NCBI GenBank assembly: GCA_018657385.1
Contig: JABHXF010000048.1
Span: forward strand, 3,681-67,680
Origin: Candidatus Woesearchaeota archaeon
GTDB lineage: Archaea > Nanobdellota > Nanobdellia > Woesearchaeales > DSVV01
DNA: 64,000 nucleotides
Direction of reading: 5' to 3'
How positions within the stretch are numbered: position 1 is the first letter of the stretch; the number at the start of each line of letters is the position of its first letter. This document shows positions 1-64,000 of this stretch, piece after piece. The notes under the pieces are model-generated. The model ran no database searches. It had not been told where the DNA came from and worked only from the letters and a program-made list of their open reading frames with translations. Both the position numbers and the translations under genes were made by a program.

Positions 1-3000
1 GTAAATTTGAAGATAACAAACTAGCAATTGAAATTGGTATTAGGACAGGGTTTGCTTATCAAACAGCTGGCATAGTTGCTGCACCGTTAGAGGGGTTTAT
101 TGAATTAAAAATTAAAAAAACAAATGATGGAAAAGATTATTTAGCACCATGTTATGCTGGTCCCATTAGGGGGGCAGGTGGTACAGCCGCAGCATTCTCA
201 TTAATGATTGTAGATTATCTCAGAACAAAATTGGGATTTGCAAAATATGATCCTTCTGAAGCAGAAATCAATAGATATAAAACAGAAATTTATGATTATC
301 ATGATCGTATTACAAATCTACAATACTTGCCCTCAGTAGATGAACTTACATTTTTAATGAGACATTTACCAATTGAAATTGATGGTGATCCCACAGAGAA
401 AATTGAAGTTTCTAATTATAAAGATTTGCCTAGGGTGGAATCAAATAGGATTAGAGGAGGGGTTTGTTTAGTATTGGCAGAAGGATTGGCGCAAAAAGCA
501 CCAAAGTTATGGAAAAGACTTGAAAAATGGGGAGAGGAGTTTGAATTAGATTGGTCATTTTTAGGAGAATTCTTAAAACTACAAAAACAAATTAAGGCAA
601 AACAAAAAAATACACAAGATAAACAAAAACTAAGTCCAAACTATACCTTTATTGCAGATCTTGTGGCAGGCAGGCCTGTTTTAACACACCCTATGGCTAA
701 TGGTGGATTGAGATTAAGGTATGGTCGTTCACGTGTTTCTGGATTTTCTGCATCATGCTTAAATCCTATTACAATGGTTGTTCTTAACAAATATATTGCT
801 GTTGGTACACAATTAAAGATTGAGCGACCAGGTAAGGCTGCAGCAGTTACACCATGTGATTCAATAGAAGGGCCAATTGTGAAGCTTGAAGATGGTTCAG
901 TTATGTTGGTTGAAACTATTGAAGAAGCCAAAAAAATATTACCACAAATTTCAGAGATCTTATTTTTAGGAGATATCTTAATTAATTATGGTGATTTTTC
1001 AGAAAATGGGCATATTTTGGTTCCTTGTGGGTATAATGAAGAATGGTGGTTAAGGGATTTAGAAAAAAGAAGTGTGGATTTGTTTGGTACCATAGATACT
1101 GATAAATTTGCGGGCCTTGTTGGTATTGATGTTGAAAAGTTGGATGCCTTTTTTTCTAATCCAATTACAAATAAAATTTCTTCCAAAGACGCTATTTTAA
1201 TTTCAAAAAAATCTAATACTCCTTTACATCCTACTTATACATATCATTGGAATTTAATTAATCATGAAGATTTAGCTCATTTATTTAATTCATGGAGAAA
1301 AGTTAAAATTGTTAAGGATGAGGCAGATTATTCAAAAGCTGTTTTTAGAAATGAGCCACGATTAAAAAAAATATTGGAAGACATTGGTTGTCCACACCAA
1401 TTAATTAATAATGAATTTATTGTTTTGAATAAACAACAAGCAACAATCTTTTCTTATATTTTTAGTGGAATAGAAGATTTTAATATTTCAAAAGAAAAAT
1501 CAATTATTGAAAATTTATTTCAATTAAGTAACTTAATAATCAAAGATAAGTCTGGTACATTTATTGGTGCAAGGATGGGGAGACCAGAGAAAGCAAAAAT
1601 GCGAAAAATGACTGGTAGTCCACAAGTATTATTCCCTGTTGGGGAAGAGGGAGGAAGAACAAGATCATTTCAATCAGCACTAGAAGCTAATAAAGTTTAT
1701 GCAGACTTTTCTTTATTTTCTTGTTCCAAATGTAAAAATGAGACCATATACCGAACTTGTGAAGAATGTAATACTAAAACTAAAAAAATATATGTCTGTA
1801 AAAAATGTGGTAATACTGATAAAAGTAAATGTCCTATTTGTAAAGAGGATTTATCTTATACTTTTTCCAGGAGAGATATAGATATTAAATATTTTTTTAA
1901 TCATGCTATTAAATTGTTTAAAGAGAGAAATTATCCCGATTTAATTAAAGGTGTAAGGGGGACAAGCAATAAAGATCACGTACCTGAACACTTACTAAAG
2001 GGGATTCTTAGGGCAAAGCATAGTTTATATGTTAATAAAGATGGAACAATTCGGTTTGATATGTCAGAACTTCCAATTACACATTTTATTCCTAAAGAAG
2101 TTGGAACACCCATAGAAAGGCTAATTGAATTAGGTTATGAAAAAGATATAAATGGTAAAGAATTAACTTCTCCTGATCAAATCTTAGAAATAAAACCACA
2201 AGATCTTATTTTACCTGGTGGTAAAGAAGGGATGGAAGATCCAGCAAATGAAATTTTGTATAGGGTTGCTAACTTTTTAGATGAATTATTAGTGAAACTT
2301 TATGGGTTGGAGCCATACTATAATCTCAAATCAAAAAAAGATTTAGTGGGACATTTAGTAATTGGGTTAGCACCACATATCTCTTCTGGAAGTGTTGGTA
2401 GGATTATTGGTTTTTCTCAGACACAAGGAATGTTTGCTCACCCAATGTATCATGCAGCTCTAAGAAGAGATTGTGACGGAGATGAAGCTTCAGTTTCATT
2501 ATTATTAGATGGGTTTTTAAATTTTTCTAGTAGGTATCTTCCTGATAGGAGGGGTGCAAAAACAATGGATGCACCATTAGTATTAACTTCTTTACTTAAT
2601 CCTGCAGAAATTGATGATCAGGCACATGGTTTAGATGTTGTTTGGCAGTATCCATTAGAATTATATGAGGCTGCAGAACAATATAAAAACCCATGGGATG
2701 TAAAAATTGAACAAATAACTCATCGTCTTGGTAAACCAACACAATATGAAAAAATGGGATATACCCATTCAACATCTAATATTAATCACAGTGTTTTATT
2801 TTCTGCATATAAATCCCTACCATCAATGGAAGAAAAATTAAATGGTCAAATGCAAATTGCTAAAAATATAAGGGCAGTAAACACATCTAATGTGGCAGAA
2901 ATGATTATTACTAAACATTTTCTTAAAGATACAAAAGGAAATCTTAGAAAATTTTCACAACAAAAATTTAGATGTGTTAAATGTAATGAAAAATTTAGGC

Positions 3001-3224
3001 GACCACCATTAAGGGGGGTTTGTACAAAATGTAATGGTAAAATTATATTTACTATCTCTGAAGGATCTGTTGTAAAATACTTGAATTTAAGTATGAATTT
3101 AGCAGAGACATATAATGTTTCATCACACGTTAAACAAACTTTAATGTTATTAAGGAGCAGAGTTGATAGTGTTTTTGGTAAAGAAAAAGAAACACAAGAA
3201 GGCTTGGATAAATGGTTTAGCTGA
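1..3224 (+). CDS. polC: DNA polymerase D large subunit (DP2), 5'-truncated by window
   Basis: Frame is open from window start (…GIRTGFAYQTAGIVAAPLEG…); motifs LRLRYGRSR, GARMGRPEKAK, RRDCDGDE, C-terminal Zn fingers; no intein seen. Confidence 0.97.
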   Translation, partial: KFEDNKLAIEIGIRTGFAYQTAGIVAAPLEGFIELKIKKTNDGKDYLAPCYAGPIRGAGGTAAAFSLMIVDYLRTKLGFAKYDPSEAEINRYKTEIYDYHDRITNLQYLPSVDELTFLMRHLPIEIDGDPTEKIEVSNYKDLPRVESNRIRGGVCLVLAEGLAQKAPKLWKRLEKWGEEFELDWSFLGEFLKLQKQIKAKQKNTQDKQKLSPNYTFIADLVAGRPVLTHPMANGGLRLRYGRSRVSGFSASCLNPITMVVLNKYIAVGTQLKIERPGKAAAVTPCDSIEGPIVKLEDGSVMLVETIEEAKKILPQISEILFLGDILINYGDFSENGHILVPCGYNEEWWLRDLEKRSVDLFGTIDTDKFAGLVGIDVEKLDAFFSNPITNKISSKDAILISKKSNTPLHPTYTYHWNLINHEDLAHLFNSWRKVKIVKDEADYSKAVFRNEPRLKKILEDIGCPHQLINNEFIVLNKQQATIFSYIFSGIEDFNISKEKSIIENLFQLSNLIIKDKSGTFIGARMGRPEKAKMRKMTGSPQVLFPVGEEGGRTRSFQSALEANKVYADFSLFSCSKCKNETIYRTCEECNTKTKKIYVCKKCGNTDKSKCPICKEDLSYTFSRRDIDIKYFFNHAIKLFKERNYPDLIKGVRGTSNKDHVPEHLLKGILRAKHSLYVNKDGTIRFDMSELPITHFIPKEVGTPIERLIELGYEKDINGKELTSPDQILEIKPQDLILPGGKEGMEDPANEILYRVANFLDELLVKLYGLEPYYNLKSKKDLVGHLVIGLAPHISSGSVGRIIGFSQTQGMFAHPMYHAALRRDCDGDEASVSLLLDGFLNFSSRYLPDRRGAKTMDAPLVLTSLLNPAEIDDQAHGLDVVWQYPLELYEAAEQYKNPWDVKIEQITHRLGKPTQYEKMGYTHSTSNINHSVLFSAYKSLPSMEEKLNGQMQIAKNIRAVNTSNVAEMIITKHFLKDTKGNLRKFSQQKFRCVKCNEKFRRPPLRGVCTKCNGKIIFTISEGSVVKYLNLSMNLAETYNVSSHVKQTLMLLRSRVDSVFGKEKETQEGLDKWFS

Positions 3225-3247
3225 TTTTAATTAACTCATCTTATAAT

Positions 3248-5506
3248 TCACATTATTTTTATTAATTCTTTAATTGCTTTATTCCTTATACAATATCTTG
3301 TCATGTGTTCTGAGTAGAAATTCGGGAATTTTTTTCTTATCACCACAATTGATGAAATAGTGTTAGTTAATAATCTTTTTCTACAATTATGCATACTGGG
3401 TCGTGATTTACTACTCCAAGCATAACATAATTCTATAGATCTAGAATACATTGCATCCAAACAAGAAACCATAAATAATCCCCTCTCTTGTTTTTCTGGT
3501 TCCTCGATACCCCTAAAATAATTATATGATCTTAGATAATGGTCTGTAAATTTTCTTTTTAATAAATAATTCCAATTTGTAAACGTATCTAAAAAATTTA
3601 CAATTTCTACTGTTTGATGAACTATTCCTTTTTCATCCCAATCTATTGCTAATAATCTTTTATTTTCAAGTCCAGGAATTAAACCAGTTTGAATTATCCA
3701 ATTTTCAGGGTGCGAATCTTTATTAAAGACATAATCATGTTTTAATCTTTGATCAACTATAAAACCCTCTCTTAAAATATTAACTAAATTATTTGGTACA
3801 TTTATTCTATCTTTTAACAACCCTACTCTTTCATAAAAATATTCTTTTTGGTCTCTTTCTTCTCTACCCTCTATTGGAATTTTTGCATGAATAAAAGCCA
3901 TTGCAGTTAGTACATTAAATACAGTTGTTATAATAGTTGAATCACTATTGAAATGTTCTCTTAATGTATAACCTATTCCTCTTTTCATTACATTAATTAT
4001 GTTTTTGTCTTCTTTTATCTCAGCAATTGTTTCAGGAAATGCTAAAGTTTCTAATCCCTCCTTGATTTTCATAATTCTTCTAATTGCTTCATCATTTCCT
4101 TTACTTTTTTCTTTTTCTAACTCTATGGTTATTTCTTCTAATGTTTTTCTTTTTTCTATTTTTGCTTGTTCAAGATTAAGTCTGGCTTTATCGGTTTCTT
4201 TTAAGGAATCTTTTTTATAAACATATGTTGAACTTAATGTTGGATTAGATACCATACTTATTATTGAAACTTGTTTTGTAGTTTCACCACAAGAAACTAA
4301 TTTAAATTTACTTTGTTTTTTAAGAGTCTGATAATTTATAATATGCATATCAATGGCTTTTTCATTATCTTCTTTATTTTTAGAATTTTCAAGTTCCTGC
4401 GCATATAGTGTTCTTAGTTCAATATTATTTGGGAAGTGTTGATAAGCTTCATCAAGTATTTTTAATCCTGTTTTTTGCATGCCAGATAAATTACACATAT
4501 AAGCAAGACGACAATATTCAAATACAATGTCATCTTCATTTAACTTAATTTCATTTTCTTTTTTTCTTCTTCTTTTAATTTTTCTTCTTAAATTATGTCT
4601 TCCAATTGTTTGATTAATCAATACATTTAATCTTTTTACTATGGTTGGCACAATAAAAGTATATGGTGTTTTATTTTGATGTGATAATTTTTCTCTTGCC
4701 TTTTTTAATTCAAAAAATCCTTCCCTATATTTTTTTTGTTTGAAATAAATAGAAGATCTGTAAATGTTTGGTTCAATATTATTATTAAATTCTTCTTCCA
4801 TTTCATCTGATAATTCTAAAACTCTTTTATCTTTTCCAATTAATTTATTTCCAACATATTGAAGGACTCTTTTAACATATCTTTTTTGCTTTTGATCTTT
4901 GAAATTCTTTCCAATTTCAAATAAGATATAAGTTGTAGCAATTGTTTGTGGTAAAATACATAACATAGCAGGGATTTGTCTTAATAATTGTTCAGTTAAT
5001 AGTTCTCTTGGTGAATAATCAGTAGATATGTTATGTTCTGGGAGTTTTTCAATTAAATTATTATATTGTGTCATATAATCATCCCATTGTATTTTAGTTC
5101 CAATACATAATAATTCTAATTTTTTCATTATTTCTGGTAAATTTCTAATTCCAGATAGAATTAATCCTGCAGTAATGGGATAATTTAGAATTCTAGTATA
5201 TCCTTTTTGATTATTTGTGGTTACTTTACTTCTCTTTTTTTCATTATCTTTTGATCTTTTTAGAACTAAACTTAAATATAAGATTAAAGATGTTTCTAGG
5301 CCTCTATAAATACTTCTTTCTATTGATACATCTTCTGGTTCACGAAAAAGGTCATTTCTATAAATTAGAAGGGAACTTAATGCAACATATCCCGGAACAA
5401 TTAGTTCAGGATAAAATCTAGTGATTATGTCTTTAGTTTTAGATATTATCTTTCTAAATCTACTATCTTTAACACTATTTTCTATTTTTTCTTCAAGATT
5501 AGCCAT
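3248..5506 (-). CDS. Membrane protein with TPR-like helical middle and C-terminal APH/choline-kinase-like phosphotransferase domain
   Basis: N-terminal hydrophobic segments; helical repeat segment (LKILDEAYQHFPNNIELRTLYAQELE); 'MAFIH', 'NKDSHPENWII' (HxDxxxxN-like) and 'AIDWD' motifs. Confidence 0.55.
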   Translation of the reverse strand: MANLEEKIENSVKDSRFRKIISKTKDIITRFYPELIVPGYVALSSLLIYRNDLFREPEDVSIERSIYRGLETSLILYLSLVLKRSKDNEKKRSKVTTNNQKGYTRILNYPITAGLILSGIRNLPEIMKKLELLCIGTKIQWDDYMTQYNNLIEKLPEHNISTDYSPRELLTEQLLRQIPAMLCILPQTIATTYILFEIGKNFKDQKQKRYVKRVLQYVGNKLIGKDKRVLELSDEMEEEFNNNIEPNIYRSSIYFKQKKYREGFFELKKAREKLSHQNKTPYTFIVPTIVKRLNVLINQTIGRHNLRRKIKRRRKKENEIKLNEDDIVFEYCRLAYMCNLSGMQKTGLKILDEAYQHFPNNIELRTLYAQELENSKNKEDNEKAIDMHIINYQTLKKQSKFKLVSCGETTKQVSIISMVSNPTLSSTYVYKKDSLKETDKARLNLEQAKIEKRKTLEEITIELEKEKSKGNDEAIRRIMKIKEGLETLAFPETIAEIKEDKNIINVMKRGIGYTLREHFNSDSTIITTVFNVLTAMAFIHAKIPIEGREERDQKEYFYERVGLLKDRINVPNNLVNILREGFIVDQRLKHDYVFNKDSHPENWIIQTGLIPGLENKRLLAIDWDEKGIVHQTVEIVNFLDTFTNWNYLLKRKFTDHYLRSYNYFRGIEEPEKQERGLFMVSCLDAMYSRSIELCYAWSSKSRPSMHNCRKRLLTNTISSIVVIRKKFPNFYSEHMTRYCIRNKAIKELIKIM

Positions 5507-5721
5507 GATATCACTATATTTACAAGTTTTTGATATGTTAGTATACCACTAGTCCATTGATGGGTTGTTCTTGACATGTTCTATATTTAGGTCTTAATTA
5601 CATTAAGCTAACTCTATCAGACAAAATTAGTCTAATTTTAATAAGAATAATTAACAAACATTTAAATATTTCTTAATAAATAGATATATTTATAAAAAAT
5701 ATACTATAAAGAGGTACTAAT

Positions 5722-5835
5722 ATGAAAAAAGCATCAGTTTCACTAGATAATTTCGGACTAACAGTTATATCTGTGATTGCCTTTATAGCTTTATTAATTG
5801 TGATAATATATATGCTAACAAGGTCTTTTTATTAG
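5722..5835 (+). CDS. 37-aa pilin-like membrane peptide (class III signal peptide), not in ORF track
   Basis: GAGGT SD at 5711, ATG 5722; MKKA|SVSLDNFGLTVISVIAFIALLIVIIYMLTRSFY*; directly upstream of two class III proteins. Confidence 0.6.
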   Translation: MKKASVSLDNFGLTVISVIAFIALLIVIIYMLTRSFY

Positions 5836-5893
5836 CATTTTTAACATTTAATAAACTTAATACATAGTATAAATTCAAATAAATGATGGTGTA

Positions 5894-6814
5894 ATGGTGA
5901 AATTTAAAAAAAGAGGTCAAGCAAAGAGTAGAACCGTTGAGACCATATTAATTGTAATGGCATTAGCAGCAATTTTAATACTTTCTCCTAAATTATATGG
6001 TTGGGTTCAAGGTGAATCTAAAGATCAAATATGTAAATTTACAGTTGGTTCAAAATTATTTACTAAAATAGGTTCATTTAGTTTTATCAGAGAAAAATGT
6101 CCTGCTTACAACATAATAATTTATGATAATAAAATTGTTAAAGATAATAATCCTTTAGTTTTCAAAACCACATTTACTGATAAGAATGGTAGAGAAAAAA
6201 CTAAAATTTTTAGTGATTTTAATGATTTAGATGATTTAAAAACAGTTAATATGGATGAAGTTTTTGAAGAAAAATTATATTATACTATTGCTGAAGAAAT
6301 GTTAGATTGTTGGACTAAATTTGGAGAGGGAGCAGAAATCTTTGATGAAGATATTATGAAAGATTTGGTTGTTGATAAAAAACTATGTGCAAGATGTTCT
6401 AGATTTATTTTTCATGATAGTATTGTAGAATCTGGAAAAGGCCCATTTTATGGATTGTATGAATACATGGATACACACAAACACAAAGGATCACATTTAA
6501 CATATAATGAAGAATTACAAATGACTGCAATTAATACAAGGGAGAATGTACATATTTTAACAACAGCTGCAAAAGGACCAATTGATCAAAAAGAGACATA
6601 TTATTTTCCAGAAAAACTAGTATTTGATACTAATGTGAATATTGTTCCTTCTGTAAAGAATACTTATGAAATTATTTATTTTATGTGGGATACTGTTCAT
6701 GCTGGTTTTATTAAATCTAAAACAGGAATTCATAACATGGATGTTCCTTCACACGTGTTTTTTGTATCTCCAAATAACATTAATACTTATTTTTGTCAGA
6801 ATTTTGTTAATTAA
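5894..6814 (+). CDS. Pilin-like secreted protein (class III signal peptide), Cys-containing
   Basis: KKRG|QAKSRTVETILIVMALAAILIL; Cys pattern (IAEEMLDCW…CARCS) shared with next gene. Confidence 0.7.
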   Translation: MVKFKKRGQAKSRTVETILIVMALAAILILSPKLYGWVQGESKDQICKFTVGSKLFTKIGSFSFIREKCPAYNIIIYDNKIVKDNNPLVFKTTFTDKNGREKTKIFSDFNDLDDLKTVNMDEVFEEKLYYTIAEEMLDCWTKFGEGAEIFDEDIMKDLVVDKKLCARCSRFIFHDSIVESGKGPFYGLYEYMDTHKHKGSHLTYNEELQMTAINTRENVHILTTAAKGPIDQKETYYFPEKLVFDTNVNIVPSVKNTYEIIYFMWDTVHAGFIKSKTGIHNMDVPSHVFFVSPNNINTYFCQNFVN

Positions 6815-6866
6815 AATTTATCATAGATTATTATATAACCATAAATGGGCATAATTACAAATTAAA

Positions 6867-7799
6867 ATGTTTCAAACAAAAAAATCACAAATGTTAAAGT
6901 ATACTGTTTTAATTATTTTGCTATTCTTTTTTTTATTCTTTTTCTTGGTTTTCCAAAATAGCTTTAATACAAAACATAAGGAAATTGATATGTTAAGTAG
7001 ATGTAAACAATCAACAATGGTTAGCCAATTAAAACAACCAGAAGCATTTAAACAAATTATTCAACAAGAGATTCCCAAAGAAAAATCAGGTTTAGAATTA
7101 GATTGTCCAATTATTTATAAAACAATAAATATTCTAGGGGATGATGATTTTTATGCTAAAAAAATTATTGCCGACCAAATGGCAGGGGCTGTTTACAAAT
7201 TTAATGCTGGTAAAGCAAATCTATTTTCTAGGGTAAAAGGTGAAACAGTTAATTATTGTGTTGTTAGTAGTGTTATAAGTTTTGAAGGTGTAGCTAAAAA
7301 TAAAAAAATCACTGGATTAGAGAAATTTATGGCAGAAAAGAAAACACCTATACTTTTTAGTACCAATACTTATGCAAAATATCTTATGCCTACAGCAACA
7401 GATGATGAATTGTTAAAATATACTCAGGAATTAGTAGCTGTCCAAGATTTAATAGAGATTGATACATCTAATGATTATATTGTGTTATATGTATATCCCA
7501 AGGAAGGTTTCACATCTCAGCTTGAAGCAACTGTCACTGGTGCAACAATTGGCGGAGGTACTGGCTTTTTAATAAATACTATTGCTAATTTTATTCCTCA
7601 AGCAAGAGCAGTTAAATGGTTGTTAGGCACCAAGTTTGTTATTGGAACATCTGCATTAGGTGGGTGGATAGGTAGTTTCTTTGGAGAAGGAAAGGGTTAT
7701 GAAACAGGCAGTTCTGTATTATTATTACCATATCACGAGGAATTGTTAAAAGGACTAGGGTGTGAATTACCAGTGCCATTAGGTGTAAGGCCAAGTTAG
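6867..7799 (+). CDS. Pilin-like secreted protein with C-terminal glycine-rich hydrophobic segment
   Basis: KKS|QMLKY + TM helix; paralogous to 5894 (IADQMAGAV…YCVVSS); GATIGGGTG…GTSALGGWIG segment. Confidence 0.65.
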   Translation: MFQTKKSQMLKYTVLIILLFFFLFFFLVFQNSFNTKHKEIDMLSRCKQSTMVSQLKQPEAFKQIIQQEIPKEKSGLELDCPIIYKTINILGDDDFYAKKIIADQMAGAVYKFNAGKANLFSRVKGETVNYCVVSSVISFEGVAKNKKITGLEKFMAEKKTPILFSTNTYAKYLMPTATDDELLKYTQELVAVQDLIEIDTSNDYIVLYVYPKEGFTSQLEATVTGATIGGGTGFLINTIANFIPQARAVKWLLGTKFVIGTSALGGWIGSFFGEGKGYETGSSVLLLPYHEELLKGLGCELPVPLGVRPS

Positions 7800-7850
7800 T
7801 GTATTTGATATATATTTCTAAGGGTTTTTATGTTTGTGTGTATAGTTATA

Positions 7851-7956
7851 AAGTAAAAAATAACAACAATAATGGCACAGACGGATTTTATTAAATAAAA
7901 TCCTACTCACCTCAAGCAAGCTTTCGGCTCGCCTGGTCTTGTTGTTATTTTTACTT
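7851..7956 (-). ncRNA. Candidate structured small RNA divergent from tRNA-Leu
   Basis: ~18-bp closing stem (7851-7869/7939-7956), internal hairpins GGATTTTAT/ATAAAATCC and CAGGCGAGC-CGAAA-GCTTGCTTG; the latter pairs fully (G-U) only on the minus strand. Confidence 0.4.
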
Positions 7957-7969
7957 GTTTAGGATTAAA

Positions 7970-7977
7970 TTTATAAA
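7970..7977. promoter_or_regulatory. TATA box (TTTATAAA) ~26 nt upstream of tRNA-Leu, palindromic so potentially bidirectional
   Basis: Archaeal TATA consensus at the expected spacing from the tRNA 5' end (8004). Confidence 0.5.
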
Positions 7978-8003
7978 GAATACCTGGTTTTTCTAATCTA
8001 TTT

Positions 8004-8172
8004 GAGGGAGTGCCGGAGTGGCCAAAATTGGAAGCTTATGCTTTCAGTGGCTTGACGGGATGGACTCAAGGTATTTGAGTGCTGAGAGCTCAATTATGAG
8101 TACGATGAAGAAACCAAATATAAGTCATCCATTGGCTTAGTGCCTACTAGGGTTCAAATCCCTACTCCCTCA
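8004..8172 (+). tRNA. tRNA-Leu(CAA) with two introns (D-loop intron 8026-8054; canonical 37/38 intron 8071-8126)
   Basis: Acceptor GAGGGAG/CTCCCTC+A, T arm TAGGG-TTCAAAT-CCCTA, long variable arm, anticodon arm ATGGA-CTCAAG^A-TCCAT; both inserts form bulge-helix-bulge-like junctions; no encoded CCA. Confidence 0.9.
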
Positions 8173-8216
8173 TTTATTATCTATATTTTTATAACTAATT
8201 ATTTAAAAGAAATATT

Positions 8217-8561
8217 TTACTTTTCAAACTCTTTTAATTTACTTTCAATGTGTGTAATGCTTGATTCTAGTTTTTTGAGTTCTTTATTATAATCATATAG
8301 TGTACTTGCTTTTTTAGATCTAGAATATTCTTTTTCTCCTAATTTAACTTTAACCTTTGGCATTTGTTGTTTTAATTGAGAATATAATTTAATAATCTCT
8401 TTCAGTGTATTTCTTAGGTCTTCAATTTCATCTAATTTTTGTTCTCTAACTTGTTTGAATAATTCACATCTCTTTAAACATTCTAATAATGTTCTCTTAG
8501 CTGTTAAAATCTCTGTTCTAAACTTATTTTGATTAATTATATCAATAAAATATTCAACCAT
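8217..8561 (-). CDS. Hypothetical coiled-coil protein
   Basis: 114-aa ORF, heptad-rich, 1 nt from upstream gene. Confidence 0.75.
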   Translation of the reverse strand: MVEYFIDIINQNKFRTEILTAKRTLLECLKRCELFKQVREQKLDEIEDLRNTLKEIIKLYSQLKQQMPKVKVKLGEKEYSRSKKASTLYDYNKELKKLESSITHIESKLKEFEK

Positions 8562-8562
8562 T

Positions 8563-8799
8563 TTATCTATGACCTGCTTGGATTAATGTTTGATCAATTT
8601 TTTGAAGTTTATGTTCAACATCTCCTAACATTTTTCTCCAAAGATTCATTTCAACTTCTTCTTCTTTCTTTAGTTCAGCAACCTTTTTCATGCTCTTTTT
8701 TGCATCTTCAATTTTTGATTTAATTAAATCAATTGTTGCTAACGATTCTTTGTATGTTTCAACTTTAATAAACATTGAATTATCATTTAATATTCCCAT
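8563..8799 (-). CDS. Hypothetical small coiled-coil protein
   Basis: 78-aa ORF with GGTGA SD; MFIKVETY followed by helical hairpin. Confidence 0.75.
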   Translation of the reverse strand: MGILNDNSMFIKVETYKESLATIDLIKSKIEDAKKSMKKVAELKKEEEVEMNLWRKMLGDVEHKLQKIDQTLIQAGHR

Positions 8800-8814
8800 T
8801 TTCTCACCCTGTGT

Positions 8815-9546
8815 CTAATTAAATATTAACGCATCTAACTTTGCAAAATAATTATTAATTAATTCTAACTCATGTTGATATTTATCATATCTTGCTCCTT
8901 TTTCTTCTTGAATACTTGTTAATCTAGTTGTTATGTCTATACTATTTGTAGTTAAGATATTTATTGAACTTAGATTTTCCATTATTTCCCTGTATTCTGT
9001 CATTGATACAAAATACTGTTTAAAAATAGTTGGTCTACTGGGTTTTGGCATATTTGGTTCTAATAATCTGTCATAATTTGGTATTTTTGGTTTTACTGGC
9101 ATAAATGTTTCTTTAAGTTCTTGTTCATCTGGCATATTATCATAACTATGTTCAAAAGGTAATGGACCCATCTCTTTTTGAGCATTAAAATCATGTTCTT
9201 CAGGCATAGAAGGGAACATAGGTGAAGAATCTTGCATTAATTGTGGTTCTTGTGTTAATTCTTGAGGTGGGGAAGGCGGAATATCTTCATTAAATTCTTT
9301 TGGTTGTTGCTGCTCTTCCATATCTTCTGGTGGAAGTGGAATATTAACCTCTTCTTCTGATTCAGGCCCTGTTGGTAAGGGTACATCATCTAATATGGTT
9401 TGTTCTTGTCTGCTATTAGATTCAATTGAAGGTATTGGTGGGATGTCTGGTTCACCAAAACTACTTGAAGAATCAACTTCCCCTGGACTTGGCACATCTA
9501 ACCTTGGTGGTGCATCTATCTTTTTTTTCTTACTAAATAATCCCAT
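8815..9546 (-). CDS. Hypothetical protein, Pro/Glu-rich disordered N-terminus with C-terminal coiled-coil domain
   Basis: MGLFSKKKK amphipathic start; C-terminal YFVSMTEY + helical hairpin similar to 8563-8799. Confidence 0.75.
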   Translation of the reverse strand: MGLFSKKKKIDAPPRLDVPSPGEVDSSSSFGEPDIPPIPSIESNSRQEQTILDDVPLPTGPESEEEVNIPLPPEDMEEQQQPKEFNEDIPPSPPQELTQEPQLMQDSSPMFPSMPEEHDFNAQKEMGPLPFEHSYDNMPDEQELKETFMPVKPKIPNYDRLLEPNMPKPSRPTIFKQYFVSMTEYREIMENLSSINILTTNSIDITTRLTSIQEEKGARYDKYQHELELINNYFAKLDALIFN

Positions 9547-9871
9547 TAAATCACCTAATATACTATATTATTCTTTATTTATACCTTATATATTGACTGC
9601 TTATTAAAAGTTTTTGTACAACTATTGAATAACAAAAAGAGAATTTGTTTGATTTATGTATATGAAATGATTTAAAATTGATCTTATTAATATGTTTTAA
9701 GTACACATCAATACACAATAATACTTATTAATTGATTTAATACATAGGTTCTATTATAACAAAAAATATAAAGCTCTTTGTGTAATCTTTTCAATCTGAT
9801 ATGGTAATAATCAGACTAAATTTAAATTCTAGTAGTTTTTTTCTAATAAAATTTATCCATGGGGTGAAAAA

Positions 9872-10786
9872 ATGTTAAAAAACAAAGATTTAATATCAAT
9901 TAATGATACAACAAAAGAAGAACTGAGGTATATATTGGATACTATAAAAAAAATAGAAGAAATGGATTGTTCAAATCTATGTAAAGGTAAAATATTAGGG
10001 ACACTCTTTTTTGAACCAAGTACTAGAACAAGACTAAGCTTTGAATCAGCAATGAAAAGACTTGGGGGGAGTGTTATTGGTTTTAGTGGGGATGGTTCAA
10101 CATCAAGAAAAAAAGGTGAATCATTATATGACACAATAAAAACAGTAGAAGGTTATTGTGATATTATTGCAATGAGGCATCCTGTTGATGGTTCTGCAAG
10201 ATTAGCTGCAAATTCTGTAATAATACCAATTATTAATGGTGGGGATGGTGCAAACCAACATCCAACACAAACTTTATTAGATTTACATACAATTAGAAAA
10301 TCTCATGGGCAAGTTGAAGGATTAACAATTGCAATGGTTGGTGATTTAAAATATGGAAGAACTGTTCATAGTTTAGCAATTGCAATGAGTCTGTTTAATG
10401 CGACAATTTACTTTGTTGCCCCCCAACAACTTCAAATGCCAAAAGATATTCTTGAAGTATTAGATCAAAGAGGAATTAAATATTATATGACTGAAAGTAT
10501 CATGGATGTTATGGATAAAACAGATATATTATACATGACAAGGATACAAAAAGAGCGTTTTCCAGATCCAGTTGAATATGAAAAAATGAAGAATGCATAT
10601 ATTCTTAAAAAAGAAATGCTAACAAATGCAAAATCTGGATTAAAAGTAATGCATCCCTTACCAAGGGTAAATGAAATATCTGAAGATGTTGATGATGCAG
10701 AACATGCACACTATTTTCAACAAGCACACTATGGAATTCCAACAAGAATGGCAATAATTGCTTTGTTATTGGGGGTTTTAGAATGA
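9872..10786 (+). CDS. pyrB: Aspartate carbamoyltransferase catalytic subunit
   Basis: FFEPSTRTRLSFE, HPTQTLLD, GDLKYGRTVHSL, MHPLPR. Confidence 0.97.
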   Translation: MLKNKDLISINDTTKEELRYILDTIKKIEEMDCSNLCKGKILGTLFFEPSTRTRLSFESAMKRLGGSVIGFSGDGSTSRKKGESLYDTIKTVEGYCDIIAMRHPVDGSARLAANSVIIPIINGGDGANQHPTQTLLDLHTIRKSHGQVEGLTIAMVGDLKYGRTVHSLAIAMSLFNATIYFVAPQQLQMPKDILEVLDQRGIKYYMTESIMDVMDKTDILYMTRIQKERFPDPVEYEKMKNAYILKKEMLTNAKSGLKVMHPLPRVNEISEDVDDAEHAHYFQQAHYGIPTRMAIIALLLGVLE

Positions 10787-11253
10787 TTGAGGAAAATAAA
10801 GAATATAAACAAATGAAAATTGGTAGAATTAAGGAAGGGACTGTTATTGATCACATTCCACCTGGACTTTGTTTTAGGTTAATTAATATTTTATCTCTTG
10901 AACGTTATAATAATGTCCTTTCAGCTGCAACAAATTTAACTAGTGCTAAGTTAGGAAAAAAAGGTATGATTAAAATTAGTGGTAAGATTTTAACAGAAGA
11001 AGAAGTTAAAAAAGTTGCAGTTGTTGCACCTAATGTAACTATGTGTACAATTAACAATTTTTCAGTTTCTAAAAAAATAAAATTAACCTTACCAAACGAA
11101 ATTAAAAAAATAGTGAAATGTAATAATCCCAACTGTATTACTAATATTGAAGGGGTAGTTACAAACTTTGGGGTGCTTCAAGAATCACCATTGAAAATTA
11201 AATGTTGTTTTTGTGAAAGAACAATTAATAAAGAGGAAATAAAACTAAAATGA
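10783..11253 (+). CDS. pyrI: Aspartate carbamoyltransferase regulatory subunit
   Basis: GTVIDHI, CNNPNCIT…CCFCE zinc site; overlaps pyrB stop. Confidence 0.95.
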   Translation: MIEENKEYKQMKIGRIKEGTVIDHIPPGLCFRLINILSLERYNNVLSAATNLTSAKLGKKGMIKISGKILTEEEVKKVAVVAPNVTMCTINNFSVSKKIKLTLPNEIKKIVKCNNPNCITNIEGVVTNFGVLQESPLKIKCCFCERTINKEEIKLK

Positions 11254-11274
11254 TTTATTTAAGAGGATATTAAA

Positions 11275-12180
11275 ATGATCAATTCTAAAATATTTGATAT
11301 TAATTTTAATAACCCATTGGTGCTTGCATCAGGGATATTGGGTGTTCATGCAGAATATTTTAAAACATTAGAAAAAAATAATGTTGGTGGGATCACAACT
11401 AAATCAATTTCTTTAGATCCAAGAAAAGGACATAAAAACCCAATTATGTTTAATGATAACCATGGTTTTATGAATGCTGTTGGATTAAGTAATGCAGGCA
11501 TTGACAAATCCATAGAAATGATTAAACATGCAAAACAAATTGTTAAAACACCAATAATTGCAAGTATTTTTGGTGGTAATGTTGAAGAATTTGGTGAACT
11601 TGCTAAATTAATTTCAGAAGCAAAACCAGATATAATAGAAGCAAATATTTCTTGTCCAAATGTTAAAAAAGAATTTAAACTGTTTGGGGCAAATGCAGAA
11701 GATGCAGCAGCTATTACGAATGTTGTAAAGAACAATACTAAAATTCCTGTTGTAATTAAGTTAACACCAAATGTTACAGATATAAAACCAATTGCAAAAT
11801 CTGTTGAGCAAGCTGGAGCAGATGGCATAACTGCAATAAATACGTTAGCAGGTATGAGAATTGATATTAATGCTAAAATGCCTATTTTAACAAATAAATT
11901 TGGTGGGTTAAGTGGTAAAGGCATTTTTCCAGTGGCTATTAAGAATGTTTATGAAATTTACAAAACAGTAAATATTCCTATAATTGGTACTGGTGGAATA
12001 ACAACAGGTAAGGATGCAATAGAAATGTTAATGGCAGGAGCATCTTTGTTAGGTGTTGGAACTGCTGTTTATTATGAGGGTGTAAAAGTTTTTACTAAAA
12101 TTAATTTGGAAATTGAAGAATGGATGACAAATAATGGATATTCTAACATTAAAGAAATAATTGGTGTTGCTCATGAATAA
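11275..12180 (+). CDS. pyrD: Dihydroorotate dehydrogenase (family 1B catalytic subunit)
   Basis: NPLVLASG, NAVGLSN, NISCPN, KLTPN, GGLSG, GTGGI. Confidence 0.95.
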   Translation: MINSKIFDINFNNPLVLASGILGVHAEYFKTLEKNNVGGITTKSISLDPRKGHKNPIMFNDNHGFMNAVGLSNAGIDKSIEMIKHAKQIVKTPIIASIFGGNVEEFGELAKLISEAKPDIIEANISCPNVKKEFKLFGANAEDAAAITNVVKNNTKIPVVIKLTPNVTDIKPIAKSVEQAGADGITAINTLAGMRIDINAKMPILTNKFGGLSGKGIFPVAIKNVYEIYKTVNIPIIGTGGITTGKDAIEMLMAGASLLGVGTAVYYEGVKVFTKINLEIEEWMTNNGYSNIKEIIGVAHE

Positions 12181-13018
12181 TAATACTATTAAAAATAATT
12201 TTATTAAACAAGACATTACTCAACAAGATATCCCTTATACAACAAAGGTTGTTGAGGTAATTAAACATAATGAAAATTTTGTAACTGTTTGGTTAGAAGG
12301 AGAAATAAAAATTAAGCCTGGGCAGTTTATAATGGTGTGGTTTCCCAATGTTGAAGAAAAACCATTTACTATTACTTGTATTAAGGAAAATAAGTTTTCA
12401 TTTACAGCTATGAAAAGAGGACCTTTTACTAAGGCATTATTTGAATTAAAAGTAGGTGATCTTTTGGGTTGGAGAGGGCCATATGGTAATACCTTTACTA
12501 TTGATGAAAATGTTAGGAATGTTTGTATTGTAGCTGGTGGGATAGGCATGGCTGCTGTGTGTTTATTATACAAACAATTAAAAAATGATAATAAAAATGT
12601 TAAATTGATCTATGGTGCTAAATGTTCTGATGGTTTGATATTTAAAGATCTTATCAATAATATTTGTGTTAATAGTGATGCTTGTTTTTGTACTGATGAT
12701 GGTAGTGAAGGAGACAAAGCATTTACAACAGAATTATTGGAAAAATCATTATCTGAATCTTTATCAAATGAAAAATTTGATATTGTATATACTTGTGGTC
12801 CTGAAATTATGATGAAAAAGGTTGTTGAGTTATGTGAAAAATATAATGTGGAATGTGAAGTAAGTTTAGAAAGATACATGGGCTGTGGTTTTGGTATATG
12901 CGGTGGATGTTCAATTAACCATAAGCTAGTTTGTATTGATGGTCCAGTTTTTAATTCAAAAGAATTAAAAGAATTAAAAGATTTTGGAAATCATGTGTGT
13001 AAATGCAACAAGGAGTAA
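12173..13018 (+). CDS. pyrK: Dihydroorotate dehydrogenase electron transfer subunit
   Basis: PGQFIMVW, RGPYG, AGGIG, CGPEIMM, ERYMGCGFGICGGC [2Fe-2S]; ATG at 12173 overlaps pyrD end. Confidence 0.92.
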   Translation: MNNNTIKNNFIKQDITQQDIPYTTKVVEVIKHNENFVTVWLEGEIKIKPGQFIMVWFPNVEEKPFTITCIKENKFSFTAMKRGPFTKALFELKVGDLLGWRGPYGNTFTIDENVRNVCIVAGGIGMAAVCLLYKQLKNDNKNVKLIYGAKCSDGLIFKDLINNICVNSDACFCTDDGSEGDKAFTTELLEKSLSESLSNEKFDIVYTCGPEIMMKKVVELCEKYNVECEVSLERYMGCGFGICGGCSINHKLVCIDGPVFNSKELKELKDFGNHVCKCNKE

Positions 13019-13020
13019 AA

Positions 13021-14295
13021 ATGAGTTTATTGTTAAAGAACTGTAAAGTTATTGAAGATGGAAATACAATTCTTAGAAATATTCTTATATCTGAAGGAAA
13101 AATAATCTCAATAATTTCAGAAAATTCAGGAAATTCAGATGAAATAAATTGTGAGAAAGTCATTGATTGTAATAATAAACTTGTTTTACCGGGTTTAATT
13201 GATCCACATGTTCATTTTCGTGAACCAGGTATGGAACATAAAGAAGATTTCTTAAGTGGAAGTTGTGCAGCAGCAGCAGGTGGTATTACTACTGTTTTAG
13301 ATATGCCTAATACTAATCCTCCAACTTTTACATTAAGTGATTTAGAGAATAAAAAAAATCTAGCAATGAAAAGTATTGTTAATTTTGGTTTTTATTTTGG
13401 GGCAAGTGCTGATGACAATATAATGGAAATTAAAAAAGCTTTTGATTCTGGAAATGTTGCTGCTGTAAAAGTTTATATGAATGATACTACTGGTAATTTA
13501 TTAATTACTGATAATCTTTTGTTAGAAAAAATATTTGAAACTGCAAAAATTTCAGAGAAGGTGGTTGCAGTACATGCTGAAGGTGAGATGGTAAAAAAAG
13601 CAGTTGAGTTAGCAAAAAAATGCGGAAATAAACTTTATTTGTGCCATATTTCTACAAAAGAAGAAATTGATTATATTAATACAAACAAAACTAATGGTAA
13701 TGATAATACACTTTTTGTTGAAGTTTCTCCTCATCATTTATTTTTAACAGAAGAAGATGATAATGGTGCATTTACTAAAATGAAGCCAGTATTAAAGACA
13801 ATAAATAATCAACAAGCATTATTCGATGCAGTTAATTCTGGTGTTGTGGATGTAATTGGAACTGATCATGCCCCTCATACATTAGAAGAAAAAAGAGAAA
13901 TTAATTATCCTTATGGTGTTCCTGGTTGTGAAACAGTGCTACCTTTATTATTAAATGCTGTTAATGAAGGCAGAATTTCATTAAAAAAAGTACAGGAATT
14001 ATGTTGTGAAAATCCTGCTAAAATATTTGGAATAAAAAATAAAGGATTTATTAAAGAGGGTTATGATGCAGATTTAGTTATTTTAGACTTAGAAATGGAA
14101 AGGATTGTTGAAAATGAAAAACTCTTTACAAAATGTAAATGGTCACCATTTGCAGGAAAAAAATTAAAAGGTTGGCCAATTATGACTATTGTTAATGGCA
14201 ATATTGTTTATAGTTATTCTAATAGTGAAGGTCATGAAAAAATAGTATTAAATAAAGACTATAAAGGAAAAGAGGTAATATACAATGTCAGATGA
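13021..14295 (+). CDS. pyrC: Dihydroorotase
   Basis: PGLIDPHVHFREPG, DMPNT, GTDHAPH; AGGAG SD before ATG 13021. Confidence 0.95.
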   Translation: MSLLLKNCKVIEDGNTILRNILISEGKIISIISENSGNSDEINCEKVIDCNNKLVLPGLIDPHVHFREPGMEHKEDFLSGSCAAAAGGITTVLDMPNTNPPTFTLSDLENKKNLAMKSIVNFGFYFGASADDNIMEIKKAFDSGNVAAVKVYMNDTTGNLLITDNLLLEKIFETAKISEKVVAVHAEGEMVKKAVELAKKCGNKLYLCHISTKEEIDYINTNKTNGNDNTLFVEVSPHHLFLTEEDDNGAFTKMKPVLKTINNQQALFDAVNSGVVDVIGTDHAPHTLEEKREINYPYGVPGCETVLPLLLNAVNEGRISLKKVQELCCENPAKIFGIKNKGFIKEGYDADLVILDLEMERIVENEKLFTKCKWSPFAGKKLKGWPIMTIVNGNIVYSYSNSEGHEKIVLNKDYKGKEVIYNVR

Positions 14296-14992
14296 AAACA
14301 AGATATTTAATGAAGATGAATTTAATAAATTTGTAATTGACAATAATGTTGTTGGTTTCTTTGATAAACCAATTATGTTAAAATCAGGACGACAAAGTTA
14401 TTGGTATGCTAATTGTAGAAATTTATCAAATACTTTTGAAATCATTGATAAAACAGCAGGTTTTGTTCTTAATTTCTTAAAAAAAGAATTAATTGAATCT
14501 GATTATATTTATGGTGTTCCAGAAGGCGCATCAAAACTTGCAATAATTGCAAATTATAAATTAGGAAAGGAATGTTTAGATGGTTCAACAAATTCAAAAC
14601 AAAAAATAATTCTTGGTAGGGGCCAACCAAAACCACATGGCGCACCTAAAGATAAATATTTTATTGGGGAAGTTAATGAGGGAGACAAAGTATTAGTATT
14701 AGAAGATGTAACAACAACTGGTGGTTCATTATTAAAAACAATTAAGCAATTAAAAGAAGCAAATGTAGAAGTTGTTGCTGCAATTGGATTAGTAAATCGA
14801 ATGGAGAAAAGAGATGATGGAAAGAGTGTTGAAGAAGCTGTTAATGAATTAGGTGTGCCTTATTATGCAATGAGTCATTCTTTGGCATTGTTACCAATGG
14901 CAAAAGCAAAATATAACCCAAATGAAGAAGTATCAAGGCAAGTTGAGATTGGTTTTGAAAAATATGGGTTAATGGAACTCAAATTTGAGTAA
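14285..14992 (+). CDS. pyrE: Orotate phosphoribosyltransferase
   Basis: LKSGRQS, PRPP loop VLEDVTTTGGS; operon context. Confidence 0.9.
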   Translation: MSDENKIFNEDEFNKFVIDNNVVGFFDKPIMLKSGRQSYWYANCRNLSNTFEIIDKTAGFVLNFLKKELIESDYIYGVPEGASKLAIIANYKLGKECLDGSTNSKQKIILGRGQPKPHGAPKDKYFIGEVNEGDKVLVLEDVTTTGGSLLKTIKQLKEANVEVVAAIGLVNRMEKRDDGKSVEEAVNELGVPYYAMSHSLALLPMAKAKYNPNEEVSRQVEIGFEKYGLMELKFE

Positions 14993-15036
14993 TTAAAATT
15001 TGAATAATTATAATCTATATACAAATTGGTGAAAAA

Positions 15037-15942
15037 ATGAATTATATTGAACAATTAAAAACAAGGGCAGAAAAAGTAGGTAATATTGTTTGTGTTGGTT
15101 TAGATCCTGTTTTAGATAAGATTCCTTCTCAAGGATGTGAAGAATTTGTTAATAAGGAAAAAGAACCAGGTAAAGCAATTGCAAAATTTTATATTGAAAT
15201 GTTAAATGGTTTTTCTCAGGCAGGAGTTGTTCCCGCTATTGTTAAACCAAATATTGCTTTTTATGAACAATATGGTTTTAAAGGTCTTGAAGCATTAAAG
15301 ATTATTATGGAGAAATGCAAAGAACTTGGTATTCCAGTATTGTTAGATGCAAAAAGAGGTGATATTGGAAAAACAAGTAAAGCTTATGCAAAAGCATTGT
15401 TTGATTTTTGGAAAGCAGATGCAATTACTATTGCTCCATATATGGGTAGTGATTCAGTTGGACCATTTACTGAATATTGTGGTGATGGAACTGAAGAAAT
15501 ACATGAAAAAGGTGTTTATGTTTTATGTAGAACCTCAAATAAAGGGGCAATTGATTTACAAAATCTAAAAGTTAATGATAGTGAAGGAAATGAAACAGCA
15601 ATTTATATGAAAACAGCTGAAAAAATAGTTTTAGATTGGTATAATGATGGAATTGGTGCTGTTGTTGGGGCCACTTATCCTGCTGAATTAGAACAAATAA
15701 GTAAATATTTTGTTGATTCGGGTAAAGAAATACCTTTACTCATACCAGGTGTTGGGGCACAAGGTGGTAGTGCTAAAGATGTTGTAGAAGTATTAAAGAA
15801 AACAGGTAATGATTTAAGATTACATAGAATTAATTCAAGTTCAGGTATTAATTTTGCATACTTGAAATCAGGAGAAGAAGATTATGTTGGGGCAGCTGTT
15901 AATGCTTTAAAACAATTAATTGAAGAAATAGGTCCATTATAA
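15037..15942 (+). CDS. pyrF: Orotidine-5'-phosphate decarboxylase
   Basis: CVGLDP, KPNIAFYE, LDAKRGDIGKT, VVGAT, PGVGAQGG. Confidence 0.95.
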   Translation: MNYIEQLKTRAEKVGNIVCVGLDPVLDKIPSQGCEEFVNKEKEPGKAIAKFYIEMLNGFSQAGVVPAIVKPNIAFYEQYGFKGLEALKIIMEKCKELGIPVLLDAKRGDIGKTSKAYAKALFDFWKADAITIAPYMGSDSVGPFTEYCGDGTEEIHEKGVYVLCRTSNKGAIDLQNLKVNDSEGNETAIYMKTAEKIVLDWYNDGIGAVVGATYPAELEQISKYFVDSGKEIPLLIPGVGAQGGSAKDVVEVLKKTGNDLRLHRINSSSGINFAYLKSGEEDYVGAAVNALKQLIEEIGPL

Positions 15943-16016
15943 TCATTTATTTTAATTTTTTAATTTTTTAAGTATTATACAATAAATTTATATATTACTC
16001 TTTCTTAATTAGTTAT

Positions 16017-17309
16017 ATGGGTAAAAAAACACTAGAACTAAAAAAACCAAAAGAACTAGAGAAATCAGATAAATCACAAAAGACACAAGTTAATGAGAAA
16101 ACTATATATATTAAAGAAAAGATTGTGAACTTATCTGAAAAACTGAAGAATTCAGTTGATAATACTAGTGAAAATACATTTAATCTAAAAGAATTAACAA
16201 CTGGGAACAAAGTATGGAAGAGTGTTAGTGCATTTTTTGCTTTGGTTTTTTCCTTTATTCTAACTTTATTATTAGTATTACAAATTGAATCTTATCCTGA
16301 TTACCTATTTTCATTATGGTTATTTATCATAATTGAATTTTTATTGATTTTGTTTGTTATTTGGTTTTTATTTATGCTTTTTGATGGATTATGTGCACAA
16401 TTTAACAAAGACAAATATTATGTGTCTATAAGTGATGACTCAATCATACTTAGAGAAAATAATAAGGTAACAATTTTGCCTTGGGAAGCGATTTCAGAAT
16501 ATAAAGTTAATAGGAGAGAACAAGATAATTTTGTAACCTCTATTAAATTGTTTGTTTCTGTTGATGAATTAGATAAGACTGCGGGTAAAATGGTTGAAAT
16601 CCCTCATTTATTTGCTGACAATTTCAATGAAATTTATGGTTTGGTTTATCACCATTATCAAATAAATTTCCCCAAAGAGAAAATTGAAGAGAAAAAAGAA
16701 AAATCTTGGCCAATAGTAATTGGACTATCTATTAAGAATGAAAATCTACCTCAAAATATTGCTGAAATTGTTACATCTAAACCTAAAACTGATCAAATTC
16801 TTTATTTCGAAGCAAAAAAAACTCATTTTTGGGAGATTTTTGTTTCATTAATTTGTTTTTTATTGACCTTTGGATTTGTAATGACTATATTTGATTTTTT
16901 AGGAATTACTGCTTTTTGGGGACTAGAATTGTTGGATTATAATTATAATATTAGAATCTTTGCAATTTCTCTACTTGTATTACTTAGTGTTGGTGCCTTA
17001 GCATTTATTGTTATTAATTTAGTGAAAATTATTAAAAGCACAAATCAAACTTTAATAATAACAAAACAAGGAATTATTGAGAAGGTATTTGATATTGTAT
17101 ATGTTATTCCATGGGCATCTGTTAAAGAGATAACTACGAAATGGTTTAATTATGGGGCAATGCATGATAAAGGAGAATTAAAAATTCAGCTAGCTTATTC
17201 AGAAAAACCAAAAGGTAAAGCAAATAGATTATATAACATACAAGGGGAGTATCATATTGAACCTAATAAACTATTGGGTCTATTAAAAGAACATTGGGGT
17301 AAGAAATAA
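16017..17309 (+). CDS. Membrane protein with two tandem (2TM + PH-like) modules
   Basis: Internal repeat: ISDDSII…ILPWEAI and ITKQGII…VIPWASV, each after a TM pair. Confidence 0.6.
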   Translation: MGKKTLELKKPKELEKSDKSQKTQVNEKTIYIKEKIVNLSEKLKNSVDNTSENTFNLKELTTGNKVWKSVSAFFALVFSFILTLLLVLQIESYPDYLFSLWLFIIIEFLLILFVIWFLFMLFDGLCAQFNKDKYYVSISDDSIILRENNKVTILPWEAISEYKVNRREQDNFVTSIKLFVSVDELDKTAGKMVEIPHLFADNFNEIYGLVYHHYQINFPKEKIEEKKEKSWPIVIGLSIKNENLPQNIAEIVTSKPKTDQILYFEAKKTHFWEIFVSLICFLLTFGFVMTIFDFLGITAFWGLELLDYNYNIRIFAISLLVLLSVGALAFIVINLVKIIKSTNQTLIITKQGIIEKVFDIVYVIPWASVKEITTKWFNYGAMHDKGELKIQLAYSEKPKGKANRLYNIQGEYHIEPNKLLGLLKEHWGKK

Positions 17310-17362
17310 AATATTAATTCGTTAGGCGATATGTCATTTTTTTGTTTTTTCTCAATTTGGTT

Positions 17363-20300
17363 TTATCTTTCGTAATTAATACTATACTCACTACCTACAA
17401 TTCTAAATTCGTAACCTTCACCTGGATTGATACAATCAAAATCACCAGACCAATTACTTCCGTCAAATGAAACAGTTTCATAAGATGCAGTTGCTGTGTT
17501 GTATCTATAAATAGTATCTCCATTAGTTGCATCATAAAAAATAGTATCTAAACTACATTTTTTTTGTGGTGTATTTAAACCAATTAAATTTAATTCTGTT
17601 GAGTTGCCTGCAATATTAGTTGATTGTTTTATAGTGAATGAAGTATTTGTTATTGGAACAGAACCAACAAAAGTAATATTATATGCTGTTGTTACAGGTT
17701 TGAACAAATATGCTTGATTAATATTAAAGCTAGTGAAATCACCAAACCAACCAAAATCAGTGAAAAATTGTACAGATTCAGGTTGTGATGATGTTGAATT
17801 ATAAGTATAAATAACATCATTATTAGATGCAATATTAGACGTTGTTGAGATTAATGTTGACAAACTTAAATCTGTAACATTTAATGGTATAGATATAATT
17901 ACTAGTTCAACACCAGTATTTGGATTTCCTGTTGTTACCGGTATTTCTTTTTTGAGAACACCGATTGTTGAGTTAGATGTGTTTGTTCTTGATGTAGAAT
18001 TTAAAGCAACAACTTTGTAATAACGTTGTGTAACACCATTACTATCTTTAGTTGTTCCATTGATGTTATCTGTGTAACTTAATTCTAGAATATTGATATC
18101 TGTAATATTTGGCCCAGATGAATCATTAAATTCCCATAACTTAGTTAGATTACTATCATAAAATAATCCATAACTTCCTGCATCTTTGGTTGTATTCCAA
18201 TTTATAGTAATAGTTCCATTTGAGTTTAATTGTATGGAAACATTTGTTGGTTGCCATGGATAAACTGCATTAATATTATTTATTGTTGTTGAATTAGTTG
18301 AATTTCGCTGATAAAAATTAGTATCACTACAACTTATATTATAATCTGTTTGTGTTGGATTAGAAAATGTTCTATTATATTGATACAAATTAATAGATGC
18401 ATTATAATTCATTGTTGCTGTTGTTGAATCATTATAATTAATCGTACATGTCCCTGTTGTAATAGCTAAAGAACTTGAAAAGTTTGTGTAGTTTGCATAA
18501 AAATAAATTTCATTATTTTGATATTTGATTGTATCAGTTGCATATGGTTTCCCATTATCTCTCATGTCCCAAATGTCAATAGATGAGTTTTCAACAGCAC
18601 TATAATTAGAACCACTACTAGAGAATTCAGTTGCATTAAATTCAACTTTTCCAGACGTACTAGAAACAAGTTGACAATCATTACAGGTATTTCCATTCTT
18701 CATTGGCATTGGTTTTTCATAACTTAAGTTGTACAAAGAAATAGTCATATTGGTTGTTGTTAAGGTTGAATGTAGTCCTGTTGTGTTAACCCAAATATTA
18801 TTACTATTCATAATTATATTGTCATCAAAATTCATATCTGAAAGATAAACATTTTCATTCCAAATAATTTTACCATTTGTTGTATTTTCTAAAATAAAAC
18901 CACTTTCGCTATAATATCTTGATCCTGAATTAGGAAGTGTTGTTACACCATCAAATTTACTAGTTGTTGGACTTACATTTACTCCGCCTGAAATAATAAT
19001 ACTATAATCTTGATTTGTATTGCTTATTGAAAATGCAGATATGTTTATTGTATATGTTCCTGTTTCAATCTCTCCATTTGTTGAATTTAATATTAATTGT
19101 TCAACATTATTTAATCGATCTTGTGAAATATTATAAGGCCATTCAAAATTATTTCCATAATAAACTGATCCATTTGGACTTGTTATGATTAAATCAATAT
19201 CATTTACTAAATTTTTAGCAGCACTACTTGTTGATTCATAATCTGTCCATACTAAAGTAAATTTTAATTCACTGGATGTATTAATTATCTCTATATTATG
19301 GGTTGTGTATTGATTTGATCCACTAAATCCAGTTGTATTATCAATATATTTGAAGAATTTAGGATATGGTGGTGTTAATGTATTAGTTAAATTAATTCTT
19401 CCCCAACCTGAGTGATTACTAGGGATTCCATAACCAATATCTTGTGCTCCATTAATAATCATTGCCTTAATCAATGATGATCTTGGTGTTTGATAATTAA
19501 TGTTTTCAATAAAATTTTCTCGAACCAAAGCAACGTAGCCAGCTGTTAAAGGAGCAGACATTGATGTTCCAGAACATGTTGAATAATTATTATTTCCTGC
19601 AAGTGCACCATTACATGATTGGGTTCCCCCACTTAATTTAGAAGATCTTGTGGAAATAATGTTTGTACCAGGAGCAACAACATCTGGTTTTGTTCTATTG
19701 TCATTTGCTGGTCCTCTGCTTGAAAATGATGGGAGGGAATTAATATTAGTACCATAACCACTACCAGATCTATTACTTTGTGATGCACCAACTGTTAATA
19801 CATTTTTTGCAGTTCCAGGGTCACGAACTGTTTGTAATGATGAACCATCATTACCAGCGGATGTAACAATTAAAATATCTTTGTTATCCCACATAAAACT
19901 ATCCATTCTTTTTGCTAGGCCTGTACTATACTCTGTTGTAGATGAACCCCAACTATCACTATGTATCCTTGCTCCATCATCATAACTTGTTTGAATCATT
20001 GTTGAATCTAATGAAGCAATATAAATACTTCTTGAACCATCATCATCACCTGCTGCATAAAATGATAAATTTGCATTGTATGCGGTTCCTCTGTACTGGC
20101 TATTAGAAGCAGAACCATTGCCCAAAATTGAACCAGATGTATGAGTTCCATGTCCATTAAGATCATCAGCACTAGTACATGATTTTCCATAAATAATACA
20201 AACTACATTTGATATGGTATAAATGCTATTAATTCTATTGTCTAAATCTAAATGTATATCTCCTTCTGTGTTAGCATCAACACCCGTATCAACACCAGAA

Positions 20301-21109
20301 TCAATAATCCCAACTATTTGCCCACTACCATCTAAATTAAGAATTGAAGCAGTAGGATCAACTTCTACAATGTCTGAAGAATAATCATTTGTAATTGTTA
20401 ATGGTTGAAGCTCTTCAATAATCTCAACTTGATTAATATTTGTAATATAATGAATATATGCCTTTTTAACCTTTACATGGTAAATTAATGGTGATTCTTT
20501 ATAGTAAGATTCAGCAACCTGGTCAAGTAATGATTGTAGCGCAGCAGATTCTTCAAATGTTTGAATGTATAAATTAATTACTTCTTTATCTTTTGATTCT
20601 TCAATTGTTTGTTGTGTTTGTGTTGGTATTTTCAACTCTGGTTTATATTCAACTATATTTGCAACAAATTTTAATTTTAATATTTCTGGTATTTGTTTTG
20701 GATGTACTTTTACCTTATATGAAAATTCAGGAATATAATCAAAAAATTTAACATTAACTGTTTCTAATATCTGTTTCCATTCTTGTTTAACTGGGCCAAT
20801 TAATTGCAATATGAAATATTGTTGCTTAGATCTCTCTAATAATTGCATTTCTTGTTTGTTAGGTGTAATTTCTAAATTATTAATTAATATTGGATTAACT
20901 TGAAAATCTTGTTCTATTAGTTTAGAATTGATATTTTCTATTTCTGAGCTATCGATAGTTAGTATTTCATATTCTGGTAAGTTTTCATATGTTATACTTG
21001 GTTCTATAATTTTATTATTTGGATAATAAATAAAGAATAAACTGGCCAAGAGTATAATTATTATAACTATTATAGCTATTATTAAACCTAAAAAACCCCT
21101 CTTTTTCAT
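17363..21109 (-). CDS. Large secreted S8 subtilase with C-terminal beta-rich surface domains
   Basis: Triad motifs IIDSG, HGTH, SGTSMSAP; SAGN oxyanion; propeptide; likely start MKKRG|FLGLIIAII at 21109; many NxS/T sequons. Confidence 0.9.
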   Translation of the reverse strand: MKKRGFLGLIIAIIVIIIILLASLFFIYYPNNKIIEPSITYENLPEYEILTIDSSEIENINSKLIEQDFQVNPILINNLEITPNKQEMQLLERSKQQYFILQLIGPVKQEWKQILETVNVKFFDYIPEFSYKVKVHPKQIPEILKLKFVANIVEYKPELKIPTQTQQTIEESKDKEVINLYIQTFEESAALQSLLDQVAESYYKESPLIYHVKVKKAYIHYITNINQVEIIEELQPLTITNDYSSDIVEVDPTASILNLDGSGQIVGIIDSGVDTGVDANTEGDIHLDLDNRINSIYTISNVVCIIYGKSCTSADDLNGHGTHTSGSILGNGSASNSQYRGTAYNANLSFYAAGDDDGSRSIYIASLDSTMIQTSYDDGARIHSDSWGSSTTEYSTGLAKRMDSFMWDNKDILIVTSAGNDGSSLQTVRDPGTAKNVLTVGASQSNRSGSGYGTNINSLPSFSSRGPANDNRTKPDVVAPGTNIISTRSSKLSGGTQSCNGALAGNNNYSTCSGTSMSAPLTAGYVALVRENFIENINYQTPRSSLIKAMIINGAQDIGYGIPSNHSGWGRINLTNTLTPPYPKFFKYIDNTTGFSGSNQYTTHNIEIINTSSELKFTLVWTDYESTSSAAKNLVNDIDLIITSPNGSVYYGNNFEWPYNISQDRLNNVEQLILNSTNGEIETGTYTINISAFSISNTNQDYSIIISGGVNVSPTTSKFDGVTTLPNSGSRYYSESGFILENTTNGKIIWNENVYLSDMNFDDNIIMNSNNIWVNTTGLHSTLTTTNMTISLYNLSYEKPMPMKNGNTCNDCQLVSSTSGKVEFNATEFSSSGSNYSAVENSSIDIWDMRDNGKPYATDTIKYQNNEIYFYANYTNFSSSLAITTGTCTINYNDSTTATMNYNASINLYQYNRTFSNPTQTDYNISCSDTNFYQRNSTNSTTINNINAVYPWQPTNVSIQLNSNGTITINWNTTKDAGSYGLFYDSNLTKLWEFNDSSGPNITDINILELSYTDNINGTTKDSNGVTQRYYKVVALNSTSRTNTSNSTIGVLKKEIPVTTGNPNTGVELVIISIPLNVTDLSLSTLISTTSNIASNNDVIYTYNSTSSQPESVQFFTDFGWFGDFTSFNINQAYLFKPVTTAYNITFVGSVPITNTSFTIKQSTNIAGNSTELNLIGLNTPQKKCSLDTIFYDATNGDTIYRYNTATASYETVSFDGSNWSGDFDCINPGEGYEFRIVGSEYSINYER

Positions 21110-21185
21110 ATTTATTGTCATATTAGCCAAGTATTTAAAGGTTTTCATAAATATTTATATATCTATAGTGTTTAAATATAAATAT

Positions 21186-21761
21186 ATGATTATAGGTATA
21201 ACTGGTTATATCGGGGTTGGAAAAACAACAGCTGCACAAATCTTAGCTAAATTAACTAAACAGAGCTTTAGAATTATTGATGTAGATAAGCTAGGCCATG
21301 AATTATTAAAGGATAGTGAAGTAAAGAATAACCTAATTGCTGAATTTGGTGAAAATATTTTAGGAAGGGACCTAGAAATAGATAGAAAAAAATTAGGAAG
21401 GATAGTTTTTAGCAATACTGAACTATTACAACAATTAAATAATATTATGCATTCTAAAATTAAAAATCAGCTTAGTGAAATGCTACTTAAAGCAAGGGCA
21501 AAAAATGAAAATGTGGTCGTTGATATTGCATTATTAACTGAATTAGGGGTAAATGATCTTTGTGATTTCATTATTCTTATAAAAGCAGATGTTGAATTTG
21601 TTTATGAACGAATGATAAAAGGTTATAATAAAATGCAAATCTTGAATATTATGAATGCACAAAAAGTTCAAAAATATAACCATGTTGTTGAAAATAATGG
21701 TGATCTTGACCAATTTGAACATGATTTAAATGATGTTTTTGATGGGATTCTGAATCTATAA
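21186..21761 (+). CDS. coaE: Dephospho-CoA kinase (bacterial-type)
   Basis: IIGITGYIGVGKTT, IDVDKLGH, IDRKKLGRIVF, LNNIMH, NNG. Confidence 0.85.
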   Translation: MIIGITGYIGVGKTTAAQILAKLTKQSFRIIDVDKLGHELLKDSEVKNNLIAEFGENILGRDLEIDRKKLGRIVFSNTELLQQLNNIMHSKIKNQLSEMLLKARAKNENVVVDIALLTELGVNDLCDFIILIKADVEFVYERMIKGYNKMQILNIMNAQKVQKYNHVVENNGDLDQFEHDLNDVFDGILNL

Positions 21762-21869
21762 TTCTTATTAATTGGTTAATGAGATATTCATTTAAATTTA
21801 TAATGGACTTGTTTAATAATCTTTATAAATCAAAAGAATTATCATGACTTAAGATAATGGAGGGATAAC

Positions 21870-22298
21870 ATGAAAAAAATATTAGCAGTAATTGTTTTAT
21901 TGGTTATTATTGTTGGTGGGTTGTATTATCTAAACACACAGCAAGAAGAAGAGCTTTTATTAGACCAATATAAATGTAACATCGATGATGTTGATTATTA
22001 TATTTACAATCAACTAATTTATTTCAATAATAAAAATGATGAGGATTTTATATTAGCTGATTTTGGTTCCTATCAATTAAAACCGACAAAAGATGGTTGG
22101 ACATTGAACTTTTTTAAAAATAAGGCACAGTCAACTTATGTTACTTTGTTTGATTGGATTGATATTGGAGCGCATCCAACAGCTGGAAAAATTAAATGTG
22201 AATCATTTAAAGAATTTCCATCATACTTTGATTATTTCCTTGATAAACATAAAATATTATTAAGGCAAATTAATGAAGATTTCAAAGAATTGGAATAA
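21870..22298 (+). CDS. Hypothetical membrane-anchored protein
   Basis: GGAGG SD; N-terminal TM helix. Confidence 0.7.
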   Translation: MKKILAVIVLLVIIVGGLYYLNTQQEEELLLDQYKCNIDDVDYYIYNQLIYFNNKNDEDFILADFGSYQLKPTKDGWTLNFFKNKAQSTYVTLFDWIDIGAHPTAGKIKCESFKEFPSYFDYFLDKHKILLRQINEDFKELE

Positions 22299-22479
22299 TT
22301 ATTTAATCAGATTTGATTAATGGTTGATTTGTTTAATTAGAATTGATTATGATTATTACAAAACCGGAATATTTTTCTTTTTTTTTCTTATCTTTATATA
22401 GTATTTTCGAACAAACTCGGAAAATCTCTATTTCTCGACTATAAATGTTTATTAACTTCAAAGTATATTATACTAAATT

Positions 22480-24015
22480 ATGTGTAAACAAAAAAAGCAA
22501 TGGTTTTATATGTTTATTTTGATGGTGATTATAGGGTTATTGTCCTTTAAATTTGCTTATGGTGCGGTGATTGAAAATTCATCATTTCTGATTAATAACT
22601 CCTCTTTTTTTATCGATAATAACACTAATTCCATAAGTAATAATTCAGTTAATCTATCTCTTCAGAATTTATCAAAAATAAAAATAAATTCAAATGCAAA
22701 TTTATCTGTTGTTCTTAATGATGTTATATATACCAATATTGAATATACAAAACTTTTTAGAATTGATAATCTGTTATATCCCCAACAAAAAATTGATGTT
22801 ATTGTCAATTATAGTATTTCAGGCAAGAATTTTTTGAAAACAGGGTCTTTTATTGTAAATGAAGTTAATAAATATAAGACTTCTAATACTGGAAAAATAT
22901 TATTTAAATTTGAAGGAAATTATACTCTATGTGGAGAAATTAATAATAGTGGAGTAATGGTTTGTAAGAATATTATTGTTCTTGATTTAAGTACAATTAA
23001 GTGTGACCCTAACCTTAAACTTGAGATAGTTAAAAATAATGGGGTTTTAAATGAAAACAACTTATTATCTAATCACTTTTTAACTTACCAAGATGATGAC
23101 AAATTAAAATTAAATTTTAATGTTAATAGTACTCAGCCATTTATCATAGAATATTGGATTAATGATGTTTTTGAGGCTAAAATAAAACAAAAACTTAATA
23201 CATCATTACCTAAAAAACAATATACTATTAATAATGGTAAAGAAATAGATATTTTGTTTATTAAAGCCATACTTTATCCAATATGTAATGACACTAATCT
23301 TTTAAATAATAATATTAGTAAACAATTAATTATTGTTAATAATAAAAATAATTCTAATCTTATTAATTCCCATATTGAATTTATAAAAGTATATAATGAG
23401 AACAAACTTAAATTTGGTGGCAATATTAGGATCAAAGCTAAAATTATTAAAAAAAATTCTTCAAAAAACTCATTACAAGCATATGTTGTTGATAAGAATA
23501 ATAAAAAAGTAAGTGAAATTACAAAAATATCCTTGTTTGGTAAGGGTTTTATACAGGATATACTATTATATGTTAAATTAAAAGAAAAATGCGATGTTAG
23601 TAAGTCTAGTAAACATTATGTTGTTCTTGAAGGTTTTGATGTCGAAGCTAAAAAAGCAATATCTATTGATTGTGATGAAAAAAAGAATCTTAAAAAGAAT
23701 ATAGAGAAGAATAAAAAAAAGAAAAAAACTAAATTAGAAAATGTTGAATCTAAAAACTTATGTGGTTCTCAAGAAAATAATAAAAATAATAGTAGTATTA
23801 ATTCATTATTAAATCTTAAAAAATTCAAAGAAAATACAACCCTATATTTAAATAAATTAAATGATAATGAACTAGCTTTAGACTTTAACTCTTCATGCGA
23901 TGTTTATGGGGGGATTATTTATCAGAATAAGAATTCTCAAATTAGATCTTTTACAAAATTCTTTCTTGGGTTGCTATTGTTACTAAACATAGTGGTGATT
24001 TTCTTTAAAAAATGA
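22480..24015 (+). CDS. Hypothetical secreted/surface protein with C-terminal membrane anchor
   Basis: Signal peptide, Asn-rich, beta-rich, C-terminal TM. Confidence 0.7.
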   Translation: MCKQKKQWFYMFILMVIIGLLSFKFAYGAVIENSSFLINNSSFFIDNNTNSISNNSVNLSLQNLSKIKINSNANLSVVLNDVIYTNIEYTKLFRIDNLLYPQQKIDVIVNYSISGKNFLKTGSFIVNEVNKYKTSNTGKILFKFEGNYTLCGEINNSGVMVCKNIIVLDLSTIKCDPNLKLEIVKNNGVLNENNLLSNHFLTYQDDDKLKLNFNVNSTQPFIIEYWINDVFEAKIKQKLNTSLPKKQYTINNGKEIDILFIKAILYPICNDTNLLNNNISKQLIIVNNKNNSNLINSHIEFIKVYNENKLKFGGNIRIKAKIIKKNSSKNSLQAYVVDKNNKKVSEITKISLFGKGFIQDILLYVKLKEKCDVSKSSKHYVVLEGFDVEAKKAISIDCDEKKNLKKNIEKNKKKKKTKLENVESKNLCGSQENNKNNSSINSLLNLKKFKENTTLYLNKLNDNELALDFNSSCDVYGGIIYQNKNSQIRSFTKFFLGLLLLLNIVVIFFKK

Positions 24016-24078
24016 CTATGTTTTTCATCATATTCAATAACAACATTTTTAAATAATAAGGCATTCACAAGCAATAAA

Positions 24079-24651
24079 ATGGAACCAACAAAAATTAAAG
24101 TAAGGGCAATCATTAGTATGATTGGTACTCCTAAAGAGCATTTAGATAAAATTATTAGAGAATATATCCAAGAGCTTAAAACAGAAGAAGGAGTTAAGGT
24201 ATTAAATGAAGATTATGCAGATGCTGAACAAAAAGAACATAAAAATATGTTTAGTGTATTTGTAGAAATAGATGTTGAGTTTAATGATATTGATAAATTA
24301 ATGTGGTTCTGCTTTGATTATATGCCAACATCTATTGAAATAATTGCTCCTGATCAATTTGTGTATTCAGCTCCTGATTTTTCAAATTATTTAAATGAAA
24401 TTCAGGCTAAATTGCATAAATTAGATATGCTTATTAAGAATTTTGAATCTGAGAATAAGGTTTTGAAAAAAAATGGTACAGTTTTAATGAAGAACTTAAT
24501 TATTGCAATCTTAAAACTTAAAAAATCTAATCTTAGTGAAATTTCAAAAGAAGCTGGTGTTCCACCAGAACATATTGAAAAGTTCATTGGGTTTATGATT
24601 AAAGATGGCAAAATTAAAGAAAGTGAAGGACTTTATGAATTAAATATCTGA
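24079..24651 (+). CDS. Conserved archaeal hypothetical protein with C-terminal winged-HTH
   Basis: ISMIGTPKEH…FDYMPTSIEIIAP; C-terminal LSEISKEAGV…GKIKE. Confidence 0.7.
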   Translation: MEPTKIKVRAIISMIGTPKEHLDKIIREYIQELKTEEGVKVLNEDYADAEQKEHKNMFSVFVEIDVEFNDIDKLMWFCFDYMPTSIEIIAPDQFVYSAPDFSNYLNEIQAKLHKLDMLIKNFESENKVLKKNGTVLMKNLIIAILKLKKSNLSEISKEAGVPPEHIEKFIGFMIKDGKIKESEGLYELNI

Positions 24652-24669
24652 TTTTTTTCTTCTATCTTT

Positions 24670-25158
24670 TTATAAAAAATAAACAAGTAATAATAAGAAT
24701 GTAAGTAAGTTTAAGTAGAAAAAAGTTTTTTCAAACAAACTTTTTGATTTAGTAAAACCTTTAATTCTATACTTGAATGGGTAAAACCAATAAATTCCTT
24801 GATAAGTAAGATTATCCAACAATAAATGTGAAAAATAACCAATAAAAAATGCAAAACTTAAGGTTAAGCTAAAAAATCTAGAAAAAATAAATATGAATAA
24901 GATTAATGCTGGCAATGAATGAAAAAATCCCCTATGTTTAAAAACATATCCCACTATTTTTATATTTTTTCCAAGTTTTGAAGAAGGATTATCTATGTCT
25001 GGTACCATTGAGCCAAATATAGCTATTAAACAAAAGATTAAGAAGTTTGTCGTGAAGATACTATTAGAAATACTTAATATCCCTAATAAATTATATGGGT
25101 TCATATAGATAATTAAACATAATACTAAAACAAAAATTCTATGTGTTCTAAACATCAT
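24670..25158 (-). CDS. Membrane-bound metal-dependent hydrolase (YdjM-like)
   Basis: TH, GSMVPDID, HRGFFHS, SHLLLD, G…YPF. Confidence 0.85.
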   Translation of the reverse strand: MMFRTHRIFVLVLCLIIYMNPYNLLGILSISNSIFTTNFLIFCLIAIFGSMVPDIDNPSSKLGKNIKIVGYVFKHRGFFHSLPALILFIFIFSRFFSLTLSFAFFIGYFSHLLLDNLTYQGIYWFYPFKYRIKGFTKSKSLFEKTFFYLNLLTFLLLLVYFL

Positions 25159-25199
25159 TTTAATTGTATTTGTTAATAATTTATATATGCTAATTTATT

Positions 25200-26195
25200 C
25201 TATGCAGGATTTGTTTTACTTGCCATTTTCTTGATCTCTTCTTCTGGATCAATATCTGTGAATACTAAATTACTAGTGAATTCAAGTCTATCAAACATTT
25301 GATTTTTCTTTGCTCTCCCAATTACTTTAATCATCTCACCAAGTAATTCATTCTTAACTTGCTCAAATGATTCAGTATTAACTCTATATCCTAAAATTTC
25401 ATCATGTGTTTTTTTAAGTAGGTTTTGGAGTTGGTTTTTGAAGAATACAATCCTTATAGTTGCACTACCATCATCTAGAAAAACATTAACAACATAATTA
25501 TAATCTAATTTGTCTTTTCCATGCTCTTGGCATGCTAAACCTTCTTCTGTTTGTTGAAGTTTTTTATTACAAACTGAACATGCTTCAAAAAATCTAATAT
25601 CAAATACCTGGACAATTGTACCTAATAATTCAACATTATTATCATCTTCTGTTAATTCTTTAATTGTTTTTCTTTCTCTTGTGAATTGTTTGACTTCCTC
25701 AATTTTTACATCACTTGGATTAATAATTAATTGTGATTTTGAATCAAGGTGTATTTCAACAAAATTATTATTCTTTTTTGCATTTGCGTCTCTGATTATA
25801 ACTACATCTCCTTCCTTAATATTGTCAAATTCTTTTGTTTGATCTCCCCATAATGTAATTCTTATTTGGCCTGTTTCATCACCAATAAAAAAACTAGCAA
25901 CTTTTCCTGTTGTTTCTCCTCTTTGAAATTCATATAATTCTAATTTTCTTGTAACTTTCCCTTGTGTTTCTAATCCACGCATACTAGCAAAGACTTCGTT
26001 AATCTTAACAACTCCTTTTTGCTCCATTACTTTTACACCTAACTCATTAGCAATTATATGGGCTGCACCATCCTTAGAAATTAAACCTGCAAGCTGTGCC
26101 ATTTTTTTTTCAACTTTATCATCAATCTCAGCTTGTGATAAACCTTTATCTTCAATAATCTTTTTTACAACAACATCATATGGTATATTAAGCAT
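25200..26195 (-). CDS. rpa: Replication protein A (OB-fold ssDNA-binding)
   Basis: GDETGQIRITLW OB fold, CSVC…CQEH zinc finger, LDDGSATIR. Confidence 0.85.
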   Translation of the reverse strand: MLNIPYDVVVKKIIEDKGLSQAEIDDKVEKKMAQLAGLISKDGAAHIIANELGVKVMEQKGVVKINEVFASMRGLETQGKVTRKLELYEFQRGETTGKVASFFIGDETGQIRITLWGDQTKEFDNIKEGDVVIIRDANAKKNNNFVEIHLDSKSQLIINPSDVKIEEVKQFTRERKTIKELTEDDNNVELLGTIVQVFDIRFFEACSVCNKKLQQTEEGLACQEHGKDKLDYNYVVNVFLDDGSATIRIVFFKNQLQNLLKKTHDEILGYRVNTESFEQVKNELLGEMIKVIGRAKKNQMFDRLEFTSNLVFTDIDPEEEIKKMASKTNPA

Positions 26196-26396
26196 AGTAA
26201 ACACCCCTTGTAGATAATAAAATCCTTACATGGATTTATTATATGTATTAATTATATATTTCAGCTATATATTAACTATATATCTTAATTATATGTCTTA
26301 TATTTAAATGAGAAATCCTTGATATTTAAATGGGTTATCATATTCTAACTTATATTATAGAGTATATACTTTCTTAATTTATTCCTTTCTAGGACC

Positions 26397-28838
26397 TTAG
26401 CTTAAACAACCCTGTTCATTATAATGATCTAAGAAACAATTAGCAGGAACACTACCGTGGCCTGCTTTTGTAACCTTAACCTCGGAATCAGGGTAATTAG
26501 GTAATTTAATTGAATCTTCTTGTGTGTTACCTGCATCTTGTTGGCTAGAATAATAAGAATGAATCTCTCCTCTTTTACTTGTTGGTAAGTTCGCAACTGT
26601 TGTACACCAAGTTCCATAACATGCATCAAAATAAATTGTAGATTTAATAGGTAAATGAGGTTCATCTAAAAACCCACCATCAATGTAAATATCTCTTATG
26701 GTTCTTCCACCATTACTGTGTCCCATAAATGAAATAGATGTTGGGTTTTGGTTTAATTCTTGTGTTATTGTTGCAATTGCTTCATCATAGAAACATTTAA
26801 ACTGTGATTCATCTGTTCCATCTCTTTTACCTTTCATCCAATCATGTCCACCATCACCCTTTTCTCCTTTGAATGGTCCAGACTTAATGGTGTATTCTGA
26901 AGAAATATGTTTATCTCCTCCTTTAAACCATACTAAAATAATATCTTTGCCTTGATTATGCAATCCTGAAACTTTTTCTGCTAATTTCTTGTTTTTTACA
27001 TATGATTCAACACCACTCATTTGATGGCCATGGAAATAAAAATATACTTCTGTATTTGATGTGATTGATTTAGGAAGAATAATTCCTTCTGTTCTATCTT
27101 CAAATGGCTCAACTTTGGACTTACATTTTGTTGTATATGTATAAAAATTAATATCAGATGGTATGTTATTAGTTATTTGAGTTAATTCACCTGGTGTTAT
27201 ATCTGTTATAGTTTGTTGTGTTTTTGTTGTAGTATCTGTTTGTTGTTCTATAGTTTTGTCTGGTTGTTTAAGAACATCTTTATCTTCTTTGATTTTCTTT
27301 ATTGTCTCAATATTAACATTCTTTAATGATGGGTCTTTAAAGCCAAGTGCAAATCTATAAATTAATGGTTTGTTTTTAATATCATTGTTTAAATAAACAT
27401 TTAGATTTTCATTTGATTTAGCACAAATTGTATAACTTGCTTTGTTTACATCTTTATCGCAAATTTCTAGATTAAGTTTTGGTGGGAAGTTTACTTCTTT
27501 GTTCTTGTTAATTTCTTTTTTCACACATTCTTCAATAATTCCAGCATTAATTGTAGTTATTTTTTCTCCATTTTCATCTATGTTTTTTTGTTCATGACAT
27601 TTTTCAACTTCTTTTGCAATTAAGAAAGATTTTTCTCTTAATTTTGCATATATGTCTAACTCATGAGTTAATGAAATACTAAAACTAGGATCAATTTGAT
27701 AAATAAATCTATCTTGAAAATCCATTGGTATTAATTCAGGAGTTGATAATTGTTTTGTATATTTTTCATTACCTAAATAATCTTGTAATCCTTTTTCACC
27801 AATTATTAGGCCACCATTACAACCATCAAAACCTTGATATTTTAATGCCTTAAGGACACCTTGTGCATAACCAACTCTGCCAACTGCTGATTTGTCTTTA
27901 ACACTATCAGAAAAGAGATGCATTATTACTTCAAAATCTTCTGTTGTGAGTTCCCACCAATTGAATTTTGAATAATCACCATTATATTTATTTTTTGTAA
28001 TTTCTCTTAATGCAATTTTTAGGGTGCCTTGACCATTATTATAGGCAAATGCTGTTCCCCAATAAAGGTTATGTGCTGGGATCTTATCATATGGTGGCTT
28101 TGATATAATTCCAAGATAAGAATTTAATTTTCCCCTTATATGTTCTGCTCCTGTGAATATTCCATCTTTTGGATTTCCTTTCATAAACTCATTTAGATTA
28201 CATTCACCTGTTTTTTCAAGTTTTTCACAATTTTCAATACTTGTTTGCATTATATTACAATATGCAGTTGAGCTTGATATCGTCCATTTTTCTTTTTCTT
28301 TGTCATAGTAATGACATTTTTTTTGGTCTTCCATACAATTATATTCATTACCTGGACCACCTGCAAACTTACATAATCCGCATCTTCCATTACATAATCT
28401 TTTTACTTTGACTTTTGAATTTGATCCATCTTTAATTGTGTAAGTTCCATAATCAAATGGCCCCCCTGCATTTTCTACTTTCATAATACCTATAATTAAT
28501 TCTTCAGGGATATTATAATGGGCAGAAGCTTCTTTTATATGTTGTTTATATGGTTGTATCTTAGCAAGGAACTTTTTAAACTTTTCTTCATTAAAATCTC
28601 TTCTTACTATTTTTTCAGGAAGATATTCTAAGTGGATCAATTCATTACACTGACCAAGATTAATTGTTTGTTGGTTAGTGGTTGGTTGGGATGGATTATA
28701 AACATTATGACCTGTAATTTTCTCATTGTTATTATTTAAATTAGAAATATTAACAAAAAGCAAAGCTATTACTATACATAAAACCAACATTAAAGCTAAT
28801 GCAAGGCTTTTCTTATCTATTAAATGTTTTGTATTCAT
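26397..28838 (-). CDS. Secreted lytic transglycosylase (SLT/lysozyme fold) fused to C-terminal alpha/beta hydrolase
   Basis: KKS|LALA TM; YKQHIKEASAHYNIPEELIIGIMKVEN, IMQ, AYNNG; YFHG…GHSNGG…FDACY…GH. Confidence 0.75.
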   Translation of the reverse strand: MNTKHLIDKKSLALALMLVLCIVIALLFVNISNLNNNNEKITGHNVYNPSQPTTNQQTINLGQCNELIHLEYLPEKIVRRDFNEEKFKKFLAKIQPYKQHIKEASAHYNIPEELIIGIMKVENAGGPFDYGTYTIKDGSNSKVKVKRLCNGRCGLCKFAGGPGNEYNCMEDQKKCHYYDKEKEKWTISSSTAYCNIMQTSIENCEKLEKTGECNLNEFMKGNPKDGIFTGAEHIRGKLNSYLGIISKPPYDKIPAHNLYWGTAFAYNNGQGTLKIALREITKNKYNGDYSKFNWWELTTEDFEVIMHLFSDSVKDKSAVGRVGYAQGVLKALKYQGFDGCNGGLIIGEKGLQDYLGNEKYTKQLSTPELIPMDFQDRFIYQIDPSFSISLTHELDIYAKLREKSFLIAKEVEKCHEQKNIDENGEKITTINAGIIEECVKKEINKNKEVNFPPKLNLEICDKDVNKASYTICAKSNENLNVYLNNDIKNKPLIYRFALGFKDPSLKNVNIETIKKIKEDKDVLKQPDKTIEQQTDTTTKTQQTITDITPGELTQITNNIPSDINFYTYTTKCKSKVEPFEDRTEGIILPKSITSNTEVYFYFHGHQMSGVESYVKNKKLAEKVSGLHNQGKDIILVWFKGGDKHISSEYTIKSGPFKGEKGDGGHDWMKGKRDGTDESQFKCFYDEAIATITQELNQNPTSISFMGHSNGGRTIRDIYIDGGFLDEPHLPIKSTIYFDACYGTWCTTVANLPTSKRGEIHSYYSSQQDAGNTQEDSIKLPNYPDSEVKVTKAGHGSVPANCFLDHYNEQGCLS

Positions 28839-28843
28839 TTGAT

Positions 28844-30025
28844 TTATTTACTCTCTTTTTTATAATGTGATTCAATGGCTTTATCTATCTCATCATCATG
28901 GTGGCCCTTTCTAATTAATTGCTGCTTTATTTTGGAATAATTTATACCTTGGTTGTGTAATTTATTTATTGTTTCATCTAATTTGTTTGTTTTAGTTTTC
29001 TTGAAAAATTTGAAAAGATTAATAATTATAACAACTAAAATAAACATGGCTAATATTATGAGATACATTTTGATGTTCCCCCCATCTATTATTTGTTCTT
29101 TTGTGTATTTTTCAATTTCTTTTTGGTCTATTTCTTTATCTTCTATCTCATTACTTTCAATTTTACCTTTTTCTACTTCTTCATCAATTACTTCATCAAG
29201 AATTTCATCTTCAATAAACTCATCTACTAAATCTTTATTGTTATTGTCATTATCACTTTCTACATAATCTAGGGCAACACAATAACTATCAATACAACAT
29301 TGTGTGTTATCTTCCATTTCTTGGTATAAACCTTGTTTACATTTTTGTTCAGAATTACATTTAATGCCATCATATTCATACATACAATAATGATTTAAAT
29401 CATTGTAATAACAAACATCTTCATTATCTGGATCATTACATATATTACAATCTTTATCTAGATTATTACAGTCTGGATCACATTTGTTATCTTGGATTAA
29501 ATCACAATAATTATCATTTGTTCCAGTAGGACAATCATTTTGACATGTTAATGAATTTTCATAAACTATAACCTCTTTATTATAACAATCATCTTCTGTG
29601 CAGTATTCACAAACATTATTGTTATTACAGAATTCAATTTGTTTTTCAATAATTACTTTTTCATTCTTGAAAATCTTAATTTGTTTAGTTTTAGAATTAA
29701 ATGAAATTGCTGTTTTATATGTTAAACCTATCTCTTTAACAATTAAATTATTAAACTGATCATAACTATTAATTTGGTATATTGGTTCATCATCAAAATT
29801 ATCCATTATTCCAGTATAAAATGCTGTGTTTTCATCTAATTGGTAATAAAAGTTATTATTATCTAAAACACCAAAATCAACTAATTTTTCTTCCTTTTCA
29901 TTCTGGACATCTTGAATTTCAAAATAAACTAATTCTTCACTAAATATCATAGGTAAAATTAATAATAAAACTAGTAAATGCAGTAAAATACAAATTCTAA
30001 TTGTTTTTATTGTGTTTTTATTCAT
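28844..30025 (-). CDS. Secreted Cys/Asp-rich membrane-anchored protein
   Basis: Signal peptide, CNNNNVCE…TCQNDCPTG…DNYCD…CDPDC repeats, acidic linker, C-terminal TM and cytoplasmic tail. Confidence 0.7.
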   Translation of the reverse strand: MNKNTIKTIRICILLHLLVLLLILPMIFSEELVYFEIQDVQNEKEEKLVDFGVLDNNNFYYQLDENTAFYTGIMDNFDDEPIYQINSYDQFNNLIVKEIGLTYKTAISFNSKTKQIKIFKNEKVIIEKQIEFCNNNNVCEYCTEDDCYNKEVIVYENSLTCQNDCPTGTNDNYCDLIQDNKCDPDCNNLDKDCNICNDPDNEDVCYYNDLNHYCMYEYDGIKCNSEQKCKQGLYQEMEDNTQCCIDSYCVALDYVESDNDNNNKDLVDEFIEDEILDEVIDEEVEKGKIESNEIEDKEIDQKEIEKYTKEQIIDGGNIKMYLIILAMFILVVIIINLFKFFKKTKTNKLDETINKLHNQGINYSKIKQQLIRKGHHDDEIDKAIESHYKKESK

Positions 30026-30071
30026 TTTTTTGTTTTTATTGTGTTTTGTTTATTTTTATTCTACTTGCTTT

Positions 30072-32306
30072 TTATTCTTTACATTGGTTATCATCTATTG
30101 GGCAATAAATTCTAACATGATAATGGTCTTTATGGCTTTTCCAATGTTTAAGTTTTGAAAATGCTTTTTTAATTATTGTTTGGTCTGGTTCACTTTGTTG
30201 TGCATATTCTTTTAATTTATTAATCAATTGCTGGTCAAGGTAAATTGCTTTAATGTTTCCTGATGCTAGCAAAGCTTTGATTAATATCCAGTTTGCATTT
30301 GCATCAAAATATTTTATTTTTGAACCTGTTGCATCTTCAAAATCATTGTAAACTTTATTGTTCTTATTGAAATATAAACCCATATCCACATCTCTACCAC
30401 TTTGATGAGATGCATGACCACTTAATTTTCCACCTTCTTTATCACTTAAATCATGAATATCTATTCTTGCACCTATTGCTTTTGCTGTTATACAACCTGC
30501 TTTCTCTATCATATTAACTAATTCAATAGTCCCATAAAATCTATTTCTTGAATGTTTATGTGAATAATAATGTGTTGTTTCTTTTTTAATAGTAGCAGGA
30601 TTCTTTAACATACCATTGGATGTATGACCAACTGACTCTGAGTTAAATGGGAATTGTGAAATTTGACAGCCAGAATCATCTATTGCAGGATATGCCACAT
30701 CAATAGTTGATTGTGTGATTAAATTTGCTTGATCTTGTTTATAACCATTTGGATAGTTTGATGATCTATCAATAACATTCTTGATAATCTCTTGTTTAAA
30801 TTCTTCTGAAGCAATTTTAGGAGCTCCTGCACCTAAATCTAAAGGAGTTACTTTGTAACCATGAACATTAGCTTGTTTATCAATGTCAATACTGAATAAA
30901 AGTGCCTTTCTTGCTTCTCCTCCTGTGTTTAATTTTGATATTTGAGAATTTTCGATTCCCTTTCCTGACAAAAGATTACCTAAACTATATACAATTACTT
31001 TTTGTTTGCTATTTTTTTCAATAAACTCAATCCCTTGTACACGATGTGGGCCATGACCTATTACTAAGTCTGCACCTGCATTTATAGCTGCTCTTGAGCC
31101 TGAGATATGGTCTTGGGGAGTATCATCACTTGATGTTCCCCAATGTAATGATGCTATTACAATATCTGCTCCTGCTTGTCTTGCTGATGTTATGTCTTGT
31201 TGAAGTTTGTTTTGACCAAATATATTTACTAATTCATTAACATTTCCACAATATTGTTTATCATGGCTGCCTTGTTTACTATGGCTATTAACATATTCAG
31301 TATAACAAACAAACCCAACTTTAATTCCATTATCAGCTGTTACAATTGTTTGTGTATTTTGTCCAGGTTCACTAGAAGTTTTAGTTGCACCACAATATGC
31401 AATATTGTTTTGTTCAAGATAACTTATTGTGTCTTGGACTCCTTGCTTTCCAAAATCACCTGCATGATTATTTGCTAATGTTACAACTGCTATATTGCTT
31501 TGTTTCATATAATCTGCATGTTTGGGCAGAACTCTAAAATGGTATATTTCTTTTAGTTTGCCATCTATCATATATTGTTGATATGGTAATTCTGTAATTA
31601 AAGTTTCAAGGTTAATAAAGACTAAAGCATTTTGGAATTCTTGTAATATATTACTAAATGGGTTTGTTGTTTGATCTAATGTTGTTGCATCTCCACCAAA
31701 TACTAATTTTATAGTTTCACCTGAAGAAACAGTCATTGTTGTGGCTTGTTCTTGTTTAATTTGGCTTTCAAAAGAGAAATATGTTGGAACATCTACTTTA
31801 TCTCCTTCAATTGCAATTTCATCTTTTGCAACACCAATAATGTTATTGTCTATAAATTTGTATTCATAAAAATTTTGAGGGATATTAAAATGTTCATCTA
31901 AGTTAAAATAACTATCAAAACCTTCTAAATATTTGTAAAATTGTGTATTAAACATAGTTTTAAAATCTGTTTTATAATTTTTTGGTAAACATAACTTGCC
32001 ATCAACATACCAATAAGGGACTCCATTAAATTCTCCACATTCTGTACTGGCAATGCCGCCCTTTAATGCAAGATTATATTCTGTATCCCTAACAGCATGT
32101 TTTGCACTAACATCAACATAATTAACTAAATTATCTCCTTCTTGTGCTGTTTTCATTACTTCTGTGGCAGCTTCACCCATTGTTCTTGTTTTGCCTTCTA
32201 AATCTACAATTATTAACATTAGCATAATCATTGAAAATATAACAACCCCTAATAAAATTATCATGAACTCATGTCCTGCTTTTTTATTTTTTATTTGGTT
32301 CTTCAT
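30072..32306 (-). CDS. Pilin-like protein with CapA (PGA_cap) metallophosphoesterase and MepA-type murein endopeptidase domains
   Basis: KKAG|HEF TM; GD, INLE, LANNHAGDFG, SLHWG, GHGPH, YSLGN; SVGHTSNGML, YGT, DLS..EGG, GHASHQSGRDVD, HKDHYHVR. Confidence 0.8.
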   Translation of the reverse strand: MKNQIKNKKAGHEFMIILLGVVIFSMIMLMLIIVDLEGKTRTMGEAATEVMKTAQEGDNLVNYVDVSAKHAVRDTEYNLALKGGIASTECGEFNGVPYWYVDGKLCLPKNYKTDFKTMFNTQFYKYLEGFDSYFNLDEHFNIPQNFYEYKFIDNNIIGVAKDEIAIEGDKVDVPTYFSFESQIKQEQATTMTVSSGETIKLVFGGDATTLDQTTNPFSNILQEFQNALVFINLETLITELPYQQYMIDGKLKEIYHFRVLPKHADYMKQSNIAVVTLANNHAGDFGKQGVQDTISYLEQNNIAYCGATKTSSEPGQNTQTIVTADNGIKVGFVCYTEYVNSHSKQGSHDKQYCGNVNELVNIFGQNKLQQDITSARQAGADIVIASLHWGTSSDDTPQDHISGSRAAINAGADLVIGHGPHRVQGIEFIEKNSKQKVIVYSLGNLLSGKGIENSQISKLNTGGEARKALLFSIDIDKQANVHGYKVTPLDLGAGAPKIASEEFKQEIIKNVIDRSSNYPNGYKQDQANLITQSTIDVAYPAIDDSGCQISQFPFNSESVGHTSNGMLKNPATIKKETTHYYSHKHSRNRFYGTIELVNMIEKAGCITAKAIGARIDIHDLSDKEGGKLSGHASHQSGRDVDMGLYFNKNNKVYNDFEDATGSKIKYFDANANWILIKALLASGNIKAIYLDQQLINKLKEYAQQSEPDQTIIKKAFSKLKHWKSHKDHYHVRIYCPIDDNQCKE

Positions 32307-32308
32307 TT

Positions 32309-32893
32309 TTAGTGGCAATTAATTGTTTCTAATGGTGCGTTTTTATGAATGCTTCGCATACATGAACATGTATTTATTGTTACCTTTAATGCATTGTTTT
32401 CTGGTAAAGGTAAATATGCTGTTTCTTCATTTGTGCTTTTTGAACACCAATTATATGTTAATATTTCTTCCCCCTTTATTGTTTTTACATCTAAATCAAA
32501 ACATTCACCAACATAATAATCACTTGATGTAGATTCTAAATTATAATTTTCAATAAAATTGGTAATTAAGCTACATGTTGCTTTGTTTTGTTCTTCTATT
32601 GATGAAAATAATTTTGCTTTTTCTCTAGAATAATAATGTTGAATTAATAGATCCCCAAAAGTTACATCTTCATATGAAGGTGTTTTTAACATTGTTAATA
32701 ACTCTCTTTTTGTCTGAATATTATCTAAATTAACATTAATTTTTTCTTCTTTTTTCTCTCCCACTAACATATTTACAACAAACAAGCTAATAGTAATAAT
32801 CAAAACAATTGATACAGTAATTAAAATATCTGTAGCTAATGTTTCCTGTGCCTTCTTATTTTTCCTTATTTTTCTAAATTTGTTTTTATTCAT
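32309..32893 (-). CDS. Pilin-like protein (class III signal peptide)
   Basis: KKA|QETLATDILITVSIVLIITISLF. Confidence 0.7.
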   Translation of the reverse strand: MNKNKFRKIRKNKKAQETLATDILITVSIVLIITISLFVVNMLVGEKKEEKINVNLDNIQTKRELLTMLKTPSYEDVTFGDLLIQHYYSREKAKLFSSIEEQNKATCSLITNFIENYNLESTSSDYYVGECFDLDVKTIKGEEILTYNWCSKSTNEETAYLPLPENNALKVTINTCSCMRSIHKNAPLETINCH

Positions 32894-32915
32894 TTTTTGA
32901 GTTTATTTGTTTTTT

Positions 32916-33512
32916 TTATGATTTTGGACTTAATACGGTCATATGCAAGGTTGCAGGATAATTTACAACTTTTAACATGCCATTTTCAACATTCTCTTTT
33001 CTTAAAACTACATTTATTGCTTTTTCTACTCTAATTGCATTTTGTTGTGAACCACTTGTCCAACCTGAAACAACTAAATATTCTTCAAAACTTTTCTTGT
33101 TATAATAAAACATTTTTAATTGCTCTAAATCTGTATCTTGAATATGGTCAGGAAAGGTTAATGAAAAATTTGATGTAATTAATGGATAATCTCCAAAATC
33201 AAATGCCTTGTTTAATCTTTTTTCTATTTCATTTGGATCAACAATATCTGCAAAATTAATGATTCCAGGATAAACTCTCCCTGTATCTTGATTTCTATAA
33301 CTTAAACCATTTTTTGAATAAAGTAATTGTTCAACAAACAATTCAACTTCTTCGTTTTGAATATTGGTATCTTTTTCAATGAATAAAAATACCATGAATG
33401 CAATTGAAAACAAAACTAATCCTAAAACAAATATTCTAAACATTACCATCATTAATTGAAAGTATGCCACCATTGATTTTTTGTTCTTAAATTGTTTTTT
33501 TGTTTTTGTCAT
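32916..33512 (-). CDS. Pilin-like protein (class III signal peptide)
   Basis: KKS|MVAYFQLMMVMFRIFVLGLVLFSI; LLYS.NGLSY…RVYPGII. Confidence 0.65.
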   Translation of the reverse strand: MTKTKKQFKNKKSMVAYFQLMMVMFRIFVLGLVLFSIAFMVFLFIEKDTNIQNEEVELFVEQLLYSKNGLSYRNQDTGRVYPGIINFADIVDPNEIEKRLNKAFDFGDYPLITSNFSLTFPDHIQDTDLEQLKMFYYNKKSFEEYLVVSGWTSGSQQNAIRVEKAINVVLRKENVENGMLKVVNYPATLHMTVLSPKS

Positions 33513-33593
33513 GCTTATTTTTTCCTATGTTTTTTCTTTTTTTTATGTTTGTTTATTCTTTGTTTAGTTAATTCTATGTTGTTTTTTTATTTT

Positions 33594-36209
33594 TTATTCG
33601 CCAGTTAATGAAAAATGCATATAATCTTTTTGATTAGTTTCCCAGTCTCCTCCCCAAATCCATCCTATCTGATCCATAATTACATATGCATATGAATTTT
33701 TTGTTATTGTTCCTTCAATCTCCTCTTGTCTTTCAGGATTTTTTTTACCTGCAATTGATAATGTGCATTTTTCAACATTCCATTTTTTGCACTTATTGTA
33801 TAATCCATTATAATCACGATTAATATCTATTGCAATTCCATATGGGTGTTCACCAAAATCTTTGCCTTTATTATAAGTACGACCTTCCCTAAATCCATCT
33901 ATTTCATAAATAGGGAATCCAGAATTAACAATATTTTGTAATGCTGCTTCTACTAACTTTTTATATTTCCAGCAAACTTCGATTGTATGGCCTGCAATTG
34001 TAATAGTTTCTTGATCTTCTCTACATAATGTACAACCAGAATCATGAATCTCTTCTCCAGTAATTGTTGAGTATGATTTCTTTTTTAGACCTTTATCATA
34101 ATATGTGCATGTTTTAGGTATTGTTCTTGTTTTTTCTGTTTCAATTGTTGATTCTTGTGAAAGTTCTGGTTGAATTAATGGTTCTAGTAAAATAGGATTA
34201 TTACTTTCCATACTAAAAAATTCTTTTGGAATGTTGCCGTGTTTTGTTTTTGTGTATATGTAATTAACATTGCTTTTATCCTTCAAAGATTTACCTTGTT
34301 CATCTGTGTCTGTATCTGGTTTTACAATAATATTAAATTCTACATTAGGATTATTATTTATTGCTGTTTCATATGCTTTTTGAGCCCAATTACCATAACT
34401 AGCATCTAAAAAATCAATCCTATTAACTTTAAAGCCAGATTCAGTAATTCTATATAACGGTACACCACCACCACTATGTCCTTTGATTGTAATTGAACCT
34501 ACTTTTACTCTTGAATCTAATTGACTTAAAACATCTAAAACATTTTGATGTAATATGTCTATACTTTCATCTTTAGCTGGATACATCCAATAACTATCAT
34601 AACCTGTACCAGTACAACCTCCTGCTCTAGGGCCTCCACTAAATGGATAAACTAAAATTACATTTCTTTTTGGATCTTTTCCAAGTTTTTCAGTTTCTTC
34701 TAATACTTCTTTTAATATTTCTAATCCTGAATCATGTGTAGATCCTTGATCTTTTGGGCATTTATTATATGAATCCTTGTTTGGATTAGTATACCATTCC
34801 TTTTTTTCACATAAACTTGTTCCTGTTATACAAGCAGGAACTTGTTCATTAAGTAAATAACCATGGCTGCCATGGAAATAATAAATTATTTCAAATTCTC
34901 TACCACAATCAGAATTTTCAGGAATTACAACTGCAACATCTCTATTTGCATTACCACTTAACTTTCCAACCCATGTTTTACCTTTGATCTTTGCAGTTTC
35001 TTCAACTAACGTTTGTTTAGGTGTTCCTCCAACTAATGATTTGTAGCCATCACTATTACATAAAATACTTGTTTGAACAGATACTTTTGATGCTTCATAT
35101 TTTTCAATTCCTTTTTTAATTGCTTGTGCTATCTTTGATTTAGCATCTTCTGTGTATAATGGGTTGTTTTCAAGATTTAAATTTCCTAATTCAAGTTTGA
35201 TAGCAAGTTTACTTTTTGTATTAGTGGTATCAATTGTTTGTTGATTTACAAATAAAGTAGGATCTTGTTGTTGTGTGGTTGTTAATACTTTTTTATCACT
35301 TATTTCTGGGAATACTTTTATGATCTCATCTAATATGGTTGTTGCAAGGAAACTGCTTTGTTCATTGTTTTCAGGAACATATGCATAAATTGGATTGCTA
35401 GTACTTCCTCCACTATTATCAAGAGTTTCTAGGCTCATTCCAATGCTTAATATTAAATCAGCTTTTTTAGGTATTAAGTTTAATCTTTTTTCCATTGTAA
35501 AATCTTGTTGTGGTTGTTTTTGTGTTCTTGCTTGAATAATTGTTTTTTCTAATGAAAGAAGTTGAGCAAGATTAGCAGTGATCTCATAACTTAAGAAATG
35601 TTCTGCTCCTGCTTTTCCTTGTTTTAAATCTTGTATTCCTGAACTAAAATGACCACCTACTGCATCTATTACTAATAACTTAATTGGTTGTACATTTGAT
35701 GTAAGCTTATATTCTGTAGAAGGAGATTCTTGAATTAATGCAGTATTATCATGTTTTAAGCCAACCATTCCTTTTGCATGTATTGAAAATGCATTATTAA
35801 AATTAGTTAATGTAAATCTTGTTGCATTTGTTAAAATATAAAGCCCATGTTCTAAATTGTTATTGTAAAAATAAGGGTAACTTAGTTTTGAGTAGAAATT
35901 TTCAGAAATTGTAATTTGGTTATTGTAAAATTCAAAATTATAAGTATCTTCTTCATCAAACACATGTAAAAAATCAAACATACTATCTCCTGCTTTTTTT
36001 GGAACATACTGGTATGCAACATTACCTGGCACAGATTGTATTGTATTACTAAGTAAACTTAGATCTCTTGTAATTAATTTTTTCTCATATAGTTTATTAT
36101 CTTCTAAGGAATAAAGGTAAAAAGATACCCCTCCAAATACAACTAAACCTAGAATTAGTTCTATGATTAATAGCTTCGCTATACTAATACCCCTTTTATT
36201 TTTAAACAT
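33594..36209 (-). CDS. Pilin-like protein with degenerate amidase_3, alpha/beta hydrolase and M15 peptidase domains
   Basis: KRG|ISI TM; VIDAVGGH…E…RLN…ADLILSI…LELGNL…IAQAIKKGI; YFHG…GHSGGG…LDASY…H; EHPYGIAIDIN…WGGDW…KDYMHF. Confidence 0.78.
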   Translation of the reverse strand: MFKNKRGISIAKLLIIELILGLVVFGGVSFYLYSLEDNKLYEKKLITRDLSLLSNTIQSVPGNVAYQYVPKKAGDSMFDFLHVFDEEDTYNFEFYNNQITISENFYSKLSYPYFYNNNLEHGLYILTNATRFTLTNFNNAFSIHAKGMVGLKHDNTALIQESPSTEYKLTSNVQPIKLLVIDAVGGHFSSGIQDLKQGKAGAEHFLSYEITANLAQLLSLEKTIIQARTQKQPQQDFTMEKRLNLIPKKADLILSIGMSLETLDNSGGSTSNPIYAYVPENNEQSSFLATTILDEIIKVFPEISDKKVLTTTQQQDPTLFVNQQTIDTTNTKSKLAIKLELGNLNLENNPLYTEDAKSKIAQAIKKGIEKYEASKVSVQTSILCNSDGYKSLVGGTPKQTLVEETAKIKGKTWVGKLSGNANRDVAVVIPENSDCGREFEIIYYFHGSHGYLLNEQVPACITGTSLCEKKEWYTNPNKDSYNKCPKDQGSTHDSGLEILKEVLEETEKLGKDPKRNVILVYPFSGGPRAGGCTGTGYDSYWMYPAKDESIDILHQNVLDVLSQLDSRVKVGSITIKGHSGGGVPLYRITESGFKVNRIDFLDASYGNWAQKAYETAINNNPNVEFNIIVKPDTDTDEQGKSLKDKSNVNYIYTKTKHGNIPKEFFSMESNNPILLEPLIQPELSQESTIETEKTRTIPKTCTYYDKGLKKKSYSTITGEEIHDSGCTLCREDQETITIAGHTIEVCWKYKKLVEAALQNIVNSGFPIYEIDGFREGRTYNKGKDFGEHPYGIAIDINRDYNGLYNKCKKWNVEKCTLSIAGKKNPERQEEIEGTITKNSYAYVIMDQIGWIWGGDWETNQKDYMHFSLTGE

Positions 36210-36349
36210 GATAATATATTTATATATTTATAGATTTATATAGTTTTTGTTATATATTACTAATTATAATATAACTTAATTTATAATTATAATCTTTTAT
36301 ATATTTCATTTAATATTAAATCTATTAATTAAAGAACATTCTTTACTAT

Positions 36350-38278
36350 CTATTTTGCTTTGAAGAAGCTAGTTGATTCTTTATGTAAGCAAAGCTCCCC
36401 ACTTTCTAATTTTACAATACTTAAATCTTTATCTTGTGGCCCAATGATTATTTGATCAATATTTGAATTATAATTTCCTAAATGATCAACATAACAATCA
36501 ATATTTATGGGATATTTTTTTTGACCAATTGTTTTGTATAATTTTATTGTTTCTTTCTCAGGTCCGTTATATTCTAAATATGCTATTCCTTCATCAATTC
36601 TTATTATCCATCCCTTGCTTTTTTCTTTTGTACTTGCCACTAATGTGTTTACAACAGGTTCATTACAACTAAGTTTGTTGCTTTTTACTGATTCTTGAAT
36701 CTTATTATTAAGAATTTCTAATTTTATTTTCTTTCCTCCTTGATTAATTTCATCATCTTCATCATAAATCTCAATTATTTTTTCTTCAGTTAAACTAAAT
36801 AAATTAACAAAACTATGGCTCTTATCCTTTATAAAAATATGTGGGGTAAAATATAATAAATATCTTCCATCTTCTTCAACTTTGAAAATATTAATATTTC
36901 TAACATCAAAATCATCTAAAATATATGTGTTTGGGCCTTCTTGATTGGCAATTATTTCAGAAATAATTGTTTCTTGTCCCTTCTTTATTTGGATATATGG
37001 TTTTATATTATAATCAACTCTTATTTCATAAATATAATTGTTTAGTTGTTCTGTAACATATGCATCATCTGTATAGTCTGAATCATAATCATCTTCTTGG
37101 GTAGTAGAATCTGTGTTTGTTTCTTCTTCCTCATCATCTGTATATGGTAATTCATAATTATATCTTCCTTCCCCATCTGCATATTCAATCATTTCATTTA
37201 CTTTTTCAATTCTATCTTCCCAAAATGGTATGTTCTCTTCATTTTCTCCTGATGGGAATTCCATGCAATAGCCTGCTTCAACTGAATATGTTGAATCAAT
37301 AGTCATTAAGTAGTCTGTCTGCAAATTATCATTGATTTGGTCACAAAAAATAAGATGTTGTTCAGGTTCTTCTAATTTTAATCTGAACATTTCAATTAAA
37401 TTGTGTGAATATGGTCCATCGCTTTCTAACCACTTGAATTTTCCAGCAGAAGTTTCAAGGGCATAAGTTTTAATTTTTTTAGGGATTCCTTGTTCTAATT
37501 CATATACTTCAATAAGGTTCTCTTCTATTTCATAATTGCTTGTTATAGGATAATAATAAATTCTTGGTTTTAATTCTAATCCTTCATATATATTAATTGC
37601 TTCTTGATTAAGTTCATCAGTAAGACCATGTGTTTCTAAACTACATTTTTGTATTGCATTGTTTAGATTTTCTATTGTTTTTAAGGATTGTTTTTCATCT
37701 AATCCTGCAAGACAATCACAGTATCCATGTCTACATGGTCCTGCATCACATAATGCTACTTCTTCATTAGCTCTTCTTATCATTAGACTAAAAAATTTCT
37801 TTTTATCTTCGTTATATTCTTTTTGATAAAGTTCTACATATGGTGCTTTGTTCCATCTATACTGAGAAAAACTAAGAACCATATTATCTACATTAGACTT
37901 AACTTTTTTACAAATAATTGGTGTTTCACATTCATCTAATTTTCCTTCACATAAACATAAACAATCTGAATTTATACATTCTTGATCCTCAATATTTATT
38001 TTATTTTTAGCACTCATGCTATTTACTATTGAATATTCTTCTGGATCACCAAGATCAATTGAATATTGTAAAATCGGGAAATGTGGTGGGAGATTTTGGA
38101 TGGTGTCAATTAATCCTAAAAAATTGCTTTTAACATTTTCTTCATTATTATCTTGAAAGAATATATTATAAATTGCAGCAGCAAGAAAAAAGATTACCAC
38201 CAAAACAATTAATCCTCTAATTAAATTAACTAAGAATTCTAAATCTATTAATCCTTTTTTGTACCTCTTTTTTGACAT
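36350..38278 (-). CDS. Large pilin-like protein (class III signal peptide), Cys-rich N-terminal part, acidic linker
   Basis: KKG|LIDLE (Glu at +5) + TM; CLCLC motif. Confidence 0.7.
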   Translation of the reverse strand: MSKKRYKKGLIDLEFLVNLIRGLIVLVVIFFLAAAIYNIFFQDNNEENVKSNFLGLIDTIQNLPPHFPILQYSIDLGDPEEYSIVNSMSAKNKINIEDQECINSDCLCLCEGKLDECETPIICKKVKSNVDNMVLSFSQYRWNKAPYVELYQKEYNEDKKKFFSLMIRRANEEVALCDAGPCRHGYCDCLAGLDEKQSLKTIENLNNAIQKCSLETHGLTDELNQEAINIYEGLELKPRIYYYPITSNYEIEENLIEVYELEQGIPKKIKTYALETSAGKFKWLESDGPYSHNLIEMFRLKLEEPEQHLIFCDQINDNLQTDYLMTIDSTYSVEAGYCMEFPSGENEENIPFWEDRIEKVNEMIEYADGEGRYNYELPYTDDEEEETNTDSTTQEDDYDSDYTDDAYVTEQLNNYIYEIRVDYNIKPYIQIKKGQETIISEIIANQEGPNTYILDDFDVRNINIFKVEEDGRYLLYFTPHIFIKDKSHSFVNLFSLTEEKIIEIYDEDDEINQGGKKIKLEILNNKIQESVKSNKLSCNEPVVNTLVASTKEKSKGWIIRIDEGIAYLEYNGPEKETIKLYKTIGQKKYPINIDCYVDHLGNYNSNIDQIIIGPQDKDLSIVKLESGELCLHKESTSFFKAK

Positions 38279-38309
38279 TTTTAATTTTAATCCCTAAGCT
38301 TAGAATAAT

Positions 38310-38591
38310 TTAAGTTACTGTTTGTTCACCTTGTTCTTCACAATGTATTTCTTTTCCATTAACTGTAATTGGTTCATTATATATTCCATCTTCACCACAA
38401 ATGATATTTTCTTTTTTTGTAAAATCACATCTGCATTGTGGATGAACTATCCATGGTTCAAGTTTATCTTTTTGTTCATTTGCCCAAGCAGTTGATCTTG
38501 CATAAAAAACTATTACTCCTCCCACTAATATCATAATTAATAAAAATAAACCAAGGGTTTGTGGTATTGAAAGTTGTGCTTTTTTTCTCAT
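38310..38591 (-). CDS. Small pilin-like protein
   Basis: KKA|QLSIPQTLGLFLLIMILVGG; 4 Cys. Confidence 0.7.
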   Translation of the reverse strand: MRKKAQLSIPQTLGLFLLIMILVGGVIVFYARSTAWANEQKDKLEPWIVHPQCRCDFTKKENIICGEDGIYNEPITVNGKEIHCEEQGEQTVT

Positions 38592-38608
38592 TTATTCCAC
38601 CTGTATTA

Positions 38609-38983
38609 TTATTGTTTCTTTTTACAACATCTATTACTACCAGTGCAATCTGCTGGTCCTAGATCATCAATAGATTCACATGTACTTTCACAAAAACCAC
38701 CGCTTGCTTTACAATTGCTGTAACAACATACCTCATCTGCTTTTGAACATTTGAAATCTATTTTTTGTGAGTAATACCATTTTGAATTATCTTCGCCTGG
38801 ACAATTATCTTTAGCAACACATGCTCCTCCTGGCTTTGATTCACAACCACTTATACTCATGGAAAATAATGATATCTTTCCAGAAAATACAATTATTAAT
38901 ACAACTACAACTACTAATACAATAACAGCTCCTGCTACCATGTTTAAACTTAAACCTTGAGCTTTTTTATTCATTTTGTACAT
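38609..38983 (-). CDS. Small Cys-rich pilin-like protein
   Basis: KKA|QGLSLNMVAGAVIVLVVVVVLIIVF; two C..GG.C…C…C…CC repeats. Confidence 0.75.
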   Translation of the reverse strand: MYKMNKKAQGLSLNMVAGAVIVLVVVVVLIIVFSGKISLFSMSISGCESKPGGACVAKDNCPGEDNSKWYYSQKIDFKCSKADEVCCYSNCKASGGFCESTCESIDDLGPADCTGSNRCCKKKQ

Positions 38984-39047
38984 GTTATCACCTTTTAATC
39001 TTCTTTTCTTGAATAATTTTGATTATTATTTGTTTTATAAATCTGGA

Positions 39048-39605
39048 TTATCCTGTTAACTTAATTGATAATTGTGCATAATAATTACTATCAGGATAAT
39101 TTTGTTTATATTCCTTAACTAATTCATTTGCTTCTTCACTCATACCTTTTTTAATATAAATACTTGTTAAATCTGAATATGCTGTATCAATCATTTGTTG
39201 TTGTGCATTTGGTTTTTTCTGAATGAAAAGTCTATAATGTAACATTGCCTCATCATATTTATTAGTTTCAAAAAAAGATTTAGCTATATAATAACGTTGA
39301 GTATCAACAATATTGTCTGAGCCTGGAGAATTAATTAATTCTTGGTATTTTGTAGCTGCTGAATCATAATTATGTTGTTGTGCATATAATTTTCCTTCAT
39401 TTGCTAATGTGATGAAGTGTTGTTCTTGTTGTTTTGATTCTGCTAATTGATCTTCATAATCTAATGGTGTGTCTACAATATATTTTGTGATTCCAGGCAA
39501 CCAATTGACTAAAATCAGATAACTTAAACCTGCAATAGCTATAATGCTTAAAACTAATCTAGCTGTTTTTCCTAACATTAATTCTTGGGCTTTTTTATTT
39601 CTCAT
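39048..39605 (-). CDS. Pilin-like protein with TPR domain
   Basis: KKA|QELM TM; YDSAATKYQELINSP, YYIAKSFFETNKYDEA…, YPDS TPR motifs. Confidence 0.75.
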   Translation of the reverse strand: MRNKKAQELMLGKTARLVLSIIAIAGLSYLILVNWLPGITKYIVDTPLDYEDQLAESKQQEQHFITLANEGKLYAQQHNYDSAATKYQELINSPGSDNIVDTQRYYIAKSFFETNKYDEAMLHYRLFIQKKPNAQQQMIDTAYSDLTSIYIKKGMSEEANELVKEYKQNYPDSNYYAQLSIKLTG

Positions 39606-39653
39606 TTTAATTTTGTTTAACTTTGAATTTATTATCGGATTTGCTTTTTTATA

Positions 39654-39800
39654 TTATCCTAACATAAGTACATTTAATACATCACCTGCTTTTGGAATAA
39701 TCAACCAAGCTAATAAAGAAGCAATTGCTAATAAAACAATAACTTTCCAAATAAGATCAAAAGATTTACTTATCATAAATGCTTTTTTGCTTTTTCTCAT
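39654..39800 (-). CDS. 48-aa pilin-like peptide, first gene of the cluster, not in ORF track
   Basis: GAGG upstream; MRKSKKA|FMISKSFDLIWKVIVLLAIASLLAWLIIPKAGDVLNVLMLG*. Confidence 0.65.
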   Translation of the reverse strand: MRKSKKAFMISKSFDLIWKVIVLLAIASLLAWLIIPKAGDVLNVLMLG

Positions 39801-39922
39801 TAATATGCCTCTTTTTTGTATTAATATAAATATCTATTAAATATGTAATTATTCCTATATATTTAACATATATATTTTGTTATTTAAAAAGATTTATAAA
39901 TATACCTCTTGTTTTTAGGTAT

Positions 39923-41263
39923 ATGATAGAAATATGCTCAATTGGTGGTTATGACGAAATAGGGAAGAATATGACTGCCATTAAGATAGATAATCAAGTG
40001 GTTATCATAGATATGGGGTTATATCTGCCAAGTTACATAGAAATTACAGAAGATGAGGATATTAAACAAGTTCCAGTTAAAAGATTAGTTGAAGTTGGTG
40101 CAATACCAGATGATAGTGTTATTTCAGATTGGAAAAAAGATGTTTGTGCCATAATTCCAACACATGCACATCTTGATCATTTAGGTGCATTGCCATTTAT
40201 TTCTAACAAATATGATGCAGATATTTTATGTACACCATATACTAGAGAATTAATCTTAACAATTTGCAGGGATGAAAGATTAAAATTAAATAATAAAATT
40301 AAACCATTATCTTCAAACTCAAAATATAAAATTAATTTAGAAGATGGTTCTGAAGGAATTGAAATTGAATTTATACATACCACTCATTCAACACCCCAGG
40401 CAGTTATGGTTGCAATTCATTCAAAATATGGGACTGTATTATATTGTAATGATTTTAAGTTTGATAGTTTTCCAGTGCTTGGAAAAAAACCTAATTTTAA
40501 ACGATTAAAAGAATTAGGAGAAAAAGGTTGTGTTAAAGTATTAATTAGTGATTCAACAGGAGCTGAAAATGCAAGCAAAACACCTTCAGAAAGTGTTGCA
40601 AGACAAATGTTAAAAGATTTATTATTAGGTATAAATGCTGAGGACAAAGCTATTTTAGTTACAACCTTTTCATCACATATTGCAAGATTAAAATCTATTA
40701 TTGATTATGCTAAACGTATAGATAGAAAAGTATTAATGTTAGGAAGGAGTTTAGCTAAATATGTTCATGCAGCAGAAAATGTTAACTTAGTAGACTTTTC
40801 TAAAGATGTAAAAATTGTTAAATATAGTAATAAAGTTCAAAATGCACTGAAATTAATTGAGAAAAACAAACATAAATATTTAATTATTGCAACTGGTCAT
40901 CAAGGTGAATCAAAAGCAGTATTGAGTAAAATTGCAAGAGGGGATTTCAAATTTAAATTAGAGAAAGATGATTCTGTGATTTTTTCATGTAGTGTTATTC
41001 CTAATAAAATTAATATTGAAGCAAGAGATGTATTAGAAAAAGAATTAAAAAAGAGGCAAGTTAGGATTTTTAAAGATATTCATGTAAGTGGTCATGCATC
41101 AAGAGAAGATTTGAGGGATTTAATTAATATGGTTAAACCAAATATTATTATTCCTGCACATTGTGAACCAGATATGAAAGAAGCAATGAAAGAATTAGCA
41201 GAAGAATGCGATGTGCCTAAGGTATTATTGATGGGTGATGGGGAACGGTTTAAAGTTGAATAG
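39923..41263 (+). CDS. rnj: Ribonuclease J (beta-CASP)
   Basis: GGYDEIGKNMT, THAHLDHLGA, DFKFD, TTFSSHIAR, HVSGHASREDL. Confidence 0.92.
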   Translation: MIEICSIGGYDEIGKNMTAIKIDNQVVIIDMGLYLPSYIEITEDEDIKQVPVKRLVEVGAIPDDSVISDWKKDVCAIIPTHAHLDHLGALPFISNKYDADILCTPYTRELILTICRDERLKLNNKIKPLSSNSKYKINLEDGSEGIEIEFIHTTHSTPQAVMVAIHSKYGTVLYCNDFKFDSFPVLGKKPNFKRLKELGEKGCVKVLISDSTGAENASKTPSESVARQMLKDLLLGINAEDKAILVTTFSSHIARLKSIIDYAKRIDRKVLMLGRSLAKYVHAAENVNLVDFSKDVKIVKYSNKVQNALKLIEKNKHKYLIIATGHQGESKAVLSKIARGDFKFKLEKDDSVIFSCSVIPNKINIEARDVLEKELKKRQVRIFKDIHVSGHASREDLRDLINMVKPNIIIPAHCEPDMKEAMKELAEECDVPKVLLMGDGERFKVE

Positions 41264-41268
41264 TTAAG

Positions 41269-41394
41269 GTTGTGAGTTCTGAGTAAGTAGTTATGAGTTG
41301 GTTGTCAGTTAATTAGTTATTAGTGAACTCAGTAACCACATAACTCCTTACTGATAACCAACTCATGACCCAAAACTCATTACTCATTACAATT
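41269..41394. repeat. Degenerate heptamer-like repeats arranged as a long inverted repeat (hairpin) downstream of rnj
   Basis: GTTATGAGTTGGTTGTCAGT (41290-41309) pairs with ACTGATAACCAACTCATGAC (41350-41369); flanking TGAGT/ACTCA units. Confidence 0.65.
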
Positions 41395-41543
41395 TTAAAA
41401 TATATATTATTATGTGTATGTTCTAGTATATTATTATATAAATAAAACTAAATCTTTAAATATCGGTGGGTATTCTCAGGATATATAATAATAATATATG
41501 TATTGTAACATAATAATTTGACACCTAAAGGGGGTAATGAAAA

Positions 41544-42287
41544 ATGAAATTAACACTAGCAGAGCCAAAATATCTAAAAGAGAGTATTTCTATCATATCA
41601 GAATTAGTTAACGAAGCAAGATTTAAGATTACTAAAAATGCAATTGAATTAGTAGCAATGGATCCAGCAAATGTAGCAATGGTTGTATTTAAACTATTAT
41701 CTAGTATATTTGTAGAATATGATGTACAAGAAGACACAGAATTAGCTATTAACTTAAGTAATCTTAAGCAAGTGCTTAGGAGAATTAAGCCAAATGATAT
41801 GTTAAGTCTAGAATTAGCAGAAAACAAACTAAAAATTATTTTAGATGGAACATCAAAAAGAACTTTTTCCCTACCTATTATTGAATTAGAAGAAAAAGAA
41901 CAAAAAGTTCCAGAACTAAGTTTTCCAATTGTTATTTCTGCTCCATCTTCAATGTTAAGTGACGCTGTTGAAGACGTGGATATTATTGGAGAAAGTGTTA
42001 GTCTTATGGTTGAAAATAATAAATTAGTTATTTCAGCAGAAAGTGATTTGAGTGAAGCAAACATTGCAATTAGTGAAAGTGATGATGTTAAAATAATTAA
42101 TGAATCTGGTGACAAAGTAAAAGCAAAGTATAGTATTGAATATTTGAAAAAGATGATTAGTTGTGCTAAACTTGTTCCAGATGTTAAAATTAACTTTAAC
42201 AAAGATTATCCACTAAGATTAGACTATAGGGCTGTAGATAAAATTATGCTTAGTTTTATTTTAGCTCCAAGAGTAGAGAATGATTAA
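41544..42287 (+). CDS. pcn: PCNA sliding clamp
   Basis: AMDPANVAMV, YSIEYLKKM, DYPL, FILAPRVE. Confidence 0.96.
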   Translation: MKLTLAEPKYLKESISIISELVNEARFKITKNAIELVAMDPANVAMVVFKLLSSIFVEYDVQEDTELAINLSNLKQVLRRIKPNDMLSLELAENKLKIILDGTSKRTFSLPIIELEEKEQKVPELSFPIVISAPSSMLSDAVEDVDIIGESVSLMVENNKLVISAESDLSEANIAISESDDVKIINESGDKVKAKYSIEYLKKMISCAKLVPDVKINFNKDYPLRLDYRAVDKIMLSFILAPRVEND

Positions 42288-42318
42288 TTAGTTTTAATTT
42301 ATTTTTTATTTTTCTTAT

Positions 42319-42825
42319 TTAATTTATTTTTTTATTTAATACAACACCCTTATTAAATAAATATTTATTAATATCTTTATCTAATATCCACGATGTTAAC
42401 ATACGAGTTTCAAATTCATCATTTGTATGGATTGTTTCATGAACATCAACTTCATATGCTCTTTCACTACCTGGAATTAATCTAGAATTTCTAAAAATAT
42501 TTGGAGAGCCAATTGCTGTATATCCTAATAAATAATCCGGCATAGATTCAATGTGTAAATGTTTTGCAGGAAAGAATCTACTCATATCTAATAAATCCAT
42601 TAGTTTAAGATCTTCATATCCAGTTAAAGGAACATTATATGATTCTGTTTTAATATATTCATCATTATTTACTTTTTTATAGTATAAATTTAGCTTTATT
42701 TCTCTGTCTTTAATTATTTGCTCAGCTATTATTGTTTCAATATTCTCTAGCTTTTTATCTAATTTAATTATGGTTGTCTCATTTTGATCATATTTTACAG
42801 CTCCACCATAGTTAGCACTATCCAT
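42319..42825 (-). CDS. Hypothetical protein with HExxH motif (possible minimal zincin)
   Basis: LLGYT…VDVHETIHTNDEFETR. Confidence 0.55.
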   Translation of the reverse strand: MDSANYGGAVKYDQNETTIIKLDKKLENIETIIAEQIIKDREIKLNLYYKKVNNDEYIKTESYNVPLTGYEDLKLMDLLDMSRFFPAKHLHIESMPDYLLGYTAIGSPNIFRNSRLIPGSERAYEVDVHETIHTNDEFETRMLTSWILDKDINKYLFNKGVVLNKKIN

Positions 42826-42924
42826 TATTCTCTTATTATACTTATGGGATTATTAATTATCATGTGGTTTTTGTCTCATTTATATATAATAAAATATATA
42901 AACCTAGTAAATAGTTATAGATAT

Positions 42925-44343
42925 ATGGGATTTAATAGGAAAAGTATTGCTATAACAAAGAAATTCTTCTTAAGATTAGTTAGGATTATGGAATCTAATA
43001 GTAATTATGCAGATGTTTTGTTAATTAAGGACTCTTCATTAAATATATCTAGGGATAATACTGAAATTAATATTGATAATGATAATGATTTTGGAGTTAA
43101 ATTAAGATTGTTTGATGGAGAATTTTTTCATGTTTTTGGTACAACAGGAATTGATAAGCAAGTTCTAACACAAAAAGCAAAGGAATTTGCAAAAATAAAA
43201 AATAAAAATAAAATTAAATTAGACATAGATAAGAGAAAACTTAACAAAGATTTCAAAACAATGATTAATATTGATCCATCTAAGATTACTATCAAAACAA
43301 AAGTAGATTTTGTTAATAATTTACAAAAAAAATTAGTTAATGCTGATAAAAAGATTATTAATGCAAGAGTTTTGTATGATGAGGCACACGAGTTTAAGAT
43401 TTTTGTTAATAAATACAAACAATTATCTCAAGAAATTAAAACTTGCTTTTTAATGATGTTACCATTTGTTAAATCTAAAGATGGTATAAGATATTATTAT
43501 AAAAGCTTATTAAATTCTGGATATGAAGTAACTAAAATTAAAAAATCCTTATTTGATAATATTATTGATAAAACATTGAAGATTTCTAAGGCTAAAAAAT
43601 TAAAACCAGGAAGATATACTTCTATACTCAGTCCAGAATTATCAGGACTATTAGCACATGAAAGTTTTGGTCATGGGATGGAATCAGATACATTATACAA
43701 AGATAGGGCACAAGCATTTGAATTTTTAGGAAAAAGAATTGCATCTAAACAAGTGTCAATTATTGATAATCCAGCATTGACAGGAAAAAATGGTAGTTTT
43801 TGGTTTGATGATGAAGGTTTTATGGCAGGAAAAACATATTTGATAAAAAATGGAATTGTTTCACAACCAATAACAGACATGTATTCCACTACTAGATTAA
43901 ATAATGAAATGTTGTGTAATAAAAATTATAAAATAAAAAGAAGTGGTAATGCAAGAGCAGAAAGCTATGATCATAAAAATTATGCTAGGATGAGTAATAC
44001 TTATTTTGCCCCAGGTAAAAGTGATGTTAGAGCGATGATTAAAAAAATTAAGAATGGCTTATATTTACATTATTCTTCAGGTGGGATGGAAGATCCTAAG
44101 GGATGGCATGTACAAATTCAAGGTGTTGTCGCAGAAGAAATTAAAAACGGGAAATTAACTGGTAAAATGTTTTATGAAGCAGGTATGACTGGTTATCTTC
44201 CAAAAATATTAGCAAATATTGTTGCTGTAGGTAATAAATTATTAGTTCCTGGAACTGGAAGATGTGGTAAAGGACATAAAGAATGGGTAAGAGTTTCAGA
44301 AGGTGGTCCTCATTTATTGATTAAAGATGTTGAACTAGCTTAA
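42925..44343 (+). CDS. tldD: TldD metalloprotease
   Basis: LLAHESFGHGME, FDDEG, GNARA, RMSNTY, CGKG; start uncertain (42925 or 42988). Confidence 0.9.
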   Translation: MGFNRKSIAITKKFFLRLVRIMESNSNYADVLLIKDSSLNISRDNTEINIDNDNDFGVKLRLFDGEFFHVFGTTGIDKQVLTQKAKEFAKIKNKNKIKLDIDKRKLNKDFKTMINIDPSKITIKTKVDFVNNLQKKLVNADKKIINARVLYDEAHEFKIFVNKYKQLSQEIKTCFLMMLPFVKSKDGIRYYYKSLLNSGYEVTKIKKSLFDNIIDKTLKISKAKKLKPGRYTSILSPELSGLLAHESFGHGMESDTLYKDRAQAFEFLGKRIASKQVSIIDNPALTGKNGSFWFDDEGFMAGKTYLIKNGIVSQPITDMYSTTRLNNEMLCNKNYKIKRSGNARAESYDHKNYARMSNTYFAPGKSDVRAMIKKIKNGLYLHYSSGGMEDPKGWHVQIQGVVAEEIKNGKLTGKMFYEAGMTGYLPKILANIVAVGNKLLVPGTGRCGKGHKEWVRVSEGGPHLLIKDVELA

Positions 44344-44358
44344 TCCAAAATATGAAAA

Positions 44359-45684
44359 ATGGTAAAAATAAATAAAATAATTAGTTTGTTAAAAAAAAGG
44401 AAACTAGATGGTTGGAAAATTAGTTTAGCTGAGATTAAAAGAACAAACTTATATTATACAAAATACTTAGAAAAAGAATCTGAACTAAATGCTTTTAGAA
44501 CAAATGTTGATATCACAATCTACAAACATTTAGGAAAAGAGATTGGAGAAAGTAGTTTTTCTATTTTAGATGAGAATGAAATTGATAAAAAAATTAATGA
44601 TGCATTAGTATTATGTGATTATTCAACAAAACCAAAATTTAGTCTGCCAGTCAAGAATAAATTATCAAGAGTTTCACTTGTAGATAAAAAGCTAATTAAT
44701 CCAATTAAACACTTGGAAGATATTCATAAAACTATAAAATACGAATTAACTAAAAATGAAAATAAAAATATTAAACCAAATAATCTTGAGTTACATTCAA
44801 GTTATTTAAAATCTAGGATTGTAAATAGTAATGGTGTTGATTTTAAAGAGGAAAAAACTGCACTATATGTTGAGTTAACATTAACTGCATCCGGTGTTTT
44901 AAATTCTGGAAAAGAACAAGAGCATGTTGCAATGAAAGAAGTTTCTTCTTTATCTAAGTTTAATGCAAATAAATTTGTTCAAGAAAATGTTAGTTTAGTT
45001 AAAGATGTTTTAAATTCATCTCTAATAAAAACATTCAAAGGTAATGTTATGTTGTCAGGGGAAGCAAGTAGTGAGTTTTTCGCTCCTCATTTGGGTTTAA
45101 ATCCTTTAGTTATGCATGCATCTGCAAAAATAAAACATATGAACTTATCTAAATATAACCTTAACAAGAAAATAGCTAAATTTAATGGTGATAAATTAAC
45201 TATTTTATCTAATCCATTATTAAAACTAAATCCCTCTTCATCTTTATTTGATGGTGATGGGGTTGTTTCCAAAAAAATAAAACTAATTGATAATGGTGTG
45301 TTTAATAATTATTTTTCTAATAAACAATATGCAGATTATTTAAAAATTAAAGCAACAGGTGCTCTTGGTAGTATAGAAGTAAGTAAAGGTAAAAAATTAG
45401 CTAAAGCATTTTATGTATCTGGGCTAGAAATTGTATCATTTTCTAGTTTTTCTCCAAATAGTATTTCTGGAGATTTTTCAGCTGAGATTAGGTTAGGTTA
45501 TGTTGTTAAAAAAGATAAATCAGGAAAAATAACAAAAAAACCATTTAAAGGTGGAATGTTTACAGGAAATATATTTGATTTAATTGAAGAGATGTATTTA
45601 TCCAAGGAGATAAAAGAAACAAATGGTTACAAAGGTCCTAAGCTAGTAATGTTTAAAAATGCCATTGTTTCAGGTATGGAATAA
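44359..45684 (+). CDS. pmbA: TldE/PmbA family protein
   Basis: IVNSNG, FDGDG, SGDFSAEI, GNIFDL; adjacent to tldD, lacks HExxxH. Confidence 0.85.
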   Translation: MVKINKIISLLKKRKLDGWKISLAEIKRTNLYYTKYLEKESELNAFRTNVDITIYKHLGKEIGESSFSILDENEIDKKINDALVLCDYSTKPKFSLPVKNKLSRVSLVDKKLINPIKHLEDIHKTIKYELTKNENKNIKPNNLELHSSYLKSRIVNSNGVDFKEEKTALYVELTLTASGVLNSGKEQEHVAMKEVSSLSKFNANKFVQENVSLVKDVLNSSLIKTFKGNVMLSGEASSEFFAPHLGLNPLVMHASAKIKHMNLSKYNLNKKIAKFNGDKLTILSNPLLKLNPSSSLFDGDGVVSKKIKLIDNGVFNNYFSNKQYADYLKIKATGALGSIEVSKGKKLAKAFYVSGLEIVSFSSFSPNSISGDFSAEIRLGYVVKKDKSGKITKKPFKGGMFTGNIFDLIEEMYLSKEIKETNGYKGPKLVMFKNAIVSGME

Positions 45685-45767
45685 AAACAAATTCATGAAA
45701 AAATATTGACAAAACAAAAATAAAATAAAAACAAATAAGTGGATTCAGAAAAAAGGATGAAAACAAA

Positions 45768-46508
45768 ATGAGATTATTATTATATAATGTGTGCTATTGT
45801 ATGGGTGTTGGTGATGGTTACAAAGATTATGTTATATGTAATAAAAATATTGCTCTTGATCCAAAGGCACTGAATAAAATTGCTAATTTTATTAAAAAAC
45901 AATCACCACATGTAGTTGGGCTTGTTGAAGTTGATACCGGGTCAATAAGATCACAACGTATAGATCAAGCAGAATATATTAAAGAAAAGCTTAAGTTTAA
46001 CTCAATTGCAAGCTTTTGTAAGTATGGTAAAAAATCAAGAATAAGTAAATTACCTTATTTTAGGCATTTAGCAAATTCAATTTTATCAAAAAGTGAATTT
46101 ACAAAAGTAACAGAACATGATTTTAAAACTGGAAAGAAAAAATTAGTTATTGAAGTTGAGGTAGATAATAAACTTGCTATATATCTTGTACATTTATCTT
46201 TAGGAAAAAAAGCAAGAACTAATCAAATTAAAGAGCTAGCTAAGATAGTTTCAAAAAATAATAAACCTAAAATCGTATTGGGTGATTTTAATACATTTAA
46301 GGGAGATGACGAGTTAGTTAATTTTATGAAAAAAACAAATATGGGTCTTGTAAAACATGATTTAGAAACTTTTCCATCATGGAAACCAAATAGATGTTTA
46401 GATCACATATTGCACTCAGAAAGTATTAAAATTAATAAAACATCAGCACCCAAGGTTAAGTTTTCAGATCATTTGCCAATTATAGTTGATTTTAGTGTTA
46501 AGAAATAA
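45768..46508 (+). CDS. Endonuclease/exonuclease/phosphatase (EEP) family protein
   Basis: YNV, GLVEVD, HLSL, LGDFN, TFPS…LDHI, SDHLP. Confidence 0.9.
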   Translation: MRLLLYNVCYCMGVGDGYKDYVICNKNIALDPKALNKIANFIKKQSPHVVGLVEVDTGSIRSQRIDQAEYIKEKLKFNSIASFCKYGKKSRISKLPYFRHLANSILSKSEFTKVTEHDFKTGKKKLVIEVEVDNKLAIYLVHLSLGKKARTNQIKELAKIVSKNNKPKIVLGDFNTFKGDDELVNFMKKTNMGLVKHDLETFPSWKPNRCLDHILHSESIKINKTSAPKVKFSDHLPIIVDFSVKK

Positions 46509-46521
46509 ATAATAAGAAAAA

Positions 46522-47379
46522 ATGAAATACACATTAATTATAAATCCTAAATCAGGAAAAGGAAAAATTAAAGAAACTCTTAAAACAATTAGGAGAAAAT
46601 TAAGATATTATGAGCTGGAAATAAAAATCACTGAAAAACAAGGGGATGCTGTTATATTTGCAAGGAAAGCAAGAACTGATGTTGTTATTGCAGCTGGTGG
46701 CGATGGAACAATAAACGAAGTAATAAATGGATTAATGCAAAAAAGGTTTTCAAAACCAAGGCTGGGTGTATTACCACTAGGCACCTCTAATATGGTTGCT
46801 AGATCCTTGGGCATTCCAAAGAATCTAAAAAAGGCAATTGATGTTATATTGTATAATAGAAGGAAAGATTTTGATGTTGGTAAAGTTAATGATAGGTATT
46901 TTGCAATTGCTTGTGGTATTGGTATAGATGCACATGCATACAAGAATGTTGAGCCAAAAATAAAAAAAATGTTTGGTGAGATTGCATATCCAATTTCTTT
47001 TTTTAAGACTGTTTTTAATTATAATGCTGAATTATTGACTGTAAAAGCTAATGGTAAAATTTACAATGGTTATTATGTGTTGGTATGTAATATTGCAAAA
47101 TTTAAGAATTTATTGCAGATTGTTCCAGATTCAAGAGATGATGATGGTTTATTTGATGTCATAATTTTAAAAAAGAGAAACTTTCCTGATTTGTTAAGAT
47201 ATGTTTTTGGACTAGCAACAAAACAAGTACATAAATTTAAAGATGTGGATTCAATAAAAACAAAAAAGTTAGAAGTTATATCTTCAAATGGTGTTATTGC
47301 ACATGCTGATGCTGAAATTATTGGAACCACACCTATAAAATTAAAAATTTATGAAAAAGAATTAGAAATTATTTGTTGA
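46522..47379 (+). CDS. Diacylglycerol/lipid kinase family (YegS/DgkB-like)
   Basis: INPKSG, GGDGTINEVING, LPLGTSN, GIGIDA, DDGLFDV. Confidence 0.9.
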   Translation: MKYTLIINPKSGKGKIKETLKTIRRKLRYYELEIKITEKQGDAVIFARKARTDVVIAAGGDGTINEVINGLMQKRFSKPRLGVLPLGTSNMVARSLGIPKNLKKAIDVILYNRRKDFDVGKVNDRYFAIACGIGIDAHAYKNVEPKIKKMFGEIAYPISFFKTVFNYNAELLTVKANGKIYNGYYVLVCNIAKFKNLLQIVPDSRDDDGLFDVIILKKRNFPDLLRYVFGLATKQVHKFKDVDSIKTKKLEVISSNGVIAHADAEIIGTTPIKLKIYEKELEIIC

Positions 47380-47442
47380 TTTTTTATTAATTTATCTTCT
47401 ATAATCTTTGTTGTTTTAAATTACTCTTATAAAATTAAAGAA

Positions 47443-47568
47443 TTATTTTTTAAGCTTTTTTTCTTTAGTATATTTTTCATGTACGGGGTGGTCAGAATCT
47501 TCATTAACTTCTATATGGTCTTCAAAATCTTTCTTAATTTTCTTTTTTAATTTTTCAATTTCATCCAT
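47443..47568 (-). CDS. Possible 41-aa charged protein downstream of gyrA
   Basis: ATG 9 nt after gyrA stop; MDEIEKLKKKIKKDFEDHIEVNEDSDHPVHEKYTKEKKLKK*. Confidence 0.35.
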   Translation of the reverse strand: MDEIEKLKKKIKKDFEDHIEVNEDSDHPVHEKYTKEKKLKK

Positions 47569-47577
47569 TTTATCAAT

Positions 47578-50160
47578 CTATTGCTGCTTTTCTTCCTCTA
47601 CAACTTCTTCAACAGCTTTATCTTCACCAATGATTTTTGCAGCACTAACTGTTTTATCTCCAGCACCTAATCTCATTAATCTAACTCCTTGTGTGTTTCT
47701 ACCAATTGTTGAAATTAAATTACATCTTGTTCTAATGATAATGCCTTTCTGGCTAATTAACATAATTTCATCATCACTTGTAACACTTCTTGTACTTATG
47801 ACTTTACCATTTCTTTCACTACATATAATATTAATTACTCCTGATCCTCCTCTATTAATTAATCTATAATCAGAAATTAATGTTCTTTTACCATAACCAT
47901 TTTCAGTAATTGTAAGCAAAGTTTTAGCATCATTAGCAATAACAGCTCCAATTACTGTATCATCACCTTTTAATCTTATTCCTATTACTCCTTTAGATGC
48001 TCTACCCATTGGTCTTACATCTTTTTCATTAAATTTAACTGCTTGGCCGTTTCTAGAAGCAATCATTACTTGTTTGTTTCCATCTGTCATTAAAACATTA
48101 ACTAGCTCATCATCTTTTTCAAGATTAATTGCTCTTATGCCACCTTGTCTTGGTCTTGAAAATGCTGCTAAGTTTGTTTTTTTAATAATTCCTTTTTTGG
48201 TTGCCATAACTAAAAAATGTGTACTATCAAACTTTTTAACCGGCATAAATGCAGTTACTTTATTATCTTTACCAATATCAACTAAGTTAATAACTGCTTT
48301 ACCTTTTGCTTGTCTTGAGCCTTCTGGAATTCTAAATACTTTAACCCAATGAACTTGGCCCTTGTCGGTGAATAATAATAAATAATCATGTGTGTTTGCA
48401 ATAAATAGTTCTTCAACAAAGTCTTCTTCTTTAGTTGTGGCAGCGATTATTCCTCTGCCTCCCCTTCCTTGAGATTTGTAAATAGATACTGGTATTCTTT
48501 TAATATAACCTGCATGACTAATAGTAACTACCATGTCTTCTTCTTCAATTAAATCTTCTATTTCAAAATCTTCTTCTTCAACATCATTAATATCTGTTCT
48601 TCTTTCATCTTTATATTTTTCACTTACTTCTACAAGTTCATTTTTAATAATATCTTTAATTCTTTCTTCATTAGCAAGAATGTCTTTTAAATCTTTAATT
48701 TTTTCCATTAATTCAATTAATTCTTGCATAATTTTTTCAGTTTCTAATGATGTTAATTTTTGTAATCTCATTTCTAAGATTGCTTGTGCTTGAATATCTG
48801 TTAGTTTAAATGTAGTGGTTAATTCAGTTTTTGCTACTGCTACATTGTCTGCTCCCTTTATTATTTTTATAGCCTGATCAATATTTTCTAAAGCTATTTT
48901 GAGGCCTTCTAAAATATGTGCTTTTTCCTCTGCTTTTTTTAATTCAAATTGTGTTCTTCTAATAACAACATTTTTTCTATGTGCAACAAAATTTTCTAGG
49001 ACTTCTTTTAAATTTAAAACTCTAGGTTCATTGTCTACTAATGCTAACATGTTAATACCAAATGTTGTTTGTAATCTTGAATGTTTATGGAGTTGATTTA
49101 GAACTATCTCATTGTTTGCATCTCTTTTTAATTCAATAACAACTCTCATTCCTCTTTTATCACTTTCATCCCTCATATCACTAATTCCTTCAACAATTTT
49201 GTTTTTAACTAAATTTGCCATTTGTTCAATTAACATTGATTTATTAACCATATATGGGATTTCATCTATAATGATACGTTCTCTTTCTTTGTGTTTTTCT
49301 ACATGTGATTTTGCTCTGACAATTACTTTTCCTCTTCCTGTTCCATATGCATAACTTATTCCCTGTCTTCCACAAATAGTTCCACCAGTTGGAAAATCCG
49401 GACCTTTGACAATTTCCATTAGTTCCTTGATTGAAGTTTCAGGATTATCAACTAATTTAATTGAAGCATCACATACTTCTTGCATATTGTGTGGCGGGAT
49501 ATTAGTTGCCATACCAACAGCAATTCCAGAACTCCCATTAATAAGTAAATTTGGTACTTTACATGGCAAGACAGTTGGTTCTTTTAAGCTGCCATCAAAA
49601 TTATCAGTAAAATTAACTGTTTCTTTATCAATGTCTTGTAATATTTCAGATGATATTTTTTTAAGACGTGCTTCTGTATATCTCATAGCTGCTGCTCTAT
49701 CCCCATCAATACTTCCCCAGTTACCATGCCCATCAATTAATGGATATCTTAATGAAAAACTTTGAGCCATTCTTACCATTGAATCATAAACAGCTTGGTC
49801 ACCATGTGGGTGATATTTACCTAAACATTCACCAACAATTCTAGCTGATTTTTTGAATGGTTTATTATATAACATTCCCATGTCATTCATTGCAAACAGA
49901 ATTCTTCTATGTACTGGTTTTAAACCATCTCTAACATCAGGCAATGCCCTACCAACAATAACACTCATTGCATAGTCTATATATGACTCCTTCATTTCAT
50001 CTTCAATAACTATTGGAATTACTCCTTTTTCATGAACTGGTTCTTCTTGATTTTCATTAGGATTTTGAGGGTTATTTTCTTGGTTTTCAGAACTATTTTT
50101 AGTAATTTCTGTGTTTTCTTCAATGTTATTTTTCTCGTCGGTATTATTAGGGTCTTCCAT
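47578..50160 (-). CDS. gyrA: DNA gyrase subunit A
   Basis: [33 protein letters not shown], GyrA-box QGRGGRG, beta-pinwheel repeats. Confidence 0.97.
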
Positions 50161-50355
50161 GGCTAAAATGAATGTGTGTTTATTTATATATGTTTCGCTT
50201 AAAACACACTAAAAATCAAGAGAATTTAATGCTAACACAAGTAATCTTTGACCTTAATTGAATGCCCGCAATAAACACACTTTTTCATGCTTGTTTTAGA
50301 AATCTTTTTTAGTGGCATATAGTTCATTTTATTACCACATTTTTTACATTTAACT

Positions 50356-51270
50356 TTATATGTCTTCATTATTAACCTCTTTTTCTAATTCCGTTAATTC
50401 AGTTTCTTCTTCAATCATTGGTTGTTCAATTTCATTATTCTCATCTTCAGGATTTTGTATGATTTCTATCTCATCTTGATTATTATCTTCTAATTTTGGC
50501 TCTTCAATATCAACTGCTTCTTGTTTTACTTCTTGAATTTGAGTATCTAATTCAATGTTTGTATTATTATTTTCTATTTCAGTTGAATTATCTGCTTCCT
50601 CTTCTTGATCCACTTTACCACTATCTTCAACTTTTTTGTTTTCATCTTCTAGATTTTCTTCAGGATTATCATGATCAGTTTCTTCTTTAGTTTCAGTTTC
50701 GCTGGAACTTTGTTGAGCTTCCTCAACTTTATTTTCTCCTTCTTCAAAATCACTCATCTGTTTTTGATCAATAACTTCTTCTTTTATGTCTTTAAACAAT
50801 GCTTTTAATGAATCATCATTTCTAACATCAAAATAATCAAAGAATTTTTGAGTTAATTTTAATAAATAAGTTCTACCATATCTCTCCTTAACGACAAAAC
50901 CCATGTCCATTAATTCTTTTACATGGTCATAAGCTTTATTTGTTCTAATTTTAATAACATCACTTTGAAGCATTGGTTGTTTCCATGCAATAACAGCTAA
51001 TGTTTCCATCATTGTTTTGCTTAATTCTGTATGTGTATTAATTTCCCTTACTAAATTTATATATTGTTCTTGTACATTTAATTTCCAACTTGTTCCTTCT
51101 TCAACAAGCATAACTGGGCTATTTCTGTTCTCATGTTCTTTTTTTAGTTCAATTAATTTTTCTTTGATAATAACTCTATCTCTAACTTTAACTAATCTAG
51201 CAAGCTCGTCTATATCCATCTTTCTGCCAGATGCAAATAATAATGCTTCAATCTTATTCTTTAATTCCAT
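50356..51270 (-). CDS. scpB: SMC-Scp complex subunit ScpB with long acidic tail
   Basis: IEALLFASG, ETLAVIAWKQP, IR…HVKEL..GFV, T.KF.DYF. Confidence 0.88.
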   Translation of the reverse strand: MELKNKIEALLFASGRKMDIDELARLVKVRDRVIIKEKLIELKKEHENRNSPVMLVEEGTSWKLNVQEQYINLVREINTHTELSKTMMETLAVIAWKQPMLQSDVIKIRTNKAYDHVKELMDMGFVVKERYGRTYLLKLTQKFFDYFDVRNDDSLKALFKDIKEEVIDQKQMSDFEEGENKVEEAQQSSSETETKEETDHDNPEENLEDENKKVEDSGKVDQEEEADNSTEIENNNTNIELDTQIQEVKQEAVDIEEPKLEDNNQDEIEIIQNPEDENNEIEQPMIEEETELTELEKEVNNEDI

Positions 51271-51489
51271 ATTATGTCTAAAAATCGAATAAATTAATAT
51301 ACTTTTCGTTTTCGAGCCATTGGACAATTATTTAATAGATTTATACTAGGATTCATTGTTTTTTTCTGAGTTGTCGATTGGCTCATATGGTTTGAAGTGC
51401 TTAAATCTTAGTGTTTTAGGGGTTTTATTGCTTAGCACTGGACATGTTGTTGTGAGGTTTATAAACTTTCAAGCTTTAATACTATTTGT

Positions 51490-51586
51490 TGGTTGTTTAG
51501 CGCTGAACATCAACGCTCCCTTCCCTGAGACCCTGGCTGTCTATAATTAAGGGGAAGTTGAAATAAAATGCGATAAGCAAAGGAGT
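51490..51586 (+). promoter_or_regulatory. Structured 5' leader candidate upstream of 51587 gene
   Basis: TTTATAAA at ~51458; hairpin GTTG-TGTTTAG/CTGAACA-CAAC and stem CTTCCCT/AGGGGAAG enclosing AGAC/GTCT; GC-rich relative to flanks. Confidence 0.4.
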
Positions 51587-51865
51587 ATGAATAAAATGGA
51601 AAATAAAAACACAAGTACAGGCAATATGCCTGTTAAAAGAATTAGTGCAGGAGCTATATCTGTAAGTATTTGGCAAAATAGTGGTGAGAAAGATGGTAGA
51701 CAATATGAATTCTCTTCAATGTCTATTGATCGGGCATATAAAGATAAAGAAGGAGCTTGGCAACATACTAGTCAATTAAGAACTGCTGATCTTCCTAAGG
51801 CTGTTGTTGTGCTTTCTAAGGCTTATGAATTTTTAATATTGAAAGAAAAAGCTACAGCACAATAA
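51587..51865 (+). CDS. Small conserved hypothetical protein, possible PC4-like ssDNA-binding fold
   Basis: AGGAG SD; ISVSIWQN…SIDRAYKDKEGAWQHTSQLRTADLPKA. Confidence 0.7.
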   Translation: MNKMENKNTSTGNMPVKRISAGAISVSIWQNSGEKDGRQYEFSSMSIDRAYKDKEGAWQHTSQLRTADLPKAVVVLSKAYEFLILKEKATAQ

Positions 51866-52194
51866 TTAATTTTATGTTCGTCGTCGGGAATAGGCATTAG
51901 ATCCCTTTTGGTTGAGGCTAAATATGCCGTAAAATTCCCGGCACTTATGTATATTTTTCAATTTTTTTATTTTTATTTTTAAATTGTTTCAATTGAATAC
52001 GTAATATTTTCAACTTTAATGAAAATGTTACGGGAAATGTTCAAATAAACATTTTAAGGGGTTGTGCCTATTGATTTTTAGGAATTGGCCAACTTCCAAA
52101 TATGAAACTTGCTAAACATGTTTCAGAGATTGTTTAATCAGGCTGTAAAAAGGATGATTTAACAATAAAGTATATAATAAACGAGGTGTTACCT

Positions 52195-53274
52195 ATGTTA
52201 GCTAAGAAAATGGAAGAAGATATGGTTGGAAAAGAGGCTCTAGAGGAGCAAAAAGAAGAATCTAAAGAAGAAAAGTTAGATGAAGTAAAAGAACAATTAG
52301 ATGAAGTAGAAGTAAAAGAAGAAAAACAAACTAAATCTAAACAAATTACTAAAATCGAAGATTTACCTGGGGTTGGTGCTGCTACTGCTGAAAAACTAAT
52401 GTTATGTGGTTTTGATACTTTAATGGCTATTGCTGTTGCTACACCTGGTGAATTAGTAAATTCTTCTGGTGTTACAGAAAGTGTTGCTAGGAAACTAATT
52501 AATGTTAGTAGAGATGCAATGGATATGGGATTTGAATCAGGAGATGAACTTCTAAAAAAAAGAGCACTGATAACAAAAATCAATACTAACTGCGATGGTT
52601 TTAATGAAATTTTAGGTGGTGGTGTTGAAACTGGCGCAATTACAGAATGTTTTGGTCAGTATGGAAGTGGTAAAACACAAATTGGTCATCAACTTGCTGT
52701 AAATGTACAAAGTTATGGTGAGGATGCATGTGCTGTTTATATTGATACAGAAAATACTTTTAGACCAGAAAGAATTAAACAATTTGCAGAAGGTGCTGGT
52801 CTTGATCCTGATAAGGTATTAAAAAATGTTTTAGTTGCTAGGGCTTATAATTCTGACCATCAGATGTTGTTAGCTGAACAAGTTGATGAACTAATAACTA
52901 AAAAAGGCAAAAATGTTAAGTTACTTGTTGTTGATTCATTAACTGCTCATTTTAGGGCTGAGTTTGTTGGTCGTGGTACATTAGCAGAAAGACAACAAAA
53001 ATTAAATAAACATATGCATGTCTTGGCAAGAGTTGCAGATGTGCATAACTTGGCAGTTTATGTAACTAATCAAGTCATGTCTAAGCCTGATCAATTCTTT
53101 GGAGATCCAACAGAAGCAATTGGTGGACACATTGTTGCTCACAATTCTACATTTAGAATTTATTTACGTAAGGGTAAAAAAGGCAGCAGGGTTGCTAAAC
53201 TTGTAGATGCACCTGCTTTACCAGATGCTGAATGTACTTTCTGGGTTAAAGAAGAAGGAATTAGTGACAACTGA
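52195..53274 (+). CDS. radA: DNA repair and recombination protein RadA
   Basis: EDLPGVG HhH, GQYGSGKTQ, YIDTENTFRPER, VDSLTAHFRAE, GRGTLAERQQKL. Confidence 0.97.
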   Translation: MLAKKMEEDMVGKEALEEQKEESKEEKLDEVKEQLDEVEVKEEKQTKSKQITKIEDLPGVGAATAEKLMLCGFDTLMAIAVATPGELVNSSGVTESVARKLINVSRDAMDMGFESGDELLKKRALITKINTNCDGFNEILGGGVETGAITECFGQYGSGKTQIGHQLAVNVQSYGEDACAVYIDTENTFRPERIKQFAEGAGLDPDKVLKNVLVARAYNSDHQMLLAEQVDELITKKGKNVKLLVVDSLTAHFRAEFVGRGTLAERQQKLNKHMHVLARVADVHNLAVYVTNQVMSKPDQFFGDPTEAIGGHIVAHNSTFRIYLRKGKKGSRVAKLVDAPALPDAECTFWVKEEGISDN

Positions 53275-53304
53275 TTTTTCTTTTTTTCTTATTTTTTATA
53301 TTGA

Positions 53305-54018
53305 TTACTTTAATATTTTCTTCAATATCTTTTCTTCATCCAAATTCTTTAATCCTATTTTTCTGAAGAAAATACAAATATTCTTAACATCTCTAATTAA
53401 TAATTCTTTTGCATTTGGTGTTTTTATGTCTGCTGTTTGAGAAAAATCAATAAACACTGGACTTTCATTGTAATTTAATATGTTGAAATGACTTAAATCA
53501 CCATGTACTAATCTTGCTTTTTTCCACATCAAATGCATGTATTCAATTATTTTGTTAAGGAACTTTGTTTTGTTTTTTGGAATATGGTTTTTTAATTGCA
53601 GGGCAATATAATCATCCCCAATATACTCTATCACTAAAATATTATCGACTGAGGTATGTACTAATGGGACTCTAACACCTACTTCTCTTGCTTTTAATAA
53701 ATTTCTATGTTCTCTTTGCGTCCATGCAAAAATTACTTTTCTTCTTTGTTTTTTCATTCCACTATAACGTGGATCTTGTCTAATATAACTATACATCTGG
53801 TTAAAATTGCATGTTTCTAATCTGTATATTTTAATAATTATTCTTTTTTTGTCTTTAGTTATTGCTGAAAATATATTTGCTTCTTTGCCTACTGAAATTG
53901 GACTTTCTAATTCTTCAAAATAACCCTGGCTTTTTAGTTTGAAAAGATTTCTATTTGTGAAATTATCAAATACATTCCCCCATACTTTCCATTCTTCTTT
54001 TCTTGCTTTTTTAGCCAT
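53305..54018 (-). CDS. rio1: RIO1 family Ser kinase
   Basis: ISVGKEANIF, IKIYR, W..RE.RNL, LVHGDLSHFNIL, IDFSQ. Confidence 0.93.
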   Translation of the reverse strand: MAKKARKEEWKVWGNVFDNFTNRNLFKLKSQGYFEELESPISVGKEANIFSAITKDKKRIIIKIYRLETCNFNQMYSYIRQDPRYSGMKKQRRKVIFAWTQREHRNLLKAREVGVRVPLVHTSVDNILVIEYIGDDYIALQLKNHIPKNKTKFLNKIIEYMHLMWKKARLVHGDLSHFNILNYNESPVFIDFSQTADIKTPNAKELLIRDVKNICIFFRKIGLKNLDEEKILKKILK

Positions 54019-54139
54019 GGTTGTAGGAATAGTTTGTGGTGTTTAAATGGTTTCTTGTCACACCAATACTATGACTACTCTAAAATGACAAAATTTATAT
54101 AAAACCTCTATCTTTAAATACTCATTAGTCTTTAGTAAA

Positions 54140-54362
54140 GATTAGTCAATTGTATGCAAATTGGTCCTCTTACGAGCAGAAACATTTGTTTCAGCTGTGA
54201 ATTGGAGCCACTCTTGCGTATAGCAGCCCGACACGAGAGTACTTGACGGAGCTTACGGCAAAGCCAAGCTATGAACTTGGGAGTTAGTGAATCGGGCAAC
54301 AAACCCTTATTTGGGTTAAACAAGGTCAAATTACGCTTATACAGGCTTAGAACAAGCTAATC
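54140..54362 (+). ncRNA. Candidate large structured ncRNA (family not recognised), possibly extending to ~54590
   Basis: GC-rich island after TATA (TTTAAATA 54113-54120); terminal pairing, at least 5 hairpins and loop GCCCGA complementary to TCGGGC. Confidence 0.5.
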
Positions 54363-54609
54363 ACAATTCATTTCATCATTTATTTTAAGATGGGGAACTC
54401 AAAGTAGGGAGTGGAATTAGTAAAGATACTCCTATAATTAGTTTGTTCTAGAGCACATTATTATAATAAAACAAAATAGGAAGAGCAAAATGTACAGAAA
54501 TTATATTCATTATTTCACTTATCAAAGTTGTATCAGAAGCAAGGAAATTAGTACTGGTATAGATAATAGAAATATGGTGCTCTTTCTGTAAATTGGAGGT
54601 TTGGTATAC

Positions 54610-55875
54610 ATGGGGAAAATAAGCCCAGTAAGTGCAAAATATATTGTTCACGCTAGTATTAATATTGGTGGAGTAGTTGATAGACCTGATGTAATTGGTG
54701 CAATTTTTGGTCAAACAGAAGGTTTATTAGGAGCTGATCTAGAACTTAGAGAGCTGCAAAGAAGTGGTAGAATTGGAAGAATTGAAGTTAATGTTGAAAC
54801 TAAAACAGGTAAAACTGTTGGAACTATTATAATTCCTTCTAGTTTAGATAAAGCAGAAACAGCAATTGTTGGTGCTGCTTTAGAAGTTATTCAAAGAATT
54901 GGACCTTGCAATGCTAAAATCATAGTAGGAAAAATTGAAGATGTTAGAGTTAGCAAAAGACAATTTGTAATTGAAAGAGCTAAAGAATTATTAAGGGATT
55001 TAATGGAAACTTCAATGCCAGATAGTCAGGAATTAGCTGATGAAGTTGCTTATTCAGTTAGAGTAATGGAAATTACTGAATTTGGCAATGACAGATTACC
55101 AGCTGGACCTGGAGTTGAAGACTCTGATGAAATAATGATTGTAGAAGGTAGAGCAGATGTTCTTAATTTGTTAAAACACGGCTTTAAGAATGCAATTGCT
55201 ATTAATGGAACTTCTGTTCCTGAATCAATTATTGAGTTAACTAAGAAGAAAATAGTAACTGTATTTGTTGATGGAGATAGGGGAGGAGACCTAATCATTA
55301 AAGAGTTAACTGGTAGAGCAGAAATTGATTTTGTTACAAAAGCACCTGATGGTAAAGAAGTAGAAGAACTAACTAAAAAAGAACTTCATAAAGCAATTAG
55401 AAGTAAAGTTAGTCCTGAACAAGCAAAGGTTGATGTTAATAGGTCAAGTAGAAATAGTAGTGATTCAAGAAATGATAGAGTTGATAGAAGACCTACACAA
55501 AGACCACCACAAAGATCACAACCAACATATCAGAAATCTTCTGCACCAACACAAGCTAGAAAACCTGTTTCAGTTGCAAAAGCAACACCAGATGAAAAGA
55601 AAAAGTTTAGCAAATTGTTAGAAGATTTAATTGGAACAAGAGGCGCTTACATCTTAGATGATAAGTTAAATATTCTTGGGAAAGTTCCATTAAGTGAATT
55701 AACAACCACAATCAAAAGTTTAAGTTCTGGTATTTATGCAGTTGTATTTGATGGGGAAATGGATAATGATATTTTATCAATTGCTGATAAATCAGGAGTT
55801 AAATTTGCAGTTGCAATGGGAAGTAAAGTTAAACAAAGTGGTTCAGTTTGTGTTTTAACTGTAGATGACTTTTAA
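54610..55875 (+). CDS. dnaG: Archaeal DnaG (primase-like / exosome-associated)
   Basis: DVIGAIFGQTEGLLG, LRELQRSGRIGRI, VEGRADV, FVDGDRGG (TOPRIM). Confidence 0.95.
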   Translation: MGKISPVSAKYIVHASINIGGVVDRPDVIGAIFGQTEGLLGADLELRELQRSGRIGRIEVNVETKTGKTVGTIIIPSSLDKAETAIVGAALEVIQRIGPCNAKIIVGKIEDVRVSKRQFVIERAKELLRDLMETSMPDSQELADEVAYSVRVMEITEFGNDRLPAGPGVEDSDEIMIVEGRADVLNLLKHGFKNAIAINGTSVPESIIELTKKKIVTVFVDGDRGGDLIIKELTGRAEIDFVTKAPDGKEVEELTKKELHKAIRSKVSPEQAKVDVNRSSRNSSDSRNDRVDRRPTQRPPQRSQPTYQKSSAPTQARKPVSVAKATPDEKKKFSKLLEDLIGTRGAYILDDKLNILGKVPLSELTTTIKSLSSGIYAVVFDGEMDNDILSIADKSGVKFAVAMGSKVKQSGSVCVLTVDDF

Positions 55876-55990
55876 TTAAGTTATTTTTTTATTATTTTTT
55901 ATTCTTTTTTTAATGGTTTTTTGAATCTCTTTTATTAATTTTCCATAAGTTTTATAAAACCTTATTATATCTCTCTTATTGGGTGTTATT

Positions 55991-56842
55991 ATGATTAAGA
56001 ATCAATTAAAAACATTTATCTTGTTAGCATGTTTAACAGCATTATTATTGTTTGTTGGACAAATTGCTGGTGGCTACACAGGACTAATTTTTGCAGGAGT
56101 TTTTGTAGTAATAATGAATCTTGTTACATATTTTTATTCTCATAAACTTGTATTAATGATGTATAAAGCTAAAGAAGCTAAAGAAAAAGAATATCCTGAT
56201 TTATATAAAAGTGTAAGGGAAGTTGCTCATCTAGCTGGAATACCAATGCCTAAAGTTTATGTTATTCCATCTTCAAGTCCTAATGCCTTTGCAACTGGTA
56301 GAAATCCAGAACATGCAGCTGTTGCATGTACACAAGGTATAATAGATTTACTAAGCAAAGATGAATTAAAAGGAGTGATTGCTCATGAAATTAGTCATAT
56401 TAAAAATCGTGATATATTAATTCAAACTGTTGCTGCTACAATTGCAGGTGTTATTTCATATGTTGCAATGATGGCAAGATTTTCTGCAATATTTGGTGGG
56501 TTTGGTGGTAGAAGCAGAGATGGTGGAAATTTAATTAGTCTACTTGTTTTAGCAATAATTACACCACTAATTGCAATGCTTATTCAATTAGCTATTTCAA
56601 GAAGTAGAGAATATCTTGCAGATGAAAGTGCAGCTAAACTATTACATAATCCTTATGGTCTAGCAAATGCATTAGAAAAACTAGAAACTGGAATAAAACA
56701 TAATCCAATGAAGTTAGGTAATCCATCAACATCATCATTATTTATTGCAAATCCTTTTAAAAGTGGTATGATGATGAGCTTATTAAGTACACATCCACCA
56801 ATGAAAGAAAGAATTAGTAAACTAAAAGGAATGGGCTTTTAA
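55991..56842 (+). CDS. htpX: Zinc metalloprotease HtpX
   Basis: PNAFATGR, AHEISHIKNRD, SRSREYLAD, STHPP. Confidence 0.95.
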   Translation: MIKNQLKTFILLACLTALLLFVGQIAGGYTGLIFAGVFVVIMNLVTYFYSHKLVLMMYKAKEAKEKEYPDLYKSVREVAHLAGIPMPKVYVIPSSSPNAFATGRNPEHAAVACTQGIIDLLSKDELKGVIAHEISHIKNRDILIQTVAATIAGVISYVAMMARFSAIFGGFGGRSRDGGNLISLLVLAIITPLIAMLIQLAISRSREYLADESAAKLLHNPYGLANALEKLETGIKHNPMKLGNPSTSSLFIANPFKSGMMMSLLSTHPPMKERISKLKGMGF

Positions 56843-57086
56843 TTCCCCACAAATTCTTTTTTTTAACATCTACATACGGAAATTTCTATTTCTACTTGTT
56901 TTTCCGGGAAATCTTTTGGTTTTCTTGAAAGATTTTCAATAAATAATTCTTCTTTAAATACTGTTTCCGAGAATTTGTTTTTTTAATTTCTTTCGTCGGA
57001 AATCTTCTAAAAAAACCTCAATTAAGTATTTTAAAAAGTTATGTCTACTAATTGTTTAGTTTTGAAAAAACAAAAAAGGTGATAAG

Positions 57087-58484
57087 ATGAAAAAGTTTAT
57101 TTGTATTTGGGCGATATTAGGTTTTTTTAGTTGTATATTAACATTTTCTGCAGTAGCTATAGATAATGTCATTATAAATCAAGTATATGTTGATGCAATT
57201 GATACTGAAGCAGGAGGAGAAGCAATTGAATTATACAATCCAACTTTTCAAGAAATAGATATTAGTGGTTATACAATTAGAACTGAAAGCAGTAATAGTG
57301 ATGTTACTCTACCTGATAACTCTATAATTAATGCATCTGGTTATTACTTAATTGCAGACAATGGGTGGGCAATATTAAAAGATAATATGTCATGGCCAAA
57401 TGCTGATCATGAAGAAGCTGTTACTATGTATAATACTAATTCAGGAATTGCTTTAGTTAATATTAATGATGAAATATTAGATGCAGTTGGTTGGGGTAAA
57501 ATAACAGAGATTGAACCGGGCTTATATGAATCTATACCCGTAATTAATCCAAATACTGGATTTGTTCTCTTAAGAAATAATTTCCAAGACACAGGTAATA
57601 ATTCAAATGATTTTGTCATTTCACAACCAAACTTTCATAACTCTTCTTCTATTTTTGAAGCTGATGATGATGGACCAATTAATGATTCCGGAAATGAAGG
57701 GGATGGTGAGGATGAAAATGATGGCAATACTACTTCTGATTATATTGAATTACCAATCATCATTAATCTCACTAACTCTCTTCCTTCAATTCTTAGTTAT
57801 AATTTAACTATCGATGATAGTGAAGATTTAGGTTATCAATTAATACCTCTACCAGGTCAACAAAAGCAAATTCCAATAAATGTTTTAGTTGGTGATAATG
57901 ATGGTGGGGATGATATTGATAATGTTGAATTATTAATTACTTCTTCTGATTTTGTTCAAGAAGTTATATTAGAAAAAGTAGTGAATAATACTATTTCTTC
58001 TTTGTTTTCAGGAAATATATCAATGAAATATTATGATGATCCTGGTAATTATAATATCTTAATAACAGCAACTGACCAAAATAATGAAAATATTGAACTA
58101 AATTTTGGTTATGAATATTTAAGTTTAATTGCATTTGATTTAGATACCGAAATATTAGTGTTTAATGCTAAAAACAAAGAAACTGCTGAAATAATTGGTG
58201 ATGATGATTTTAATTCATTAAGTAATCCAACTATTAAAAATCTTGGTAATACTGAACTAAATCTTGGAGTTTATAGTGGCAATTTAGCAATTAATGATAA
58301 TCTATTGCAATATAAATTTGCCCAAGATTATTATAATGTAAGTTCAGATGTTCAAGTTTCTGAAGAGATGTTAGGTCATGGTATGAATGAAACACTTAGT
58401 TTAGGATTTAAGCTAATCTTAGAAAAATATCTTAAACCGGATGCATATTTATCTAGTTTAAATATTATAGGTGTTGTATCATGA
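57087..58484 (+). CDS. Secreted lamin-tail-domain protein
   Basis: Signal peptide; VIINQVY…EAIELYNPT..IDISGY…DAVGWG…QDTGNNSNDF. Confidence 0.8.
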   Translation: MKKFICIWAILGFFSCILTFSAVAIDNVIINQVYVDAIDTEAGGEAIELYNPTFQEIDISGYTIRTESSNSDVTLPDNSIINASGYYLIADNGWAILKDNMSWPNADHEEAVTMYNTNSGIALVNINDEILDAVGWGKITEIEPGLYESIPVINPNTGFVLLRNNFQDTGNNSNDFVISQPNFHNSSSIFEADDDGPINDSGNEGDGEDENDGNTTSDYIELPIIINLTNSLPSILSYNLTIDDSEDLGYQLIPLPGQQKQIPINVLVGDNDGGDDIDNVELLITSSDFVQEVILEKVVNNTISSLFSGNISMKYYDDPGNYNILITATDQNNENIELNFGYEYLSLIAFDLDTEILVFNAKNKETAEIIGDDDFNSLSNPTIKNLGNTELNLGVYSGNLAINDNLLQYKFAQDYYNVSSDVQVSEEMLGHGMNETLSLGFKLILEKYLKPDAYLSSLNIIGVVS

Positions 58485-59104
58485 GAAAACTAATTTATTT
58501 TTTTGTTTTTTTTATTTGTTCTATCTTGGTATTATTAGTCAGTATTAATGTGGTGTTAGCAACAAGTATTGGTGTAAGTCCTGCAAAAATATTTTTAGAA
58601 AATGAATCAGTTAATAAATCAATTACTATTATTAATATTAACAATAAAACATTAAATTTTGAATTAAAAAGTAATGAGGCTCTATTAAGTTTTATCCCAT
58701 CACATGGTAAATTAAAGAAAAACACCAATTCCAAAATAACAGTTATTATTAATCCCAATATTGATATTCAACAAGGTAACTATGATGAATTAATAATTGT
58801 CTCTGTATTTAATAAAGGGAATTTAAAAAATAGTGTGGGTATTAAAGCCATGGTTAATATTACTAAAAATATTTCTAGTGTTGATTATTATTTTGTTAAT
58901 GGGGGTTTAGAAGATAATTATAACAATAATTCTCTTAGTAATCAAGAAGATAATACTAATGACACAAAAGTTGGAAATTTAATTACAGGGATGGGTATTT
59001 TTTATAATGGCAAAATTAAAGGAAATGATTTTGTTAACTTAGGTATTATTGCATTATTGATTGTATTATTATATTTATTTATTAGAGAGAAGAAAAAAGA
59101 TTAA
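58481..59104 (+). CDS. Secreted Ig-like protein with C-terminal TM
   Basis: SIGVSPA…ITG + TM; overlaps previous stop. Confidence 0.65.
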   Translation: MRKLIYFFVFFICSILVLLVSINVVLATSIGVSPAKIFLENESVNKSITIININNKTLNFELKSNEALLSFIPSHGKLKKNTNSKITVIINPNIDIQQGNYDELIIVSVFNKGNLKNSVGIKAMVNITKNISSVDYYFVNGGLEDNYNNNSLSNQEDNTNDTKVGNLITGMGIFYNGKIKGNDFVNLGIIALLIVLLYLFIREKKKD

Positions 59105-59110
59105 AAAAAT

Positions 59111-59587
59111 TTACAGACCAATAAGATTTGCAAGGTTATGGCCAATGACTTCACCACTTTCAGCATTAATTTTAATATTCAATGTCTTAAATGCAGCAGT
59201 TATGAATGTGATATTATATACTTGTCCTTCCTCAACTAAATCTTGTATAACTACAATTTCTTTATTTGTTAACTCATGTGGGTAATGTTCTTTTTTTACT
59301 TCATTTGCTTTTTTAATTGCATCATCATAATCTAATTTAATTTTTTCCAATACTAATGGTTTAATGGCATGTTCTTTCTCTTGAAAAGGTGATTCTTCTT
59401 TAATGCTAATTGTTTCGCCTAAATCAAATGTTGTTACTTTTTTAGTTTTTTCAGAATAATAACCTACTTGGTGGTTAACACCAGTCATATGGAATATATG
59501 GACTAAGTATGCTTCTTCATGTTGTTTTTTAAATTCTTTAAATTCATTAGTATTTTCTACTTTTTTTATAATTTCTTTAAATTCCAT
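59111..59587 (-). CDS. Conserved hypothetical protein (PepSY-like)
   Basis: QVGYY, YNITFIT…NIKINAESGEVI; GGTGA SD. Confidence 0.6.
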   Translation of the reverse strand: MEFKEIIKKVENTNEFKEFKKQHEEAYLVHIFHMTGVNHQVGYYSEKTKKVTTFDLGETISIKEESPFQEKEHAIKPLVLEKIKLDYDDAIKKANEVKKEHYPHELTNKEIVVIQDLVEEGQVYNITFITAAFKTLNIKINAESGEVIGHNLANLIGL

Positions 59588-59639
59588 CTCTTCATCACCT
59601 GTGTTTTTATGCCCATTAATTATTAACTGATTTTATAAA

Positions 59640-61025
59640 TTAAAAACTATACACTGCTTTTTCATCTATTTCTTTTAATAATTCAATTGTATTTATTAAA
59701 TCTTTATAAAATTTATCAGAAAAATGCAATGCAATTTCTTGTGCAGTGTCAGCATCTAATGAACTTCCTTTTTCCCAACCAAGTTTTCTAGCTTTTTTAA
59801 TTATTTGTGTAGAAACAGTATTATCTTCTTCATACATTTTAATTAATGGCTTAATTGATTTTTGATAACTTTTGTTAGTGAATTTTTTAGCCATCCTTAA
59901 GAATCTTTTAACATAATTATTCAAATGCTTGTTTTCAAGACCTTCGTATGCACTAAAATATTGAAGTTTGTTTCTAACAAATGTGTGTGGGGGAATATAC
60001 ATTCTATTATCTTCAATCTTAAATGGTTCTTTAATTCCAATATCTGCTGGTTCAACTTCTAAAAAATCTCTATGGATTTTCATTAAACAAAATTTTAATA
60101 ATACAGATATGGCAATAATATTACTTGGATAATTCATATCCATACCTCTTTGTTCTAATGTACCATGGTTGTTTACTTTTACTGGCCCCCAATTAACATC
60201 TAATTTACTTTTATAAATCTCATCAAATTTTGCATCCTTATTATGTTTTTTTAGAATACGCATCCATCGCTGTACTTTTTTATTTAAAGATTCAATTAAG
60301 TCCATCTCTGTTTGTTTGTATGGTGGTAGCCCTCCTATTTGTTGCAAATTAGCATAAACTCCATCCATATACTTTAATTTTTTCCCGCCTCTATAAATTG
60401 GTAATCTTGTGTCCATTGCAAAATGTTCAGATTGGTAAAAAGGAGATGACTGCATTATACAAGTTAAAGCAGGGTCAGCTGCAATTTCAAAATTATAACT
60501 TCCCATGAATGATCTTTTAATTTTTCCATCAAATGTTACTCTAATAAATTTTGTTAATGGATTATACATGCCTCTTGGAAGAGAATAATGGTGGTGAAAA
60601 CCAACACATCTACCTGCTGCCATAAAACGTTCTTCTCCAAAAATCTTTTTTTTCATTAAATAGTTTATATTATCACGCATATCTGGATCAAAACTACCTG
60701 GATAAGTACCAAAACAATGTAACTGCATATCTTTTTTTGAAGCAACATCATATAATGTTTCTGCATGTTTAAGAATATCTAATGCTGTATTAAATATTTT
60801 AACAGATGGATAACATCCAAGTTCCACCATATTTTTTCCACACTCCCTAACAATGTTTGTTTCAGGTTCTTTTTTTTTAACTGCTTGAATAACTTCATCT
60901 GCTCTATTAACTACTTCACCCTTGTTATTTAATAACATGAATTCCATTTCAAGACCAACCATTGATCTTTTTAATGGTCTTTTTTTAATTATGGTTTTTT
61001 TGGCTAATGAGTTTAATATTGTCAT
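59640..61025 (-). CDS. Glutamate--cysteine ligase family 2 (GCS2/YbdK-like) carboxylate-amine ligase
   Basis: GLEMEFML, E…MVEL, GFHHH, SSPF, GTLEQRGMD; GAGGGGG SD before ATG 61025. Confidence 0.75.
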   Translation of the reverse strand: MTILNSLAKKTIIKKRPLKRSMVGLEMEFMLLNNKGEVVNRADEVIQAVKKKEPETNIVRECGKNMVELGCYPSVKIFNTALDILKHAETLYDVASKKDMQLHCFGTYPGSFDPDMRDNINYLMKKKIFGEERFMAAGRCVGFHHHYSLPRGMYNPLTKFIRVTFDGKIKRSFMGSYNFEIAADPALTCIMQSSPFYQSEHFAMDTRLPIYRGGKKLKYMDGVYANLQQIGGLPPYKQTEMDLIESLNKKVQRWMRILKKHNKDAKFDEIYKSKLDVNWGPVKVNNHGTLEQRGMDMNYPSNIIAISVLLKFCLMKIHRDFLEVEPADIGIKEPFKIEDNRMYIPPHTFVRNKLQYFSAYEGLENKHLNNYVKRFLRMAKKFTNKSYQKSIKPLIKMYEEDNTVSTQIIKKARKLGWEKGSSLDADTAQEIALHFSDKFYKDLINTIELLKEIDEKAVYSF

Positions 61026-62130
61026 TTTCCCCCTCAGGTATTTCTTTTTTCTCTTCTTTTTCTTCTTCAATGTTTTCAATTTTTAACATTTGAATCATAT
61101 CATTAGATATTGTTTCTACTTTTTTCTTTAATAATGTGAGTTCATCAGGTTTCATATAAATCTTTTTATTTACTTCCATTGAAAGTATGAAAACATCAGG
61201 AAATTTGCATGATAAAAAATTTAAAATATAACCACCTTTGTATGGGTCATTAATTCTAATATCAGTATAACCTAATTTTTTAAGTCTTTGTCTAAATGCA
61301 TTAACAATCGGCATATAAAATCCAGGGACATATTTAGTGCCAAAACTTAAATTTGGTCTGTTGTCTTTATCTCTCATTGCATGTCCATCAAAAATTATAT
61401 TAAATCTATAAGTATTTATTAGCCTTGATAAAACATAATAAAAATGTCTGTATGAATCTAAAATAATATCTTTTTGTTTTTCATTAAGTTCTTGTTTCCA
61501 TACTTTTCTTAACATTTTTTCTTGATTGTTTGCATAGATAGCTTTTGCATAGCTTCTATTGAAATCACACATGAATCTAGATTGTTTACAATCAATCCAT
61601 ATGCCACCTTCTTCCAATACGATTTTTGAATATAACATTCCAGAACCAAGATCCTCTTCTTTCAATCTTTTTTTATCACTTATATGCATATTTTTCTTAA
61701 TCTCTTTATCAACCCATACCCCATTGTGGACAGTTAGTAACAATGTATTAAACTGATTTTTTTTGTAATTATTGTAAATTATAACTCCTTTATGGGTTAA
61801 TGTAACATTTACTTGTTTATATTTTGGGTAAAGTTCTTCAATGTCTTTTTTAATTAATTCATATAGTTGTCTTTCTTCAAAGAATTTCTTAAACCATAAC
61901 ATATTTCTAGATTTATAAAAATGTTCAATATCTCCGTCTAAAACATCACCTATTAATTTATAATCACCTAATTGAGAAAGGAAATTAAGGTGTGGGTTTT
62001 CACCCATATTTTGCCATATTTTATCTATTTGTCTGAATAAGAAAAATCTATCACCTAATGTTAATTTCTTTTTTGAAAACACTAAAATGTTATAAAATAG
62101 CTTAAGATGGTTTTTTATGAGTTTTTTCAT
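60985..62130 (-). CDS. N-formylglutamate amidohydrolase family protein with N-terminal extension
   Basis: TVHNG, EED, SRFMCDFNR, IFDGHAM, FGT, NDPYKGGYI, MEVNKKIYM. Confidence 0.8.
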   Translation of the reverse strand: MKKLIKNHLKLFYNILVFSKKKLTLGDRFFLFRQIDKIWQNMGENPHLNFLSQLGDYKLIGDVLDGDIEHFYKSRNMLWFKKFFEERQLYELIKKDIEELYPKYKQVNVTLTHKGVIIYNNYKKNQFNTLLLTVHNGVWVDKEIKKNMHISDKKRLKEEDLGSGMLYSKIVLEEGGIWIDCKQSRFMCDFNRSYAKAIYANNQEKMLRKVWKQELNEKQKDIILDSYRHFYYVLSRLINTYRFNIIFDGHAMRDKDNRPNLSFGTKYVPGFYMPIVNAFRQRLKKLGYTDIRINDPYKGGYILNFLSCKFPDVFILSMEVNKKIYMKPDELTLLKKKVETISNDMIQMLKIENIEEEKEEKKEIPEGENDNIKLISQKNHN

Positions 62131-62233
62131 ACTCTTTTTAATTAACTAACCATTTATATTTTTTGTTGTATAAACAAGAATATAATTGAAGGAATTGGGA
62201 ATTTTTTTAAATGCTAGCTGGATTCTTTACTAT

Positions 62234-63244
62234 ATGGCAATGAATGAATCTAAAGCTGAAGATCTACAAAATCAAGAAATAAGAGTTAGAGAACAGCTTG
62301 AAAAACAACAATATGGGCTAGTTGGTAAGCATAGTAGTTGTAAAATTTGTACTTATACTAAAAGATCTATTAAAAATGAAGATGTTTGTTATAAAGAGCA
62401 GTTTTATGGAATAAGATGTCATCTTTGTTGCCAGATGACACCAATTATGGTTTGTAATAATCGTTGTGTAATATGTTGGAGAGATACTTCTGCTCATACT
62501 TCTATTAAAATTGATGGTGAAGTAGATGATCCTAAATTAATTATTGATGGTTGTATTAAAGCACAAAAAAAACTGTTGAGTGGATTAGGTGGTTATGATG
62601 GAACAAACATGGATAAATTAAAAGAAGCAGCTTTACCTAAACATTTTGCAATTTCTTTAACAGGAGAACCAACACTTTATCCCAAATTAGGTGAGCTAAT
62701 TAAAGAAATTCATGGTACTGGAGCAACATCATTTTTAGTTACAAATGGTTTGCAACCTGAAGTTTTAGAAAGGTTGGAAAAAGAAGAAGCTTTACCAACA
62801 CAACTTTATGTTTCAGTTGATGCTCCTAATGAAGAATTATTTAAGAAAATTGATAATCCCTTATTAAAAGATGGTTGGCAAAGATTGCAAAAAACATTAT
62901 CTTTATTACCAAGATGGAGAGAAAAAGCAAGAACTTCATTAAGATTTACAATAATTAAAGGAATGAATGATATCTTACCTGAACAATGGGCAGAAATAAT
63001 TAAATTAGCACAACCCTTATTTGTAGAAGTTAAATCATATATGGCTGTTGGTTATTCTAGGGAAAGATTAGGAATGGATTATATGCCAAGACATCATGAA
63101 GTAGTTGAATTTTCTAAAAAGATTTGTGAATTTAGTGGTGATGATGAAAAGTCAAGATATAAAATCATTGATGAAAAAGAAGGTAGTAGGGTTGTTTTAT
63201 TAATGAAAGAAGATTTTGATGGTAGGATTATGAAGTTTGATTAA
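62234..63244 (+). CDS. taw1: 4-demethylwyosine synthase (radical SAM, TYW1/Taw1)
   Basis: HSSCKIC, CYK..FYGI, CNNRCVICWR, HFAISLTGEPTLY, FLVTNG, EVKSYM.VG.SR.RL. Confidence 0.93.
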   Translation: MAMNESKAEDLQNQEIRVREQLEKQQYGLVGKHSSCKICTYTKRSIKNEDVCYKEQFYGIRCHLCCQMTPIMVCNNRCVICWRDTSAHTSIKIDGEVDDPKLIIDGCIKAQKKLLSGLGGYDGTNMDKLKEAALPKHFAISLTGEPTLYPKLGELIKEIHGTGATSFLVTNGLQPEVLERLEKEEALPTQLYVSVDAPNEELFKKIDNPLLKDGWQRLQKTLSLLPRWREKARTSLRFTIIKGMNDILPEQWAEIIKLAQPLFVEVKSYMAVGYSRERLGMDYMPRHHEVVEFSKKICEFSGDDEKSRYKIIDEKEGSRVVLLMKEDFDGRIMKFD

Positions 63245-63289
63245 AATTATAGGAATCTTTTTATATCATTCTTCCAATTGTTTATACAT

Positions 63290-63877
63290 ATGAGAAATAT
63301 GAAAAAATTAATTATTTTTATATCTACTTTAATGTTAATTTCTATTATGTTTACACCTATGGTCTTCTCGAGTATTGCATTGCCACCAGGATATCATTTT
63401 TTAGAATGTAATGTGATGTATCAATTAGTGGAAGAATCAAAAGTGTTAATTGAAACAAAAAGAAATCTTGATGATGATGAAACAATTAAATCTGAACAAA
63501 TTGATGAAAAATTAAAATCACTTCAACAAGCACGTTTTGATATTGGTAAGGAATTACGATCTCTTTCTGATTCTGAAAACTTAGGTTATGATTCTGCTTG
63601 TAGATATTCTAATGATATTGGGTTATGTAAGGAGTGTGTTGGATCAGTTATAAAAGATAAAAAAATAAATGAGGAAAATGCAATGGTTATATTCTTTATA
63701 TCTACATTTATTTATTTGGCTTTGTTGATAAGTTCAATTTACTTTTTAATTAGATTTATTAGAAACAAAGAAACAAGGTATAGAAGATTAAAATTAATAA
63801 TAGTTAGTATTGCCATTCTCCTTTTGTTAAGTTTCTTATATTTCTATATTTTTGTAGTCTCACGAATAAGGTATTAA
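63290..63877 (+). CDS. Hypothetical membrane protein
   Basis: Signal peptide, short coiled coil with Cys, two C-terminal TMs; start uncertain. Confidence 0.65.
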   Translation: MRNMKKLIIFISTLMLISIMFTPMVFSSIALPPGYHFLECNVMYQLVEESKVLIETKRNLDDDETIKSEQIDEKLKSLQQARFDIGKELRSLSDSENLGYDSACRYSNDIGLCKECVGSVIKDKKINEENAMVIFFISTFIYLALLISSIYFLIRFIRNKETRYRRLKLIIVSIAILLLLSFLYFYIFVVSRIRY

Positions 63878-64000
63878 TTTAATTATAAGTGAATAAGTTT
63901 AATTGAATTAATGGCTAATTTTTTACACTTTTAAAATATTGAAACTTTTGTTTTTTCTATCTGTTTCATGATCTTTACAAAATCTTCTAATTCCAGTGTT

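What the first reader, a model, noticed from the sequence alone, without database searches (positions are those of the whole stretch)
26397..39800. Pilin-like operon armed with peptidoglycan hydrolases in a DPANN archaeon: candidate cell-wall-drilling pilus for attacking bacteria
Seen: 11 co-oriented, tightly packed genes. Ten begin with a basic KK/KR-(A/G/S) site followed by a hydrophobic helix (KKA|FM, KKA|QE, KKA|QG, KKA|QL, KKG|LIDLE, KRG|IS, KKS|MV, KKA|QE, KKAG|HE, KKS|LA). The three large distal ones carry SLT, MepA, M15 and amidase_3-like domains plus two serine hydrolases and a CapA phosphoesterase. Established: this N-terminus is the archaeal class III (PibD/FlaK-processed) signal; these families cut the glycan strand, cross-links, stem peptide and MurNAc-L-Ala bond of bacterial murein; archaea lack murein; characterised DPANN symbionts have archaeal hosts. 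Inference: small pilins form a filament or tip that displays a near-complete wall-degrading kit for contact-dependent parasitism, predation or scavenging of bacteria. No pilus ATPase, TadC or prepilin peptidase is in this window.
Basis: partly seen in the sequence, partly recalled or inferred. Interest (0 to 1): 0.92.

Follow-up and report, generated by a model that had tools for sequence, protein, structure and literature searches.

The report
Wall-cutting pilin-like gene cluster in Woesearchaeota
A tiny archaeon carries a conserved row of pilus-type surface-protein genes, several fused to enzymes that cut bacterial cell walls, which points to a life spent attached to or feeding on bacteria.

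Summary
Window 26397-39800 (minus strand) has 11 tightly packed genes. Ten start with a short basic leader ending in K/R-K/R-[A/G/S], followed by a hydrophobic helix. The large genes carry Peptidase_M74, Peptidase_M15_4 and PGA_cap (all above Pfam cut-offs), an SLT-like domain, and two paralogous Ser-hydrolase-like domains. The Amidase_3-like domain has lost a zinc-binding His and is probably inactive.

New here: the cluster is not peculiar to this genome.
- Its core (g6 N-domain, g7, g8 position, g9 N-domain) is single-copy and syntenic across Woesearchaeota. The g7 profile matched 104 of 151 genomes of the order and 95 of 121 of the phylum sample.
- The g9 and g6 carriers are fused to different murein hydrolases in different lineages. 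Among 44 g9 orthologs: M23 11, SLT 9, M74 4, M15_4 2, NlpC/P60 1. Among 46 g6 orthologs: Amidase_3 11.
- An M23 or SLT hit lies within 5 kb of g7 in 44 of 102 genomes.

The genome shows no MraY or PBP genes. It does have one prepilin peptidase and one PilB-type ATPase, both elsewhere.

Action on bacterial murein is well supported. Assembly into a pilus is only inferred: no known pilin family or fold matched. Large SLT proteins in this clade are already published; the pilin-like, cargo-swapping cluster was not found in the papers searched.

The parts
39654..39800 (-). g1, 48 aa, leader ending KKA followed by a hydrophobic helix
   Evidence: A 52-aa ORF of the same type sits at the same place in G001.
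39048..39605 (-). g2, 185 aa, KKA|Q N-terminus plus TPR repeats
   Evidence: TPR_6 9e-09, TPR_2 4.6e-07. Orthologs in G001 and G011.
38609..38983 (-). g3, 124 aa, small Cys-rich protein with KKA|QGLSLN N-terminus; candidate major subunit
   Evidence: 60% identical duplicated orthologs in G001. Nearest Atlas cluster is a Woesearchaeota family of 1377 members. No PDB sequence match.
38310..38591 (-). g4, 93 aa, KKA|Q N-terminus
36350..38278 (-). g5, 642 aa, KKG|LIDLEF N-terminus, no known domain
   Evidence: Orthologs in G001 and G011.
33594..36209 (-). g6, 871 aa. Conserved carrier N-domain (aa 1 to about 180), then a degenerate Amidase_3-like domain, an alpha/beta-hydrolase-like domain and M15_4.
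   Evidence: The N-domain was found in 46 of 48 sources. The C-terminal fusion was seen only in this genome.
35100..35612 (-). g6 Amidase_3-like domain (aa 200-370), probably inactive
   Evidence: 25.6 bits against a cut-off of 27. Gly stands where orthologs have the second zinc His.
34110..35057 (-). g6 alpha/beta-hydrolase-like domain (aa 385-700) with GHSGG
33609..33857 (-). g6 Peptidase_M15_4 domain (aa 785-867)
   Evidence: 49.6 bits against a cut-off of 25.
32916..33512 (-). g7, 198 aa, most conserved core protein of the cluster
   Evidence: AlphaFold model at pLDDT 90.3 with no PDB fold match.
32309..32893 (-). g8, 194 aa, KKA|QE N-terminus; a position-conserved small protein
30072..32318 (-). 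g9, 748 aa (744 aa from the ATG at 32306). Conserved carrier N-domain (aa about 1-200), then PGA_cap and M74.
30963..31673 (-). g9 PGA_cap (CapA-like metallophosphoesterase-fold) domain, aa 216-452
   Evidence: 1.4e-51; matches PDB 8gq9. NCBIfam epimerase_MslH 1.4e-13, far below its cut-off.
30078..30635 (-). g9 Peptidase_M74 (MepA-like) domain, aa 562-747
   Evidence: 3e-21; aligns to E. coli MepA 1tzp with both His/Asp motifs kept.
28844..30025 (-). g10, 393 aa. Sec-type signal, Cys-rich and acidic regions, C-terminal membrane helix.
   Evidence: Homologs found in 7 of 48 sources.
26397..28838 (-). g11, 813 aa. KKS plus helix N-terminus, SLT-like domain (aa about 95-280, 27999-28556), alpha/beta-hydrolase-like domain (aa 546-813, 26400-27203).
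   Evidence: Orthologs pass the SLT cut-off.

Best explanation
This is the local copy of a cluster conserved across the Woesearchaeota lineage. The cluster encodes surface proteins with archaeal class III (type IV pilin-like) N-termini.

Shown:
- A four-gene core (g6 N-domain, g7, g8 position, g9 N-domain) is kept in order next to the RPA gene across the order.
- The g9 and g6 proteins act as carriers, with different murein hydrolase modules grafted on in different lineages.
- In this genome the load is a MepA-like LAS endopeptidase, a VanY-like M15_4 peptidase, an SLT-like lytic transglycosylase, a CapA-like domain and two Ser-hydrolase-like domains.

Inferred:
- The genome's single A24 prepilin peptidase cuts the leaders.
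- The hydrophobic helix then holds the proteins either in the membrane or in a short type IV filament built by the single PilB-type ATPase.
- Either way the enzymes are presented outward to the wall of a bacterium in contact. They locally open its murein for attachment, access to cell contents, or harvest of wall fragments.
For: Signal.
- Over 47 sources, 373 of 391 cluster genes have an N-terminal hydrophobic segment. Of these, 321 have [KR][GAS] just before it. Position -1 is G or A in 297 of 321, position -3 is K in 242, position +1 is Q in 75, and the median leader is 7 aa.
- In the rest of G000 only 78 of 380 such ORFs have the motif, with S commonest at -1.

Conservation.
- The g7 profile matched 104 of 151 order genomes, one place per genome, and 95 of 121 of the phylum sample, including 17 genomes of other orders.
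- In 48 sources the g6 N-domain was found in 46, g7 in 47 and the g9 N-domain in 43, in a constant order.

Cargo.
- 44 g9 orthologs: M23 11, SLT 9, M74 4, M15_4 2, 3D 2, NlpC/P60 1.
- 46 g6 orthologs: Amidase_3 11.
- Neighbouring large proteins: SLT 6 of 32, and Glucosaminidase 2 and VanY 2 of 55.
- Within one family the g9 cargo differs: G000 has PGA_cap+M74, G001 has M74, G011 has M15_4.
- An M23 or SLT hit lies within 5 kb of g7 in 44 of 102 genomes, against about 1-2 expected by chance.
- In the control genomes M23 and SLT ring only in bacteria.

Active sites. M74 aligns to MepA with its metal and His motifs kept. The SLT Glu aligns to MltC on a weak match, E 0.41.

No own murein. There is no Transpeptidase or MraY hit and only one Mur_ligase_M hit.

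Machinery. G000 has one A24 peptidase and one 762-aa T2SSE ATPase. Five near-complete relatives have the same pair.
Against: - No cluster protein matched a known pilin family. None of the 10 window proteins did. None was among the 25 families shown of 121 for the 150 small cluster proteins; Flp1_like appeared in 2 at E 0.08. g3 has no PDB sequence match at E up to 10.
- Confident models of g7 (pLDDT 90.3) and the g9 N-domain (80.9) begin with long helices. They have no Foldseek match to any solved structure at E<=0.001, pilins included.
- The ATPase and peptidase lie on other contigs. In five near-complete relatives they lie 66-200 kb from the cluster.
- The T2SSF platform hit is under its cut-off (21.8 against 25.2 bits).
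- A 2026 survey of archaeal type IV filaments rates such scattered systems in this superphylum as probable remnants (PMC13705601, passages read).
- SLT in g11 is under the Pfam cut-off. Amidase_3 is degenerate in this genome.
- No expression, host or activity data exist.
- The genome is 90.4% complete, so missing murein-synthesis genes are not proof of absence.
Confidence: 0.6

Rival explanations
1. Plain membrane-anchored ectoenzymes. The N-termini are uncleaved signal anchors obeying the positive-inside rule. The proteins sit in the archaeal membrane as an enzyme array without PibD processing or a filament. They still act on bacterial murein at the contact zone.
For: - No pilin family or pilin fold was detected.
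- The assembly genes are unlinked to the cluster.
- g11 orthologs have a weaker motif.
- Many other large surface proteins of G000 start the same way.
Against: - The strong preference for G/A at -1, K at -2 and -3, and Q/E/D at +1 is not expected of plain anchors and is missing from the genome background.
- The cluster holds many 46-130-aa proteins that are little more than the N-terminal helix plus a small domain, as pilins are.
- The prepilin peptidase and a PilB-type ATPase are retained even in 0.8-Mb genomes.
Confidence: 0.25
2. Nutrient scavenging rather than attack. The same surface enzymes digest detrital murein or released wall fragments to supply amino sugars and amino acids, with no specific bacterial host.
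For: - The enzyme spectrum is broad and includes GH3, NAGPA and GDSL esterases in relatives.
- The DNA occurs in many seawater and marine metagenome runs.
- No host is known.
Against: - Cell-anchored enzymes with no recognised murein-binding module or uptake system in the cluster suit contact better than bulk digestion.
- M23, LAS and SLT endo-acting enzymes are typical of lysis and wall-opening tools.
- Nothing here discriminates firmly between the two readings.
Confidence: 0.1
3. Self-directed wall remodelling. The hydrolases make room in the archaeon's own murein-like or pseudomurein wall for a surface machine, as specialised lytic transglycosylases do in bacterial secretion and pilus operons.
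For: - Bacterial type IV secretion, flagellar and pilus loci often carry their own SLT enzymes (recalled knowledge, not from a call).
- One Mur_ligase_M gene exists in G000.
Against: - There is no Transpeptidase and no MraY-type transferase hit in G000. The MraY family rings in 2 of the 4 archaeal control genomes (M. jannaschii, S. acidocaldarius), so the search can find archaeal members.
- The Mur-ligase family also rings in M. jannaschii and H. volcanii, which are not known to have murein (recalled), so the single Mur-ligase hit is no sign of a murein wall.
Confidence: 0.03
4. Assembly artefact. Bacterial DNA carrying murein hydrolases has been joined to an archaeal contig.
For: The hydrolase domains are bacterial-type families.
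Against: - GC is even at 0.26-0.30 across the region.
- The same gene order between PCNA/RNase J and RPA genes is seen in other genomes.
- Contigs of four runs not flagged as the source match with 0 differences and bridge both borders: 25197-26960, 25041-26889, 38909-41649 and 37788-40907.
Confidence: 0.01

Closest known systems
[quoted passage not shown] 2021, PMC8204110, fam00969 in 'Module 98'; Vigneron et al. 2022, PMC9723730; passages read)
   Same: Same clade, same SLT domain and same inference of attachment to or attack on bacteria. g11 and its 1280-aa ortholog in G001 are most likely members of that protein family.
   Different: The passages I read describe single large SLT proteins. 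They do not describe a cluster of pilin-like genes, the class-III-like N-termini, the conserved g6/g7/g9 core, or the exchange of M23, M74, M15, amidase and NlpC/P60 modules on it. Their supplementary tables could not be opened and may list some of these families under Module 98.
Archaeal peptidoglycan hydrolases that kill bacteria (Strock et al. 2025, PMC12352652; passages read)
   Same: Archaea without murein encode bacterial-type murein hydrolases aimed at bacteria. In that work the activity was shown experimentally for a haloarchaeon.
   Different: Those are catalytic-plus-binding-domain proteins with Sec or Tat signals, or none (67 of 210 had a known signal). The terms 'pilin', 'pili' and 'class III' occur 0 times in that text. 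Here the enzymes sit on pilin-like carriers within a conserved multi-gene cluster.
Modular type IV pilins of bacteria (Raynaud et al. 2021, PMC8179133; passages read)
   Same: The principle is the same: a functional module grafted onto an N-terminal pilin module for display, probably at the filament tip, in many architectures.
   Different: That survey covers bacteria, is defined by the IPR012902 prepilin motif, and concerns mainly binding modules. The word 'hydrolase' occurs 0 times in the text. Here the host is an archaeon, the carrier domains match no known pilin family, and the cargo is murein-cutting enzymes.
Bindosome and other class-III-signal substrate-binding proteins of archaea (PMC13705601, 2026; passages read)
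   Same: Non-pilin functional proteins carry class III signal peptides. They are proposed to be mounted on a type IV filament base encoded elsewhere in the genome.
   Different: The cargo there is sugar- or substrate-binding proteins next to ABC transporters. 'Hydrolase' and 'peptidoglycan' occur 0 times in that text. It reports type IV filament systems as sparse and probably remnant in this superphylum.
Type IV pili of episymbiotic Saccharibacteria (PMC9894109, PMC11623550; search listing and abstracts only)
   Same: An ultrasmall, genome-reduced episymbiont uses type IV pili to find and hold a bacterial host.
   Different: These are bacterial pili with canonical pilins. No hydrolase-bearing pilins are mentioned in the abstracts I saw.

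Membership tests
Archaeal class III signal peptide / type IV pilin-like proteins | Short basic leader ending in [KR] at -2 and G/A at -1, directly before a hydrophobic helix of about 20 residues. The rule is as quoted in PMC3387779; the exact FlaFind pattern is recalled, not run. | tested here: met
   321 of 373 cluster proteins have it, with G/A at -1 in 297, against 78 of 380 in the genome background with S commonest at -1.
Archaeal class III signal peptide / type IV pilin-like proteins | Match to a curated pilin or class-III-signal profile | tested here: not met
   10 window proteins at E<=0.01, none; 150 small cluster proteins at E<=0.1, no pilin family among the 25 shown of 121; Flp1_like in 2 at E 0.08; only ComGC and ComGF hits at E 0.13 and 0.024, far below cut-offs.
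Archaeal class III signal peptide / type IV pilin-like proteins | Pilin fold: long N-terminal alpha-helix packed on a beta-sheet, similar to solved pilins | tested here: inconclusive
   Models of g7 and the g9 N-domain start with helices of 30-37 residues followed by alpha/beta parts. Foldseek found no PDB match at E<=0.001.
Archaeal class III signal peptide / type IV pilin-like proteins | Prepilin peptidase, assembly ATPase and platform protein present | tested here: met
   These are in the genome, not in the cluster. A24 peptidase at C40 (46.3 bits). T2SSE ATPase at C32 (60.4 bits). The T2SSF hit is under its cut-off. The same pair is present in 5 of 5 near-complete relatives.
Archaeal class III signal peptide / type IV pilin-like proteins | Leader actually cleaved, and subunits polymerised into a filament | not testable with these tools
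   Needs protein chemistry or cryo-ET.
Peptidase M74 (MepA, LAS metallopeptidase) | Profile match, plus the H-x6-D and H-x-H zinc and catalytic motifs | tested here: met
   Pfam 76.6 bits against 25. The alignment to 1tzp keeps GHASHQxGxDVD and HxxHxHVR. The NCBIfam equivalog score of 84.6 is far below 272, so this is not an ortholog of E. coli MepA.
Peptidase_M15_4 (VanY-like) | Profile match and the H/D/H zinc ligands | tested here: met
   Pfam 49.6 bits against 25. EHPYGIAID and DYMHF are read directly from the translation; the ligand assignment is recalled.
SLT / family 1 lytic transglycosylase | Profile match above cut-off, catalytic Glu and the AYNxG motif | tested here: inconclusive
   g11 scores 18.4 bits against 21.3. 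The Glu in VEN aligns to the ES of MltC, and AYNNGQG is present, at E 0.41. Orthologs or positional equivalents score 25.1, 27.6 and 54.5 bits.
Amidase_3 (MurNAc-L-Ala amidase) | H, E, H zinc ligands and catalytic Glu | tested here: not met
   25.6 bits against 27. In the alignment of 24 orthologous domains G000 has Gly at the second His and a displaced first His; 6 of 24 are fully canonical. 11 of 46 g6 orthologs pass at E<=0.001, best 4.4e-19.
PGA_cap (CapA/PgsA) | Profile match; any role in cleaving murein | tested here: met
   The profile is met at 175.9 bits against 27. A role in murein breakdown is not established for this family and was not tested. The nearest solved relatives are the 8gq9 group.

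The most novel reading that the evidence does not exclude
Nearly all Woese- and Pacearchaeota carry one dedicated type IV filament. Its four-protein tip complex (g6-g7-g8-g9) bears exchangeable murein hydrolases. This would be a host-penetration organelle, implying that this very large DPANN clade lives mainly on bacteria rather than on archaea. Cargo swapping would then track the wall chemistry of the bacterial host.
Probability: 0.3. Interest if true: 0.9.

Novelty: new variant of a known kind. Interest (0 to 1): 0.78.

Why it matters
No member of Woesearchaeota has a known host, and all characterised DPANN symbionts live on archaea. This cluster is single-copy and spread across the order. 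Its variable parts are almost only murein-cutting enzymes. That gives a concrete molecular handle on the question of who these archaea live on.

It defines testable proteins: the g9, g6 and g11 domains on sacculi. It offers a marker gene (g7) for surveys. It also makes a prediction, that cargo type should follow the wall type of co-occurring bacteria.

It would extend the 'modular pilin' idea to archaea and to enzymatic cargo. It also questions the view that type IV filament genes in this superphylum are remnants.

Tried and rejected
I re-sent it with a 4-row alignment. That gave 4 loci, all titled Candidatus Woesearchaeota.
- The first domain-propagation script timed out. I re-ran it with HMMER alignments.
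- Single-linkage clustering of g9 C-termini failed to separate the cargo types. I therefore have counts per family, not the union per protein.
- Complex prediction on the soluble parts of the g6 N-domain, g7 and the g9 N-domain returned 'no answer' (score 0.04, mark 0.32). This is no evidence either way.
- Foldseek gave no assignment for g7 or the g9 N-domain.
- phmmer against PDB found nothing for g6 or g3.
- The ESM Atlas gave only unnamed bacterial clusters and esterase-type leads for the g6 hydrolase-like domain. For g3 it gave only Woesearchaeota hypothetical clusters.
- Pfam found nothing in the second pilin-like cluster on contig C49 beyond a weak EF-hand hit.
- The look-up of sequencing runs listed no RNA holder, so nothing can be said on expression.
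- Contigs of the four runs laid are short. None spans the whole stretch.
- Literature: the searches found no paper describing murein hydrolases on archaeal pilin-like carriers. The Module 98 family list of PMC8204110 and Table S2 of PMC12352652 may overlap with these proteins.
- The count of 104 of 151 includes G000 and the unpublished genome G126. G126 was not fetched and was left out of the co-location count (102 genomes).
- The 40 loci were picked from the list mainly for lying more than 10 kb from a contig start, not by their gene content.
- 39 SLT matches were not listed, so 44 of 102 is a lower bound.

Full report
**What is there.** The window is archaeal DNA at about 28% GC. It lies on contig C16 of a 1.54-Mb genome in 60 contigs, 90.4% complete. 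Relatives found with a protein of the locus are titled Candidatus Woesearchaeota.

Between an RPA-like gene (25200-26204) and RNase J-like and PCNA genes (39923-42287) lie 11 minus-strand ORFs, g1 to g11. Gaps between them run from a small overlap to 140 bp. Ten start with a basic leader ending in K/R-K/R-[A/G/S] followed by a hydrophobic helix. g10 instead has a Sec-type signal and a C-terminal helix.

**Domains in this genome.**
- Pfam gives PGA_cap (175.9 bits) and Peptidase_M74 (76.6) in g9.
- It gives Peptidase_M15_4 (49.6) and a sub-threshold Amidase_3 (25.6 against 27) in g6.
- It gives a sub-threshold SLT (18.4 against 21.3) in g11, and TPR repeats in g2.
- g3, g4, g5 and g7 have no family at E<=0.01. 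g8 has only a sub-threshold ABC2_membrane_3 hit (17.8 against 31.6 bits) and g10 only two sub-threshold hits.
- The C-terminal parts of g6 and g11 are paralogous (E 6e-5) with aligned GHSxGG, DAxYG and HG motifs. They resemble esterase-type alpha/beta hydrolases in the ESM Atlas, which is a lead only.

**Are the enzymes intact?**
- The M74 domain aligns over 190 residues to E. coli MepA (1tzp) and keeps both His/Asp motifs.
- In the weak match to MltC, the SLT catalytic Glu and the AYNxG motif are in place. Orthologs or positional equivalents of g11 in three relatives pass the SLT cut-off at 25.1, 27.6 and 54.5 bits.
- The Amidase_3-like domain is different. In an alignment of 24 orthologous domains, six are fully canonical. 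G000 and its nearest relatives have lost the second zinc His (Gly in G000) and have a displaced first His.
- The 'amidase' is therefore probably not catalytic here. PGA_cap has no established murein-cutting role.
- The kit covers the glycan strand and peptide bonds plausibly, but not the MurNAc-L-Ala bond.

**The cluster is a lineage trait.**
- A search with g6 found only its first 375 residues or so in relatives: 25 of 27 genomes of the same family and 39 of 61 overall. The alpha/beta-hydrolase+M15 tail is thus a local fusion.
- Fetching the neighbourhoods showed the whole order g2-g3-g4-g5-g6-g7-g8-g9-g10-g11 in the same genus and in a second genus. It showed the g6-to-g9/g10 part in more distant genomes, again ending at the RPA-like gene.
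- In two genomes the cluster runs on directly from a second set of pilin-like genes. In G000 that set sits on contig C49.
- A g7 profile matched 104 of 151 genomes sampled across the order, one place per genome.
- A 47-row g7 profile matched 95 of 121 genomes of the phylum sample, including 17 from other orders of the class.
- In 47 fetched loci plus the window, iterative HMMs found the g6 N-domain in 46 of 48, g7 in 47 and the g9 N-domain in 43. The g9-type M74 and the g11-type SLT were each found in 4. PGA_cap, the hydrolase-like domain and M15 of g6 were found only in the window.
- Clusters have a median of 8 genes (range 4-21). An RPA-like gene follows in the same run in 30 of 47.

**Cargo swapping.**
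- Pfam on the 44 g9 orthologs gave Peptidase_M23 in 11, SLT in 9, M74 in 4, M15_4 in 2, 3D in 2, and NlpC/P60, Peptidase_M15, VanY, Phage_lysozyme2 and Lysozyme_like in 1 each. It also gave fn3 in 4.
- Of 46 g6 orthologs, 11 have Amidase_3, best 4.4e-19.
- Of 32 other large proteins downstream of g7, 6 have SLT, 3 NAGPA, 2 Metallophos, 1 GH3 and 1 a GDSL esterase.
- Of 55 large proteins upstream, 2 have Glucosaminidase and 2 VanY/M15.
- Even within one family the g9 cargo differs: PGA_cap+M74 in G000, M74 in G001 and M15_4 in G011.
- Genome-wide six-frame searches found M23 in 74 and SLT in 95 of 151 order genomes. In the control genomes both families ring only in bacteria.
- In 44 of 102 genomes with g7, an M23 or SLT hit lies within 5 kb of g7, where about one or two would be expected by chance. 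This is a lower bound. Many contigs are short, 39 SLT matches were not listed, and other hydrolase families were not counted.
- The recognised enzymatic content of the cluster is therefore almost entirely directed at murein.

**Are these pilins?** The sequence signature is strong.
- Of 391 cluster genes up to g9 in 47 sources, 373 have an N-terminal hydrophobic segment. Of those, 321 have [KR][GAS] just before it.
- Position -1 is G or A in 297 of 321, position -3 is K in 242, position +1 is Q in 75 and E or D in 57. The median leader is 7 residues.
- Outside the two clusters in G000 the motif occurs in 78 of 380 such ORFs, with S commonest at -1 and a hydrophobic +1.
- This fits the published rule that positions -2, -1 and +1 matter and that a basic -2 is typical of archaea (PMC3387779, passages read).
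- Many members are proteins of 46-130 residues that are little more than the helix plus a small domain.
- G000 has one A24 prepilin peptidase and one PilB-type ATPase of 762 aa, followed by a 726-aa protein with no family. It has a sub-threshold T2SSF hit. The second T2SSE hit is a KH-domain ATPase.
- Five near-complete relatives, down to 0.8 Mb, each have one peptidase and one ATPase with a 764-789 aa open frame.

Against the pilin reading:
- No cluster protein matched a curated pilin profile, and g3 matched no PDB sequence.
- The confident models of g7 and the g9 N-domain start with long helices but match no solved fold.
- The machinery genes lie 66-200 kb away.
- The complex prediction gave no verdict.

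So 'class-III-like N-termini' is shown. 'Pilus' is inferred.

**Not the archaeon's own wall, and not a chimera.**
- G000 has no Transpeptidase hit and no MraY hit. It has a single Mur_ligase_M hit, from a family that also rings in M. jannaschii and H. volcanii.
- GC is even across the region and synteny with archaeal flanks recurs.
- The stretch is held by 20 marine or seawater metagenome runs from 17 studies.
- In four runs not flagged as the source, identical contigs tile it and bridge both borders.

**Mechanism.** The likeliest reading is as follows. Sec inserts the proteins. The A24 peptidase removes the short leader. The N-terminal helix then keeps them either in the membrane or in a short type IV filament. 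In such a filament the always-present g6-g7-g8-g9 set could play the part that four minor pilins play at bacterial pilus tips. That analogy comes from PMC8179133 and from recalled knowledge.

The hydrolase modules then face outward. They can open the murein of a bacterium in contact: M74, M23 and M15 cut peptide bridges and stems, and SLT cuts glycan strands. What follows is open; it could be anchoring, access to cytoplasm or harvest of fragments.

The main rival keeps everything except processing and polymerisation, giving a membrane-anchored enzyme array.

**Comparison and novelty.** Large SLT proteins of Woese- and Pacearchaeota and the idea that they target bacteria are in print (PMC8204110, PMC9723730). 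So is proof that some archaeal murein hydrolases kill bacteria (PMC12352652). Class III signals on non-pilin cargo are known for binding proteins (PMC13705601), and modular pilins are known in bacteria (PMC8179133).

In six searches and the passages read I did not find the following:
- the conserved pilin-like cluster itself;
- its carrier proteins;
- the exchange of murein hydrolase modules on them.

I rate it a new variant of known kinds, with high interest because it bears on the unknown hosts of a very large archaeal clade.

Noticed in passing
G000 contig C49:5564-18135 (locus L005 565-13136): A second run of seven co-oriented genes with the same kind of N-terminus (820, 2226, 156, 360, 172, 199 and 92 aa). 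Pfam gave no hit beyond a weak EF-hand. In G005 (L028) and G013 (L031) the orthologous genes lie directly upstream of the g6-g9 core, so the two clusters of G000 are probably one system split in two.
   Followed up: partly
window 17363-21148 (-), 5894-6814 (+), 6867-7799 (+): More proteins with K/R-G/S plus helix N-termini lie in the same window, including a 1261-aa one. Elsewhere in G000 several large proteins share a KRG/KKG-x-IT-x-F-I-I start: C33:35501, C57:4205 and C37:13593.
   Followed up: no
G000 C49:23983-27276 and C55:82171-82905: Further murein-hydrolase-type genes lie outside the cluster. One is an SLT hit in a 1097-aa ORF about 6 kb beyond the C49 pilin-like run. The other is an M23 hit in a 244-aa ORF. 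Neither shows the class-III-like start in my ORF calls.
   Followed up: partly
window 30042-32736: Contigs in runs X12, X13 and X15 (depth about 18-20, against about 6 for the main form) join 30042 to 32736 with 24 other letters between. That form would lack g9 and part of g8. It may be a strain with other cargo or a chance match of AT-rich contigs.
   Followed up: no
window 28319-28935 and 39425-40041: Summed contig depth jumps to 50-84x in three of four runs, against 5-8x elsewhere. These short stretches may be shared with more abundant relatives.
   Followed up: no
G000 C16:89721-90119 (locus L011 5029-6855, outside the window): The second T2SSE hit is a 608-aa ATPase with KH domains, not a pilus ATPase. 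A 699-aa transglutaminase-like protein is encoded next to it.
   Followed up: partly
G000 C44:20465-21796: This is the only Mur_ligase_M hit in the genome (60.1 bits). Whether it is a FolC-type or a Mur-type ligase was not examined.
   Followed up: no

Follow-up and report, generated by a model that had tools for sequence, protein, structure and literature searches.

Within the window, the whole 64,000-nucleotide stretch of woesearchaeal DNA analysed here, positions 33594..36209 of the minus strand hold a single unbroken ORF encoding P0001, an 871-aa protein in which a pilin-like carrier is followed by an Amidase_3 fold, an alpha/beta serine hydrolase and an M15C-type peptidase. The initial annotation had described a tri-domain protein; its three domains and pilin-type leader were borne out, while the count of modules rises to four with the carrier at residues 8-150. 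All of the motifs it quoted were found in the ORF, namely IDAVGGH (at 181), GAEH (with E203), LSIG (with G257), LELG (with E340), HPYGIAID (with H788/D795), WGGDW (at 852) and DYMH (with D862/H865), to which GHSGGG (with S579) can be added. Its view that the architecture belongs to no named family agrees with NCBIfam, which gives none for P0001. Searched as a whole against PDB sequences, the protein had no match at E 1, and no wall-binding Pfam domain was found in it at E 0.1. The fusion is not confined to one assembly, because P0002, encoded on a different contig, has the same architecture and 67% identity over the full length; by domain, identity is lowest in the amidase (57%, compared with 71-74% for the others). 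Contigs assembled from four runs span the gene row piecewise. One of them crosses the joint between hydrolase and M15 with zero differences, and the amidase-hydrolase joint is bridged by none of the pieces among the matches listed.

The N-terminus of P0001 was recognised, from its sequence and a heuristic scan, as a class III (prepilin-type) signal (36189..36209, minus strand), in which the basic leader MFKNKRG precedes a hydrophobic helix and cleavage is predicted after G7. The heuristic scan and the alignment agree on the short basic leader, the G/A at -1 and the hydrophobic helix, and the K-[KR]-[GA] leader motif is conserved in the carrier-family alignment; the Pfam class III model gave no match to P0001. 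The carrier itself (35760..36188, minus strand) was modelled as a long kinked N-terminal helix followed by a beta sheet. Among its neighbours in the Atlas are class III proteins of archaea (TM 0.53-0.61) and GspI/PilV of bacteria (TM 0.48), although all of the neighbours (TM 0.43-0.61, searched within a larger model) fall below the naming bar of the tool. Class III leaders also anchor non-polymerising proteins, and the substrates of PibD include binding proteins (PMC4858521). A filament subunit of about 870 aa would be bulky, which counts against a pilin reading.

The second module (residues 175-373; 35091..35687, minus strand) has the Amidase_3 fold and appears to be a pseudo-enzyme. Pfam Amidase_3 (PF01520) matched residues 200-370 at E 1.5e-5 and 25.6 bits, just below the cut-off of 27; in a six-frame search of the genome the same domain scored 29.6 bits, above that cut-off, and the P0002 copy scored 31.1 bits. 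A single-sequence fold of the whole protein reached a pLDDT of 35 and was set aside, and residues 1-375 were modelled instead with AlphaFold from a 146-row alignment (mean pLDDT 81.8). Residues 174-375 of this model match solved Amidase_3 enzymes (Foldseek E 9e-10), including CwlD in a VIA comparison (Z 20.5, rmsd 2.6, 179 residues aligned), which confirms the amidase_3-like fold proposed in the initial annotation. The same source had observed that both glutamates are kept and the zinc histidines lost, and this is indeed the case: E203 and E340 are present, Gly occupies the zinc-His positions 185 and 257, and the ligand set of His-Glu-His plus catalytic Glu is therefore incomplete. P0001 thus shares its fold, first zinc Glu and catalytic Glu with the Amidase_3 enzymes CwlD, CwlV, LytH and AmiA/B/C, whereas both zinc histidines are absent from it, and because of their absence the domain is likely dead. 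Removing one His from Chlamydia AmiA abolishes its activity, and an Amidase_3 enzyme made inactive by mutation of a His retains wall binding (PMC13104611). Besides E203 and E340, the P0001 copy retains R228, R242 and N343, as does P0002.

The third module (residues 395-668; 34206..35027, minus strand) is an alpha/beta serine hydrolase that belongs to an esterase-like family without a name and has a predicted triad of S579-D602-H657. These three residues are invariant across 13 homologue rows, the G-x-S-x-G elbow, acid and His follow in fold order, and the domain resembles Atlas alpha/beta hydrolases at TM 0.57-0.68. Since no family scored above its cut-off and no solved relative was found at E <0.01, any substrate is a guess. 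Relatives of the hydrolase match PF00756 weakly, and assignment to the CE1 esterases was rejected, the best PDB profile match having E 0.014 over 34 columns only. The wall de-O-acetylase Ape belongs to the GDSL/SGNH esterases (PMC6174289); membership of Ape was likewise rejected, as the SGNH/GDSL fold is absent and an alpha/beta fold with GHSGG is found instead, and the hydrolase may act like Ape though outside its family. The hydrolase profile was positive in one of 301 genomes, and the query P0163 found no further match among 401 genomes. The module is nevertheless rare rather than unique in the order to the P0001 genome, because Woesearchaeota-labelled records carry diverged copies. In all eight archaeal or probably archaeal carriers, the hydrolase is joined to a murein-hydrolase domain (weakly scored in one case, and five of the carriers were located via their M15), and three bacterial copies have weak PG_binding_1 matches.

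At the C-terminus (approximately residues 720-871; 33597..34052, minus strand) lies an M15C-type zinc peptidase with R774, H788, D795, D862 and H865, matched by Pfam Peptidase_M15_4 on residues 785-867 (E 6e-13, 49.6 bits, cut-off 25). The HxxGxAxD and DxxH motifs had been reported as kept, and H788, D795, D862 and H865 align accordingly with Ply500/LysB4; the roles of the residues are taken from work on these two enzymes (PMC6354061), R774 being equated with Arg50 by position alone. The likeness to LysB4 and Ply500 extends to the His-Asp-His ligands, the catalytic Asp, the upstream Arg and WGGDW (PMC6354061), whereas the P0001 domain differs in its Cys-rich insertions, in its weak similarity over the whole domain (E 0.07 to Ply500) and in the residue before HxxGxAxD, which is Gly where SxHxxGxAxD has Ser. 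After P0002, the five next-best M15 relatives share 53-58% identity; all also have the hydrolase, and they bear ordinary signal peptides together with M23, M74 or beta-lactamase-like domains. Hydrolase and M15 likely form a mobile cassette that was grafted onto P0001 at a later stage, judging from these sequence relationships. A transfer of the M15 from the downstream slot of G011 or G002 was rejected, as their M15 domains were unmatched at E 0.01.

P0001 is a member of a row of minus-strand genes. The first gene of the row (39048..39605) encodes a pilin-like leader with TPR repeats (Pfam and leader scan), and is followed by two small pilin-like genes of 93 and 124 aa (38310..38983), which from the leader scan and synteny could encode filament subunits, and by a 642-aa pilin-like carrier with a class III-like leader, whose cargo has no Pfam or NCBIfam match (36350..38278). 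On the other side of P0001 lie F4, a conserved pilin-like protein of 198 aa (32916..33512), and a gene for a pilin-like protein of 194 aa, whose slot is conserved, identified by leader scan and synteny (32309..32893). These are followed by a pilin-like carrier with CapA/PGA_cap (Pfam E 1.4e-51) and an M74 (MepA-type) murein endopeptidase (3e-21; 30072..32318), then by F13, a Cys/acidic-rich membrane protein of 393 aa found by synteny, in which the leader scan detected no class III leader (28844..30025), and by an 813-aa protein with an SLT-like domain (E 0.0017, below cut-off) and a second, diverged hydrolase (E 2e-12; 26397..28838). The row has a fixed gene order and contains small cargo-free pilins.

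Synteny, with weak complex support, marks F4 as the likely partner of the carrier. It was found no more than three genes after the orthologue in 39 of 40 neighbourhoods, which had been picked non-randomly on score and on the lengths of contig and ORF, and the carrier-F4 complex scored 0.58 against 0.01 for the best control, in a range where most predictions are wrong unless the complex was likely from the outset. The F3 and F4 profiles could be aligned solely over the N-terminal helix (probability 47%). One record, P0041, unites the carrier-amidase family and F4 and retains an internal leader; it may be a read-through artefact and was left out of the counts. Genes of the row carry other murein hydrolases in 26 of the 40 neighbourhoods (25 of them over the Pfam cut-off), and recognised cargo was absent among the scanned proteins of the remaining 14. 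The cargo of the relatives comprises SLT, muramidase, glucosaminidase, Amidase_2/3, M15, M23, M74, NlpC/P60 and 3D domains, along with phosphoesterase, NAGPA and GH3 domains, and five of the 40 have GDSL/SGNH esterases on the row.

The genome also encodes an assembly ATPase and an A24 prepilin peptidase, both over cut-off and outside the pilin row, and a candidate platform protein is indicated by a sub-cut-off match and a membrane-type gene adjoining the ATPase. The 333-aa prepilin peptidase stayed below the cut-offs for EppA (21.9 against 450) and FlaK (67.4 against 330). Murein hydrolases outside the row comprise SLT on C49 and M23 on C55. No PBP transpeptidase was found in this genome, which is 90% complete, and synthesis of its own wall was therefore rejected as the purpose of these enzymes. 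Its only Mur-ligase match we take, from its motif, to be FolC. Two Glyco_tran_28_C matches were also observed in the genome.

Of 401 genomes in the order, which is woesearchaeotal going by the labels of relatives, 277 have a carrier joined to the amidase fold, so that the gene is near-core there; the combination was also found in 236 of 301 genomes sampled from the phylum. The full amidase site is present in 40 of 146 homologues and both histidines are absent from 83. Trees of the family were built under the LG model; the starred branches require at least nine changes of amidase state and a single His-less clade is rejected (p-AU 3.6e-11). The amidase histidines have been lost repeatedly within the family. 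The His-less domain remains under purifying selection, with dN/dS of 0.12, 0.16, 0.23 and 0.49 in the four of six His-less pairs that were not saturated (the pair G256/G191 keeps the first His and stands outside these six). Cleft residues decay in the His-less homologues while the core persists, R242 falling from 90% to 48% and N343 from 85% to 49%, and the median size of the domain falls from 186 to 157 aa. An orthologue from the same genus stops after the dead domain (374 aa), the closest relatives by carrier, in G011 and G002, have dropped the amidase entirely, and L079 combines an eroded amidase with a distant M15, a parallel graft. No published case was found in which a dead Amidase_3 had been retained repeatedly and under selection.

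Taken together, P0001 is probably a pilin-like protein of a very small marine DPANN archaeon, with a dead amidase, whose tail, with a likely wall esterase and a stem-peptide peptidase, is directed against bacteria. Prepilin peptidase would cut after G7, and the carrier helix would join F4 in a minor-pilin (tip) complex. The trees suggest that the ancestor comprised the carrier and a working amidase, which would then have died many times with its fold retained, and the P0001 lineage would later have gained the cassette at its end, restoring wall-cutting to the slot. The M15 is predicted to cut L-Ala-D-Glu like LysB4 and Ply500, and the serine hydrolase would most likely strip ester groups, for example O-acetyl groups, an obstacle to lytic transglycosylases. 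These enzymes would be carried by a type IV filament up to a contacted bacterium, whose wall is the probable target because no transpeptidase gene was found in the genome. The dead fold may well have persisted chiefly as a scaffold or spacer, the reading to which we lean slightly, and residual wall binding in the P0001 copy is possible, if somewhat doubtful. More speculatively, and with a good deal less confidence, the filament tip of most Woesearchaeales may face bacterial prey or hosts with an ancestral amidase that in many lineages turned independently into a non-cutting wall receptor, an archaeal counterpart of PGRPs, and with exchangeable cutting cassettes, in P0001 an undescribed wall de-esterase of alpha/beta fold together with M15, shared with epibiont-like bacteria.

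The strongest rival, rather unlikely in our view, is a membrane-anchored scavenger, in which the class III helix is only a tether and the enzymes obtain amino acids and sugars from wall debris left by dead bacteria, with no live bacterial host. Class III leaders are present on substrate-binding proteins (PMC4858521), and the wall of dead cells has been proposed as a source of amino acids for DPANN (PMC11537232); the phosphoesterase, NAGPA and GH3 domains on the row of the relatives, and the hydrolase-M15 tail on ordinary secreted proteins, would fit this too. The fixed gene order with small cargo-free pilins, however, is the pattern that a filament with minor subunits should show, and a dead domain is retained under selection. 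The quick turnover of cargo among relatives is also easier to reconcile with shifting targets than with digestion in bulk.

Distinctly less probable is that the dead amidase serves specifically to bind peptidoglycan, aiming the M15 and setting target specificity. This was close to the initial proposal that the amidase is there to position the peptidase, a claim that found no support, since carrier and amidase are an old and nearly order-wide combination and the tail is a separate cassette. There is no enzyme tail to aim in 19 of 24 His-less orthologues (from 41 neighbourhoods), although purifying selection in the His-less pairs and the five residues kept in P0001 and P0002 are in its favour, as is the wall binding of the inactive His mutant (PMC13104611). 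The decay of R242 and N343 and the shrinkage of the domain in His-less rows argue against such a role, as do its lower conservation between P0001 and P0002 than that of any other domain and its loss from the closest carrier relatives in G011 and G002. Wall-hydrolase folds without zinc ligands are kept for binding or regulation in non-catalytic PGRPs and in dead-LytM factors (EnvC). These folds are different (Amidase_2 and M23), and binding, shown for them, is hypothetical for the P0001 amidase.

It is very improbable that the amidase is alive with H187, H204, E203 and E340 as a rearranged metal site: all four are common to P0001 and P0002, and a His follows the first Glu in five of 146 rows, all without the normal histidines, but H187 is missing from the other four of these rows, the modelled loop 189-196 is of low confidence and the second His site is Gly. 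The least probable reading, in which the substrate is another envelope polymer such as a poly-gamma-glutamate capsule or an archaeal host coat, can draw on the CapA-family domain in the neighbouring gene and on a hydrolase without known substrate, but the cargo of the relatives spans glycan, amide and stem-peptide murein bonds.

Returning to the armed-pilin reading, no system of this kind was found in print. The modular type IV pilins PilB and PilC of S. sanguinis, probably minor or tip subunits, share with P0001 the class III leader, the small pilin module, the short linker and the grafted modules (PMC8179133). P0001, by contrast, is archaeal, with murein hydrolases and a pseudo-enzyme as cargo, and the terms archaea, peptidoglycan and amidase are absent from the main text of that paper. 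The archaeal PGHs Woldo and Danwoldo, prominent in Nanoarchaeota, are likewise bacterial-type wall-cutting domains in archaea (PMC12352652). Proteins entered that survey only with a known wall-binding domain, and the signals it describes are Sec/Tat, whereas P0001 has a pilin leader and lacks such a domain; neither 'pilin' nor 'M15' occurs in the main text of the survey. Large murein transglycosylases of Woesearchaeota and Pacearchaeota come from the same lineage and have led to the same idea, namely that the archaea attach to bacteria or attack them (PMC8204110, PMC9723730), although GH23/SLT alone is described and 'pili' and 'amidase' do not occur in the main texts. The archaeal T4F system 1/Epd pilus of Nanobdellati resembles the row in its many pilins apart from the ATPase and platform genes, while no wall-enzyme cargo is described for it ('peptidoglycan' occurs 0 times; PMC13705601). 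Whether DPANN archaea have bacterial hosts was left open in the conclusion of PMC8204110. The gene occurs in around seven of every ten genomes sampled in the order, and nature offers it intact, dead, deleted and re-armed. The soluble domains of the P0001 family can thus be tested without culturing the archaeon, and their binding preferences could indicate the bacterial partner.

P0001 is a single ORF of 871 amino acids (33594-36209, minus strand), in which a basic leader and pilin-like carrier (residues 8-150) are followed by an Amidase_3 fold (175-373), an alpha/beta hydrolase (395-668) and, as the fourth module, an M15 domain. All of the motifs quoted in the initial annotation are present, and Pfam places Peptidase_M15_4 well above cut-off; Amidase_3 was also matched, but with a score at the edge of the cut-off. 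The homologue P0002, encoded on a different contig, is laid out identically (67% identity). The protein is, on balance, probably a re-armed minor pilin that combines an old carrier, a dead but kept amidase fold and a recently gained cassette of hydrolase and M15, and whose row of pilin-like genes is directed at bacterial walls.

The front half (carrier and amidase) is an old core gene. Matches to P0001 were found in 25 of the 27 other genomes of its family, nearly always confined to residues 1-375 or less. Within the order, a profile of 18 rows had matches in 277 of 401 genomes (a tally including seven marked unpublished), mostly once per genome, and for a profile of 146 rows the count was 236 of 301 genomes sampled from the phylum (two marked unpublished); among the latter's matches listed from other orders of the class, only the carrier was covered. 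Nothing beyond these two tallies depends on the unpublished genomes. In the representative library, 826 proteins score E 1e-10 or better.

The amidase model overlays CwlD, CwlV, LytH and AmiB, and among solved structures 15 amidases are hit by the family profile. Across 146 homologues, 40 keep all four active-site residues, 83 lack both zinc histidines and 23 are intermediate. Starred branches of a tree built without the active-site columns force at least nine changes of amidase state, and a topology uniting the His-less sequences in one clade is rejected (p-AU 3.6e-11); the trees are unrooted, use the LG model and contain some long branches that meet. These changes are read as losses, since four residues are unlikely to have been regained time after time, and the site would have been lost repeatedly. 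The dead fold is still under selection: in the four His-less pairs out of six that are not saturated, its dN/dS is 0.12, 0.16, 0.23 and 0.49, near or somewhat above that of the carrier (0.10-0.27).

In the His-less homologues the frequency of R242 falls from 90% to 48%, that of N343 from 85% to 49% and the median domain length from 186 to 157; the core residues and the conserved Cys are retained. Five of 41 orthologues consist of the carrier only. This erosion of the cleft, together with the carrier-only orthologues, favours a putative scaffold role across the family. In P0001 itself the dead domain could possibly still bind the wall, since its Glu, Arg and Asn residues are kept; in Chlamydia AmiA a single His change is described as abolishing activity with wall binding retained (PMC13104611). 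Two cysteines of this region (35085-35760), kept in more than 90% of the family alignment and likely a disulfide tying the linker to the amidase fold, are lost in P0001 and, judged by eye, in P0002.

The initial annotation had proposed a dead, wall-binding amidase that positions an active stem-peptide peptidase. The Amidase_3 fold holds and is likely dead, Gly occupying both zinc-His columns; positioning a peptidase is not supported as its purpose, since 19 of the 24 His-less orthologues in 41 neighbourhoods have no tail and the tail of P0001 appears to be a graft. A same-genus orthologue ends at 374 amino acids. Apart from P0001, the tailed His-less orthologues are L079 (with a distant M15, a parallel that arose independently), L080 (muramidase and Amidase_2, the amidase fold apparently replaced), L081 (a 3D domain) and L082 (no Pfam match). 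Behind P0002, the next five closest M15 relatives (53-58%) have ordinary signal peptides, and two of these clusters carry a Woesearchaeota label. All five, which were found through M15, also carry the hydrolase, plus M23, M74 or beta-lactamase-like domains, suggesting that hydrolase and M15 travel as a pair. Just upstream of another orthologue, L119:1-1971 has an M23-like C-terminal domain with 43% identity to that of the secreted P0163, which again points to exchange between secreted proteins and those of the pilin row.

Residues H788, D795, D862 and H865 of the M15 domain correspond to the zinc ligands and base of LysB4 as assigned in PMC6354061, which makes L-Ala-D-Glu cleavage likely; R774 is probably a further equivalent. 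The hydrolase has an alpha/beta fold and an invariant Ser-Asp-His set, and its closest relatives (29-42%) are bacterial. Hydrolase genes adjoin murC and divIC in three of nine metagenome loci (the related contigs L094-L096), which by gene content look to us like Patescibacteria. Weak PG_binding_1 matches, below cut-off, occur in three bacterial hydrolase copies, with such a lead on two of these contigs. GDSL esterases occur in the row of five of 40 relatives, and Ape, of that family, is described as removing the O-acetyl groups by which lytic transglycosylases are blocked (PMC6174289). From these analogies a wall esterase may be guessed, the weakest step of the reading.

P0001 lies within ten same-strand genes (26397-39605) with intergenic gaps of 2-140 bases; nine of the genes pass a class III leader heuristic, compared with 71 of 2467 ORFs flagged genome-wide. 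In 40 neighbourhoods of orthologues, picked on score, contig span and ORF length, the recurrent order is small pilins, carrier, P0001 orthologue, F4 (a pilin-like protein), F9, cargo carrier, RPA and YdjM, with F4 at most three genes after the orthologue in 39. RPA and YdjM also stand behind the row here (24670-26204), as does RPA in about 32 of the 40 relatives and YdjM in most, making this a fixed link. A complex of carrier and F4 was predicted with a score of 0.58 (best control 0.01), with runs sharing at least 83% of contacts and partner pLDDT of at least 76. This mark was attained by 116 of 157 solved pairs versus 2 of 215 mismatches, but the part of its range up to 0.60 contains 18 of the solved pairs and both mismatches, so the prediction gives weak support for pairing.

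Cargo domains among 160 proteins scanned include SLT, muramidase, glucosaminidase, Amidase_2, M15, VanY, M23, M74, NlpC/P60 and 3D, and in 26 of the 40 neighbourhoods one or more such domains occur in addition to the amidase of the anchor itself (25 above cut-off). In the row of P0001, one neighbour carries CapA and M74, and another a weak SLT and a second copy of the hydrolase. The CapA/PGA_cap metallophosphatase-fold domain (30072-32318) sits between carrier and M74; in relatives this slot is often taken by a metallophosphoesterase or NAGPA domain. One 1477-aa row protein (L082:10969-15399) combines metallophosphoesterase, GDSL, M15_4, M23 and NlpC/P60. The cargo slot at L088:9132-11237 holds a second Amidase_3 domain (E 2.8e-25) with M74, in a genome whose anchor amidase apparently lacks the first His.

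The window encodes PolD, PCNA-like, RPA and RNase J genes, and its DNA was found in 18 studies, in 20 runs of marine or seawater origin, of which 11 are flagged as candidate sources. One family member is labelled Ca. Woesearchaeota, as are the Atlas clusters nearest to the carrier. The genome (1.54 Mb, 90.4% complete) encodes an ATPase of type IV filaments and a prepilin peptidase of family A24; a search of it for PBP transpeptidases found none.

It is established that some archaea have wall hydrolases able to kill bacteria (PMC12352652); earlier work noted SLT proteins in Woesearchaeota (PMC8204110, PMC9723730, PMC11537232), and bacteria are known to have modular pilins (PMC8179133). Peptidoglycan is not mentioned in the available portions of two archaeal filament surveys (PMC13705601, PMC4858521), nor pilins in those of a 2026 bacteriocin preprint. 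No description of pilin-borne wall hydrolases in DPANN or of dead Amidase_3 domains was found in the literature covered, mostly freely available main texts; such proteins may appear in the tables of PMC12352652, PMC8204110 and PMC13705601.

Outside the row, the window has two more pilin-like genes (5894-7799; 306 and 310 aa), as well as a subtilase of 1261 aa (17363-21148) whose leader resembles class III. On contig C49 of the same genome, a second pilin-like row (L112:564-13132; 820, 2226, 156, 360, 172, 199 and 92 aa) gave no Pfam match. Its sizes and leaders resemble the upstream half of the locus, which several relatives have in one piece with the P0001 row; in this genome the locus may thus be split. 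Contig C55 encodes a stand-alone M23 peptidase domain (L114:2174-2905; 244 aa from the first ATG) with no evident signal. Also on C49, a 1097-aa protein (L113:983-4273) has an SLT domain just above cut-off, and downstream of it are three genes with lipoprotein-like or membrane leaders.
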